DNA from: Octopus sinensis
Taxonomy: Eukaryota
Reading direction: 5' to 3'
Length of the DNA: 64,000 nucleotides
Assembly: GCF_006345805.1 (NCBI RefSeq)
Contig: NC_042997.1
Coordinates: forward strand, 61,628,001-61,692,000
In this document: piece by piece, positions 1 to 64,000 of the stretch
Layout of the letters: every line of letters starts with the position of its first letter
Position numbering within the stretch: the stretch's first letter is position 1
Made by a program: the position numbers and the translations under genes
Notes under the pieces: generated by a model
What the model was told of the DNA's origin: nothing
Database searches by the model: none
What the model saw: the letters and a program-made list of their open reading frames with translations, nothing else

Positions 1-689
1 GCCTTAAATCGCGCAACCCCGCAATTTTTTTCTTTTTTTTTGCATAATGGTATGAATTCCCGGGTATAGAATACAAATTTACAAAACTTTTCTGAGAATC
101 CCCCAAAATAAAAAAGTTATGAGAGGTTATATGTCGTGCATAATTCATTTGTTTATGGTTTCATATAAAAACAGAAGTGCTATCTTCAGGTTGTTGACAA
201 AATGTTCAATCATACAAAGATTGACAGCTTCCAATCTTGTTTCCTGAGTAGGTAAAAATGATCAAACTTTAACCTTTATAACTTTTTTTTTTAATTTTCT
301 GAAAAAAATGAAATAACTCCAGCTATTCAGCTTGGTAAACCACTGTAATGCACCAAATTTTAAAATTCTCAATAAACTTTGATTTTTGAAATCTTGGCTG
401 CCAAACAGAAAAGATCCAGTTTTTGGAAATGGTTTTAATTATTCTTTATTTCTAATTGAAAAGAAATTATAACCCGTAACATTTAAAATGTAAAGAAAGG
501 CCGTGAAGTGAAAACAAATAAAAAACGACTTAAAGATAGAAAAGGAAAGGGGAGGAGCAAATGAGAAAGTGAGGAGAAAGAAAACTTCGTATTATATAAT
601 ATAAACTCGTATATACTTGTCAAAACTTGATAGTATATAAATGAATATATCGTTTATAAACTCATCCAATGAAAATATATACATATATT

Positions 690-861
690 CGATATAAACA
701 CACGCACACATATAGTTACTTCACAATAATAAAAAAATGTATATATATATATGCATATAATTCGTACACGCATACACACACATATATATATACATATAAT
801 TCAAACACATATATATACATATATATGCATATACAAATAATTCATACACATATATATATAG

Positions 862-924
<63 letters not shown>

Positions 925-999
925 TATACAAATAATTCATACACATATATATATATAGATACATATATATATATATATATTATATATATATATATATAG

Positions 1000-1052
<53 letters not shown>

Positions 1053-1579
1053 TATATACATACACATATATACATACAGATATATACATACAAATATATA
1101 TATACATATATATAATATGCATATATATACATATACATACATATATATATATACATATATATATATGCATATATATACATACATATATATATATATATAT
1201 ACATATATATATGCATATATATACATACATATATATATACATATATATATATATATGCATATATATACATACATATATATACATATACATATATATACAT
1301 ATATATATATGTGCATATATATATGCATATATATATATATATATATACATATATATATACATATATATACACATACATATATATATATACATACATACAT
1401 ATATATACATATATATACATATATATATACATACATATATACACATACATATATATGCATACATACATATATATACATACATATACATATATATATACAT
1501 ATATATATACATATATACATATATATATACATACATATATATACATATATATATACATATATATAAATACATATATATG

Positions 1580-1616
<37 letters not shown>

Positions 1617-1800
1617 ACATATATATACACATATATATATACATATATATACATACATATGCATATATATACGTACATATATATATACATATATATATGC
1701 ATATATGTACATACATATATGTACATATATACATACATATATACATCATACATATACATACATGTCTACATATACACACATAGATATATATGCACAAATA
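690..1800. repeat. Compound (AT)n/(ATAC) microsatellite array
   Basis: Directly visible; source of the Y/I/H/M-rich pseudo-ORFs. Confidence 0.97.
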
Positions 1801-1816
1801 TACATGTGTGATAGTG

Positions 1817-2936
1817 CAGGGTGTCCTCTCAAAATGTATACTCACTTAAATAGCTGATAACTCAATTTCCATTTCTCTTTGATTTAACCTGATAGAAATA
1901 ATGAAGGCAACCAGACTAAGCTCTGAACAAAGGTAATTTCTCTTGAAGTGCTTCAGAAAGTTTGGAAACGCAATCACAGTCCAATGTCATGAAAGAGGGT
2001 AGTTACAAACACGTCCATCTATTTGACTTTCCATCAGTCACATTAGAGATAAGTTTAAAGCAGATGGAACTGTTCAGAATGGTCTGAAGAAACATTCTGG
2101 AAGACTGCAGACATCAACAAGCACCACAAAACACGAAGAGGTACCAGAAACATTGCCAGAATTGAAGAAAATTATGTGTGGCAAGTGAAGTCTTGACATA
2201 GGAATTTCAAAATCTATACAGACGAAGATGCACACTTTCCAGACTGTTTGGAGTAATGAGACTACATTTCAGTTAAATGGTCCAATTAACAGTCACAAAC
2301 AAATGTAGTGGGAAGCCGAAAATCCACATTTTGTAGAGGAGTATCTTGATAATTTACCAGAAGTTACAGTATGGTGCAGCTTATCATCGAAAGGATTAAT
2401 TGGATCATTCTTCTGATTGGCCTTATTTACTTCAACTTGCTGTGCATTTTATCATACTAACATTCAAGAGAGCTTTGAAGATATGAAGTTTTATCTCCTG
2501 CAAGAAGAGGAAGCCTTAGAACAGTAAAGTAAGGGTCTATATTGATGTGATTTTAACAAGCAGATGGGTTAGATGAAGAGGTTCTTTAGAATAAATTCAT
2601 TGGTCCTCACGCCACTAGTTCTTTTATTTCTTTTTTGCTATGGGGATAATTAAAAGAAGTTTGTAGTACAAAAGTGGTAACAGTGGATAAATTGAGGGTA
2701 AACATTGAACAAGAGTGTGTACAAATATTGAATGAAATATTTTTCATGTTTGTAACTCCCTTCAGTCATGTTATCAGCTGTGCCTCAATCTGGACGGTCA
2801 TCAGTTTGAAAACAGGTGTTCATGAAGAAACTAAATTCTGCTTGTAGTCTCTGTTAAATTTTGAAAATGAAATGTATTTTAATAAACACTATCCTTATAA
2901 GTATTCAATGAGTATATACATTTTTGGGACACCAGG
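1817..2936 (+). mobile_element. Tc1/mariner-superfamily DNA transposon, decayed (CAGGGTGTCC-type TIRs)
   Basis: Imperfect TIRs cagggtgtcc..aaaatgtatactca / tgagtatatacatttttgggacaccagg followed by TA. Transposase-like remnants ([31 protein letters not shown]) with many stops. Confidence 0.75.
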
Positions 2937-2939
2937 TAC

Positions 2940-3085
2940 ATATATATATATTGCATATTTGTGTATATATGTATAAGTATGTGTGTAGATATATATATGT
3001 ATACTTGCATATTTCTGTATATGTGTGTGTGTGTGTATATAGATATGTATGTATTTATATGTATGTATATGTATATGTGTGTATG

Positions 3086-3126
<41 letters not shown>

Positions 3127-3470
3127 ATATATATATGTGATATATATATACAGATATGTATATATATATGTACATATATATGTATTCGTATATATATATA
3201 TATACATAAACATATATATGTATTTGTAAATATATATATATATATACACACACATATAGTTGTGTGTGTATGCATATATATATATATACATAGGCATGTA
3301 TTTATATATATATATATTCACATGAATATATAAGTACAGATATATACATGCATGTATGTATGTATGTATGTATGTATGTATGTATGTATGTATGTATGTA
3401 TGTATGTATGTATGTATGTATGCATGTATGTATATGATGATATATGAGTACAAATATATAAATCTATTTG
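2940..3470. repeat. Compound (AT)n/(TATG)n microsatellite
   Basis: Directly visible. Confidence 0.95.
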
Positions 3471-3479
3471 TCAATGATA

Positions 3480-4754
3480 TGAGGGGTTTTCATTAACGAT
3501 TTCCTCTGACCCACTTCTGTTTATTGCAGAAAATAGAACTTGCACAGGCATAATTATACATGTCTTTATATGTTGCATTGTAAACTGCAGCTTTCCACTA
3601 GAATTCGTTTGTCATTTATGGCTGTTGAAGTGGACTAAGGTGTTATAATGGAGGCAGTTGAATGCAGATCAGTGATCAGGTTCTTATACTTGAAACGTCC
3701 TGCACCAACAGAGACTTTTGATGAAAAAAGTTTATCATGATAATGCACCATCATACGACGTAGTCAAGCACTGGCATCGACAGTTGAAATGTGGTCAGAC
3801 ATCAGTGGAAACTGCTCCTATTTCTGGACAACCATGTTCTGCCTTTGATGACAACACCAACCATAAAGTTGAAGCCATCATTTTGGAGGATTGCTGCATA
3901 AGTGTTTGGCAACTAGCCCAAAAAGTGAAGATAAGTGTAGGGTCATTGGAAAAAATCACTCATGACCATTTGTACATGCAGAAGTTGTCTGCATGATGGA
4001 TTCCCCGTATGCTCACACCTTTTCAGAAGCAGGAATGAATCAATTGCTCCCAGGCTCTTTTGGCAATGTGCCAAGAAAACAAGGAGGACTTTTTTGGCAG
4101 ACTTATCACACAGGATGAAACATGGGTCGTCCATCGTCGTCCATCACTATGATCCTAAAACTAAAGTCCAGTCAAAGCAATGGAATCATGATAACTCACA
4201 CCTCCAAAGAAAGCTCGTGTCCAACCCTCAGCAGGCAAGGTGATGCTCACAGTCTTTTGGGACCTGCATGAAGTAGTGATGATGGATTTTCTGGCAAAGG
4301 GCACCACATATTATGCTTCTCTGCTGAGATGCCATCAAAGCAGATAGGCATGGCATGCTGACCAAAGGACTCCACCTCCTCCAATACAATGCCCCGGTTC
4401 CCAATGTGCATGTTGCTCAGAAGAAAGCATACTCCTGTAGATATGGAATCTTTCCTCATCCCCCTTACTCTCCCAACCTTCCACCATTTGACTTCCACCT
4501 CTTTCCAACCATGAACTTTTTTGAAGGGGAAGTACGTTTCAGATTATGATAAACTTATTTCTGAGGTAAAGCCTTGGCACCAAACATAACCTACTGACTT
4601 CTATAGATGAGTCTTCACAGCTGCATAAAATGATGGGAAAAGTGTGTCACCATTGATGGTGGCTATGTAGAGAAGGACTAATAATTATGCCAAGTTTTGT
4701 TTATCCCAGTCCTTGGGAAGTGGGTAAGGGGAAATCTTTAATGAGTACCCCTCG
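3480..4754 (+). mobile_element. Mariner transposon, full length (~1.27 kb), pseudogenised transposase (irritans-like)
   Basis: ~38-bp TIRs (T/C)GAGGGGT..TCATTAA.GATTTCC.CT.ACCCACTTC. Transposase 3648-4681: MEAVECRSVIRFLYLK, WIPRMLT, ITQDETW, HPPYSPNLPPFDFHLF, KCVTIDGGYVEKD*; contains frameshifts and stops. Confidence 0.93.
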
Positions 4755-4765
4755 AACATTGACTT

Positions 4766-4875
4766 CTAACAAGCATTACAGGACTTTCTGCAATGCCGTA
4801 ACATGTAGCCTGCATTTTTGTTGCAGTGATGTCCTTTGGCCCATGCTGCACATAACTGATTATCATCTTCACAAC
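4766..4875 (-). CDS. Exon 17 (terminal): ShKT domain 8 (CEDDNQLCAAWAKGHHCNKNAGYMLRHCRKSCNAC-stop)
   Basis: Polypyrimidine tract + tatag acceptor, phase 1; TAG at 4768-4766. Confidence 0.94.
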
Positions 4876-5720
4876 CTATAGAAAAAAAGAAATAATATTA
4901 ATATTAGTAATTTCTTTAACATAATATAGATGGATGACAAGAACAAAATACAAAAATGGGGGTGGGTTGCAGATTTGTATATGTGAATACAGATATGAAT
5001 GAAAAGAGAAATGAAGAAAAACGCGTTCCAAAGGAGAAATGATACCTGGTGTCAATCAGGGAAATCTGCATGTTGTAAATATTCCTTAGAGCCAACAGAA
5101 AATGCTTTCTTGTATCTGTGTTCTCTAGCCTACTTGTTTATGCTCACAGCGATCCTACTCTTTCATGCTATTCCCACTGCCAATGTCCACTCTTTAGCAA
5201 ATATGCTGAAAGGAGCATTTCCCTATCTATTTGCTCCAAATGTAATGAATGAGGAGATATTGCAAGGATAATTTACAAAAGCACTCAGAGTTTGAAGCAG
5301 GGTTGGTTATAGATAAAAACAGGCATGGAAACCTAGTAGATGGACAACCATCAAAAGCATGTCAAGGTACCTCATAGATCCAGGATTACTTTCACTATTA
5401 AGTGTGTCACCTCCAAGAAGTGCTTTCTAGTTTGTTGGCAGGTGCTAAAATTAGGCCCATTTACAAAGGCTATACTTTGCAACCATCATTGAACAAATTC
5501 ACTGAAGGACATCTTTTCCTCCACCACCATCTTTTTCTTCAAGTGAAACTTGAAAAAGTCAGTGAGGCTTTGTTCAAAGAGGAAAATATCTTGTTTTTAG
5601 TATTTTATTTTTTAAGGAAGCGGAAAATAGTGGGAGGAGAAATTGTAAGGTGCTAGTTGATAGACTAACCTAGAAGGCATTTAATAGAATATAAGCAAAT
5701 ACAAGTATCCTTAGCCTTAC

Positions 5721-5834
5721 CTCCACAAGTTTTACATGACTTCCGGCAATGAACCAACATATAACGAGCATTTGTAGTACACATATCGTGCTTTGCCCAT
5801 TCTTCACATCCAGCATCATTGTCTTGACAAGAAC
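5721..5834 (-). CDS. Exon 16: ShKT domain 7 (CQDNDAGCEEWAKHDMCTTNARYMLVHCRKSCKTC)
   Basis: ShK spacing; ttctag/gtaagg; 114 nt, phase 1-1. Confidence 0.94.
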
Positions 5835-6015
5835 CTAGAAAAAAGAAAGGAATATATTTACAGATTCCTTTAAAAAATGGACTTGAATCGTTGAGGCAGA
5901 ATTATTTCAGTATATATATAAAATGTGGTAGTTCAATGATCTCTGCTTCATTTATATATGTGTGTGAGTATTTACCAAGGAAATGCTGACAGTAACTTCA
6001 AAGTTTCAGCTTACT

Positions 6016-6578
6016 ATCGTCTTACTACAAAGAAAGGAATGTTCTCAAGAAAATTTAGCAAACACCAGAACGTAAGCGAGTAAAACAAATGAAAAGATAC
6101 AAAATATAGATTAATCACAAACCAAATTTCGTTGTTAACCCTTACGTAATCATTTACGTAATTGTCCGCAACTCATCAGTGTGATCGTCTTTGCAAATAT
6201 ATTTTGCAGAACTATACACGAGACGTCCGCATGAGATTGAATATGTATACAGTTCTACCAATTACAATTTGGGTCACATTTCAAAAGTCTTCGTTTTGGC
6301 GCGCCAAACTACCGGAAATAATTCTGCAGAAAATAATTCTTTGCAGTGAATTTTGTCGGTTAGAGAACATAGTTATTTACAGTTCTGGAAATTATATTTG
6401 CAAAGACGATCACATTGATGAGTTGCGGGCAATTACGTAAATGATTACGTAAGCGATAACAACGAAACCTGGTTTGTGATTAATTTATATTTCGTACATT
6501 TTCATTTGTCTTGTTCGCTTACGTTCTGGCATTTGCTCAGTTTTCTTGAGAACATTCCTTTATTACAGGTAAGACGAT
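6016..6578. mobile_element. Fold-back element/MITE with ~200-bp terminal inverted repeats
   Basis: 6016-~6215 is the imperfect reverse complement of ~6380-6578 (atcgtcttac...ggaatgttctcaagaaaa...gtgatcgtctttgcaaatat). Confidence 0.85.
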
Positions 6579-6729
6579 TGCGGACTTTCTTCTAGCATAA
6601 TGTATGTCCACTTACAGATCATCCCTCTTATATATATGTTATATAATTTTTTTGAAACTTTTTCAGTATGCTAGACCGCTGTTTTTAAATTCATATTAAT
6701 CAAATTAATATTCAAATTTTCACAATTAT

Positions 6730-7029
6730 TATTTTAAAATACATAAACACATATATTCATACGTATATACATATAAACATATATGTACGTATATATATAT
6801 ATATATATACATACATATATATATATATATGTATGTACATATATATGTATATAATACATATATATGTATATATATATATATATACATACTAATATATGTA
6901 TAATATATGCACATATATATATACATATATAGAAACATATATAATACATATGTATATATATGCATATATATGTATATATAAATGCATATATATAACATAT
7001 ATATTATATACATATATATACATATATGT

Positions 7030-7061
<32 letters not shown>

Positions 7062-7219
7062 CTTATATATATATATACAATATATATCATATATATATAT
7101 ACATATTAAATATACATATATATGCATATAATATATCTATATATATATGTATATAAATATGTATATATATATACATATATATATACATATATATTTACAT
7201 ATATGTATATACATACATA

Positions 7220-7252
<33 letters not shown>

Positions 7253-7268
7253 GCATAGATTTATATAC

Positions 7269-7299
<31 letters not shown>

Positions 7300-7300
7300 C
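6730..7300. repeat. Compound (AT)n microsatellite
   Basis: Directly visible. Confidence 0.95.
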
Positions 7301-7800
7301 AGTGGCTGTACAAACTGCAGAAATCGAACAACAGTCTTTTCTGTACATGACCCAGAAGATAGTACAGGAGCTGACGTGGACACAGGATGCAAACTCAAAG
7401 CCGCGCATTCCAGTGCACAAGATCGCACCAGGTGACTGGTCCCGGATGTCCACCACTAACATCTATCCCGATATCGCACCCATACTCCTACTGAATAGGA
7501 GGGGTCTGCTACAGAGGTAAGATTCTCAGCAACAGAGGTAACATTCTCTTTCTAAAAGAGCTTGCTGCATGCAATCAAGCAATATGCATGGCACTCACGG
7601 AAACGCATCTAGCTCATGATGTAACAGATGGGAAAGTACACATATCAAGGTATGCTGTACTTCGTACAGACTGAAGAGAAAGAAGCCACGATGGAGTTGC
7701 TATGTATATCTGTGAAGACGGCACACCTTGTATTATTGTCACATTCAAACTGAGTTTGTGACACCTTAATAATACACATAAAGCAAACTGATATAGCTAT
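7300..7800 (+). mobile_element. LINE fragment, APE endonuclease N-terminus
   Basis: Translates to ..CMALTETHLAHDVTDGKVHISRYAVLRTD*RERSHDGVAMYI.. (APE motifs TETHL, R.DR, GGVA.Y). Confidence 0.7.
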
Positions 7801-7842
7801 ATGCACGATATATTAGACATGTCTGTTATATATACATTATAT

Positions 7843-7882
<40 letters not shown>

Positions 7883-7939
7883 AACATACATATACATATA
7901 TATATATACATACATATACATATATATATATATACATAC

Positions 7940-8350
7940 ATAGAAGGACTTGTCCCAAACTTTGGCATCGAGAGTTACACAAATGCCAGAACTGGGCACC
8001 ACTGCATAATGCCAAGGACTCCAAATTTGCCATCAAGATGTAAGACAAGATACTGTGATAGCTTGGGCTTCCGAGGCTCACAACTCTTCAATATCCTCCC
8101 AAAGAACCTAAGAGACCTGCATCGGGTGGATGCAGATGTCTTTAAAATGAAACTGGCTCTCTCATCTTGTCAGGTGTCCCAGATGAACCAACTTCACGGC
8201 AGGAGGTGCAGATGAGGGCAGCTGCATCGAACTCTCTCATGCACCAGATGGCATTTGCTAAAAAGCATTCGTGAAGTAAAATCATGTAGCAACACCAAAT
8301 GGCGGTGCCCCAGCATGGCCACAGCTTGTGAGCTGAAACTAAATAAAATT
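7940..8350 (+). mobile_element. LINE (CR1/L2-group-like) 3' end with tail
   Basis: EGLVPNFG..SLGFRGSQLFNILPKNLRDL..DEP..RAAASNSL, then 3' tail ggcggtgccccagcatggccacagcttgtgagctgaaact and an A-rich end. Confidence 0.7.
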
Positions 8351-9385
8351 AAAATATAATAAATAAATAAATATATATATATATATACATTATAACATAT
8401 ATATAATATACATATATAGATATAATATACATATAATATATGATATACATATATATATATTATATACATATATAATTATATACACATATATATATATATT
8501 ACATATATATATATGAATATATATATACATATATATATAATATACATATATTATATATATATATGATTTATATATATAACATATATATATATATTCTATA
8601 CCTATATATTATATATATATGTTTTATATATATATATTGTATATATATATATTATATATATATTTATTATATATATTATATTATATATATATATTATATG
8701 CATATATATATACATTATATATTATAAATATTTATATTATATACATTATATATATATTATATATATTATTATATATTAATATATATATTATATATATTTT
8801 ATATATAATATATATATATATATATTATATATATATAATATATATAATAATATATAATATATATTATATGTATTTATATATTATATATATCATATATTTA
8901 TTATATATATTATAGTACTTATATATGTAATATATATATATACATTATATATATAATATATATATACATTATATATATAATATATATATATACATCATAT
9001 ATATATAATTATATATGTAATATATATATATATACATTATTATAAGAATATATATACATATATATATAATTATATATACTTGATATATATAATATATATA
9101 TATTACATATTATATATATATATATACATATATATATCAATATATATTATATACAATATATATATATACATTATATATGTAATATATATATACATTATAT
9201 ATATATATATATACATTATATATATATATATATATTATATATATATATAATATATATATAGGTGAGAAAGTTGGTGTGTGAAAGCACGTGGTTGAATATA
9301 TAGAAAATTGTAAAAAGTGAAAAAACAAACCTTCTGTAGTTTTTTCACTTTTTACTATTTTCTATATATATATATATATATAAAT
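8350..9385. repeat. Degenerate (AT)n/(ATT) low-complexity array
   Basis: Directly visible. Confidence 0.95.
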
Positions 9386-9564
9386 TGGACGCTGCCCAGC
9401 TGACCCTACTATACTCTGCAGTCGAGAAAATCAAAACGAAACAATGCACATGTGCGAAATTAAAATTCACCCATTCCACACTGTATATAATACGTACACA
9501 TTTGTAAATGCAAAATATATAAACGACTTACAGAAATTGGTAGGTAAATATTAATATTACTTAC

Positions 9565-9714
9565 TGCTTGTGGTAGTAGTTCTTCCTGAATCACTACAGA
9601 AACCACATGATTTACGACAATGTCTAGCCATCCAATCAGGATTAATGTTACAATGGTTATTGTCACGCCACATTTTACAATCTTCTACGTTAGTGTGGGT
9701 ATCATAGCAATTGT
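9565..9714 (-). CDS. Exon 15: ShKT domain 6 (CYDTHTNVEDCKMWRDNNHCNINPDWMARHCRKSCGFC) + Thr-rich linker
   Basis: ShK spacing; tttcag/gtaagt; 150 nt, phase 1-1. Confidence 0.94.
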
Positions 9715-10290
9715 CTGAAACAAGTAGAATTTATTTTAAAAAGTGTTATTTTTACATTCAAATCTAATCGACTGGTCCCCTCCCCAAAAATTTCGGGCCT
9801 TGTGTCTAGAGTAGAAAAGTTTATTCTTCAGTTGTGCTTGAGCAACCCAGTGATAAAAAGCAATCCAACGCCCTCCATCTCATTTAGTATTCTTTTCATT
9901 AATTCTAATTTCTCAATGCTTCAGAATGACTGATATAATTTAATTAATTTACACAATAACCTTTATAATGAAAATTGTTGCATAAATTACGTGAAATGTA
10001 TAATTTAGTTCTATATCTGGTTTCATTTTATAACATCTGTATTTATATACACAAACACATGAACACGTACATGAGAAAATACCAATACTCGAGAAACTAG
10101 TTAGGGGACATAAATATAGCTAGAGAAATATAAGAAATAATCAATTTATAGTTTGCTATATAGAATATAAGAACATTTTCTGGATAATTTCATAAATGAA
10201 TCAATGCACCAGATTATAACAAACAGCAGAGTTAATTGCTTAATAATTAGGATAAAAAATGATTTTAAAAGACGAGAATTTTTATCTTAC

Positions 10291-10488
10291 AGGGATTGCT
10301 TTTTGTAGTTGGTGATGTCGTTGGTTCAACATAGACTGTGGTTTTCTTATCATGTTCAATTTCACCTTCACTACAAAGTTTGCAAGACTTTCTGCAGTTT
10401 TTCCTCATGAATTCTTTGTTAGATTCACATTGGTCACCTTGTGCCTTCAAGTCGCAAATATTATCTTTGTATAAGTTCACACAACCTT
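10291..10488 (-). CDS. Exon 14: ShKT domain 5 (CVNLYKDNICDLKAQGDQCESNKEFMRKNCRKSCKLC) + Thr/Pro-rich linker
   Basis: ShK spacing; tatag/gtaaga; 198 nt, phase 1-1. Confidence 0.94.
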
Positions 10489-10822
10489 CTATAAATAAGG
10501 AAAGAAAAAGAAAAGATAAACATAGTTTATAAACATAGAAATTGCATGTTCCGTTTAAATATATTCCTTTATTATGATACAAGTAAATTCTTTTCTAGAA
10601 ATTAGGATACTTATTCCAAATCCATTCTAAAAATCTACTCACAAGCCTTAGGTTAACCAAGGGCTATGAAAGCTTTGTGAGTGAATTTGGAAGACAAAAA
10701 CTGAAGGAAGGAAGAATGTATGTATGTATGTATGTATGTATGTATGTATGTATGTATGTATGTATGTATGTATGTATATTGTATGTATATATATATATAT
10801 ATTATGTGTGTGTATGTATATG

Positions 10823-10877
<55 letters not shown>

Positions 10878-10904
10878 ATGTATGTATGCATTGTGTGTGT
10901 GATT

Positions 10905-12150
10905 ATTCAGTTTTATTTCAAGATTTCTTGCCAATGGAGAAAGAGTCGGTTTCTAACTTAGATCCAAGGCTCCTTCATTGGAAATTCAATATCAACAACA
11001 GGGTACTTTTGTATGTATGTACATATGTATGTATGTATATGTACAGATTTGTATGTTTTGTTTTATGTATGTATTTTCATGCATATAGTTGCATTTCTAG
11101 ACATGCTCATATATATTTAAATGATAAACGTCGGGAAAGTTTTACTGATTTTTAAAGTTCTAGTGATGGATTGGATCTGTAGTCTCCGAATTAGCTTTCA
11201 CCTTTCTGGTTTTGAGAAGCCTACTTTCTCAAGATTGGTATTTAGGCAGTTTATTACATATTCCAGAGTCCCAATAATTACAGGTATAAATTTGAACTTG
11301 TCATCTGGACAGAGTAACAGCAGATTTCTCATTAGTTCAGTGTACTTCAGATTTACGTTAACATCCGCTGGGCAGCTAATTCCCACAACTATACACAGTT
11401 TCCCTTCTCTATCCCAAATCATTATATCAGGTCTGTTGTGCTTACATTTTATTGAGGTTTTCATTGGGACATTCCATGAGTACTCCTTTTTATTATGAGT
11501 GGCTATGGCTTCTACCATACTGTGGGTTCTTATTTCTTTGTCCTTGTGGTTATCCTTCCAACGGATTTCATTATAGTGTCCTAGCAACAACAGCATGTCT
11601 CATCAGTAGATAATACCATGATGACATTTTCGGATACCTACTTACGAAGTGGGTGATATCTTCGGTGTTAACTCCACAAAGTCTGCATTGGTTGTCACAT
11701 TTTACTGCTTTTCCTGCATCTCTGACCCTTTGGTGCATCAGATATTTGGTTGATATTTCCTGTTCCTGGATTGCAAACGCATACTCTTCAAAATGGGAGG
11801 TAGTAATCCGGCTTTTGGTTCATGATAGACTGCTTTGATGATCAATGTTACCATCATCTTGGATCTTTCTACTAACATATCCATGCATAGTCTTCTGCTC
11901 ATATATGCTAATCCTTTCATCTGATGATACGTTGCGGTAGAGTCGTGCGACATCTTTGGACATGTAATTAAGGTATCAGACAAAAAAATGTTGCTCAAGG
12001 AGCTGCCTTCCAAGTCTTATGATGTTATCAGCCTCATGCTTGCAAACTTGGTCAAGGGAAATACTCCAACACTTGGTAGAGAAAATGTTGCCGAAGGGAT
12101 ATGATACGACATTCAAAGGTATTTTGAATCGGTGTTAAACCTCTGTCTCA
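10905..12150 (-). mobile_element. 5'-truncated non-LTR retrotransposon with restriction-like endonuclease (R4/Dong-like), decayed
   Basis: CRLCGVNTEDITH (CCHC knuckle), KHNRPDIMIWDREGKLCIVV.ISCPAD (PD..D RLE motif), KFIPVIIG. The 3' UTR ends in (TACA)n. Confidence 0.85.
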
Positions 12151-12165
12151 TATGTATGTATGTAT

Positions 12166-12237
12166 GATGACAAGTTCAGGTTTATACCTGTAATTATTGG
12201 GGCCCTGGAATATGTAATAAACTGCCTAAATACCAAT
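12166..12237 (+). repeat. 72-bp inverted copy of an internal segment (11234-11305) of the R4-like element, embedded in (TATG)n
   Basis: 68/72 identity to the reverse complement of 11234-11305 by direct comparison. Confidence 0.9.
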
Positions 12238-12444
12238 GTATGTATGTATGTATGTATGTATGTATGTATGTATGTATGTATGTATGTATGTATGTATTAT
12301 TGACTGTGTGTGTGATGCATGCATGATTCTAATCGAAGTGATAAAAGAATCTTGAAGACAAATAAAAAAAACCGTCGTCTTAGGAATTGAACATCGTTCC
12401 ATAAAAGTTCATTTCTAACAAAGAAAAAATTTTACATTTCTTAC

Positions 12445-12570
12445 TTGTTTGGCATTTCTTGCAGGACATTCGGCAGTGTGGTATCATAAATTTAGGGTTT
12501 ATTGCACACTGATTTGCTTGGGCCCAGGCAGGGCACTTATCTCGATATTGCTCGGAATCTTTGCAGTCAT
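12445..12570 (-). CDS. Exon 13: ShKT domain 4 (CKDSEQYRDKCPAWAQANQCAINPKFMIPHCRMSCKKC)
   Basis: ShK spacing; aatag/gtaaga; 126 nt, phase 1-1. Confidence 0.94.
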
Positions 12571-12627
12571 CTATTACAAAAAATTAAGTAAATACTTTAT
12601 ATGGTAGACGTTGACAATATCAATAAT

Positions 12628-13000
12628 AACAAGAGGACTCAGAGAGCGCAAACCTCCGCCAAGGTAACATCAACGTCCTCTCAACGATTAACCGGAGATG
12701 ATTTTTAAAATAAGAATATCTGAAATAAATTCGACTGCTCTCACAAGCGAGAATAAAAATGAACCTGACCGCTCTTAAAAATTAAGTAAAAAAAAAAACG
12801 GAAAAATAATCCAGAATCCTTGCCCGGAACTGGATCAATCCCGAAATCTAATCAGTTCGTGCCAGTCACGATGCCAAACATCCCTGAAAGTTTCATTCGA
12901 ATCCATCCAGTTGTTCTTGAGATATCTTGTCCACGGACAAACAAACAAACAAACAAGACTGAAAACAATACCTCCGCCTTAGCGAAGGCGGAGGTAATAA
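12628..13000 (-). mobile_element. Non-autonomous Helentron/DINE-1-like (HINE) element
   Basis: Terminal hairpin acctccgcc-ttagcgaa-ggcggaggt, sub-terminal repeat acctccgcc near the other end, internal (caaa)n, T-rich insertion ends. Confidence 0.6.
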
Positions 13001-13220
13001 TCATTTCTGCTATAGACACAAGGTTTGAAATTGGGGTAGATGGATAGCCGATTACAGCGACACTAGTGCTCGACTGATACTTTCTTTTATCGACCCCGAA
13101 GAGATGAAAGGCATAGTCGACCTCAGTAGAATTTGAACTTAGGGCGTAAAACCGGAAAAAATACCACTAAGCCATTTTCTCCCGCATGGCATGCTAACGA
13201 TTCTGCCAGCTTGCTGTCTC

Positions 13221-13248
13221 AATAATAATAATAATAATAATAATAATA

Positions 13249-13332
<84 letters not shown>

Positions 13333-13365
13333 ATTATTATTATTATTATTATATTAATATTATTA

Positions 13366-13400
<35 letters not shown>
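13221..13400. repeat. (AAT)n directly abutting (TAT)n
   Basis: Directly visible inverted triplet junction at ~13250. Confidence 0.95.
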
Positions 13401-13402
<2 letters not shown>

Positions 13403-13540
13403 TTTGTACAAAACTAGGGATTTTGAAGTAATAGGTTTAGTCGATTACGTCGACCCAATACTAGAATTGCATAATATATCATAGTTGCCGAATATCTAAA
13501 ACAGTCTGATCTGGTCACAGAATAATTCATTATAACTTAC

Positions 13541-13699
13541 CATATTCCTCATCTGTACCGCCGCCACCGGTAACTTTGTCACATGTTCTACAAGAATGAC
13601 CACAATATTGCTCCATCCATACGTTGTTTAACTGGCATTCACCTTCCAAGGCCCACTGGCCACATTTTTCGTCATTTAGGTACGTATTTTTACAGCTAG
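13541..13699 (-). CDS. Exon 12: ShKT domain 3 (CKNTYLNDEKCGQWALEGECQLNNVWMEQYCGHSCRTC) + GGGG linker
   Basis: ShK spacing; catag/gtaagt; 159 nt, phase 1-1. Not in the supplied ORF track. Confidence 0.94.
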
Positions 13700-13824
13700 C
13701 TATGAAAAAAAAGAATTTCAGAGTTTAAGGAAAAAATACGTCCAGTTATTTTCAAGACAAAATCAAAAAGTTTCTTTCCTAGAACTTATTGGATTAAAGT
13801 TAACATCCATGATTCTCTCCCCAC

Positions 13825-13882
<58 letters not shown>

Positions 13883-13883
<1 letters not shown>

Positions 13884-14850
13884 TAGCAAACGCACCCCTC
13901 CTTTGGACGGCGTAATTTATTATAATAGCGCACTTCTTTGGACGGTTTAAACCGTATTAGCCGACAGCGTGAAGTCGTTTCAAGTTGATAAACGTAAAAT
14001 GTATAATTACAAATTTTGTTAGCAGTTTATCATATGGTATTAAGCAACCTAGGTAATGAATAATGTTTTTTTAACACAAATTGGCAGTTTGGCAGTTTAA
14101 ACACAAATTTGGCAATAAAAGAAAGTCATGAAATGAAATCATAATTGCAGTAGGCATTATGGATCCTATATCTTACCTGAAGCGTTTTGTAGTATGTACT
14201 TATAGTACTTTTAATGTTTGACACTACTGCATTGAAGCTTTTTTCAATGCAAGTTATGTATGATAGACAAAGGCGAGCATTTATAGCAAACACACAAATA
14301 GGATAATGACATATACAAAAATAAAGGTCAGAGCACGCTTATGAACGAACAGCGTGCGTGAAGTAAGAAGGGTCATTGAAGGTAATGTACTGTTAACCGC
14401 AATCACAGAAATGAAGCAAATATCAATGAAATGCTTGTAGGAAGTCTGCTTGCTAACGGCTACCGTTTGACGTAAATGCGAAGATTGCAGTAGAGGAGTA
14501 ACTACTTTAGGGTTGCTTTGTAGAAGACATTTTTGAGCGTAGATGAATAGGTTGTTTGGATGGCCAACTCTGGAACAACCGACGTAGAACTGTCTATGTG
14601 AAAAGCACGGTGTTCGAAGGTCCACTCCGACAACTTTCAGCGATTGAGCTTGTGCTTTGTTTATTGTTATGGCAAAGCTGAGCTTGAGAAGGAACTGAGG
14701 TCTCCGCATACGGTAGGGGAAGTTTGTTGGTGTTTGTGGAATTTTCGGAATAAAAACAGTATCGTTTTTTCCGTGTCCCATGATAATTTGGGCTTCAATG
14801 ACGTGGTCCATTGTTTGTTTGATCACAAGGCGAGTTCTATTGAATAGTGT
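13883..14850 (-). mobile_element. Helitron 3' fragment with Pif1-like helicase C-terminus
   Basis: ORF 14281-14826 has FAITINKAQAQSLKVVGVDLRTPCFSHRQFYVGCSRV (Pif1 motifs V-VI). Ends in CTAG (13883-13886) next to (TA)n with a GC-rich sub-terminal stem. Confidence 0.85.
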
Positions 14851-15562
14851 GGGTGTGTTTAGACTGCGTAAGAGGATGACGGAGCAACCAACTTTTAAGT
14901 GATTTTCATGGGGAGTGAGTCTTGGAGGATTTTCATGGGGATTGAGTCCTGGAGGATTTTCATTTGGAAGTTGAGAAATTCTGTTGGAAACTGTGTAACC
15001 TGATCGAGGTCGGTAACGGTGTCAACTGATCTGTAACAACGTTTTTGAGAAGGTAGCTTACTGAGTAAGTCGTAGTTAAGAGTGATGACAGGTGTATTTG
15101 TAGCTACAAGAACAGCCCTGTGCTAACGGGCAAATATCGGCAGTTTGCGGTGAATGGGCATTGTAAAAACTGTATAAATGTCGCAACTTTGTATAAGTAA
15201 AAACAGAGAATGTATATGATATGGATTAATTTCTGAAGGTATTTAAAAAACAATTTAAAGTTGATTTAAATTGCATGGCTACCTCAAGGAAAACTAATGT
15301 GCAAATACTGGCAGTTTGCAGAGAATGAGCATTGTAAAAACTGCAGTAGAAAACGAAGTGAAAGTAACATAACTACGTCAATGTCCCTTAAGGCAACGAT
15401 AGTTGGTATTTGTTATTTACATATGAGAAGGTAGGGGCGGCATTACTCATTATGTGGAAAAATTTGAAGTCTATGACCATTTCTGGAACATAAGTGATGT
15501 ATGTTCCCTACGTGAACGAAATTGGATGAAAAATATTGATTTTAGGGGGACCAAGAAAAAGG

Positions 15563-15593
<31 letters not shown>

Positions 15594-16586
15594 CTTCCGT
15601 TTTATCATTTACTAGCAGTAATACCCATCGTTTCTCGGGATGAACGAAAACTGTATAAAAGCTCGTTGGATGGAATGGGCCTGTAAGTCCAGATTTGTAT
15701 CCCGATGATTCTGCTAGTACACGAGTCACGTCTGAGTAGACTGAACAATTAAATCCTCTACATTGAACAACGGAGATCCTTTATAAGCTACTAAATTGCT
15801 CACACACACATACATAGAAAATACATAAACACGGACATGCAGGCACATAAATATGCAAGATACATACAAATGCATACGCATACATACATATATACATATG
15901 CATACATACACATGCAAACACACACATACATACGTACATGCATGCATGTATAGGCACACACACACTGATCCACACACATGCGCACAAACAAACAAAAGGG
16001 AACGCAGTGTAAATAACGGACAGAGTGAAGACTATTGAAAAGTTGCAAAACGCAACGAAAATTTTAGGAAAATAAAAATAAGAAATAAGTGGAAATTTTA
16101 TCGGTGAGTGTGTTACATTATAAGGCACAAAAAGAATATGCCTCTCCCCAGACACAACAGAATATGCTTCAGCACACGAACTCATATAAAGAATCTTGCA
16201 AACCAAATCCAAAAATGAAATTTAAATTATGATTTTCTAAATGTACAACCCTTTAATTCGGGAAATTAGCACTTTTCAATTCTACTTAAATTTTTATAAT
16301 TCTTAGTATGAAACAACAGAAGAGAGAGCTTCAATGCAGTCCCTCAAACTTAGAAATATCAACCGAATTATCTTGAATTATCTCTGTCGTTTAAAAAGGG
16401 GTTGACACTTTGGGTATTGTTATCCAAGATGTATAAAAATATGTGATGGTGACTGATGAAATGCTCTTGATATATGTCTGCCTTAATCAATTAATCAAGG
16501 CGGACATGGAGATTAAACAGCAATGTCTCTCAATACTATGCAATTGGCTAATTTCTAGAAAGTGGAAATAAAAATTCGTTACTTAC

Positions 16587-16721
16587 GTCGTTGCGTATCA
16601 GGACACGAACTGCAACTCTTTGCACAATTTTTGTTCATCCATTTAGGATTTGTTAAACAGTCTCCATTCGCAGCCCATGTGTCACATTTTCCATCAAGGT
16701 AAACGTTCTTACAAGTTGATG
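16587..16721 (-). CDS. Exon 11: ShKT domain 2 (CKNVYLDGKCDTWAANGDCLTNPKWMNKNCAKSCSSC)
   Basis: ShK spacing; tgtag/gtaagt; 135 nt, phase 1-1. Confidence 0.95.
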
Positions 16722-16803
16722 CTACAATAAAGAAAAAGTAGATTTCAACAAAATATATAGACAAAAACATACATACAGAGAGAGATTGAGAGAGAGAGAG
16801 AGA

Positions 16804-16886
<83 letters not shown>

Positions 16887-17100
16887 GGGTTATATATATA
16901 TATATATATATATAGCTCGAGTAAACCGCATACTGTTCTAGATATCTCCACATATAGCAAATGTGTTGCTGAAAATGCACTTAAATTTCAAAAACTCGTA
17001 AATGTTTAAAATACATTTATTTACATATATACCAAACTAGTTTCAACAATATTTTTTGCTTATCAATGGTAAAAGTGTAAAATTAGAAAAACATCGTTAT

Positions 17101-17225
17101 AAGTTTCAATGTTGACAAATCAAAATGTTTCAATGTTGACAAACTGAAATGTTTCAATGTTGTTAAATTAAAATGTTTCAATGTTGTTAAATTGAAATGT
17201 TTCAATGTTGATAAATTATCATGTT
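17101..17225. repeat. 24-bp minisatellite, ~5 copies (aatgtttcaatgttgwyaaatyra)
   Basis: Direct tandem units visible. Confidence 0.9.
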
Positions 17226-17459
17226 CAAAACAGGTTTTAAATTAAAACTGTATATTAATTTGTTAGAATGTACAAATATATATATATATAAGAAACAAGT
17301 TAAGCAGAATGGTCATTACATTTAATTCCTTTATTAGGGAAAATTTGGCTTACAACAGTTTCCAGTAGTCATTATCGATACATTGTTAATAGGTTTACTC
17401 AATTGGTCTATTGATCAATTGAGGTAAATTGAACGACCTAAGAAAATTAATGTTACTTT

Positions 17460-17870
17460 CGTTAGAGCCATTTCTGTCTTCCAGACACATCTACCAATGA
17501 CAACAGTAATCGTCTGCTGCTCCTATGCCGCTACAACAATCTCTATAACGCCGACACCCGGCTCTCTCGCAAACTTATCCATCACTTGACCTGACAGAGG
17601 CCGGTCAGTTACAGCAGGAAGGCGATCGATCACATCTTCATCTCCTATCGCTGGAGGTCATTGGTCACTAACTGCCGAGTCTACAGAGGAGATAACTCGG
17701 CAATACCGAACATCGATTGCTGGCTGCGACTCTCAAGTTGAAGCTGTGAGCAGACCCCGCTACTAACCTGCCTCGCCCTGACTCATCTTCTATCGCCAAT
17801 TGCTTCAGCGCCCTGGCCAAAGATGAAACCGACAACTGGGAGATCTTTAAATCAAACACTAACTCTTCTG
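17460..17870 (+). mobile_element. LINE (RTE-like) APE endonuclease C-terminal fragment
   Basis: TNDNSNRLLLLCRYNNL..IHHLT..RWRSLVTNCRVYRG..NTEHRLLAATLKLKL, matching the NG.RL..C..NL / SDH.L motifs. Confidence 0.75.
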
Positions 17871-18351
17871 CACGTGATGTCCTAGTAAATTCAAGACCTA
17901 TTCCCCAGCGGCCCTATATTTCACTGAAGATAATAAACTGCCACCGCAAAAAGAGGGTGGACGGAATGTCTCTGAACTTTGGTTGGTAATCTGTCTAGTG
18001 ATGACGTTACGCAAAAAAATAAGAACTACTTAAACAGCATCTACGAGTAAATTGTCCGAAAGAAATATAATAGATAACGGTGTAAGTGAGACTGGAACCA
18101 GTGATGAATGTGCTGCGATGTGAACGAGCAGCAATGGGACACCGACAACCTCTGACTGCTTACACAAAGAAATTCATACGATCATTATGGAGTGCTGTTA
18201 TAGGAGTCAATTAACAGATGAAAATAGAGCACATCCAGAAAACAGTTTTATTACTTGCCAAGGAACCTTTGCAAATTTCTCGAGAAAAGGTGGTACATTA
18301 ACGACAACCTTCAACAACAAGCTGATACATCAGATATAATAATAATAATAA

Positions 18352-18417
<66 letters not shown>

Positions 18418-18429
18418 TGTAGGGGGAAT

Positions 18430-18750
18430 AGACAACGCTACTGATAGCGACAAAAACAGAATGTGTGGTGAGAGCGGTGAAATGTAAGCAAATGCCCGAA
18501 AATGGCACAACACGAATACTAAAGACGTCATGACAATGTGACAAGAATGATTCATTGGGAGCTCTGTGGAAATCACGGCCTACAAAGAGCAAAATCGTGG
18601 TATGAGCAAACGCCAGAAGGAGTCACCGAAAATGAGAATTGCAATATCCTGTGGGATGCAATGATTCAGTGCGATCACCTGACCAGACATCGGAAACCGG
18701 ACATTGTTGTGGTGAATAAAAAAGAAAGAACATGTATGGTAATCTGATTC
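18430..18750 (+). mobile_element. R4/Dong-like RLE retrotransposon fragment next to (TAA)n
   Basis: CPKMAQHEY*RRHDNVTRMIHWELC..WYEQTPEGVTENENCNILWD..RKPDIVVVNK. Confidence 0.8.
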
Positions 18751-19369
18751 CGTCTACCAGATCCACACACGAGGCTTTGGTTGAATTTCGTGTAGCCACC
18801 TGTTGGCAACTTTTCTCTGCCACCCATTTTGTAGTGGGGTATTACCCATTCTTCTGGGCTCTTTTCACACCTGTACTCCGTTCGAAATTTGCATTAGCTT
18901 TTGTATGAAAAAACAAGATGGAAGGAGAGGCTTGTTTGTAGTTTTTAGAGTAAACGTTAAACGTGCCTGAAAAATAACAAGGTCTTTCCCTCAACTAAAA
19001 GACATGAAGAACTGTCAAAAAAGGCGAGTAAATTTTATCCTCGTATGGTAATGGAAAGTGACAGTGACATCCAATATTTGCTATAGTTATTTGTATTTTA
19101 TGTAACAATGTGTATATGTATCTATGTATCAACTTTTCTTACGATCTATGCATCTACTTTTCTTGAGATGTATATATCTACGTTTCTTGAGATGTATGTA
19201 TCAGTCTACTTCGAAAATACTGACATTTAAAAACACCGTCATCACTCACTGTCTCTCCCACTCTCTCTTTCTTTCTCTCTTACTTCTTCTCTGTCCTCCT
19301 CTCTCTCGCTTTGCCACTCACTTCAAATATATCTTCTCTGTCCTTTGAAGTATTAATATTATTCATAAT

Positions 19370-19868
19370 GCCCTGATGTAGTAACTGATTGAAGGTGTTA
19401 TCATGTACGTGTTTTGTCTTGGTATAAAAGATGGGCTACAACAAATATTCTGCCCAGTACCACATATTTGCTTGACCTTAACCAGTTGAGCATGTCCCTT
19501 GGTGGCTGATGATCACGAGCAGAAGTAGTGGGGTAGAATCATAACCATGTGTTGAGAGGAAATCTTTGGGGTATGAATAATTCACCTCTGGAAACATAGG
19601 TATTTCGTGCATCATCCTTAAACAACCCTTATTCAGGGACCTTTTGAGTGGGATGGGCTACTCGACCTGAAGAAAATTCTAACTGGACCCCACCTGCAAG
19701 GTCATGTGCTGTTTATATTAATATGAGATCACCATGTCGTGCACATACGGTTGTGATGCATGTGCCTGGTGTACCCTTATCAGACAAGTGGTCATGTGTA
19801 GATTGGGCTTTTATATTTGTACTCACAGTGTCATTCATTTTGATGGCATGCACTGCTCTCCCATTGAA
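19370..19868 (+). mobile_element. ~500-550-bp non-coding dispersed repeat, copy 1
   Basis: Colinear with 60281-60820 (gccctgatg...aaagatgggctaca...ccccacctgcaaggtcatg...tgcactgctctc). Confidence 0.8.
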
Positions 19869-20696
19869 TAACAATTCCTTTTACCTTTTTATCAATATTT
19901 AATCAGAAGGCTAAGAAATCATTGCAAATAACAGTTGTCAACCCTTTCAATGCATGCTAACAGTTGCGAAGAAAATTGTTAAAAAATACTTTCTACATTA
20001 CTTACAGCCTTTCCAGACTTCGGGAGCGAGGTGTGTCTGTAATCCAAGCCATAAATAAAGTTGTTTTGCGAAATCTTCCTCTGAAATTTAAAGGAAAAGG
20101 AGCAAGCATTAGTCAATACTGATTCAAAAAGAACTAGGATTTTTTAGAATGGATGTTGACTCCAATATAAAAAGTAAATATTTTGCTCATGAAACTAACA
20201 ACTTTGGCGGGAATTGGCAGAACCATTAATGCATAAAAAATGTGTATATATGTATGTATGTGTGTGTGTGTGTTTATATATAAATCTTTACGTCAACATG
20301 TTCCTCCTTGCGACAATGTAACCTTTAACCTAATCAAGATATCCTTGACCTGAAGAGTAGCCGAAGGTATACACCTTACTTAGATTTTAACACTTCTAAT
20401 GTTCCACTCGCTATGAAACATATGTAGCCCGGATTTCCTATTCTCCATTCCGTAACTCTTGCATTCTTTCTCGCACACTCGGCAACTCTTGTTGCCTATC
20501 GAGAAATATAAAAAAAAGGTTTTTTTTTTTTTTCAGCTCGTCGTTCTTCGATTAAAGAAAGAAAAATCTGCTGCAGCCTTCCGTTTCAATAAATCTCTAT
20601 TGTTCCGGATTTTTCGAAGCTAGCTTTCATCCGACACCGCGATCCCTGGATCTACATACATACATACATACATACATACGTACGTACATACATAAC

Positions 20697-20744
<48 letters not shown>

Positions 20745-20822
20745 TATATATATATATATATATATGTATGTATATATATATATATATATATGTGTGTATA
20801 TATCTATATATATATATATATA

Positions 20823-20870
<48 letters not shown>

Positions 20871-21968
20871 ATATCCTTAAGTTTGTCTACAGGAAACGTT
20901 TTTGAATATGCATATAAAAGCTATTTCATTATGCTAGCTACAGCCTAATGATACCAACTGGCAATAACAGTTTTGGGGGGTTGTACCGAGCTGTGCCGAT
21001 ATTATGTAGCCCGAAAAAATGAACGCATGGATATGATCCACCCGATGTTCATGGATACTACGGACTATCAGCGTATATACATATTTATACGTATGTGTGA
21101 GTGAATATTTGTCTATATTTGTGTGCATGTGTATATATTTTTATATATGTATCTGTTGCAGCATTTAGTGTTTATTTTTTAAAGTCTCAGTTCAAATCCT
21201 GCTGAGGTCACTTTAGCTTCCATCCTTTTGAGGTTAATGGATTAAAGTACCAGTCAAGGACTGAGGTAGATTTGATATATTTAATATTTCTGTAAAGCAT
21301 CCGGTATTTGAATGAATTATAATAAAAGATTGAGACAACAACTAACATCGTACATGACAAGAGTTAATAAAAAAAAAAGTAACATTTGCCTTGAACCTGG
21401 AAGTTCATCAGGCTAGCGCTTATCCCAATTACGTACGATATGAAACAGTTGAGTTTACAAGCAACAGTTACAGGTTAACTATGGGATGCTAGTTTGACAC
21501 AAGGGTAATACGTAGATAATATTCGCTTTTTTTCAGCGGTGTGGACTGGAGCACCGTAAAATGAAGTGCCTTATTTAAAAACACAACGCGCTTCTTGATC
21601 CAAGAACTTAACCAACAAACTTATACTCATTAACTCAACACTCTGATAACTTGACGGAAGAATCTATGTAAGCCAAAGTTTATCATAATTACTTATGTTA
21701 TCGATATAGGAGTGATAAAAATGACTTTTAAAACAATGTCTATGTACTAAACACCGTCAACTAATTATAACACCCCTATGTTCTTATATAGTCACTTTTT
21801 AAATAAGGTATTCGCAACCATCTTTTTCTATCTATGGACCCCTTTGATTACTATTATATTCGGTGGACTCCATAGCTATTCTATGCTTAAAAACTAGTTT
21901 TATAGAAATTTCTTTCTAAATTTCTATTTTTCACATATTAACTTGTTTAGGATGAACTATGTAAAATG

Positions 21969-22039
<71 letters not shown>

Positions 22040-22196
22040 GCACACACATGTATGTAGGTATGTATGTATGTGTGTATTGACAATGACAAAAAGAAAAATT
22101 AGTCAGAAGTAGCAGGTTCCATTTTTTTATATACAGATATAAAACGTCTTCTCAATTTTCTAAGGAAATCAGATGACATTGCTTAAAACCTTTTAT

Positions 22197-22236
<40 letters not shown>

Positions 22237-22247
22237 TGTCTAACGTT

Positions 22248-22450
22248 GGAGTGCATATGTGGTTGTATGAATGTATGTACGTAGTTATGTAGTAAGAAGC
22301 TTGCTTACCAACTACATGGTTCTGGGTTAAGTCTAACTGCGTGGCACCTTGTGCAAGTGTGTTCTACTATAGCCTCGGGCCGACCAATGCCTTGTAAGTA
22401 GATTTTGGTAGACAGCAGCTGGAAAAAAGCCCGTCGTATATATCTTTGTA

Positions 22451-22523
<73 letters not shown>

Positions 22524-22705
22524 ACGTGAGAGTGTATCTTTCTGTCAGTATTTTTCGCCTCCCAGTTGTACTGATGTGTAGCATTAGCGGTTCAGCAAAA
22601 GAACAGATATAATTAGTACCAGGCTTTAAAAAATAAATACTGGGGTCGATACATTCGACTAAAAACTTTTCAAGGCGATACTCCAGCATGGTTGTAGTCT
22701 ATTTT
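22248..22705 (+). mobile_element. tRNA-derived SINE with internal (TG)n (family also at 56770-57160 minus and 61608-61965 plus)
   Basis: Pol III box-like head (tagtaagaagcttgct...gggttaagtc), shared body ggggtcgat..ttcgactaaa..ctccagcatgg; three copies in the window. Confidence 0.75.
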
Positions 22706-22709
22706 AACT

Positions 22710-22710
22710 G

Positions 22711-22746
<36 letters not shown>

Positions 22747-22763
22747 ATACATACATACATACA

Positions 22764-22794
<31 letters not shown>

Positions 22795-23310
22795 CATACA
22801 TACATACATGCACCGCGTGTGTACCGTTGGCGATTTTTTCCTCCGTCTTCCCTTCCTTGGATCTTTCCTGTCCTGAGCGTCCAATAACAGTATACTTGTT
22901 CCACGTCCTCGCGTTGTTGTGTTTACTCTTTGTGTTTTCATGTTTGGATTAACTATATATATACATACATATGTATATACATACATATGTACACACACAC
23001 ACACATATATATACACATACATATATAGATACACATACATACAAATGTATATATACACACATACATATATATATACATATACACACATACATATATCTAT
23101 ACAAATACATATATATGTATATATACACATATATATGTATATATATACACACAACATATATATATATACACACACACATACATATATATATACACATACA
23201 TACATACATATATATACACACACATACATATATATATATATACACAGATACATACGTATATATATACACACATACATACATATATATGTACACACACATA
23301 CATACATATA
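22710..23310. repeat. Compound (AC)/(AT)/(TACA) microsatellite
   Basis: Directly visible. Confidence 0.9.
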
Positions 23311-23323
23311 TGCTAGGACTTAC

Positions 23324-23473
23324 CAGTAATTCCCTGCTTTACATCTGCTTTCTCCCCACACAGACCGCAGGATTTTCGACAGTAATCTTCCATAAATGCC
23401 GGATTCCGTTCGCATTCTCCTTGGTTTGCCCAGATGGAACAAGGCCAGCCGCGGTGTTTATTCTTACAATTCG
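23324..23473 (-). CDS. Exon 10: ShKT domain 1 (CKNKHRGWPCSIWANQGECERNPAFMEDYCRKSCGLC)
   Basis: Six-Cys ShK spacing; ttcag/gtaagt; 150 nt, phase 1-1. Confidence 0.95.
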
Positions 23474-25019
23474 CTGAAGATTATTAAAAAAAAATTATAA
23501 ACCAAAAGGGATAATCATCTGAACCATTATTTACTAAATATATTTTATTATCATCACATATTTAAAAAGAAAACAGAAAGCATGAAGTAGTTTTTTATTC
23601 TGTATATTTTAATCCCTTTCAATAATTGACACAAGGCCCGAAATTTCGGGCGCAGGGGCTGGTTGATTACACTGAATCCAGGGCTCAAATGGTACTTAAT
23701 TTATCGATTCCGAGGGGAGGAAAGGCAAAGTTGACCTCTGCCACATTTGAGTCAATGAATCTTTTTTTTACACAGCCGTTCGACATGCTTGTAGCAGCAA
23801 CCAAATCTCTCTCAAATTACATCACTCTGTCTTAAAAAGGATATGGCACATTGGATAATTTAGTTTACTGCCGAAAAACAAGAAGTCAGAAAGATCACAG
23901 ATCATAGAGCTACTGTTGCAGGGTTGATCTTATTCATCAGCTGACTGTAGATGGTTCTATCATACAATCAGATTACCATTGGTGGAGTACTATGAATATT
24001 TTTCCCGTTACTTTTCAACATTTTTGGTCTTGGACTTTCTTTGTGTATTCCGGTGTTCTCATCTTATTCCACGTTTCAATATCCTCGAACCAGCCTCTCT
24101 TTGGTTGCTTCTTCTAATTTCACTTCCCATTTTCCCAAGCGATTAATTGCATTTGGAGATCATACTTCATTAAGCCAGTCACTTTCCGAAGCTTTAAGGA
24201 CATTGCTGTTGTTGCATAAAATCATTCACTTCTCCTTCTTTCTTCCTTTACATTCGTCCTATTGTTTTTAATCATTCTTCTTTTACTGAGTCCCTCTCTC
24301 GTCCTTTCTCCTCTCTCTCCTTTCTCATTCGGCTAGTAAGTTTGTAAATAACTATCTGGAAACTCATTCAAACTGGATTTAATATAATATGTTCCTGATG
24401 TTTTCGCACGTTCCATGTCAGGAGTCAATCCATCTCTGCAAACAAATGAACCGAAACCACTTTTCACTCTTTACCTAAGGCAGTGTTGTCCCAGCACGCA
24501 TTTGATTAAAGATGTTCTGTCCATGATCATCTCTATATTTCAGTCTTAATACAACTAGACTACACTAACAAAATGTTCTTTTGTAAAGACGGTAAAGTCG
24601 GTGATAGAGTTGGAGCATTTGCCGCTCGAGGCGGTTCTTGAATTTACCCTCCTCTCGCGTGCATTCAAAAGAATACGTGATACATGCATAAAATGCTGCC
24701 TCCAAAACATTGCTTCTTAAGATGGACCTTCACCTATCTCCCTTTTAGCTACAATAGTTGACAGGGTGTAATTTGATGGAGTTTTACTGCTATGTCTAGC
24801 AAATCTAGTGACCATGTACAACGTATTCGCTAAAAATGTAGGTCACATAAGTCAACCAAACATAAAGGTTTTACCTCTAACACTTTGCAATATTAACGAG
24901 GAATTCACCCATATCAAGTTCTTCGCTTATGAAACTGCCATTCTAAAGGCATCAACGTTAACAACACTCACATCCAAACAATACAGAGAATATATATCAT
25001 GAAAATAAAATAAACATAC

Positions 25020-25136
25020 CATCGACAGTAGCGCCCTCTCGACAATCTTGAGAACCATCTGGACATATACATTTGCAGTTTTCGTCAAGAACACCACCAT
25101 TCAGACATTTGATGTTATCCTTATCCGGACAACGTG
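25020..25136 (-). CDS. Exon 9: EGF-like module (CPDKDNIKCLNGGVLDENCKCICPDGSQDC)
   Basis: Six Cys with C.NGG...CxCxCP.G pattern; ccag acceptor, gtatgt donor; 117 nt, phase 1-1. Confidence 0.92.
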
Positions 25137-25143
25137 CTGGAGA

Positions 25144-25289
25144 ATAGAAAGAAAAACAAAGTCATGTGTGTACGTGTGTTTGTTTTCATATAAGTTATAT
25201 ATAAAACTAGTCAAACACTAGCCGTCATCAACCAGTGTGAAACTTCAAAGTGACTGTCAACGTTTTCCTTATATGTGTGTGTGTGAGTG

Positions 25290-25355
<66 letters not shown>

Positions 25356-25695
25356 CGTGCGTGTGTATGCACGTGCGCACAAACGTATGTGTGTAAGCGC
25401 ATGGCTTAGTGGTTAGGGGTATTGCACTCACGATTGCGAGATCATGGTTTCGATTCCCAGACCGGGCTTTGTGTTGTGTTCTTGAGCAAAGCACTTAATT
25501 CCAGGTTGCTCTGCAATCATTTCGTCATCTGGATATGTGGCACACGGTGCACCTGTTCAGGAAATGCCGATTTGATGGAGGGAGTGAGCTTGTGTGTAGA
25601 CATATATTTGATCATTATAAACAAATTATCTGTGTAGTTGTTCGGCAACAAATTGCCGAACCCTCATACGTCGTCTAACGAAGGGAGAGTCCACT
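25144..25695. repeat. Near-identical tandem segmental duplicate, copy A (contains a SINE head)
   Basis: Matches 27437-27978; outside the (TG)n tract the differences seen are single-base indels. Confidence 0.93.
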
Positions 25696-25928
25696 ATATA
25701 TATACATATATACATATATATATACATATATATAACATATATATATACATATATATATATATACATATATATTATATACATATATATATATACATATATA
25801 TATATAATATATATACATATATATATATCATATATATATATACATATATATATATAATACATATATATAACATATATATATATACATATATATACATTTA
25901 TATATATACATATATATACATATTATAT

Positions 25929-26005
<77 letters not shown>

Positions 26006-26092
26006 ATATACATATATATACATATATATACATATATATATACATATATATATAATACATATATATATATACCTATACATATATATATATAC

Positions 26093-26124
<32 letters not shown>

Positions 26125-26369
26125 CATATATATATACATATATACATATAATATATACATATACATATATATGTACATACATATATATATACATATACAT
26201 ATATATATATACATATATACATATACATATATACATATATACATATACATATATACATATACATATATACATATATACATATACATATATATATATACAT
26301 ATATATATACATATATATATATATATACATATACATATACATATATATGTACATACATATATATATAAC

Positions 26370-26400
<31 letters not shown>

Positions 26401-26763
26401 TATACATATATATATATACATATATATATACATATATATACATATATATATATACATATATATACATATATATACATATATATATACATATATATACATA
26501 TATATATACATATATATATATATACATATATATACATATATATACATATATATATATACATATATATATACATATATATACATATATATATATATAACAT
26601 GTACATATATATATATATAATATATACATATAAATATATATACATATATATATACTTATATATATAATATATACATATAAATATATATACTTATATATAT
26701 ATATATACATATATATATACATATATATATACATATACATATATATATAACATATATATATGC

Positions 26764-26807
<44 letters not shown>

Positions 26808-26943
26808 TTTATACATATATATATATATACATATATATATATACATATATATACATAATATATATATATACATATATATATATATACATATATATATACT
26901 TATATATATATATATACATATATATATACATATATATATATAC

Positions 26944-27001
<58 letters not shown>

Positions 27002-27045
27002 TATATACATATATATATATACATATATATAATATATATATATAC

Positions 27046-27078
<33 letters not shown>

Positions 27079-27253
27079 CATATTATATATACATATATAA
27101 TATATACATATATATATACATATATATATACATATATATATATACATTTATATATATACATATATATATATACATATATATATATACATATATATATATA
27201 CATATATATATACATATATATATATACATATATATATATACATAAATATATAC

Positions 27254-27318
<65 letters not shown>

Positions 27319-27366
27319 CATATATATATAATACATATATATATATATACGTATATACATATATAC

Positions 27367-27415
<49 letters not shown>

Positions 27416-27561
27416 CATATATATATATATACATATATAGAAAGAAAAACAAAGTCATGTGTGTACGTGTGTTTGTTTTCATATAAGTTATATATAAAAC
27501 TAGTCAAACACTAGCCGTCATCAACCAGTGTGAAACTTCAAAGTGACTGTCAACGTTTTCC

Positions 27562-27646
<85 letters not shown>

Positions 27647-28037
27647 CGTGTGTATGCACGTGCGCACAAACGTATGTGTGTAAGCGCATGGCTTAGTGGT
27701 TAGGGGTATTGCACTCACGATTGCGAGATCATGGTTTCGATTCCCAGACCGGGCTTTGTGTTGTGTTCTTGAGCAAAGCACTTAATTCCAGGTTGCTCTG
27801 CAACATTTCGTCATCTGATATGTGGCACACGGTGCACCTGTTCAGGAAATGCCGATTTGATGGAGGGAGTGAGCTTGTGTGTAGGACATATATTTGATCA
27901 TTATAAACAAATTATCTGTGTAGTTGTTCGGCAACAAATTGCCGAACCCTCATACGTCGTCTAACGAAGGAGAGTCCACATACTATATATACCATATATA
28001 CATATATATATACATATATATATACATATATATATAC

Positions 28038-28068
<31 letters not shown>

Positions 28069-28256
28069 CATATATATATACATATGTATATATACATATA
28101 TATACATATATATATATATACATTATATACATATATATATATACATATATATATATACATATATATACATATATATATATACATATATATATATACATAT
28201 ATATATATACATATATATACATATATATATAACATATATATACAATATAGTATTAC

Positions 28257-28287
<31 letters not shown>

Positions 28288-28493
28288 CATATATATATAT
28301 ATACATATATATATACATATATATACATATATATATACATAGCATAGAGATAACGAAATTTAAATTTTCTAAAGGTTAGTTGCCCGTTTTCCAGTTTCAA
28401 TTTTCCTGTAAAAGCGGATTATAAGTGGATAAAACAGTGTATTTGGCTTTAGAATAACCCTCTTTAGCCCTTAATTATATGATGTATATATAT

Positions 28494-28540
<47 letters not shown>

Positions 28541-28625
28541 CTATATATATATATATATTATACTATATTACACATATATACATATATTATATATACATAT
28601 ATATAATATATACATATATTATATC

Positions 28626-28657
<32 letters not shown>

Positions 28658-28737
28658 TATATACATATATATATCATATATATATATACATATACATATA
28701 TATATACATACTATATATACATATACATATATAATAC

Positions 28738-28769
<32 letters not shown>

Positions 28770-28811
28770 ATACATATATAATACATATACATATACATAT
28801 ATATATACATA

Positions 28812-28856
<45 letters not shown>

Positions 28857-29303
28857 ACGTATATATATATATACGTATACATATATATACGTATACATAT
28901 AATATATAAACATATATATATATATACATATATATACATAATATATATAATATACATATAATACATATATATACATATATATATACATATATATACATAT
29001 ATATATACATATATATATACATATATACATATATATACATATATATATACATATATATATACATATATATACATATATATATATATAATATATATATATA
29101 TATATTAATATATACATATAAATATATACATATATATACTTATATATATATATAATACAACATATATATATATATACTTATATATATACATATATATACA
29201 ATATATATATATATATATACATATATATATACATATATAATACATATATTATATATATATATTATACATATATTATATACACATATATATATCTACATAT
29301 AAC

Positions 29304-29335
<32 letters not shown>

Positions 29336-29548
29336 TATACATATATATATATGCATATATATATATAACTATATTATATATACGTATATATATATACATA
29401 TATATATATACATATATATACATATTATATACATATATATATATAATACATATATATATAATACATATATATATATATACATATATATATACATATATAT
29501 ATATACATATATATATATACATATATATATATACGTATATATATATAC

Positions 29549-29595
<47 letters not shown>

Positions 29596-29626
29596 CATAT
29601 ATATATACATATATATATATATATAC

Positions 29627-29677
<51 letters not shown>

Positions 29678-29707
29678 ATATATATATACATATATATATA
29701 TATATAC

Positions 29708-29738
<31 letters not shown>

Positions 29739-29807
29739 TATATCATATATATACATATATATATATATACATATATATATATACATATATATACATATTA
29801 TGTATAA

Positions 29808-29839
<32 letters not shown>

Positions 29840-30320
29840 ACATATATATATATACTATATATATACATATATATATACATATATATATACATATATTATA
29901 CATATATATATTACATATATATATACATTTATAATATACATATATATATATATACATATACATATATATACATATATAGATAATATCGGCGGTGCCCCAG
30001 CCATGGCACCAGCTCATAAGCTGAATGCTGGAAAATCAAATCAAAATCATATATACATATATATATATACATATATATATATACAATATATATATATATA
30101 ACATATATATATACATATATATTATATTACATATATATACATATATATATATACGTATATATATATATATCATATATATTATATATACATATATATATAT
30201 ACATATATATAATATATACATATATATATATACATATACATATATATATATACATATTATATATACATAATATACATATATATATATATATATATATCTA
30301 TTATATATATATATATATAT

Positions 30321-30352
<32 letters not shown>
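25696..30352. repeat. ~4.6-kb region dominated by (AT)n/(ATAC) arrays in intron 8
   Basis: Directly visible. Interrupted by duplicate copy B, a unique stretch at 28341-28480 and a LINE-tail fragment at ~29985-30045. Confidence 0.95.
27437..27978. repeat. Near-identical tandem segmental duplicate, copy B
   Basis: Matches 25144-25695. Confidence 0.93.
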
Positions 30353-30357
<5 letters not shown>

Positions 30358-30519
30358 TAATCCAAACAGCAGGTTGTAATGTTTCACTTAAAAGGAGAAT
30401 TATAATTTTCACTAGGGTGTTAAAAAACACTTACATTGCTAGAAATAAGAGCTAAAATGCTCTAATGTTGTAGTTAATGCACATGAATGAAAACATATAC
30501 ACTAACAGGGATCATAATT

Positions 30520-30620
30520 GTCCGAAAAATGCCGATCGAGAATTCTTAAGACTGATGTCAGTTTCGCCAAATTCCGTTGCCTCATCAGTTAAGCCCGCTC
30601 AGTGTTCGGCTTTTCCGGAC
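30520..30620 (-). ncRNA. Type I hammerhead ribozyme motif (intronic, same strand as host gene)
   Basis: Minus strand reads CTTAA-CTGATGA-GGCAACGGAATTTGGC-GAAA-CTGACATCAG-TC/TTAAG. Core CUGAUGA + GAAA, GUC cleavage triplet, stem I CTTAA:TTAAG extended by GCCGA:TCGGC and GTCCGGAAAA:TTTTTCGGAC, stem III CTG:CAG. Stem II is imperfect. Confidence 0.8.
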
Positions 30621-30735
30621 ATGTTTCTCTATTTGTATTTATATTTTCATCATCCAATTTGATGAATGATTTAGCGATTCGTTAATGTGTCTACACAAAA
30701 TGAATATAAATATCAGGTTTATGTATATATATATA

Positions 30736-30768
<33 letters not shown>

Positions 30769-30902
30769 ATGCCACACAAACACACATATGCATAATATGT
30801 AAAATCGTAAATGACAGAGGAATAGTTTGATGAAATTTTATTTAACAATAAGAAATTTCAAATATCACGACAAATTGTTTCGTGACTTGAATGCAGACAC
30901 AC

Positions 30903-30938
<36 letters not shown>

Positions 30939-32511
30939 AGTATGTGTATAAATCTAAAATGATCTATGAGAAATAATCCAGTGTGGCCATTTACAAGAAT
31001 TTGGACTAAAATAGCTTTGAGGGATAACACAGTTCACTTATGGCTCTAGTGTCCTGGGAAAAAGTATGACTACTGAAACATCATATGCAGTTTGTATTCC
31101 TAGTCAACAAGGTACAGCGATAACATTCTCCAGTATTATAAGGAACTAGGTTACTCAGAGAAATTACTTGGAAACTGTCGATATCACAAGCAGTACATAA
31201 CTTCTTAGATTTTTTATACTCACAATATCAAATATGTTAATTCTAATTAGTAATATTTAGAAACAATTTTCGATGAGGAAATTACAATATCAATCATAGA
31301 GTAATAATATTATTTAAATCATTACGGTAAATACGGGAGACAAATCTGAAAATACTTCTGTCTTTTGAGATGTTCACCGAGAAACAGGCTTTATCGAATT
31401 TTATTGAGAAGTAGCAATGAGAGAGTTACTACAAAAGTAAGATGCTGTACTCTAGCTTTTTCTATGCTCACTGCATTAAATATGTTAACACTAACTTAAC
31501 TTATTGCTTTACATGCGAATGATGTCTCTATGTAATTCTGTAAGTAACATTCTCATGTGAACAGGGTAAATTGAATTTTGGCGCCCATCAAGTATATTTT
31601 TAATATTTTTTTCACAAGGAGAAATTGCTAATGTAGAAATAAACAGTTTATCATAATTAACAAGTCAAAGAGAACAGTTCACAGTCCGTAAAACTGCGCA
31701 ATGTTCCGTTTTCTCTCTCTCTCTATCTATATTTATATCTAATGTATGTGTGTACACACTTTATTTGTGGATTGAGAAGGCAACCAATGGTTTTATGTAG
31801 AAGAGATCTCCACAGTTGCTCGAGCGAACAATTTGAAAATGTAGGTAGTTAACTAAAAAATGAATACATGAAACCAGTGGTTGTCTTGTTAATCCACAAA
31901 TAACGAATATTAATCTATGGTGTTGAGCACTCTTCCCCGTTTGATTCAAGCGTGTGTGTGTGTGTGTAATGTTTCTTTCCATACAGCTAGTATTTGAAAA
32001 ATTCCAACTCATGCCATAGCACCCCTACCACGTGACGCCCTAGGCAATTACCCGGGTTGCCAGTGTCTTCAACTGACACTGCAAGTGCATGTTTATTATT
32101 TACTTAATTATCCTCTCTTATCAATGCTTTGGTAAATATAGCATAAAACATCCTCCTTTACTGTGAATGTCTAACAAAGCAGTACATGATGGATTTATCT
32201 ACCATACTTGTCGGATTAATTAAAATAATATTAATTTTTTCATTAATGATTGCCTTCAGGTACTTCTCCATAACTCCAGTTTCGAGTTTTGCAGCATCCC
32301 GAATAAAAAATATTAGTTTCAGACACTAGTCAGAATTTATATCAGCTTCAACATTATAAATTAATGATCCGTGAATTAGCTTACTAAGTTAATTGTCTTC
32401 ATGCTCTTAAGAAAAGCATGTCGGTTATAATTTTCTATTTACCTTTCGCTGAAAATTAGAAGTACGGAAATATTGAATAAAACTGTTTGAAAGAATTGTC
32501 ATATATATTAC

Positions 32512-32647
32512 CTCTACAGTTGTACATTTTGTTCACTATTTCCACATCACTATACGCTAATTCTTTTTGATATACTCTTCCAATTTCGTCTTCTCGAGAT
32601 TTGTCTAGCGCGGAAATGGTTTGAGATTTTCCATCATATGAAAAAGC
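32512..32647 (-). CDS. Exon 8: C-terminal astacin domain (AFSYDGKSQTI...LAYSDVEIVNKMYNC)
   Basis: cag acceptor, gtaata donor; 136 nt, phase 0 to 1. Matches the astacin AFS.dG..TI and L...D...vN.mY.C patterns. Confidence 0.95.
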
Positions 32648-33158
32648 CTGTTCAAAATAAAATATAAATTGAATAAAAACAAACAGTATTTCTGCCAAGA
32701 AATGAAATCCTTACTCGTAAATGATTATCTGTTCTGGTTGCTCATTTACCTCTAGTAAACTCTGCAAAGTGGGGTCATCCCGACTTTATTTCAGGTAGCA
32801 TATCTTGGGATAGGTTATATAATATATTCTTGTTTTAAGATGGTAAGGTTTGATTTTAGGGAATTTGGTCGCTATTTCTAAAGGTCACGTAGAAGGTACA
32901 CTGTTGACTCGTTTATATATGCTTTGTTTATAATGCCCGATAAAGATGATTATTTACATATAAAGGTATTTTATATATCTGACAAGGAACTCATAGGCTA
33001 TAATTTCATTGGATATCACTTCTGTCTGCCAGAAAACATCTGACACTGTTATTCTACGGTGCATAGAATTGTCTATGTTTGTAGCTCATAGTATTTAACA
33101 GATACTGTATGTGTGATTTTACATATACACAAATATATATATTATGTATTATATTATA

Positions 33159-33224
<66 letters not shown>

Positions 33225-34057
33225 GTGTGTGTGTGTGTGTGTGTGGTATCATAGGAGGGAATATATTTCCAAAACTTACAGGGAAAAAATCAATTTAACA
33301 ATTTAAATCAAATTTCACAATATATAATATATGTATATAATTTAGAGAAAAACCTCTATTAAACAATTCAATAAAGAAAGATGTTATTCACACCATATAG
33401 AAAACATATACTATAAAAAAACCTTATTCTAAAAATCAGTAAAGTACAATACATAGTAATTAGTAGAAAAAAGACTACGTACGTTTCGTGGCTATATTTT
33501 CAAATAGATAATAATAAAATCAATTCGATTTGAAATTAAATCGAACTAAAATTAATTATATTTAAAAATAAAGTCACTCATCAGGTCTAAGATAACAAAT
33601 AAAAATAAATAATCATAGAATAATGTACGTATCTTAACTTATACTAATTATCAAATAAATATATAAAAATATACGTGTATTAACTATAAATAATCGAAAA
33701 GCATTTAACAATATTTCTTAAAATAAAAATATAACTTATCTTATCGAAGGATTTTCGTTAACTAAAAATTTAAACGTAGTACGTAAAAATTTAAACGTAA
33801 TACGTAAGCATTTATAAGAAATATATCGCGTGAAAATATGACATAGATAGAATTTATAGAAGAAATAGATAGAAATATGTATTTAAGCTATTAAAATTAC
33901 AAATGTATTTTAGCTGTGAAAACAAAGAAAAAAGTTAAATTTAATATACCATTAACTGGAAACATTGTAAATTCCAAATAATTTAAATATTAAATACGTA
34001 AAATACATAATATAATAAACATAAATCGTGAGCTGAAACTAAATATAGATTGCTAGC

Positions 34058-34228
34058 CACTACACATTCTGTATTTTCTCTCCTCGTTTCTTTCTGTGTT
34101 CCTTTCCGTGGAAGAGCGTAGGCTCGAAACATTAAGGACTTTTTCACTTCCCGAGCGTTATACTAATACATCTGTTTGTTGTTTACACCACCTGTCTTCG
34201 TCTTTTGTTTTCTTGTGAATTCTCCCTA
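34058..34228 (+). mobile_element. Short dispersed repeat containing a minimal hammerhead-like motif (Penelope-type terminal repeat candidate), copy 1
   Basis: CCTTT-CCGTGGAA-GAGC(GTAG)GCTC-GAAAC-ATT-AAGG at ~34101-34137. Similar to 37240-37431 and ends at a (TA)n tract. Confidence 0.55.
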
Positions 34229-34259
34229 TATACATACATATATATATGTATACATATAC

Positions 34260-34314
<55 letters not shown>

Positions 34315-34390
34315 TATGTATGTATATATATATATATATGTATGTATATATATATATGTATATATATATGCATGTATATATATGTGCATG

Positions 34391-34421
<31 letters not shown>

Positions 34422-34517
34422 GCATGTAGGTATATACTTATGTATGTATATATATGTAAGTATGTATATGTATGTATATGTATGTATATATATGTATGTA
34501 TATGTACGTATATATAA

Positions 34518-34550
<33 letters not shown>

Positions 34551-34664
34551 TATGTGTATGTATATATGTATGTATATATATATACATGTATATATATATG
34601 TACGTATATATATATATATATATGTGTATGTATATATATATGTATATATATATGTATGTGTATG

Positions 34665-34700
<36 letters not shown>

Positions 34701-34712
34701 TGTGTGTATGTA
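34228..34712. repeat. Compound (AT)/(TATG) microsatellite
   Basis: Directly visible. Confidence 0.95.
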
Positions 34713-34919
34713 TTCATAACATAAAACATACACCCACACATTCTAACGTCATATCAACATAATTCTTATCAGAATAATCCAATTATCAACATATCATGTG
34801 GAGGTTGTTTGCTCCAATTCACTTCGACTCTCCCATCCTCTTACTTCCCAATTCTACATACACACTCTCTCCAGCTCGTTTTATTTCACTGGATTTATGA
34901 AATGGTAAATTATACTCAC

Positions 34920-35123
34920 TGTAATTCCATAGTGCATGACTGACGACAACTCATATGGCACATTCATGCTATTGATAACACCTTTAGAGTATTTGTTAAA
35001 CCAGATTCTCATGCTTGGCAAGACATTTTGGTAAATAATTTTAATGTGCCTATCACGATCAGGTAGCTGATGCTCATGAACAAGACCTACGGCATGACCA
35101 ACTTCGTGTAGATAAAGTCCTTT
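34920..35123 (-). CDS. Exon 7: catalytic zinc site HEVGHAVGLVHEHQLPDRD and Met-turn SVMHY
   Basis: HExxHxxGxxHE and SxMHY metzincin/astacin signatures; tgcag acceptor, gtgagt donor; 204 nt, phase 0 to 0. Confidence 0.97.
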
Positions 35124-35852
35124 CTGCAATAAAAAATGAAATGTTTTTTTTTTTCTAAAACAAACTCAAATTATTTGAGATTACACAGACTGAATGGGGA
35201 ATTTTTTCTTAATACCAGGACCAAATTTTGATGGTATGCTGAGAAAAATAGTGAGTGTTTAATTTTTAAAAAATCAGTGTTATTTCATTTTTCAACTTCG
35301 TAGATATGCCGGTACAATATAATGAACGTTTTATTTTACAGATTCATAAAATGTAACACAAATTATTGCTTTGACGTTAAGGGTTAAATTGTTCTTTACC
35401 TATGGATTTGTGGTTCTGTGAAAATTTACAAGCGAGTGGTAATGTCAGATTTGAATATGGGCGAAATGTCACCCGCAGGCAACTTTTCTTACATCTGTTA
35501 TACGTAGATCTAAGTTCCACGTAATTGATATATATTCCTACTTTATAAATTTTGCTCAAAGTTTTTGATGCTAGTATGCATATACATGAGTAGTTCTAAA
35601 ATCGTATTCCGATGTGCATTGGTACGACAGCAAAGACTATCTAGCAGTACCGCGAAGTGTTAAAAATATAATTATACGGCTTTAGAAAATATATATGAAT
35701 GCTTGCATGTCTGGAAAAAATGTGTCATACATATTTTTTTTATACCGAAGTATGATTAATGAAATAAAATAAACAATATTCTTTTCTATATTCTTTCTAA
35801 ATTTTTAACTTTAAAACTTTTTTTATAAAATTTCCATGCGAAATGCACTCAT

Positions 35853-36138
35853 AATTTTTTATTTGGTCTCCAACAATACACGAAATTCAAGAAATTAATA
35901 ACGCAGTGAATTAATTAATGATAATCTCTAGAAGCCGAGAAAAATGATTCTGCAATTTTTAGCTGAACTAGCTGCACTGATGATATGTTTATAGTGATCA
36001 AATATTTGTGCTGCACTTAAGCTCACTCTTTTCATTGCAGAATCATTTTTCTCGGCTTCCAGGGACTATCATTAATTAATTCACTGGGTTATTAATTTCT
36101 TGAACTTCGTGAATTATTGGAGACCAAATAAAAAAATT
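35853..36138. mobile_element. MITE with ~105-bp terminal inverted repeats
   Basis: aattttttatttggtctccaa...gaagccgagaaaaatgattctgcaat pairs with attgcagaatcatttttctcggcttc...ttggagaccaaataaaaaaatt. Confidence 0.85.
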
Positions 36139-36764
36139 GACGTTGCTTGTGCCACACGTTACATATTGAAATGATCGCAAAGTAACATGAGAGGAAGTAA
36201 TTTTGCCCAAAACACACTGTATCGCTCGGACTGGGAATCGAACCCACGATCTCACGATCGCGAATATAACAGCCCTAACTACTTAGCCATGTGCCCTCAT
36301 ATACAGACTCTATATGTGAAATATAGCAAATTATCACCAGTTCATTTGAAGCATGCACGCACAGAGACAAACCTGCAAAGATGCATTCGTTCAACTCCAC
36401 ATACATAACAACTTCGGCGCAAAGTGTTTGTTGTCATACCATACACATATAACATGCATACGCTGAACATTCAGAAACACATATACATGCACGCGAGCGC
36501 GTACACACACACACACACTTCACCTCATATGTTATGGAAAGAACAGCTATTTATCAATCATCAAATCATAAATCTCTACTTAACAAAATACAGAATAGAT
36601 TGCATTTGCTAATACTGAAAGCTAGACTTTATGGCAGTAGTTGTGATTTGTGAACAGCATACGTGAATGTACATACATACACTAGTAAGCACTAACATAC
36701 AAACACATGCCTTTGTATAAGGACTTCTAAACTATAAGGTTAATGTTATAAATATATAACTTAC

Positions 36765-36834
36765 ATAACGGCAACCATTAGCATCCAAATTTACGGCTTG
36801 CACGCCTCCGACCATACCCAGTTGTGAATTACAT
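36765..36834 (-). CDS. Exon 6: astacin domain (CNSQLGMVGGVQAVNLDANGCRY)
   Basis: ttctcag acceptor, gtaagt donor; 70 nt, phase 2 to 0. Matches the astacin GC.S.vG..GG.Q...L...C pattern. Confidence 0.95.
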
Positions 36835-37053
36835 CTGAGAAGTAAAAGACAGGCAGTTATTATTTACACTTATTAAAAATTAAACATAAAAATTGACTTT
36901 TGGGTAGTTTTGGAACGGATTAATTATATTTTGATTAATTTCAATAGCGAAAATTGATTTGTAAAACGAGTAAATCGTAAAACGAGCTAGGTCATGGAAC
37001 GAATTAAACTCGTACTGCGAGGAATCACTGTATATATATATATATATATGTTG

Positions 37054-37195
37054 AGGCGCAATGGCCCAGTGATTAGGGCAGCGGACTCGCGGTCATAGGA
37101 TCGCGGTTTCGATTCCCAGACCGGGCGTTGTGAGTGTTTATTGAGCGAAAACACCTAAAGCTCCACGAGGCTCCGGCAGGGATGGTGGTGATAAC
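37054..37195 (+). mobile_element. tRNA-derived SINE head
   Basis: gaggcgcaatggcccagtgattagggcagcggactc...ggtttcgattcccagaccgggc (A/B-box-like). Related heads at 25397 and 27684, and on minus at ~36185-36300, 44640-44775, 50770-50905, 57700-57885 and 59300-59500. Confidence 0.75.
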
Positions 37196-37239
37196 ATAAA
37201 TTTCACAGTTCATAATATAATATGGAATCATGTTGAACC

Positions 37240-37431
37240 GTTAATCTCTACACATTTTTCTCTCTCTGTTATTTTCGTACTCTCTCTATTTTTTCTTCTC
37301 AATCATTTCTGTTGAAGAGCGTAGGCTCAAAGCGTCAAAGATTTTTCCATTCTTCCCAGGCATCAAACTTATATATCTGCTTGTTGTTCCCTCACCTGTC
37401 TTCATCTTTTGCTTTCTGTAAATTTGAACTA
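37240..37431 (+). mobile_element. Short dispersed repeat containing a minimal hammerhead-like motif, copy 2
   Basis: TTT-CTGTTGAA-GAGC(GTAG)GCTC-AAAGC-GTC-AAAG. Downstream tgttgtt...cacctgtcttc.tctttt is shared with copy 1; ends at (TA)n. Confidence 0.5.
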
Positions 37432-37447
37432 TAATTATATATATATA

Positions 37448-37497
<50 letters not shown>

Positions 37498-37744
37498 GCT
37501 TAGTAAGATCAAGAATATTGTTTAACTCGCGGTGAGTTTTTCAAAACCTCAGAGACAACACTATTTTTACTGATTCGAAGAAATACTGGTATCCTTTGAT
37601 TTATTTAGTGCAATCTTATATTTACTTTACTATTACTTTATTTCCAGTACTGAATTGTTTCTAACAATCCCCCTCGTCTGAATAGAACGTAGAAGAAAAA
37701 GTGACGTAGCCTGTGATATTCTCCTTGAACATATGTGCCGCGAG

Positions 37745-37965
37745 AAGACGTCGAGCTAGCTGAACCATTAGCACGCCAGGCAAAATGCTTAGCGGTATTT
37801 TGTTCGTCTTTACGTCCTGATTTTAAATTCCACCGACGTCGACTTTGCCTTTCATCCTTTCAGGTTCGATAAAATAAGTACCAGTTGAGTACTCGGTGTC
37901 GATGTAAACAATTTACCACTCCCTCAAAATTGTTGGCTTTGTGCCAAAATTTGAAACCAATATTT
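37745..37965 (+). mobile_element. Abundant SINE-like repeat (gtcgactttgcctttcatccttt..gataaaataagtaccagttgagtact)
   Basis: Related copies, mostly minus, at ~13005-13220, 23625-23750, 57320-57520, 59800-60020, 61195-61375 and in the 51600-54600 region. Confidence 0.75.
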
Positions 37966-38088
37966 CGTATGTGCTTCTAAGCAAAATTGCAGATACCTAG
38001 ATTCTCCACCATTTGAGATGTAAATTTTAAAAAAAGAAAAGAAATATATTACCATGCTGTACGTTTGTAGAGATACAATACTACTCAC

Positions 38089-38209
38089 CCACTGCCGTGT
38101 CTAAAGAGAATTCTGTTTTTGTCAGTCTGTCTTGCAGGCACAAACTTGAGACAAGTGTATCTTTCCCATTCAGTTAAGGCGCGTTTAATGAAATAAAAGT
38201 CCTTTACCG
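38089..38209 (-). CDS. Exon 5: astacin domain (KRALTEWERYTCLKFVP...FRHGSG)
   Basis: tag acceptor, gtgagt donor; 121 nt, phase 1 to 2. Has the astacin WE..TCL.F motif. Confidence 0.95.
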
Positions 38210-38521
38210 CTATTACAAACAAAGAGAAAGAAAAATATTTTCATTAATTTCGTTATATAAATGATTTTTAAAATGATGACAGTATTTATTTTCATCGACG
38301 TATGTTCTAATATTGAGGTCTATCTCGTCAATCACATATCCGAATTCATGAAAACTGGAATCATGATACAATGGCTCGACTTCATCAACCATAAATTTCT
38401 CAAGAATTTATCTGATGACTGGCACAATACTCAGTGAATTCCAGTGATACATATATACATGTATGTATGTATGTATGTATGTATGTATGTATGTATGTAT
38501 GTATGTATGTATGTATGTATG

Positions 38522-38868
38522 TCATTATTCAGTTTTATTTCAAGATTTCGTGTCAATAGAGTAACAGCCGTCTTCTAACCAAGGTCCAAGGCTCCTTCAT
38601 TGGAATTTCAACAACAACGGTATTTTTGTACGTACGTACGTATGCATATATGTATGCATATGAGCAGATTTGTATGTTTTGTTTTATGTATGTATTCTCA
38701 TGCATATAGTGGCATATCTAGACATGCTCATATATACTTAAATGATAAAATATTGGAAGATTTTACTGATTTTTACAGTTCTAGTGACGGATTGGACCTG
38801 CAGTCTTCGTATCAGCTTTCTCCTTTCTGGTTTTGAGAAGCCTAACTTCTCAAGATTGGTATTTAGGC
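38522..38868 (-). mobile_element. 3' end of the same R4/Dong-like family as 10905-12150, ending in (TACA)n
   Basis: Colinear with 10905-11250; encodes LNTNLEKLGFSKPERRKLIRRLQVQSVTRTVKISK. Confidence 0.85.
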
Positions 38869-38869
38869 T

Positions 38870-38893
38870 CTGTGTGTTTGTGTGTGTGTGTGT

Positions 38894-38939
<46 letters not shown>

Positions 38940-39505
38940 CGTGTGCGTGCGTGTGTGTGCGTGTGTGTGCGAACCTGCGTGTGTGTGTGCGCCTGTGTGT
39001 ATGTGTGCGCCTGTGTGTATGTGTGCACCTGTGTGTGTATGTGCGCGCCTGTGTGTGCGAGCGCGCGTGTGTATGTGTACGCTAGTGTGTGTACATGTGC
39101 GCTTGTGCGTATATGTGTGCACCTGTGTGTGTGTGCGCGAGCCTGTGTGTGTGCGCGCGCTTGTGTGTGTGCGGGCACATGTGTGCGAGTGTATCACTAC
39201 ACCTGTATGTGTGAATGTGTCTCTGCGTGTGAGAGTGTGTCTGTGTGTGTGTGTCTGTGTGTGTGTGTCTGTCTGTGTGTGTGTCTGTGTGTGTCTGTCT
39301 GTGTTTGTGAGTGTTTGTCTGTGTGTGTCTGTGTGTTTGTGAGTGTTTGTCTGTGTGTTTGTGAGTGTTTGTCTGTGTGTGTCTGTGTGTTTGTGCCTGT
39401 CTGTCTGTGTGTGCCTATGTGTGTATGTGTGTCTGTGTGTGTCGGTGTCTGTGTGTGTGTCTGTGTGTGTGTTTGTGTGTATATGTGTGTGTGTGTATAC
39501 ACACA
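38870..39505. repeat. Compound (TG)/(TGTC)/(TGCG) micro- and minisatellite
   Basis: Directly visible; source of the C/V- and H/T-rich pseudo-ORFs. Confidence 0.95.
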
Positions 39506-40732
39506 CAGAAACATCTCCTGTGTTTAGGAAAGAGAGGTAAATGAATCCTCATAAATTGTTAAATAGCAACAAAACTGGTTGGCACTGTTCTTACCCCAAA
39601 CGGCCAAATGCTACATCATGGGCGTAATTTGACAACAAGACTATAAATTTGTGGATGTTAATCTGTATATTTGTGAATATTGTGAATATTGGCTGTGGAG
39701 ATGTAGTTAATGCGTATGTGTGAACGTGAGTATGAGAGATAAACGTAACTCAAGAAAGAGAGGAAAAAGAGGGTGGGAGAAAGAGAAAGAGAGAGAGAGC
39801 ATAACACGATGGATTATAACACAACTTTTGTGAGTGGGGGTAAGTTAGAGATAAAGTGAGAGAATATAATGATATCAGAACATATAATTTTATGGGGAGA
39901 TGGGAGAAGTTAAAAATAGACACGCTTACAAACATAAAGCGATCGATAAAATGAGACGTAAGAAAATCACTTGAAATCTGAGAAAGTAGTAATTATCCGA
40001 ATTGTCAAAAATCAGTTAATTTCATATGGAAAATACGAACAGTGTCTGTACTGGGAGGATAGATAACGTCCGGCATTTTGAGCAAAGCACTTCTAATTTC
40101 TTTGAAGAATTTTGCTGACTGAGAGCAGTGCCGTTTTAAAGAATGGACACACTGAGCAATTAACCGGTGCCCCACAAGTCTAGGAGCTTAATGCTAATCT
40201 ATGTATGCTGCGGCTGTGTAGTGGGGGACACCCAACGTATTGTTCTGAATGGGGACCTTTAATATTCGTGAGACGGTCCTGACTGAGAGACACTATATTA
40301 GTTTAATAAATAGAAAGAGCAGTCGACATTTCCCGTAACCAAATGAAAAGAGCAGATGACATAATACAAGCCAAATGAAAAAAAGTAGACAACGTATCAC
40401 GTTGCCAAATGTAAAGATCAGACGCCATATCTAACGACCAATACACAAAGAAGAAAACGATTTTATTTCGTTTTTATATCATTGACATGACATTTTAATA
40501 CTTGTTATACATTAAACATGTTTAAGTAAAATGTGTTTAAGTAAAATAATTTTTTAAAATGTATTGGTCCATTGTTGACACTCATAAATCAGATATGATC
40601 TATAGTGAGCTTCCAGCCTGTCAGTGTAGCATGGTCTTCCATCAAACGATCCAGTCTTAATATAGATATAGTCTTAATAAACTTTTAAATATTCGGATGT
40701 CATTCCAGTCAAAATATAAGCTTAATACTTAC

Positions 40733-40833
40733 AGAAATCATATGGATCGAGTTCGTAAGGGATGATACCGTTTGTCCAGCGAAACTTATCGTTGCGAACT
40801 GCTTTTCGCCTTTTGCGGATAGGTTCCGATTCT
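40733..40833 (-). CDS. Exon 4: RKRR processing site and start of astacin domain (KAVRNDKFRWTNGIIPYEL)
   Basis: tttttag acceptor, gtaagt donor; 101 nt, phase 2 to 1. Has the astacin W..G.IPY motif. Confidence 0.93.
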
Positions 40834-40940
40834 CTAAAAAGTTGGAAAAATATAAAATAAATGATATAAAATGATATACAGGAAACTGATAGTATACAAA
40901 AGATGAAATGATATATGATATACGTCCTTTGATCTAGTAA

Positions 40941-40974
<34 letters not shown>

Positions 40975-41099
40975 TAAATTAGTTAGTGTGCGAGAGAGGG
41001 AGTATTTATAGACGGTAGACATGCGCAAGCTTCATCCAGTTTTTAGTTGAGCCAAATATCTGTTTGCTTCATGCGCTTGTTTGATGAGGCTAGGGTCAT

Positions 41100-41235
41100 C
41101 AGGCATAGAGCCGACCAGGTTCACAAGTAGTCCTGTGTCAGCCTTTCTGCATCCTCCAAGATGATGTTGAGCCTCTGGAGATCTGCCTTAATCACGTCCA
41201 GCCAGCCAGTGCGGAGCCATGCAATTTGATACAAT
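41100..41235 (-). mobile_element. RTE-type LINE 3' ORF fragment
   Basis: RTGWLDVIKADLQRLNIILEDAERLTQD resembles the RTE C-terminus (GRP...W.D.I..D). Confidence 0.5.
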
Positions 41236-41684
41236 AAAACTTTCCGCGTCCACATAATTAGTATTAGAGAGTTATACTCTTTACTCCTCAAATCCATTGG
41301 CATCGTAACAATTAGTGAATCTAAGATCATTGCGCAACTAAGAAAATTCCTTTTGTTTTTGAACAACTCACTCTAGGTTTTAAACAAATGACAAGATTTT
41401 CTTTTCACATTAGATTCCATTATGGGGTTGAATTAAGGGGAATGTTTAAAATCTATATGTAGGAATTGTTGCATAAATGGTTTCTTCCCTAATGAAGATC
41501 TTATAGTTTCACAGTATGAACGGTCATGCGCTAGGAGGAGTTTTAAGAATTCATTGTTATTTAGTGAAACACGCTTAAGATACTAACTGTTGAAACATAT
41601 TTCAGTACAGTTAATTTTCTAGATATTACTTTAAATTTAGAAATGAATAAATTCTAACCTAACCGAAACCCTAATAAAAAAACT

Positions 41685-41764
<80 letters not shown>

Positions 41765-42479
41765 TATATATGAGAACAGAACACCTCTTCCATCATTTTA
41801 AGCAACTTAGTCCCTAATATTGATAATAACACGCCCTCATTATATTCAAATTATATTCAAATTATATTATATTCAAATTATATTAACCCCTGTTAATTAG
41901 CACTGCTCGTTATAATAACGGGAGTTTGTGTAATAGTAACTTCATGTATAAAAAACAATAAACAATATGCAGCTGCTTTAATGTCTATAAGTGCCAAAAA
42001 TAGATCAAGAAATATTCTGTGTTATACTCTGGTCTTTAGTTTAAATCCCCGTATACAAATAGCCTGAGACTTTTTTCCTTTCTAATGAATCATAAGATAG
42101 CAAGAAATTTTTAATGGAAATGCGAGCAAGGTAAATTGTTATTGTAAAAATTTCACAAACTCTATTAATCTTTTCAATTCCAGGACCATTTTCGACGAAT
42201 AATAGCATAATCTCTTTTATTTCAATCAATTAGCCCCAAACAATTGCCTTCTGGAAGGCAATTATCTTTTAAAATCTCCAATTAATATATTGTATTTTAA
42301 AGTCCAACCAAATGACGGTAACGTTCCTTCTAATCAAATTGGTTAAATGTTTAAAAGTTCACTTTTATCAACATATGAATTTAAGAAAGTGGAAAAAAAA
42401 TTTCTAGGGATTTTTCCTAGTATATACAAGTTTTGAAAGAAAGCCTTGATCTAGTACTCATCTTTAACCTGCTATGCTT

Positions 42480-42770
42480 TGAGATAAATATATTTTTAAA
42501 TACATTTGTAATAAACGAGAGAGAATTTTTAGTATATGACAGAGTATACTGCAGAGTGAAGGAGAATTAAGTTTTCTCGTGACTCGAGTTTCACGCAGTT
42601 ACGATCACCAGGAGACTGCTTCTTTTTTTCCATTTAATCATGTAATTCGATGTTCTATCCTTTAGTTTCCAGATGTAGTCGGCAAATTTCGTTGTGCATA
42701 TTATCTGCATGTTTAATGGACAATGCATGGTTGGAAAGTATTTTCTAAAGCTTAACCTCTATCGTGTTAT
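42480..42770 (-). mobile_element. Penelope-like (GIY-YIG endonuclease C-terminal) remnant
   Basis: TTKFADYIWKLKDRTSNYMIKWKK resembles the PLE motif T.LS.YIW.LK......I.W.I. Confidence 0.45.
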
Positions 42771-43207
42771 GTAATATTTCTATATCATTTTTATACTGGG
42801 TTTATACGACAAAATGGAAAGTTAGAACTAGAAGCAAGCAATGTAATCTGTGCACAGCATGAAGAGGGAACATCAGCAACTAAAATTAGAGAAAATGGAA
42901 AAATGTAAACACTTGAAAAAGTTTCTATTACGTAAGTACAAAGCCCTACATTCACCGTACATAATTCACATAAATTCACGGACATTTGCAATTGCTTCAT
43001 TTTAGACACTATCTTCCTTTCCCTTATAATAGCTTCCACTTCTTATTCCCTACTTTTCCAAGCTCAACTAAGAATATCATCACTCCTACACCCGCATTTT
43101 CATGCTAATATATACATACAGTTACATACCTACCTACTTGTATCATGCATACGTGTGTGTGTGTATATATAATATATATACATATATACATACATACATA
43201 CACGCAT

Positions 43208-43247
<40 letters not shown>

Positions 43248-43314
43248 ACACACACACACACCACACACACACACACACAACACACACACACACACACACA
43301 CACAACACACACAC

Positions 43315-43352
<38 letters not shown>

Positions 43353-43406
43353 AGCAAATGAGTTTTCTAGTTTTCTGCACTTTAATGATTGAATATATAT
43401 ACTCAC

Positions 43407-43509
43407 GTGTTTGGAACTTCATACAAATCGTTGAACTGCTCAATATTCAACATCATATCCAGTTCAGCAAGGATCGATCCATTTGCACCGACAATGCTGT
43501 TGGCAGCCT
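43407..43509 (-). CDS. Exon 3: propeptide with ELDMMLNIEQ (aspartate-switch-like motif)
   Basis: tttcag acceptor, gtgagt donor; 103 nt, phase 1 to 2. Motif resembles the astacin propeptide FEGDI/ELDM motif. Confidence 0.9.
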
Positions 43510-45099
43510 CTGAAATGATATTGAATTATGATAGAGGCGACTCTGAGCATTTTGCAATATTTTGTTATTAAAATTTTTAAACCTTTTATATTAAATGAAG
43601 TTTGCAGATGAACGCTGCTGTTTAGCCTGAAGCAGTCTAAAACAAGTAAACCCATGATGAAAAGCATTCCAGTCGCAACCACCTCGTCTTTTTTTTCCCA
43701 GGTTTATACGACTGTGGGTATCAGAATCGAGAGAGTGTAAGACAAAATATCTTGCAATTATTTGATCTTGTGCATTCCTTTATTTTTTAGCTTAAATCCC
43801 GCCCATATCTATTTTGCCTGCCTTGATTTTAAAATCAATAATAAAAGAGCCAGTCATAGGGCGAATCTAGATATATATTACTATCTCAGTTTATCCACAG
43901 TCCAATTAATGAAAGCAATAAAACAATATATGGATAAAGTTGTAAAGACAGTATTTTCAGTTGGAAAACATCTTTAACATATACTGTTAGAAAATACTCG
44001 ATTCCTAACATGTGCTGTTATATAAAAGTCATGATTGTTGATTAACTCCGGCTCGGCCCTGATTGAACAGACATATGGCTAAAGATATTTCAGTTACAAC
44101 CATGGGCTTTAAAAAAAAACCCCATCCTTTCCTTTCACCAAGTATGGAAGTTCTTAAAAACACTTGAGCGCTTCCTCTCCGCTAGTGACTAAGTTGTTGA
44201 AAACAACGGTCATCATGACATTTTTTTCCGAACTACAACGGACTCACATCAAATGTGTCCCACTTTTCGAGCATATTACGTTCAGATTTGTAGGAAAGTT
44301 GGTTGCTTTTCTATCAAGTCGGGCAATGACGTGGAATTATAAAAGGGATATTAGGCAACGGTGCTTGAAGTTTTAAAAAAAGACATCTTAAGAAGATCTA
44401 CATTTTAGAAAGAATATCTTAAAATTGAGTTGGTTGAGAGTTCTATAATCACAATTATTAATTCTGTGTTTTATCCAGAGGTGTGGCTTCCATACCAAAT
44501 TAGCAGGAACAGTTATTTATCGTTGTAAAGTTTCCTTTTCTAGTCATACCGACTCGTAAAGGGTCGGTTTACCGGTTTTTGTGGCGTATATATTCCCCAC
44601 CTAGACGGGATACCGGTCCGTCGTAGGATTACCCATTTTTGCCAGCTTAGTGGACTGGAGCAATATGAAATTAAATGCTTTGCTCAAGAACACAGCGTGT
44701 TGCCCGGTCCAGGAATCGAAACCAAAATCTTACGATCATGAGTCCAACATTCGAACAACTAAGCCACTCACCTCCACTCTCTATAAATTCCTATACAATT
44801 TCAACGCGCGTCGCACACGCACACACATACATAATACGTACATACATACATCTTTTTCCTACATTCTCCCTACTAAACATAAAATTTATACCGTATTCTT
44901 TGTACTTTGTTATTTTTGAGTTATTCTTTCTGTCTCTAAAAGTTTTTTTTAACACACACACACACAGATTCTCCATAGGGACTAACCTTACTCACAATGC
45001 TGTCTTTGTAGCCATAGACAGTAAAACACTATTATATCTCTTAACGACGTTTTCTGTTCACTAATTTTAAGTCATAGTTGTTGATACTATTTAATAAAT

Positions 45100-46330
45100 C
45101 ACACTGAAAATCTAAATTACTAACAAAAGTGACGATAACTGTTCCTCTTTATTGTACCAGATGAAATGCTTCTCACAATATTATGCCAAGAACCTCTACC
45201 CCCCCTCTCCATTAACTTTGATACACACTCGATTTCATGTTCCGTGTGTCTATCAATAATACAGATGTAGAGGAATGATTTTCTTCTTCGATTATGGTAT
45301 GCTCTGTTGCTCGGCATGATAGCGATGACAAGCAATAATAGCAAACATGGGTGGGGTATCTAAATCTTTTGCTTGGTCTTGTATTAACGTCATGAGAATG
45401 TTTTGAGTCCTCATGAGAAATGTATGTAGTGTAAGTACCATCAAGACGATCATGAAGTACCTTCTTCAAAGTCTAGATTTTTCAGTTCCTTAGAGAAGAA
45501 TGCTCTATGGACATTCTCTGAAGAAAGTACGATCTATTGACTTTAAAATACTTTATTGCTAAAAATTTTGAAGCGTGTTAAAAGTATTCCATGATTGGTC
45601 ATTCCGTGTAAAGAAGTATTTCTTACTTTCAGCAATGTAGGACCCAAGTTGGACTCCTTGGCACAAATTGGCAGGAGGCTTTCATCTCTATTGATGGTCA
45701 TGTGTGCAATCTTCTTTACATTGAGATACAGACTGACCCCAGGCTGCAGATTTCTGAAAGAATTGTGCTGTGAAGTAATGTCATCAATATAGTGAAACTC
45801 GGATAGAGACACCATACATCCTCTATTGACGTATTCATCACTTCTGATTGATGATGAGGTATTTATCATAGATGGCAGTCCAGACTTTGCTTGTAGATGT
45901 AGTCAACTTCAAACCCAAAGAGAAAATAAGCTAGTGTATTTCCTTGATGGATTCCTGCCGTTGTTTGAAACTCTTTAGTCGGACCGTTTGTGATTTGCAC
46001 AAAGCTTGAGGGATACCATGGCTCAACAAGATGTATGACAAAACCTCTCTATTAACACTGTCAAAAGCCTTGGAAATATTCGCAAATACGACTGTTACCT
46101 TTTGCTTGAAAATTCTGAGCTCTTCTATAATTCTTCTAAGTGCAAGGTTCTGTGGTAGTGTGTATCGAGCTTTGTAATAACCGTTTTGGTTTCGTGTGAC
46201 AGGAGATTCTATTAAGGAACATACATTTTCAGGATTTTGAGTCCGGAGTCTTAGGCTATCATAATTTTAGTATATCATTACTATATATCAAATAAGCTGA
46301 CGTGCCACGTTTTTGTTATCCACGTTTTGC
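45100..46330 (-). mobile_element. RTE-clade LINE reverse-transcriptase fragment, decayed
   Basis: VFANISKAFDSVNRE, GIHQGNTLAYFLF, FHYIDD and RLDGTYT motifs in broken frames. Confidence 0.8.
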
Positions 46331-46784
46331 AACAGTAATTTGAATACATTCTGTTAAACACTGTTTGTCACCGATGAATAGTTTGCAGAATGCAGCCAGG
46401 ACGTTTGGAAGCTCGCTATGCAATAACGATTTGTGCTAAATTGGACACGAATAACATGTATTTAGATGTGCAACCTTACAATGCAGCTATGTATATATGT
46501 TTATATCTACTTATATGTGAATGTATGAATATATGTATATATGTGTATATATATGTGTGTGTGTATGTATGTGTGTGCATGTTTTTGTGTGTGTGCGCGT
46601 GCATATATTTGTGAGTGTGTGTGTCTATCTGCGTGTGTATCTGGGTCTACGTATGTATCTATATAATCTATATGTATGTGTGTATGTATGTATGTAAATA
46701 TGTGTGTGTGTATTTACATATATGTGTTTGTATGCATATGTATATGAATATATGTGTATGTGTGTATGCATATATATGTGTGTG

Positions 46785-46890
<106 letters not shown>

Positions 46891-47109
46891 TATATGTACC
46901 GCTATCTGTCTGTATGTATATGCATGAATATAAAACTACTTGACTAAGTGCTGATCTTCCTTTCTATTTTCTTTTTCCTCTAAGCAGTTATGACAGCAAA
47001 AACTGATTAGGTATTTCTATCTAAACTGGAACGCATGATTTCCACGTTCATATTTGAATTATTTGTGTTTCTGTAATATTATTTGCTTTTATTTATTCCT
47101 TAACTTGTA

Positions 47110-47255
47110 GGGCATATAACAACGAGCCAGCCGACTCTAAAAGTTTGTAGTGAGACATATCTTTATCGATGTACCTGATTAGACCCAGACTGATGGGTCG
47201 AAAATATGTTGTACCCAATAAAGGTTTAATACTGAATCCATCTCCTGTTAATTAA
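47110..47255 (+). mobile_element. Degenerate Penelope-like terminal repeat with decayed minimal hammerhead motif
   Basis: GTAC-CTGATTA-GACCCA(GACTGA)TGGGTC-GAAAATATGTT-GTAC at 47171-47214, followed by AATAAA. The core has a G-to-T change. Confidence 0.45.
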
Positions 47256-47261
47256 TATTAT

Positions 47262-47293
<32 letters not shown>

Positions 47294-47456
47294 TGTATGT
47301 ATGTATGTATGTATGTATGTATGTATGCAGGTAGTAAGTAGGCAGGTAGGTGAGCGGTGGATAGGTTTAAATTTTCTCTGCGTATGTTTGGATAAATAGG
47401 TTGGCAACCACGTCTGTAGAATCTCTCTCACTCTCTCTCTACCTATCTCTCTCTAC

Positions 47457-47487
<31 letters not shown>

Positions 47488-47546
47488 ATGTGTGTATGTG
47501 CATGTGTGTCTTTAACACTAAAACAGCAAAGTTTAATGACACTTAC

Positions 47547-47703
47547 TTCCGATTCCACCGAGTGCTCCCGTAATCAGCTGGTCAATTGATTTATTGCTGT
47601 ATGGCCCTATTATACCAATTCCTTCTTTACTAATTTGGTAATTCTTGCCAATGTCTGATGGGGGCAAAGGAACGGTGAAGCCTGGTTGACAATAATACAC
47701 CAC
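47547..47703 (-). CDS. Exon 2: end of signal peptide and propeptide (VVYYCQPG...SIDQLITGALGGIG)
   Basis: Polypyrimidine tract + cag acceptor, gtaagt donor; 157 nt, phase 0 to 1. Confidence 0.87.
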
Positions 47704-47935
47704 CTGTGAAAAACAAACAAAAAAACTTTTGCTCATGATTGTATAGTTACACAAGAATACGAATAAAAGTACAATTTGTAAGAGACATGATTTGGAATTG
47801 TTAATATTCGTGCCTTTCTCAGACGACGCGCATGGGAGGCGGGGCAATATTCTATGCCATCAAGTGTCAAAACTGTGTTGTGGATTTGGCTCACCAGGAG
47901 TTTACATCTACTCTACAGTTTTTACTAAGTTTGAA

Positions 47936-48295
47936 TCTCTCTATATATAAACGGCAAAATGTCTGCGTGTGTGTCCTTTATACAAATTCACAATTTTTCA
48001 GTTAGAGGGCTTGCACTTTCTATGGTCATTCAAAACCGTCCAAGGGTGGTCGTGCACATCTTTACATTTCCCTAGTCACCCAACAAAGCCATTAAAAAAT
48101 CAATAGAAGTAACTTTTTTGTGAATTTTCTATCCAAAACCCAATCAAAATGCCCGAAACTTGATACGCCAATTGAATACCAGCTAGCTGTATGTGATTGG
48201 TCGGAGATTTGGACAGTACTCGCGTGTATGTGCGCACGCAGCTATATATGCATGAAATAGCATTATGACCCGGCGTTGCCGGGCCATAGTGCTAG
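47936..48295 (+). mobile_element. Non-autonomous Helitron
   Basis: 5' TC (a|tctctctatatataaac), 3' hairpin cccggcgttgccggg then CTAG, inserted between A and T. Confidence 0.8.
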
Positions 48296-48308
48296 TTATT
48301 ATTAATTT

Positions 48309-48880
48309 TGTAGCAGAAATATGTAATGCTTTTGTATGCTTGGTCGTTTAAGCTTAAATACCGCAGAGTGGGCTCATCACACCTTTTCTTTCCATCGAGT
48401 CACATGATCCAGTGGCTTGCAAAACTAATTGCATGTATTGGTCAATTATTAACTGTCCAATCGCCTGTTTGCAACAGTTTGTTTTCAACGCGGTAAAGAC
48501 CGCTTTGTCTCTGGAGCCTACTCAGGGTTATAAAAACCCTTGTATTCTGCCTCGCTTCGTCTTTGGCAGCAGCCATTGACCGCACATCACGTCTCTATTG
48601 GACCTGAGCCAATGAACCAGATACCAGCCGGTTTCGCAGCATTCTTCAACCAGCCATCGCCTATCTTTGTCGTTGCAGCAACGGACAGCAGACCATAGCC
48701 ACATCAACAGACGCTGCAGAACTGAAGTCTTTTGAATGTTTGTGCCAGACTGTTATATTAACATCATTCGCCTTTGGCAATCATCTATTTTTATAACGAG
48801 AGGAATAAACCGTCGCTTACTCAACTTACTCAAATCTTATCGTTTCTTCTTTCCCGTTATAGTTACTTATATAAGCACAA
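48309..48880 (+). mobile_element. Possible solo LTR
   Basis: Starts TG; has a TATAAAA box at ~48530 and AATAAA at ~48804; could end in CA near 48879. No target-site duplication confirmed. Confidence 0.3.
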
Positions 48881-49034
48881 CTTCAGAGATTTAGAAAAGA
48901 GCAAACCTGTGACGGTGGACCTTATGTTCAGTTTATATGTGATGCAATTTACTTTTAGTTTAAACTTCTGTTGAATGAATCCCACATTCATTGTCTGCCA
49001 ATCAATCAGATAGCCTTTTGGGGTTGCCTTAAAA

Positions 49035-49181
49035 CAGTAGTTTCTAACGTTTTTGTGTCATTGACACCCTATCTTTCTTTTATCATTTGTCAGTAGTGTA
49101 ATTTTAGTGTAATTTTCACGATACCCCCAACAACTGTTTACAACAGATTAGGATGTCGTAATACGCCGGTTGGCAACCACT
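49035..49181. mobile_element. hAT-type MITE candidate
   Basis: Ends cagtagtttctaac / ggttggcaaccact resemble CAGTGGTTCCCAAC-type TIRs. Confidence 0.4.
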
Positions 49182-52100
49182 TCTGTAGAATCTCTCTCCC
49201 CTCTCTCTCTCTCTCCTGTATGTGTGTATGTGCATGTGTGTGTTTAACAGCTGTTCTGTTCTATGCACTCATGTGTTCTAATGTGGGTCGCATTTGTGCC
49301 TTTGCGTGTTACTTCCTATGCTTGAACATTCAACAATTTATAAAATACTTCAACAGCATGAAATCCTCTTCCACAATTTCACGTTAGTCTTCGTATAAAT
49401 GGAATGAGTTCCAAAGACTATAGCTCCAAGCCTTTCTCATAGGATAGACAGGCATAAAAAGAAATATTTTCAATTTTTTAACATACTTTAAAGTGTGTAA
49501 AACAATCTCTGCAGAAATTCTGTTTAGTAACATAATGCTTATGTCACCCCCTGCAGATTGAATGTATATGGGAAACTATCATATGTTAAAGTTTTAACGT
49601 CTGTCCTGTTTATGCAACGCAGACGAGACATAGATAGGCCGTTAATGAGGACTGAAAGCAACAGTGATTCAAAAAAGCAATTAATAACCACTTCCTACCA
49701 CAAAAAAAACCAACGACTACATAATCTTCCCCAACTCTAGCATCATCACTATTGCCATTAACAACAGAGACAAAACAACGAGGGAGTCTATAAGTAATCA
49801 CTAGAGATGTTGTAACTAGTAGTCAAATTTCCTCCCGTTTTAAAAATGGAAAGACCCATTGGATATTACAGGCTAGCAAAGTGACGGGTAAGTCACAGCC
49901 GAAACCCTTATAGTCAATAACAACGAGAAGCTTCTAATACAGTTAATCGACCTGTTAGAAATAGCAGTCTAATCTTCCTAAATAACGTACTAAAGAATGA
50001 AAGGACTCAGATGATAATGTCCTTTCTGATATACAAAGATCAAGATGGTTAGGTCATGTTGGGAATGTCTTTGATCAAGGTTTGCTGTGGAGCAAACAGC
50101 AACGTAAACAACCACAGTAGCAGCACCAACAACATCAGTTCTAATAACTCAGATGGCAAGAACTTTCAGTTTAAAACCAAAGGGTGTTAGGAGTGAGGAT
50201 GAAATAGATAAACGAGCAGAAAATAATAAGAACGAGCCAAAAGGTAATTTCCACTATCACTTGACTTGGTAGAAACAGCAGCCAAATTTCCTCAAAACCT
50301 AACATACAGTCTTTGAAAAAATTATGTATAACGTAGTCCTAAATATGCAAAATAAAGAGAACATGAGACGGTCAAAGTTGGAATGCCTTTGATCACGAGT
50401 CTGCTCTATAATAAGCAGTAGCGTGGTTTGGGATGATGGTAAGCGATGGGAACGGCCGCCCAGGGCGGCGCTTTTATGGAGGCAACGTTTTTGGATCTAT
50501 TTTATTAGCCTGTATGGGGGCGTGGGGCTAGGGCGTAAAACTCAAGAACTGCCCAGGATGGCACATGCTCTACAACAGTGACTATGACTATCATTCCGTC
50601 GGTTACGACGACGAGTGTTCCAGTTGATCCGATCAACAACCTGCTCGAGAAATTAACGTCCAAGTGGCTGAGCACTCCACAAACACAAGTACCCTCAACG
50701 CAATTCTCGTGGAGATTCAGCGTGACTCAGAATGTAAAAAGCCGACTCTTTGAATTACAGATATAACTCATATTTGCCAGCTGAGTGGACTGGAGCAACG
50801 TGTAATAAAATTTCTTGCTGAAGTGCACAACGCATCGCCAGACATCGAACTTACGACCGTCAGGTCGTGAGCCGAATACGTTAACCACTAAGCCAGGCGC
50901 CTTCACTACTCTGCAATAGTATAGTAAAAACAAAATAACTTGAGTGGATACAAATCAGCACACTAAATATATATACAGTAATTTTTTTTTACATATATAG
51001 TATAGTGAGTTGAAAATCTTCGAGTAATCAAAGTTATCCAAGCAATTAGTAAACTTCTGTGTATTTTTATTATCCGCTGGGTTTAATTTTGCTGTTAAGC
51101 TTTTTGAAGAGGGTGAGGTAAGAACAATAGTCAAGTACCAGTCAAGTATTGAGATCGATACAGTTCATTGTGTGGATGGCAGTTCTTCGTTTCCGAAAAT
51201 CACGAGAAGGAGCTAAAATTCCAGAAATGGCGATGTAAACCGATTCTTGAATGACAGGTTTTGGTACACATGGAACAAATATTCTCCCTACCGACATTAT
51301 AGTTTTAAAATGAAAGCCAATTTTCACAATCCAATCTCACTCTTCAGACTTGGAGGTCTGACCACAGAGGCTCAGTGGGCAAAGGCGGCTGCGGTGAACA
51401 GCTGGTTGTAGGCTTTACATTGGAGTGGCCTTGTCCTAAGTGAATCGCTTGACAGGGCTGTAGAGTTCCACCTACTTTAGATATTCCTCTATAGATAGTC
51501 CATATAACCCTAAAATATATAGCATCTATGTTAGAAGTCAGTGTTTTCGGAGAATAAAATATGCACCTAAGTACAATGTTGTATTTAATTAAAGTCCTTT
51601 TACAGTCTTAATTTCAATCCCGTTAGCGTTAACTTTGCCTTTTATCCTTACATGATCAATATGTATTTCCAACAGATACAAAGCTCAAGTATTTGACTGG
51701 CACTTTATCAACCCCGAAAGAATTAACAACAAAAATAAACTCGGCAGAATTTAAACTCAGACCGTAAGGGTGGGAACCAAATAATTATAACCATCTGAGC
51801 GACCTCCTAATGATTTCAATTCACCGCGCTCAGTTATCATTAATGGTTTCTGATTTAGGCACAAGGGTAGAAATTTTAAGAAGAGGTATTAGTTGTTTCT
51901 ATCGATCTCAATAACTGAATAAGTACCATAATGTATTTAGTTAGGCAGTTTTATATTCGTAATTTCTATCACGTCTATGTTGACTTCTTTTAACCTTCCC
52001 CGATTAATAAAATTAAAACTAGTCAAGTAAAGTACTGAGGTCGATTCAATCGATGGCTTTCTCTTGCAAAATTTGCAGCATTTGACAAGGCAATGACCTT

Positions 52101-52290
52101 CAGAAATTATATTTAGTATTTATTTAATAGATTGCGTGAAAAGTAATTTGTTCTCAAGGGCACATACAATATCATCACACAGGATGTATATATTTATGTT
52201 TCACGTCCCTGACCTCAGCACTATTTCACAATCATTTTTTTTCTTTTTTTTCAGAATGTCTGCCTTTTCATCACTTTCTTTTCTTTCTCA

Positions 52291-52393
<103 letters not shown>

Positions 52394-55300
52394 CTGTTTC
52401 AGTTTCTTTGAGATCATTTTTTTCTTCCTCTTTCAGAGCTTATGGTTGGTTTTCACCGTCCTTCTAGTTACTTTTCTCACTCCTCTTTAATTACTCCTCA
52501 CAGTTCGACTTCCTACTTTCGATTCTTGAACTCGTACACTCTTACGCCCAAATACACAAACACGCACGCACAGATGCACACAATAAATGCAATGTGTGTG
52601 TGTGCGCACACGTGGGTGAGAGAGAAACAAAGATAGAGTTTGTGTATATGCGTGTGGATGCATCTATTTCAAAAAATTTCTACAACTGATTATATAATCA
52701 ATATAATTATAGTACGGCGAACTGGCAGAATCGTTAGAGCTTCGGAAAATGTGTCTCACGACATCCTCACCGGCGCTTTACACTCTGTTTTCAAATCTCA
52801 CGGAGATCAGCTTTGCCTGTCATTCCTTCTGGGATCGATGGAAGAAAATACCTCTCAGTCAGTGTAATCAATTTCCCTTCCCTCTCAAGATTGTTGACCT
52901 TGTGACAAAATCAAAAACCATTAATGATAACTGAGCGTGGTGGATTGAAAATTGTCTGGACGTCGGCGAAATAGCAGACGGTTATAGTTATCTGGTCCCC
53001 ACCCTTACGGTCTAATCTCAAATCCCGCCGAGTTTATCTTTTCTGTTTGTTCTTCTGTGGTTGACTAAAGTTCCAGTTGATGAAATCGACTAATCCTTCC
53101 ACCCAAAATTTGTAGCTTCGTACGTATGCTAGAAATATATGTCTTATTTTTCTTTTGTCCAAAAAAGGGGGTTGTATTTTAGAGAGTGTGCATGTGAGGG
53201 TAAATGATAGGATATGTTTGTGTGTGTCGGTGTGTGCGTGTTTGTTTTAGCAGTAATATGCTGTAGTACAGATTGATGATATCTGTGCGACGGCAATGTA
53301 CTCTTACCCGGTGTTTCTTTATAGGAACGGGGTTATGATGATTGAAAAGGGAATGGGCAAACTACAATGTTTAATGAATTAAAAATAGTTTTCAACTTTT
53401 CCAACTTGTCCATCACCGCGACGAAAAATTAAGAATTATATGATTGTAAAGGTGGATTCCAAAATAGTTAATATTTAGATGGGAGCTGGTATTTGTTAGT
53501 TTGACAATTTGCATGTCATTTCACCCGTCGTTAGAAAGCTACAGCTGGACAAAGATTTGAGTTGGATTCTACAATATGTAATATGTTAGCCATTAACACA
53601 GATCAATAATCAATTAAATTGGCTTCAATCCTTGATCTTATTAACCCAGGAAGGATGAAAAACGAAACTGATTTCGGCTGGATTTGTAGTCAGAATATAA
53701 GGCTTGGGATAATTGCCGCAAATTATTTTATCTGTCATTCTGATTACTCCGTCATTCCAGCATCCTATAATGGAAAATTAATAAACAATGGTTTATTTCG
53801 CAAGATACTCTCATTTCGTTGCTGTCACAGAAAGTTATGCCAACCGAGGTATCACTTTACGTATCCCTGGAGCCCACTGTTGCACAGTGCTTTCAGCAGC
53901 GAAACTGAGAGATACAGAATAAGAGAGAAAGGCAGAAAGAAAAGCGAGAGAAAAAGGGAGAGACGGTGCAAGTGTTACTGCCATAAATTTGTACTTTATT
54001 TATTGACCCCGAAAGAGATGACAAGTGAATTTTAACTTAGAACGTTTATATACGGAACAAATACAGCCAATTTGCCGCCTTAAATAATAAAGATATATTC
54101 TAATATATGTATGTGTGTGTGTTGTCATTGTTACAACTTTGTATGAAAGGAATTTTGCTGAATCCCTAGTCATTCCATTAACCCTAGTATATGATTAATA
54201 TTTCACCATCGTGGTAGGATAAATGGTTACCAATGGAATTTGATCTCCTGACATCAAAAGGCATTTTATCCGGCGCTCTACTGTTCTGCCATCGATTGTC
54301 CTACAAATTTCTTAAAATTATCCCAATTGTACGAATTCAGAAAAGGGTGCAGACAATTAAACTAGCACAAGAAAGCCGAAACAAAAAACAATAAAATCAA
54401 CACCATCAGGAATTAAGCTCAGAAAGTAAAGCGCCTGCAGCTAAATAATTGTTTCTAATTTAGACTCAAGACCAATAGTGAGAGTAGAGTGTTAGTAATC
54501 CAACTATTTGACTGATATTTTATTTTATGAACCCCTAAAGGTTGAAAGGTAAAGTTGAACTCAGCGGTATTTAAACTCAGAACATGGCCATTCTAAATAC
54601 ACTCAGTTCATTTCTTCAATCCAAAATTATCAAAATGACAGAATAACAAGTTGAAAGTACTTCTGCATTTGGATTTCTGACTCTATTCCGAGTTCGATTC
54701 TAGTTGCAGTGGTTCTCAATCATTCTGACTTTGCGGAGCTTTGGAGATCAAAAAAAAAAAAATTGATGAACTTTGTGTGGTAAGTAAAAAAAAATACTCG
54801 TGCTCTTCACACAGAAAAGTTTTTTCTTTCAATATATTTTTAAATTAAAGGTTTAGATAAAGACAGAAAATGATTGCTTGTCTTTAATAATCATATTTGA
54901 GTTTAACAGAATTCATGAATAACGTTTTATGCTCAAGTATTATTCTGTATTTTCTAAAAACACCCTTGAACCACAAAACTAACTTCAGCAAATTATAAAA
55001 CGACTCACCCGCCTATTTTCTCACCTGCCTACATTTTCACATAGGAATTAGATTTTTTTTTTTCAGCGGCAATTGACGTTTTTCTTCTTTTTGCTTTCCA
55101 TTCAAAATAAATAAAATAAAAATATCCAGAGCAAAGCGAAACCACCCTTAATTTCTCCCACGAAAATTCCAATGTAAGCACATCGTGCATGTGAAGGAAG
55201 TTTCCCCATAGCGTTTGTCACCATGGATTTTTTTGTCAATCTGGTGATGTAAGGATGGAATTACAAATATGATTTACTCTGCTCAAGTAATTTGGAATTG

Positions 55301-55707
55301 CAGAAGATTACCAATAGCTACTACTACTACTACTACTATAGTAACTGCCACTAAAGCAACCACAATGAGACAAAGAAAAGCTTAATGAAAAAAAAATCAA
55401 AAGGATGTATGAAGACGATTGAAGAGTGCCAAAAGTTAAAAGCTGAAATAATGGGGGAGATAAGAACGAGGTAAAAAAAATAAAAAGGAAATGAATGAAA
55501 TATAAGTAAAAAAAATAGAAAAAACAATAAGGAGCAACAACAAGGAAGAAAATGAAAGAAGGGAAATGTAAAAGACAATTGACAAGAAATAAAATGTATG
55601 AAACAGACGATGAATACGATGAAAAAAATGAAGGAAATAATACAGATTAGAGAATAAAAATCATAATACAGCAGGAAAAAAGAACACCAGAATAATTGGT
55701 GACTTAC

Positions 55708-55749
55708 TTGTAAGAGAGTTATCCACAGACATTTAGTTGAGGAGAACAT
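55708..55749 (-). CDS. Exon 1: start of signal peptide MFSSTKCLWITLLQ
   Basis: aaaATG context, gtaagt donor at 55707, phase 0. Joins exon 2 to give the signal-like MFSSTKCLWITLLQVVYYC. Confidence 0.8.
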
Positions 55750-56769
55750 TTTGGATAAATGTTATCAAGACAGCGTCTACACAGTTTTTCTTTATTTTTT
55801 TAAGTTACTGACTATTATGATTTTTGGGGTTGTTGTTACTGTGTGCCTATTAGTCAACAGTTATCTGCTTGTTCAGGCAGCGGGAAATAAACGGCTGCTC
55901 TTGTCGTTGTTGTTAACTTGTTTTTATAATAATTTTTTTTTCAATATATTTGTGTGTATATATATATATATATAATTACAATGTTTCAGTTACTAATTTC
56001 ACTCACTGTGCTGGGCTTTTTCTAATCTCAAATGACAACACACTGCGGAAATGGTGGGTAGGGGGTCAGTTTATTTAGTTGCTAGCGATAAAGACATAAA
56101 ACTAAAAGACGATGCTCTTCTAAAATACATAAATTCGCCGTATTTCAGAGGGTAAGGAAGGTTGAAGAACCCAATAAATTTCTGTCACAGTGTTTATTTT
56201 TTTTTTACATGTTCTTGCTGGTTTTATCATCTAATGCTTCTTCACACTTTTCTTTCCCTTCTTTCTTTCGTTCTCTTCTTTCCTTTGCGTATTTCAGGCT
56301 TCTTGAATAAGATATCGGTATGAAATACCTATTTTCATTTACAGATTTTTTTCTGGAAGTAAAATAATATTTTGGTTCGTAAGGTTCTTATTTAACAGCA
56401 TCGAGGAGCTCTTCGTTTGTTTGTTTTGACTGGTTGTAAAGAGCCGACAGGCAGTTATTTATAACTACTCTAAAACGGGGAAAATTTATTAAGGAGCAGC
56501 AACATATCATAGCATATCCATACCCATTTTTACCTCTTCTCTCTTTCTCTCTCAATTCCTCTGCCTCCTTTTTACTATTTCCAACATCCGTGTAAGTAGA
56601 ACTACTTCCAGCCAATCTTGAGTGTAGAAGAAATAACAGCTTTACTGGTTTCCTGTCAACACTCCTAATTGAATCGAATCCTCACCCACTGTACTTTCCC
56701 TTAACTATGCATTCAGTTCTTCCAGTACATATTTCGTGTGTGTGTGTGGTGTGTGTAAATATTTAAATT

Positions 56770-57160
56770 TCATATCCTTTATCTTTTGTTTGTTTCACTC
56801 TTTACACTGCGGTCATGCTGAGCATCGCCTTGAAGAATTTTTAGTCGAATGAATCGGCCCCAGTACTTATTTTTTAAGCCTGGTACTTATTCTATCGGTC
56901 TCTTCTGCTATATTGCGGGGACGTAAACATACCAACACCTGGTGTCAAGCGATCGTGGGAGACAAACACACAGACACACACACACATATATGTATACCAC
57001 GAGTTCCTTTTAGTTTTCGTCTACCAAATGCACTCACAAGGCCTTTGTCGGCACGAGACCATAGCTGAAGACATTGGCCCAAAGTGCCGCGTAGTGGGAC
57101 TGAACCCAGAACCATATGGTTGGGAAGCAAATTTCTGACCACACAGCCACGCCTGCACCT
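56770..57160 (-). mobile_element. tRNA-derived SINE (same family as 22248-22705)
   Basis: Reverse complement begins ggtgcaggcgtggctgtgtggtcagaaatttgcttcccaaccatatggttctgggttcagtccc. Confidence 0.75.
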
Positions 57161-60089
57161 ATATGTAAATATGCATTGTATATTTCATTTAGATAGAGTA
57201 TATTCATGGGTAATTTTTTGTTTGTTTTTTTTATGTATCCTATGTTTATTTTCATGTTTTATTTCTGTGTCCAAAAACGCTGAAATAAATAAAAATCCTG
57301 ATGATGTACATTTTAGATTTAGCTGATGGTCCTTGGCACATGGCCACAAGTTCGGGGCAGAGGTCAAGCCGATTACTTCGACCCCAGTGCTCAACTGATA
57401 CTTATCAAAGGATGAAGTTGAGTTCGGCGGAATTTTGAACTCAGAACGTAAAAGACGAACGAATTGCCGCTAAGCACTTTGTCCAACGAGCTAACGATTC
57501 TGCCAACTCGCTGCCCTTGACGATTCATATATTGTAGATGATAGAATTAATTTCTTGACATTTGAAATAGAAAGTGTTAAAAACATCATTTGACTCACTG
57601 AAGGGTGAAAATCCTTCTCAGTCCCTAAAGCTAAAAGAATAGTAATCTTCCTTCTCGACTTATACTGACTCACAAGGGCCGCTTTCCCGGTTTCATGACG
57701 GGCTGGCGTCCCCACCTGGACGGGATGCCAGTCCGTCACAGGATTACTCATTATTGCAAGCTGGGAGGACTGGAGCAACGGGAAATGCTCAATAACACAA
57801 CTCGTCTCCCGATCCAGGAATCGAAACTACAATCTTACGATCATGAGTCCAACACTCTAACCACGAAGCCACGCACCTCCACTAGACTAAAAATTACAGG
57901 TTCAAAACCGGTCTTCTAGAGCTTACAAAGTTTTAACTACAATGATAATCAGTTCAGAGAATAAATTACTATCTGGAAAAAAAACCAATACAATATCTAG
58001 AGAACCAAAGAGAAGCTTCGTAAGCTTATATTATTTCAAAGATCAAAGTTTGGCACAAAACCAACAATTTTAGAAGAGAGGGTAAGTCAGTTACAGGGAC
58101 ACCACCAATGTTCAGCTGCCACTTATTTTAGTGGATGAAAGTCAATGCTAACCTCAATAGAATCTGGACTGAAAACGTACAGAACCAGAAGAAATGCTGC
58201 TAAGTATTTTGAGCTGCCTGGTCACCGTCATTCATTTATTGATGATATAGATTACTGGGTGGTTATTACATTGTTCCCATATGTGAATTCTGAAAACGCT
58301 TGCTAGGAATAAAGGTGTACCAATAAGAAGGTATATAAAACAGATTAGGAATGAGTAGCAAACGGGAGGATGAAAGGTAAAGTCATCCAGCTGGAAATGA
58401 ACTGAGGACAAAAATGGCCGGAACGAATACTGCCGTGCAATTTTCCACCTCTCTAATAATTTTGCCAGCTCGCCGCTTTCGTATGGCTACATTCAGAACA
58501 CATCAACAGTAATCTGGCTCAGAATCGTTGTATTTACCACAGATGCTGGTAGATACGAGGCCTTCTCTAAGTGGAAAACCAATGTAAATTATCCACCGAA
58601 GGACTACAAAACTATCTAGTAAAGAATAATTAAAAACAACCACCTTCATATGAACAGCAAAAACTGCTTTGACAGAAGCTAACAAATATAAATGAGAGAT
58701 TAATGTAGCTAACAGTTGTAAGAAGAAACAGGAAGCCACAACATAAGTTGTTAAAAAGAAAAAAATGGAACCACAGAGTTCCATAATATATTAAGGGCAA
58801 AAAAATGCCCCAACATGACCATTGTCTGAGAAGACTGAACAAGAGGAAAATAAAGGCAAATGCCAGAACTGGATGAGAAATATGACACTGAAAGCTGGGA
58901 CAGAAAGAAAAGTTTGCGGTGCATGATTAAGATATGTAATGTGGAATACATTAAGGAACAACAGATTGTGTTGACGTAGGAAAAAAAGAATTAATCACGT
59001 TGTCCCTCAAGCAAGACAGGAAATGAGGAAACTCAAACCAACGGGGTCGCTCACTTTCCAAGAAATAACATCCAAATCTCCATAAAATCACACAACCGTC
59101 AAAGAGGAAGGGGAAACCACATGAATAAGATATATACATTGATTAGGAAAAGTGTAATGGCTACGGTTTGAATGCTTTCGACCATAAATCTGCCCGATCA
59201 AATCTAACGGCAAATACAAGCATGAAAGTAAATATCTCCCACTGGACATTATTGTCTTTCGTCCAAAGACTCCTTGAACCAGTTACTTAGTTTCTATGGC
59301 GTACGAGTGACCGAGATGACAATGTTCCTCCTGAACGTGACGCCAGTCCGTCGCCGGGTCATTCATTTACAGCTGGTTGGGATGAAGCAACGTGAAACCA
59401 AGTGTTTGGCTCAAGAACACAACGTAATGCCTGGTCTAGAAACCATAATCACGATCTTGCAATAGGGAGTTCAACACTCTCAACCACTAGGTCACGCGTT
59501 TTCAATGGAAGTTATATCAGCATAATAATATATCGACAGAAGAGAAATGGTATTATTATACACCAGAGAGAATCTCAGAGAATAACAAAACGGCCATATG
59601 CTGGAATATACCAATCCATACAGACAGGGAAATAAAGGTTAATTGACTGGATATTGTTAAGGACGTGTCTCCTATTTGTAGAGTCAGATTCAACACATGA
59701 TAATATATCTCTAAAGGAAAGAAGGGATTTAAATAGCAACATCTGGAAAGAGGGATAACCTGAACATAGTAGGCTTTTTAAAACGGAAACAACTCCTTTT
59801 ATAATGGTTTCTGATTTAGGCACGAGGCAAGTTATTTTGAGGGGAAGTAGATTAGTCAATACCACTGACATCAGTACTTGACTAGTATCTTATATAATCT
59901 ACTCGGGAGGATGAAAGGAAAAATTCACCTTGGCATGATTTGATCTTAGAACATAAGGAGTCAAAAGAAATCTTACAAAGTACTTCCTCCAACGCTCTAA
60001 CGATTTTGCCAGGTCGCTGGGAATGATTTTAAAATGATGCAGACAAACACAGGATTTAGATAGCTATATACACATGCAGAGAAAAGCAA

Positions 60090-60114
60090 CTGAATAATAA
60101 AAATAATAATAATA

Positions 60115-60174
<60 letters not shown>

Positions 60175-60278
60175 TAACAATCACAATAACAATTACAATA
60201 ATAATATAATAATAATAATAATAAAATAATAATAATAATAATAATAATAATGATAATAATAATAATAATAATAATAAA
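60090..60278. repeat. (TAA)n array
   Basis: Directly visible. Confidence 0.95.
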
Positions 60279-60280
60279 AC

Positions 60281-60820
60281 GCCCTGATGCAGTACCAGAC
60301 AGTGGCTCTCATGGCTTCTGATCTTAACTGATTGGAAGTGTTGCCATGTTTATTTGTTTTGTCTTGGTATAAAAGATGGGCTACAGCAAATATTCTGCTC
60401 AATTCACAGATTTGCTTGTCTGTTGTTTGACCGTAACCAGTTGAGCATGTCCCTTAGTGACTGACGATATGTGCATCTCTGATCACGAACAGAAGTAGTG
60501 GGGGAGCAGCATAGCTGTGTGTTGAAAGGAATTCTTGGAGGTTTGGCTAATTCACCTTGGGAAACATGAGTGGTTCGTTCAACATCCTTAAACAATCTTA
60601 TTCAAGGACCTTTTGAGCGGGATGGGCTACTCGACCAGAAGAAAATTCTAACTGGGCCCCACCTGCAAGGTCATGTGCTGTTTATCTTGATATGAGATCA
60701 CCATGTTGCGCACATATAGTTGTGATGCTCTTATCAGACGGGTAGTCATGATAGGTATACTGGGCTTCGTATATTTTACCCCAGTGTTACTTTGATGGCA
60801 TGCACTGCTCTCTCACTCAA
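60281..60820 (+). mobile_element. ~550-bp non-coding dispersed repeat flanked by (TAA)n, copy 2
   Basis: Colinear with 19370-19868; (TAA)n tracts on both sides. Confidence 0.8.
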
Positions 60821-60837
60821 TAATAATAATAATAATA

Positions 60838-60915
60838 ATAATGACATGAATGTTGTGAGTAAAGAGGTTGAAAAAATCACCAAGTACTCCGAATTGAAAG
60901 TGGAAATGGCAAGAA
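60838..60915 (+). mobile_element. Short RLE retrotransposon fragment after (TAA)n
   Basis: DMNVVSKEVEKITKYSELKVEMAR matches the RLE D.N...KE.EK..KY..L motif. Confidence 0.55.
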
Positions 60916-60969
60916 ATACCGCTAAGCATTGCGTCCAACAAGCTAACGATTCTGCCAGCTCGCCGCCTT

Positions 60970-61022
60970 ACTACTACTACTACTACTACTAACTACTACT
61001 ACTACTAATAATAATAATAATA

Positions 61023-61053
<31 letters not shown>

Positions 61054-61190
61054 CATAATAATAATAATAAGAAGAAGAAGAAGAAAGAAGAAGAAGAAGA
61101 AGAAGAGAAGAAGAAGAAGAAGAAGAAGAAGAAGAAGAAGAAGAAGAAGAGAAGAAGAAGAAGAAGAAAGAAGAAGAAGAAGAAGAAGAA
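60970..61190. repeat. (TAC)n-(TAA)n-(GAA)n graded triplet array
   Basis: Directly visible. Confidence 0.95.
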
Positions 61191-61607
61191 GCTTTTATAT
61201 TAAAAGCACAAGGCCTAAAATTTTAGGAGAAGGTGACATTGACTTCAGTGTTTCACTGGTACTTAACTTATTGACCCAGAAAGGATGAAAGGCTAAGTCA
61301 ACCTCGGCAGAATTTAAACTCAGAACGTAACGATGGGCGAAATACGGCTAAGCATTCCGTCCTATGTACTAACAATTGTTTATTGGTCACAATGCTTCAT
61401 ATATGCTTGTGTATATGTGTGTGAGCATGTGTGTGTGTACACATACAAACGTACATATATACATACATTCATACATATATACGTGTATATATACATATAC
61501 ATAATGCTTTAACACTAAGAAAGAGTCGAAGATTGATGGGTTGTTACTGTAAGTTACAATAATTCCAAAATATATTAATTTATCTGCATTTCTATAGGTG
61601 CGGGTGA

Positions 61608-61965
61608 AGTTTTGTGGTAAGAAATTTACTCGGCAACCACATGGTTTCGGGTTCAGTCCTACTGCATGGCATCTTTTGTAGATGTTTTCTGTTAGTCCGG
61701 AGCTGACCAGAACCTTGTGAGTGGATATAGTAGACGGAAACTGAAAGCAGCATATCGTATCTATGTGTTTACTTTTGTTTGTTCCATCTGCGACCGCTGG
61801 ACAACCTCTGTTAATTTGTGCATGTCTCTGTAACTTAGCGATCGGTAAGAGAGATCGACGGAATATGTACCTGACTTCAAAGTTAAGTATTGGGGTCGAT
61901 TTGTTTGACTAAATTCTTCAGGGTAGTGTTCCAGCATGACCGCAGTCCTATCACTGAAACAAGCA
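61608..61965 (+). mobile_element. tRNA-derived SINE (same family as 22248-22705)
   Basis: gtggtaagaaatttactcggcaaccacatggtttcgggttcagtcc...ggggtcgatttgtttgactaaa...ccagcatgaccgcagtc. Confidence 0.75.
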
Positions 61966-63084
61966 ATGGATTATTTTATAACTTTCAAATTTATAACATT
62001 ATTATTTTAATCCATATATGAACTATCAATGGTTACCACTTTATAAATCAACCGTCTTAAGACAATTTATAGAATCTGCCCTGACACTGATATTTTACAA
62101 AATTTATAAAATTATTGAAAACTTGCGTATGTACTGTCACAATATTACATTTATAAGGAATGCCTTAAAATAATAGTAATCTTGATTTAGAACAGATATG
62201 TTTAAAAAAAAATTTATACTTAGTTTTTTTCATATAGTTAACCTTGAATGCATGTATAATGATCATGCTTTTTCGTTGATGTGTCATAGGACACCGATAG
62301 GGAGTAAGTAAATGAGTCATAGTATAGAACGTTGACACCCAGAAAGCATTGCTTGCAGCGAATATAAGTGAGCAACGTATATTTTGGAGATATCTTTGAA
62401 AACCATCCGAGATTGATATAAAGAAAAGTAACGTTTGGCAACGCATAGTTCGTGTGAAATTAGTTTTCTAAGTTTTTTATGTCAAGATTCTCAAAAATAG
62501 ATGAATTTGAAACTTTTGAGAATGCTTCTTATTTGGAGTCAAATCACGTATATACAGAGATTTTCGCGTTATCCAATGCAGTTATCAAAATACTATTGTA
62601 AATATGAGTTAGAGGCGCGCATGCATTTGTTAATAGTCTTTATGCTCCAGCATTGGCAATAATACTGATGACTGTGTAAGAATGTTCTAGAAATCTGTGT
62701 GTTGAGAAATAGAACAATCGTTTTCTATATATCTTAACCCGGCAGAAGATGTTCTTAAATTTTCAATATGCTTTGATATATTCAACATGATATTTATAAG
62801 ATGGGCTCCATATAAATTGCGGTTGCTGCGTTGTGATAACACTAATCTACAAGGTTTTTGGTGTTTAGGAAATAGACATCATTCCTATACAAAATCGGTC
62901 ACCTGAATCCAAATGTAACCTTCTTTTTTGACCTATCAGATCTAGGTTTTAAGTTAATGAACATCCTTATAGTCACTATGTATGTGTGTACCTCCAGTAC
63001 GCAGTGTTCGTTACTTTATTCTAATACTAATTTTTTTTCTTTTTCCATACTTTTTAGATGTTATGGTGAACTAAGCAATAGAAA

Positions 63085-63490
63085 ATGAGCAAGATGTCCT
63101 CTTCAAGAAAGTGCTGCGTTAATTCTCCAAATGTATTTTGTTATGTTTGTGGAGAATACACATCACCTAAAAATTAAAGAAAAACACCACTGATATTGTT
63201 GACAGAGCGTATATGGCATATTTTGGGGTCAAGCTGGGAGACCAAGATAAATATTGGGCACCGCCTAGTATCTGCAAACAATGAACAGAACATTTGCGAC
63301 AATGGACTAAAGGGACAAGGAAAAGTATGAGGTTTGCTATACCAATGGTATGGCGGGAGCCATACGTGGACGACTGCTATTTTTGCAACCCAAATTAACC
63401 GGAAAAATCGAAAAAGCTTGTCTATCTTAATCTTGGCTCTGCTATTAAACCGGTTCCACACAGTGAAGAGCTTCCTGTTCACGATCCATT
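63085..63490 (+). mobile_element. Chapaev3-like (CMC) transposase N-terminal zinc-finger remnant
   Basis: MSSSRKCCVNSPNVFCYVCGEYT..AYMAYFGVKLGDQDKYWAP.SICKQ..LRQW..FAIPMVWREP..DDCYFC..SAIKPVPHSEELPV with stops and frameshifts. Family assigned from recalled motif, not searched. Confidence 0.65.
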
Positions 63491-64000
63491 TCTAGTTAAG
63501 AAAATGCCTCAATTCGCTGCTACCGGACGATTTTATCCTTTTATTCGAGTTCAAACACTACATGATTCTCCTGGATTGACGACATACAGGGATTTTGTTG
63601 TGTTGTGTTGTGTCACTGCTACCTGATCCCCGGGAACAATTTTAGTTCCTTTGTGTTTGGCATCGACCGAAGACCATCCAGGTGGTTACCAAGTCAGTAA
63701 CGCTACCATCACGAAAAGCTCTTAGTGCGAGAGAAATATCTTCCTCTCTAAACATTACGTCTTATAAAATGATACCGTTAAACCTTAGAATACCTAAACT
63801 TACCTTGACATTCGTCAGTGTTCCTAAATTTAATTTGATACAATTAAAATGTACTAATCACGTGTTATTTCTTATAGACCCCCATTAAATTCTTTTAAGA
63901 TAAAGGAAAAAGGGAAACTAGACGGTACCAATATCAAACATTGGTGGTGGTTGTTGTTGTTGTTGTTGTTAATGATGATGATGATGATGACGACGACGAC

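What the first reader, a model, noticed from the sequence alone, without database searches (positions are those of the whole stretch)
30520..30620. Type I hammerhead ribozyme fold in intron 8, in the sense orientation of the astacin-ShK pre-mRNA
Seen: the minus strand carries the full hammerhead core (CUGAUGA, GAAA, GUC with predicted cut between 30550 and 30549). Stem III is CUG/CAG with an ACAU loop. Stem I is open and long: CUUAA:UUAAG, an internal loop with possible GAG:CUC, then GCCGA:UCGGC and GUCCGGAAAA:UUUUUCGGAC. Stem II (GGCAACGGAAUUUGGC) has two mismatches. Known: extended type I hammerheads with loop-bulge tertiary contacts are efficient and occur in Penelope-like elements and non-LTR retrozymes; a few have been retained in animal introns. 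Inference: the host gene is transcribed from this strand, so an active ribozyme would cut the nascent transcript between the protease exons and the EGF/ShK exons. That could affect splicing or expression, or uncouple protease-only from ShK-bearing transcripts. No complete parent element is evident around it.
Basis: partly seen in the sequence, partly recalled or inferred. Interest (0 to 1): 0.85.

Follow-up and report, generated by a model that had tools for sequence, protein, structure and literature searches.

The report
Hammerhead ribozyme repeat copy in intron
A complete hammerhead self-cleaving RNA motif does sit in this octopus protease gene intron, but it is a stray copy of a ribozyme-carrying mobile repeat family rather than a demonstrated gene regulator, so it is fairly ordinary.

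Summary
On the minus strand, 30620-30520 carries a full type I hammerhead: CUGAUGA, GAAA and GUC, with the cut predicted between 30550 and 30549. Helix III has 4 bp and helix I has 5 bp plus a long extension. Helix II is weakened by a G·G mismatch. It lies in sense orientation in a 7,375-nt GT-AG intron between the last astacin exon and the EGF-like exon. Chance is excluded.

It is not a private feature of this gene. A sample of 187 kb of Octopus sinensis and O. bimaculoides DNA held a homologue at an unrelated locus. That copy ends at a (TA)n tract at the same 3' position. It has six compensatory base-pair changes in helices I and II, and two substitutions in the catalytic core. The same sample held a separate 354-nt tandem pair of canonical type I hammerheads, also set in (TA)n.

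The candidate is a solo copy with no tandem partner and no reverse transcriptase nearby. Best reading: a passenger copy of a retrozyme or Penelope-like hammerhead repeat. Catalytic competence is undecided. Rfam silence and thermodynamic misfolding proved uninformative, because validated ribozymes behave the same way. Co-option by the host gene has no support. New member of a known kind; low to moderate interest.

The parts
30520..30620 (-). Whole hammerhead hairpin: helix I (long, open), catalytic core, helix II and helix III
   Evidence: Sequence read and hand-built structure; -37.8 kcal/mol, z = -5.2
30582..30588 (-). Core box CUGAUGA (C3-A9)
30566..30581 (-). Helix II GGCAA/UUGGC with loop CGGAAU. 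There is a G.G mismatch at 10.2/11.2. The homologous copy has G-C at that position.
30562..30565 (-). Core box GAAA (G12, A13, A14, A15.1)
30551..30562 (-). Helix III ACUG/CAGU with tetraloop ACAU
   Evidence: The helix is identical in the O. bimaculoides copy.
30549..30550 (-). Predicted scissile bond: after C17 (30550) and before U1.1 (30549)
   Evidence: Inferred from the hammerhead numbering; cleavage was not tested.
30545..30549 (-). Helix I 3' strand, inner 5 bp (UUAAG). It pairs with CUUAA at 30593-30589.
   Evidence: Four of these five pairs show compensatory double changes in L008.
30480..30657 (-). Extended rod: the hairpin arms continue as an imperfect 178-nt hairpin
   Evidence: Inverted repeat I1; fold -56.9 kcal/mol, z = -5.8
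30374..30616 (-). Segment homologous to the O. bimaculoides copy (L008 7081-7339): hammerhead plus about 145 nt downstream, ending at (TA)n
   Evidence: blastn, nhmmer, alignment A3
30353..30719 (-). 367-nt unique island (33.5% GC) bounded on both sides by (TA)n microsatellite. This is the likely limit of the inserted element.
25137..32511 (-). Host intron, GT...AG, phase 1, 7,375 nt, 55% purine/pyrimidine microsatellite. The cut site is 1,962 nt from the 5' splice site.
32512..32647 (-). Last astacin-domain exon (Pfam Astacin profile positions 141-188 of 189)
25011..25136 (-). Next exon: Cys-rich, EGF-like. Its start follows the AG acceptor. The end coordinate, before a GT donor, is approximate.
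   Evidence: There is no Pfam hit for this exon.

Best explanation
The feature is a solitary genomic copy of a short, non-autonomous retroelement that carries a type I hammerhead ribozyme. The element is of the non-LTR retrozyme or Penelope-like-derived kind. It inserted into a (TA)n microsatellite inside a 7.4-kb intron of an octopod astacin-EGF-ShK gene, and it happens to lie in the gene's sense orientation.

In the active source elements of such families, tandem copies are transcribed and each hammerhead cuts itself. The monomer that is released is circularised and reverse-transcribed into new sites. Here there is only one copy, so no monomer or circle can be released. The motif is simply transcribed as part of the pre-mRNA.

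If it folds, C17's 2'-OH would attack the bond between 30550 and 30549. This would leave a 2',3'-cyclic phosphate and a 5'-OH within an intron that is discarded anyway. The G.G mismatch at helix II position 10.2/11.2 probably weakens it.

Shown here: the motif, its position and strand, the family homologue with compensatory changes, and the existence of tandem hammerhead repeats set in (TA)n tracts in Octopus.

Inferred: the retrotransposition mechanism, the lack of any host function, and weak or uncertain catalytic activity.
For: 1. The core is complete and all three helices are present. It is the only such motif in the window, and none occurred in 400 randomised windows.
2. A covariance model built only from three experimentally validated retrozyme hammerheads (coral, mussel and axolotl; PMC7229834 Suppl. 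Table 2) ranks the candidate first in the window. The match is full length, 19.1 bits, E about 0.003.
3. A homologous copy lies at a non-syntenic locus in O. bimaculoides (L008 7081-7339): blastn 73% identity, E = 1e-19; nhmmer E = 1.6e-20. It has the same 3' end at (TA)n. Helix III and the GUC are identical. Six base pairs in helices I and II are changed on both sides, against 0-2 in slid controls. The long helix I is also kept.
4. That copy has G-C at 10.2/11.2 and two core substitutions (A9 to G, G12 to A). This is the pattern expected of independently decaying copies.
5. O. sinensis L007 5226-5945 is a tandem dimer with a 354-nt period and 98.5% identity. It carries two canonical type I hammerheads, has (TA)n on both sides and has an inverted partial copy at one end. 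Decayed relatives of that family lie in L005 and L010.
6. The candidate's island is 367 nt and 33.5% GC and is set in (TA)n. This fits published retrozyme monomers (170-400 nt, low GC; PMC7229834) and the (TA)n insertion bias of Penelope-like elements (PMC8557442).
Against: - Only one homologue was found, in another species and at about 70% identity. Copy number in the source genome is unknown.
- In that homologue, the stretch aligned to the CUGAUGA box is part of an 18-nt perfect inverted repeat shared with an adjacent SINE. Homology of the 5' half is therefore less secure than that of helix II, helix III and the 3' region.
- The candidate's core is fully intact and the hairpin keeps 8 CpG (observed/expected 1.36, against 0.79 for the window). 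This could reflect youth, but it could also reflect constraint.
- There is no tandem partner, no RT or GIY-YIG ORF in the window, and no evidence of circular RNA.
- In vertebrates, retrozymes are reported as depleted from introns (bioRxiv 10.64898/2026.07.22.740005). An intact sense-strand intronic copy is therefore not the commonest situation.
Confidence: 0.75

Rival explanations
1. Co-opted intronic ribozyme. The copy derives from a mobile element but has been retained because co-transcriptional self-cleavage in this intron tunes production of the full-length astacin-EGF-ShK mRNA. This would parallel the conserved intronic type I hammerheads of amniote genes such as RECK.
For: - Sense orientation, between the protease exons and the EGF/ShK exons.
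- All core nucleotides intact, and helices I and III perfect.
- CpG-rich hairpin.
- Precedent in amniotes (PMC6155905).
Against: - No orthologous intron could be examined.
- The element has a homologue at an unrelated locus, so it is not a single-copy conserved motif.
- Helix II carries a G.G mismatch that the homologue lacks.
- No Rfam HH9 or HH10 match.
- The site is deep in a microsatellite-filled intron, 1,962 nt from the 5' splice site and about 5.4 kb from the 3' splice site, with no alternative exon nearby.
Confidence: 0.07
2. Chance hammerhead-like motif inside an unrelated long hairpin, such as an inverted repeat, a MITE-like foldback or a microRNA-like precursor. The true structure would then be the minimum-free-energy hairpin in which CUGAUG pairs with CAUCAG.
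For: - The minimum-free-energy fold is that hairpin, not the three-way junction (-37.8 against -30.1 kcal/mol). No transcript prefix has the hammerhead as its best fold.
- Rfam gives no hit at its gathering thresholds.
Against: - The same thermodynamic penalty (7.7 kcal/mol) is computed for the efficiently cleaving mussel retrozyme hammerhead.
- Rfam also fails to call the textbook tandem hammerheads of L007.
- The expected number of chance motifs is about 1.5e-4 per window even without the long helix I.
- Compensatory changes in helices I and II between two copies support the hammerhead pairing and not only the hairpin.
Confidence: 0.03
3. Intron-encoded box C/D snoRNA, since the sequence holds UGAUGA and CUGA boxes in the sense orientation of the host gene.
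For: Weak local Rfam matches to snoRNA families over the UGAUGA/CUGA stretches (DdR16, snoU83B, sR18, sR2), with E from 0.5 to 3.4.
Against: - All matches are far below the gathering scores and are partial.
- C-box and D-box spacing of about 20 nt is too short.
- No terminal stem lies next to the boxes.
- The boxes are fully explained by the hammerhead core.
Confidence: 0.01

Closest known systems
Metazoan non-LTR retrozymes (type I hammerhead repeats of coral, mussel and axolotl; Cervera & de la Pena 2020, PMC7229834)
   Same: - Type I hammerhead with helix I of 5-6 bp, an internal loop and a further helix.
- Helix II of 4-5 bp.
- Unit of a few hundred nt (367-nt island) with low GC.
- Highly self-paired.
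- Multi-copy in the lineage.
- Top hit of a model built from their ribozymes.
   Different: - Solo rather than tandem at this locus.
- Helix III is longer (4 bp with a non-palindromic ACAU loop, against 2-3 bp with a palindromic tetraloop).
- Helix II has a G.G mismatch.
- No circular RNA has been shown.
- No sequence similarity to the mussel or coral units, or to the octopus tandem family in L007.
Penelope-like elements and their pseudo-LTR hammerheads (PMC8557442; Cervera & de la Pena 2014, as cited there)
   Same: - Insertion into (TA)n microsatellites.
- Hammerhead near the 3' end of the unit.
- A 3' end shared between copies while the 5' end varies, which looks like 5' truncation.
   Different: - No RT or GIY-YIG coding sequence in the window.
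- Penelope-like hammerheads are usually minimal, with little or no helix III. This one has a stable helix III and a long helix I.
Sm-alpha SINE-like hammerhead element of Schistosoma (as summarised in PMC6155905)
   Same: Short non-autonomous repeat that carries a full type I hammerhead with an extended, internally looped helix I.
   Different: No tRNA-like head is detected here (ARAGORN found none). No sequence similarity was tested.
Conserved intronic type I hammerheads of amniotes (RECK, CTCL and DTNB introns; Rfam HH9/HH10)
   Same: Type I topology, intronic, sense strand, presumably derived from a retroelement.
   Different: - Those are defined by positional conservation across species, which is not shown here.
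- A non-syntenic homologue shows that this motif belongs to a repeat family.
- No match to the HH9 or HH10 models.

Membership tests
Hammerhead ribozyme, type I topology | Conserved core: C3 U4 G5 A6 N7 G8 A9, G12 A13 A14, the A15.1-U16.1 pair, and H17 (not G) at the cleavage site | tested here: met
   All positions are present: CUGAUGA 30588-30582, GAAA 30565-30562, U16.1 at 30551, C17 at 30550.
Hammerhead ribozyme, type I topology | Three helices around the core, with helix I open and helices II and III closed by loops | tested here: met
   Helix I has 5 bp plus an extension. Helix II has G-C, a G.G mismatch, then 3 bp and a 6-nt loop. Helix III has 4 bp and a tetraloop. Helices I and II show 6 compensatory pair changes against the L008 copy.
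Hammerhead ribozyme, type I topology | Score above the curated threshold of an Rfam hammerhead model | tested here: not met
   No hit at gathering score. The best local matches are RAGATH-1-hammerhead at 16.3 bits and Hammerhead_3 at 16.2 bits, against thresholds of 56.3 and 48.5. Control: Rfam also misses the canonical tandem hammerheads of L007, so this failure carries little weight.
Hammerhead ribozyme, type I topology | Match to a model of experimentally validated metazoan type I hammerheads | tested here: met
   Model R1 (coral, mussel, axolotl): top hit in the window, full length, 19.1 bits, E about 0.003 (rough). The next hit, at 15.6 bits, lacks the core. The L007 hammerhead scores 27.2 bits.
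Hammerhead ribozyme, type I topology | Tertiary contact between loop 2 and the internal loop of helix I | not testable with these tools
   The geometry is plausible: 5 bp to the helix I internal loop and 5 positions to loop 2. The contact itself cannot be scored.
Hammerhead ribozyme, type I topology | Self-cleavage | not testable with these tools
   Nearest-neighbour energies disfavour the active fold by 8.1 kcal/mol. They do the same, by 7.7 kcal/mol, for the efficient mussel ribozyme, so they cannot decide.
Non-LTR retrozyme | Head-to-tail tandem copies, each with a hammerhead | tested here: not met
   Single copy in the window.
Non-LTR retrozyme | Monomer of about 170-400 nt, low GC, highly self-paired | tested here: inconclusive
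   The island is 367 nt and 33.5% GC, with a 178-nt rod at z = -5.8. The true element limits are uncertain: homology to L008 covers only 30616-30374.
Non-LTR retrozyme | Dispersed multi-copy family in the genome | tested here: inconclusive
   One homologue in 187 kb of O. sinensis and O. bimaculoides DNA. The source genome itself could not be searched.
Non-LTR retrozyme | Expression as linear and circular monomer RNA | not testable with these tools
   No RNA data are available.
Penelope-like element (3' end or pseudo-LTR) | Reverse transcriptase and GIY-YIG endonuclease ORF | tested here: not met
   No YxDD or GIY-YIG-bearing ORF of plausible composition in the window.
Penelope-like element (3' end or pseudo-LTR) | Insertion into microsatellite, often (TA)n | tested here: met
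   (TA)n lies on both sides of the island. The L008 copy ends at (TA)n at the same position. Caveat: 55% of this intron is such repeat.
Penelope-like element (3' end or pseudo-LTR) | Minimal hammerhead with little or no helix III | tested here: not met
   Helix III has 4 bp and a tetraloop.
Domesticated intronic hammerhead (HH9/HH10 kind) | Intronic, on the sense strand of the host gene | tested here: met
   Astacin and ShK exons lie on the minus strand. GT-AG intron at 32511-25137.
Domesticated intronic hammerhead (HH9/HH10 kind) | Conserved at the orthologous position across species | not testable with these tools
   No orthologous intron could be fetched. The only close relative contig (L001) covers 34730-36490.
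Domesticated intronic hammerhead (HH9/HH10 kind) | Isolated motif, not embedded in a repeat unit | tested here: not met
   The hammerhead plus about 145 nt of flank recur at a non-syntenic locus in O. bimaculoides.

The most novel reading that the evidence does not exclude
The copy is catalytically competent and has been retained by the host. Co-transcriptional self-cleavage 1,962 nt into this intron would lower or gate production of the full-length protease-EGF-ShK mRNA. This would be the first co-opted intronic hammerhead in an invertebrate, and in a secreted protease with toxin-like ShK domains.
Probability: 0.05. Interest if true: 0.7.

Novelty: new member of a known kind. Interest (0 to 1): 0.27.

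Why it matters
As it stands, this adds one more hammerhead-bearing repeat family to the known retrozyme and Penelope-like families. It comes from octopods, where I found no paper describing such elements in the library searched. The giant squid genome paper lists only 235 Rfam Hammerhead_1 hits.

Two practical points follow:
- Rfam thresholds miss even perfect octopus hammerheads, so cephalopod ribozyme counts are probably underestimates.
- An intact, sense-strand hammerhead in a long intron is a convenient natural test of whether ribozyme cleavage inside an intron matters for splicing.

It would become important only if cleavage in vivo and positional conservation were shown.

Tried and rejected
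1. **Rfam.** There was no hit at gathering thresholds, and only 12-16-bit local matches at permissive settings. I first read this as evidence against the motif. I dropped that reading when Rfam also missed the canonical L007 hammerheads.

2. **Thermodynamics.** The active fold has probability about 2e-6. A competing CUGAUG:CAUCAG helix exists, no transcript prefix favours the hammerhead, and the barrier out of the active fold is 6 kcal/mol. I rejected this as a predictor of activity after controls with validated ribozymes gave the same penalties.

3. **Pattern scans of public collections.** The metagenome scan gave one hit inside a prokaryotic coding region with no helix I, which is chance. 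The viral scan gave none.

4. **Searching for spurious ORF calls across relatives of the element.**
   - The word-indexed search with the 62-aa antisense ORF found nothing.
   - The full HMMER search gave three tandem-repeat ORFs whose scores were inflated by repetition.
   - The most similar of these, P0015, lies on a locus with no CUGAUGA.

5. **Orthologue hunt with the astacin protein.**
   - The best named hits were gastropods at 45-54% identity.
   - L003 is too distant.
   - L001 is 78% identical at the nucleotide level but does not reach the intron.

6. **snoRNA and microRNA readings.** There were only weak partial Rfam matches. The mir-297 and mir-466 hits are TA/TG microsatellite.

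7. **tRNA-like head.** ARAGORN found none.

8. **Second-best hit of model R1.** The hit at 41073-41130 lacks GAAA and is chance.

Full report
**1. What is in the sequence**

On the minus strand, 30620-30520 reads as follows:

- helix I 5' strand: GUCCGGAAAAGCCGAACACUGAGCGGGCUUAA
- core: CUGAUGA (30588-30582)
- helix II: GGCAA, loop CGGAAU, UUGGC
- core: GAAA (30565-30562)
- helix III: CUG, loop ACAU, CAG
- U16.1, then C17 at 30550
- helix I 3' strand: UUAAGAAUUCUCGAUCGGCAUUUUUCGGAC

All conserved core positions are present.

Helix III has 4 bp, counting A15.1-U16.1. Helix I has 5 bp next to the core, an internal loop, and then about 20 more pairs. Helix II has the usual G10.1-C11.1 pair, a G.G mismatch at 10.2/11.2, and three further pairs.

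The arms continue as an imperfect rod over 30657-30480, which folds at -56.9 kcal/mol with z = -5.8.

**2. Is it more than chance?**

A staged descriptor scan finds this as the only hammerhead with at least 5 bp of helix I in the window. None was found in 400 randomised double-strand windows.

The stage before helix I occurs 0.0175 times per random window. That extrapolates to about 1.5e-4 per window for a minimal motif. A whole-genome scan could therefore turn up a few minimal motifs by chance, but not one with roughly 20 extra helix I pairs.

A covariance model built only from three experimentally validated retrozyme hammerheads ranks the candidate first in the window. These came from coral, mussel and axolotl, with sequences taken from PMC7229834 Supplementary Table 2. 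The match is full length, 19.1 bits, E about 0.003 with rough calibration. The next hit, at 15.6 bits, lacks GAAA.

**3. Two tests that looked negative but are not informative**

*Rfam.* There is no hit at gathering scores. Permissive settings give only 12-16-bit local matches, although these are in the correct register. However, Rfam also fails to call two textbook-perfect tandem hammerheads from O. sinensis.

*Thermodynamics.* The minimum-free-energy fold is a plain hairpin in which CUGAUG pairs with CAUCAG. The hammerhead-compatible ensemble is 8.1 kcal/mol worse, giving a probability of about 2e-6.

Under the same calculation, validated ribozymes give similar penalties:

| Ribozyme | Penalty (kcal/mol) |
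|---|---|
| Candidate | 8.1 |
| Mussel retrozyme (efficient cleaver) | 7.7 |
| Coral | 4.9 |
| Axolotl Ax353 | 4.0 |
| Axolotl Ax330 | 7.7 |

Neither result speaks to catalytic activity.

**4. Host gene and position**

Pfam places astacin exons on the minus strand:

- 38088-38240: profile positions 22-56. This match, at 20.1 bits, is below Pfam's 22.5-bit cutoff.
- 34884-35165: profile positions 78-145, including the HExxH motif.
- 32459-32710: profile positions 141-188.

ShK exons lie at 23316-23480 and further downstream.

The last astacin exon ends at 32512 and is followed by a GT donor. The Cys-rich, EGF-like exon starts at 25136 after an AG acceptor. The reading phase is compatible.

The intron is 7,375 nt, and 55% of it is alternating purine/pyrimidine microsatellite. 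The cut site is 1,962 nt from the 5' splice site. Sense orientation is confirmed. The label 'intron 8' could not be checked.

A Helitron-like helicase fragment in the window has its best hits in Octopus sinensis and O. bimaculoides, at 60-74% identity. The source is therefore an octopod.

**5. What it belongs to**

The hammerhead sits in a 367-nt unique island (30353-30719, 33.5% GC) with (TA)n on both sides. There is no second copy in the window. No reverse transcriptase or GIY-YIG ORF was found either.

No tool could search octopus genomes by DNA. I therefore sampled 187 kb of O. sinensis and O. bimaculoides around nine Helitron fragments. Two things turned up.

*(a) A homologue of the candidate's unit.* L008 7081-7339 (O. 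bimaculoides CM046605.1) is homologous to window 30616-30374.

- blastn gives 73% identity with E = 1e-19. nhmmer gives E = 1.6e-20.
- The locus is not syntenic. No host-gene exon matches there, and the only other shared element, the Helitron fragment, aligns in the opposite relative orientation.
- Both copies end at a (TA)n tract within about 11 nt of the same position.
- Helix III and the GUC are identical in the two copies.
- Four pairs of helix I and two pairs of helix II differ on both sides yet still pair. Slid controls give 0-2 such pairs.
- The long helix I is also kept, with a different sequence.
- In that copy 10.2/11.2 is G-C. The candidate's G.G is therefore probably a change specific to this copy.
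- That copy has two core substitutions, A9 to G and G12 to A.

*(b) A separate tandem hammerhead repeat.* L007 5226-5945 (O. sinensis) is a tandem dimer.

- The period is 354 nt and the two monomers are 98.5% identical.
- It carries two canonical type I hammerheads: CUGACGA, GAAA, GUC, with a 2-bp helix III and a UCGA loop.
- (TA)n lies on both sides, and a 35-nt inverted partial copy sits at one end.
- One of its two hammerheads scores 27.2 bits with model R1; the other was not listed in that search.
- Decayed relatives of this family lie in L005 and L010.

This is the published pattern of non-LTR retrozymes: 170-400 nt, low GC, tandem (PMC7229834). It also fits Penelope-like insertions, which show (TA)n bias, tandem copies and inverted copies (PMC8557442).

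**6. Best explanation**

The candidate is a solo copy of a second octopod hammerhead-repeat family. It inserted into a (TA)n tract of the intron and is carried along in the pre-mRNA.

With only one ribozyme, no monomer or circle can be released. At most, the intron RNA is nicked. The mismatch in helix II probably weakens it. For comparison, a natural axolotl hammerhead with a U.U at the base of helix II cleaves only 22% in 1 h.

I put this at 0.75.

**7. Rivals**

- *Co-option by the host gene: 0.07.* The position and strand fit, and amniote precedents exist (PMC6155905). But there is no evidence of conservation, and the motif belongs to a repeat family.
- *Chance motif in a hairpin: 0.03.* The statistics and the compensatory changes contradict it.
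- *Box C/D snoRNA: 0.01.* There are only weak partial matches, and the box spacing is wrong.

**8. Limits**

- Only one homologue was found, and it comes from another species.
- Its 5' half overlaps an 18-nt perfect palindrome shared with a neighbouring SINE. Homology of the CUGAUGA region is therefore less certain.
- The source genome, the orthologous intron and RNA data were out of reach.
- The intact core and the CpG-rich hairpin (8 CpG, observed/expected 1.36, against 0.79 for the window) fit a young insertion but do not exclude constraint.

**9. Verdict**

The functional interpretation is not supported. This is a new member of a known kind, and I score interest at about 0.27.

Noticed in passing
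L007 5226-5945 (O. sinensis CM016874.1), minus strand: Tandem dimer with a 354-nt period and 98.5% identity. It carries two canonical type I hammerheads (CUGACGA...GAAA...GUC, with a 2-bp helix III and a UCGA loop). (TA)n lies on both sides, and a 35-nt inverted partial copy sits at the 5' end. It looks like an octopus retrozyme or Penelope-like derivative. Rfam does not call it at gathering score. Decayed relatives lie at L005 1473-1772, L005 7241-7504 and L010 18934-19041.
   Followed up: partly
L008 about 7290-7345 (O. bimaculoides): In the homologous copy, the 18 nt GGCTGATCCCACTGAAGG is aligned to helix I plus the CUGAUGA box. It recurs as a perfect inverted copy 16 nt upstream, where it forms the head of an antisense tRNA-type SINE. 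It is unclear whether this reflects a shared SINE-like head, a foldback made at insertion, or coincidence.
   Followed up: partly
window 25144-25720 and 27437-28008: A segment of about 580 nt that starts 8 nt upstream of the EGF-exon acceptor is duplicated 2.3 kb further into the same intron at 97% identity. The duplicate includes a SINE copy and the polypyrimidine stretch.
   Followed up: partly
window 13881-15121, minus strand: Helitron-like Pif1 helicase fragment (Pfam Pif1_2B_dom) inside an intron among the ShK exons. Its relatives in O. sinensis and O. bimaculoides are about 80% identical at the DNA level.
   Followed up: partly
window 36168-36294, 44658-44766, 57786-57882, 59386-59504, and within 25400-25520 and 27690-27810: Copies of a tRNA-derived SINE with a GGTTCGATTCC-like T-arm, 73-77% identical to each other. 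ARAGORN calls no tRNA in the window.
   Followed up: no
window 11201-11599 (-), 12139-12300 (+), 38741-38860 (-): The same retroelement 3' end (peptide ...IPVIIG.LEYVINCLNTNLEK.GFSKPER) occurs three times. Two of the three copies were seen to run into a (TGTA/CATA)n-type microsatellite. There is no Pfam hit.
   Followed up: no
L001 (Logan SRR11869391) against window 34730-36490: A 1.9-kb contig from another sample is 78% identical across the astacin HExxH exon and its flanking intron. It is either a related octopod or a paralogue, and it does not reach the hammerhead intron.
   Followed up: partly
window 35166-38087, minus strand: The astacin exon that should encode Pfam profile positions 57-77 (the Cys-rich stretch before HExxH) was not located among open frames of 25 aa or more.
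   Followed up: no
window 30711-30793: Rfam mir-297, mir-466 and mir-1277 matches at permissive settings (the best is 34.2 bits against a gathering score of 90) are (TA)n/(TG)n microsatellite, not microRNA genes.
   Followed up: yes
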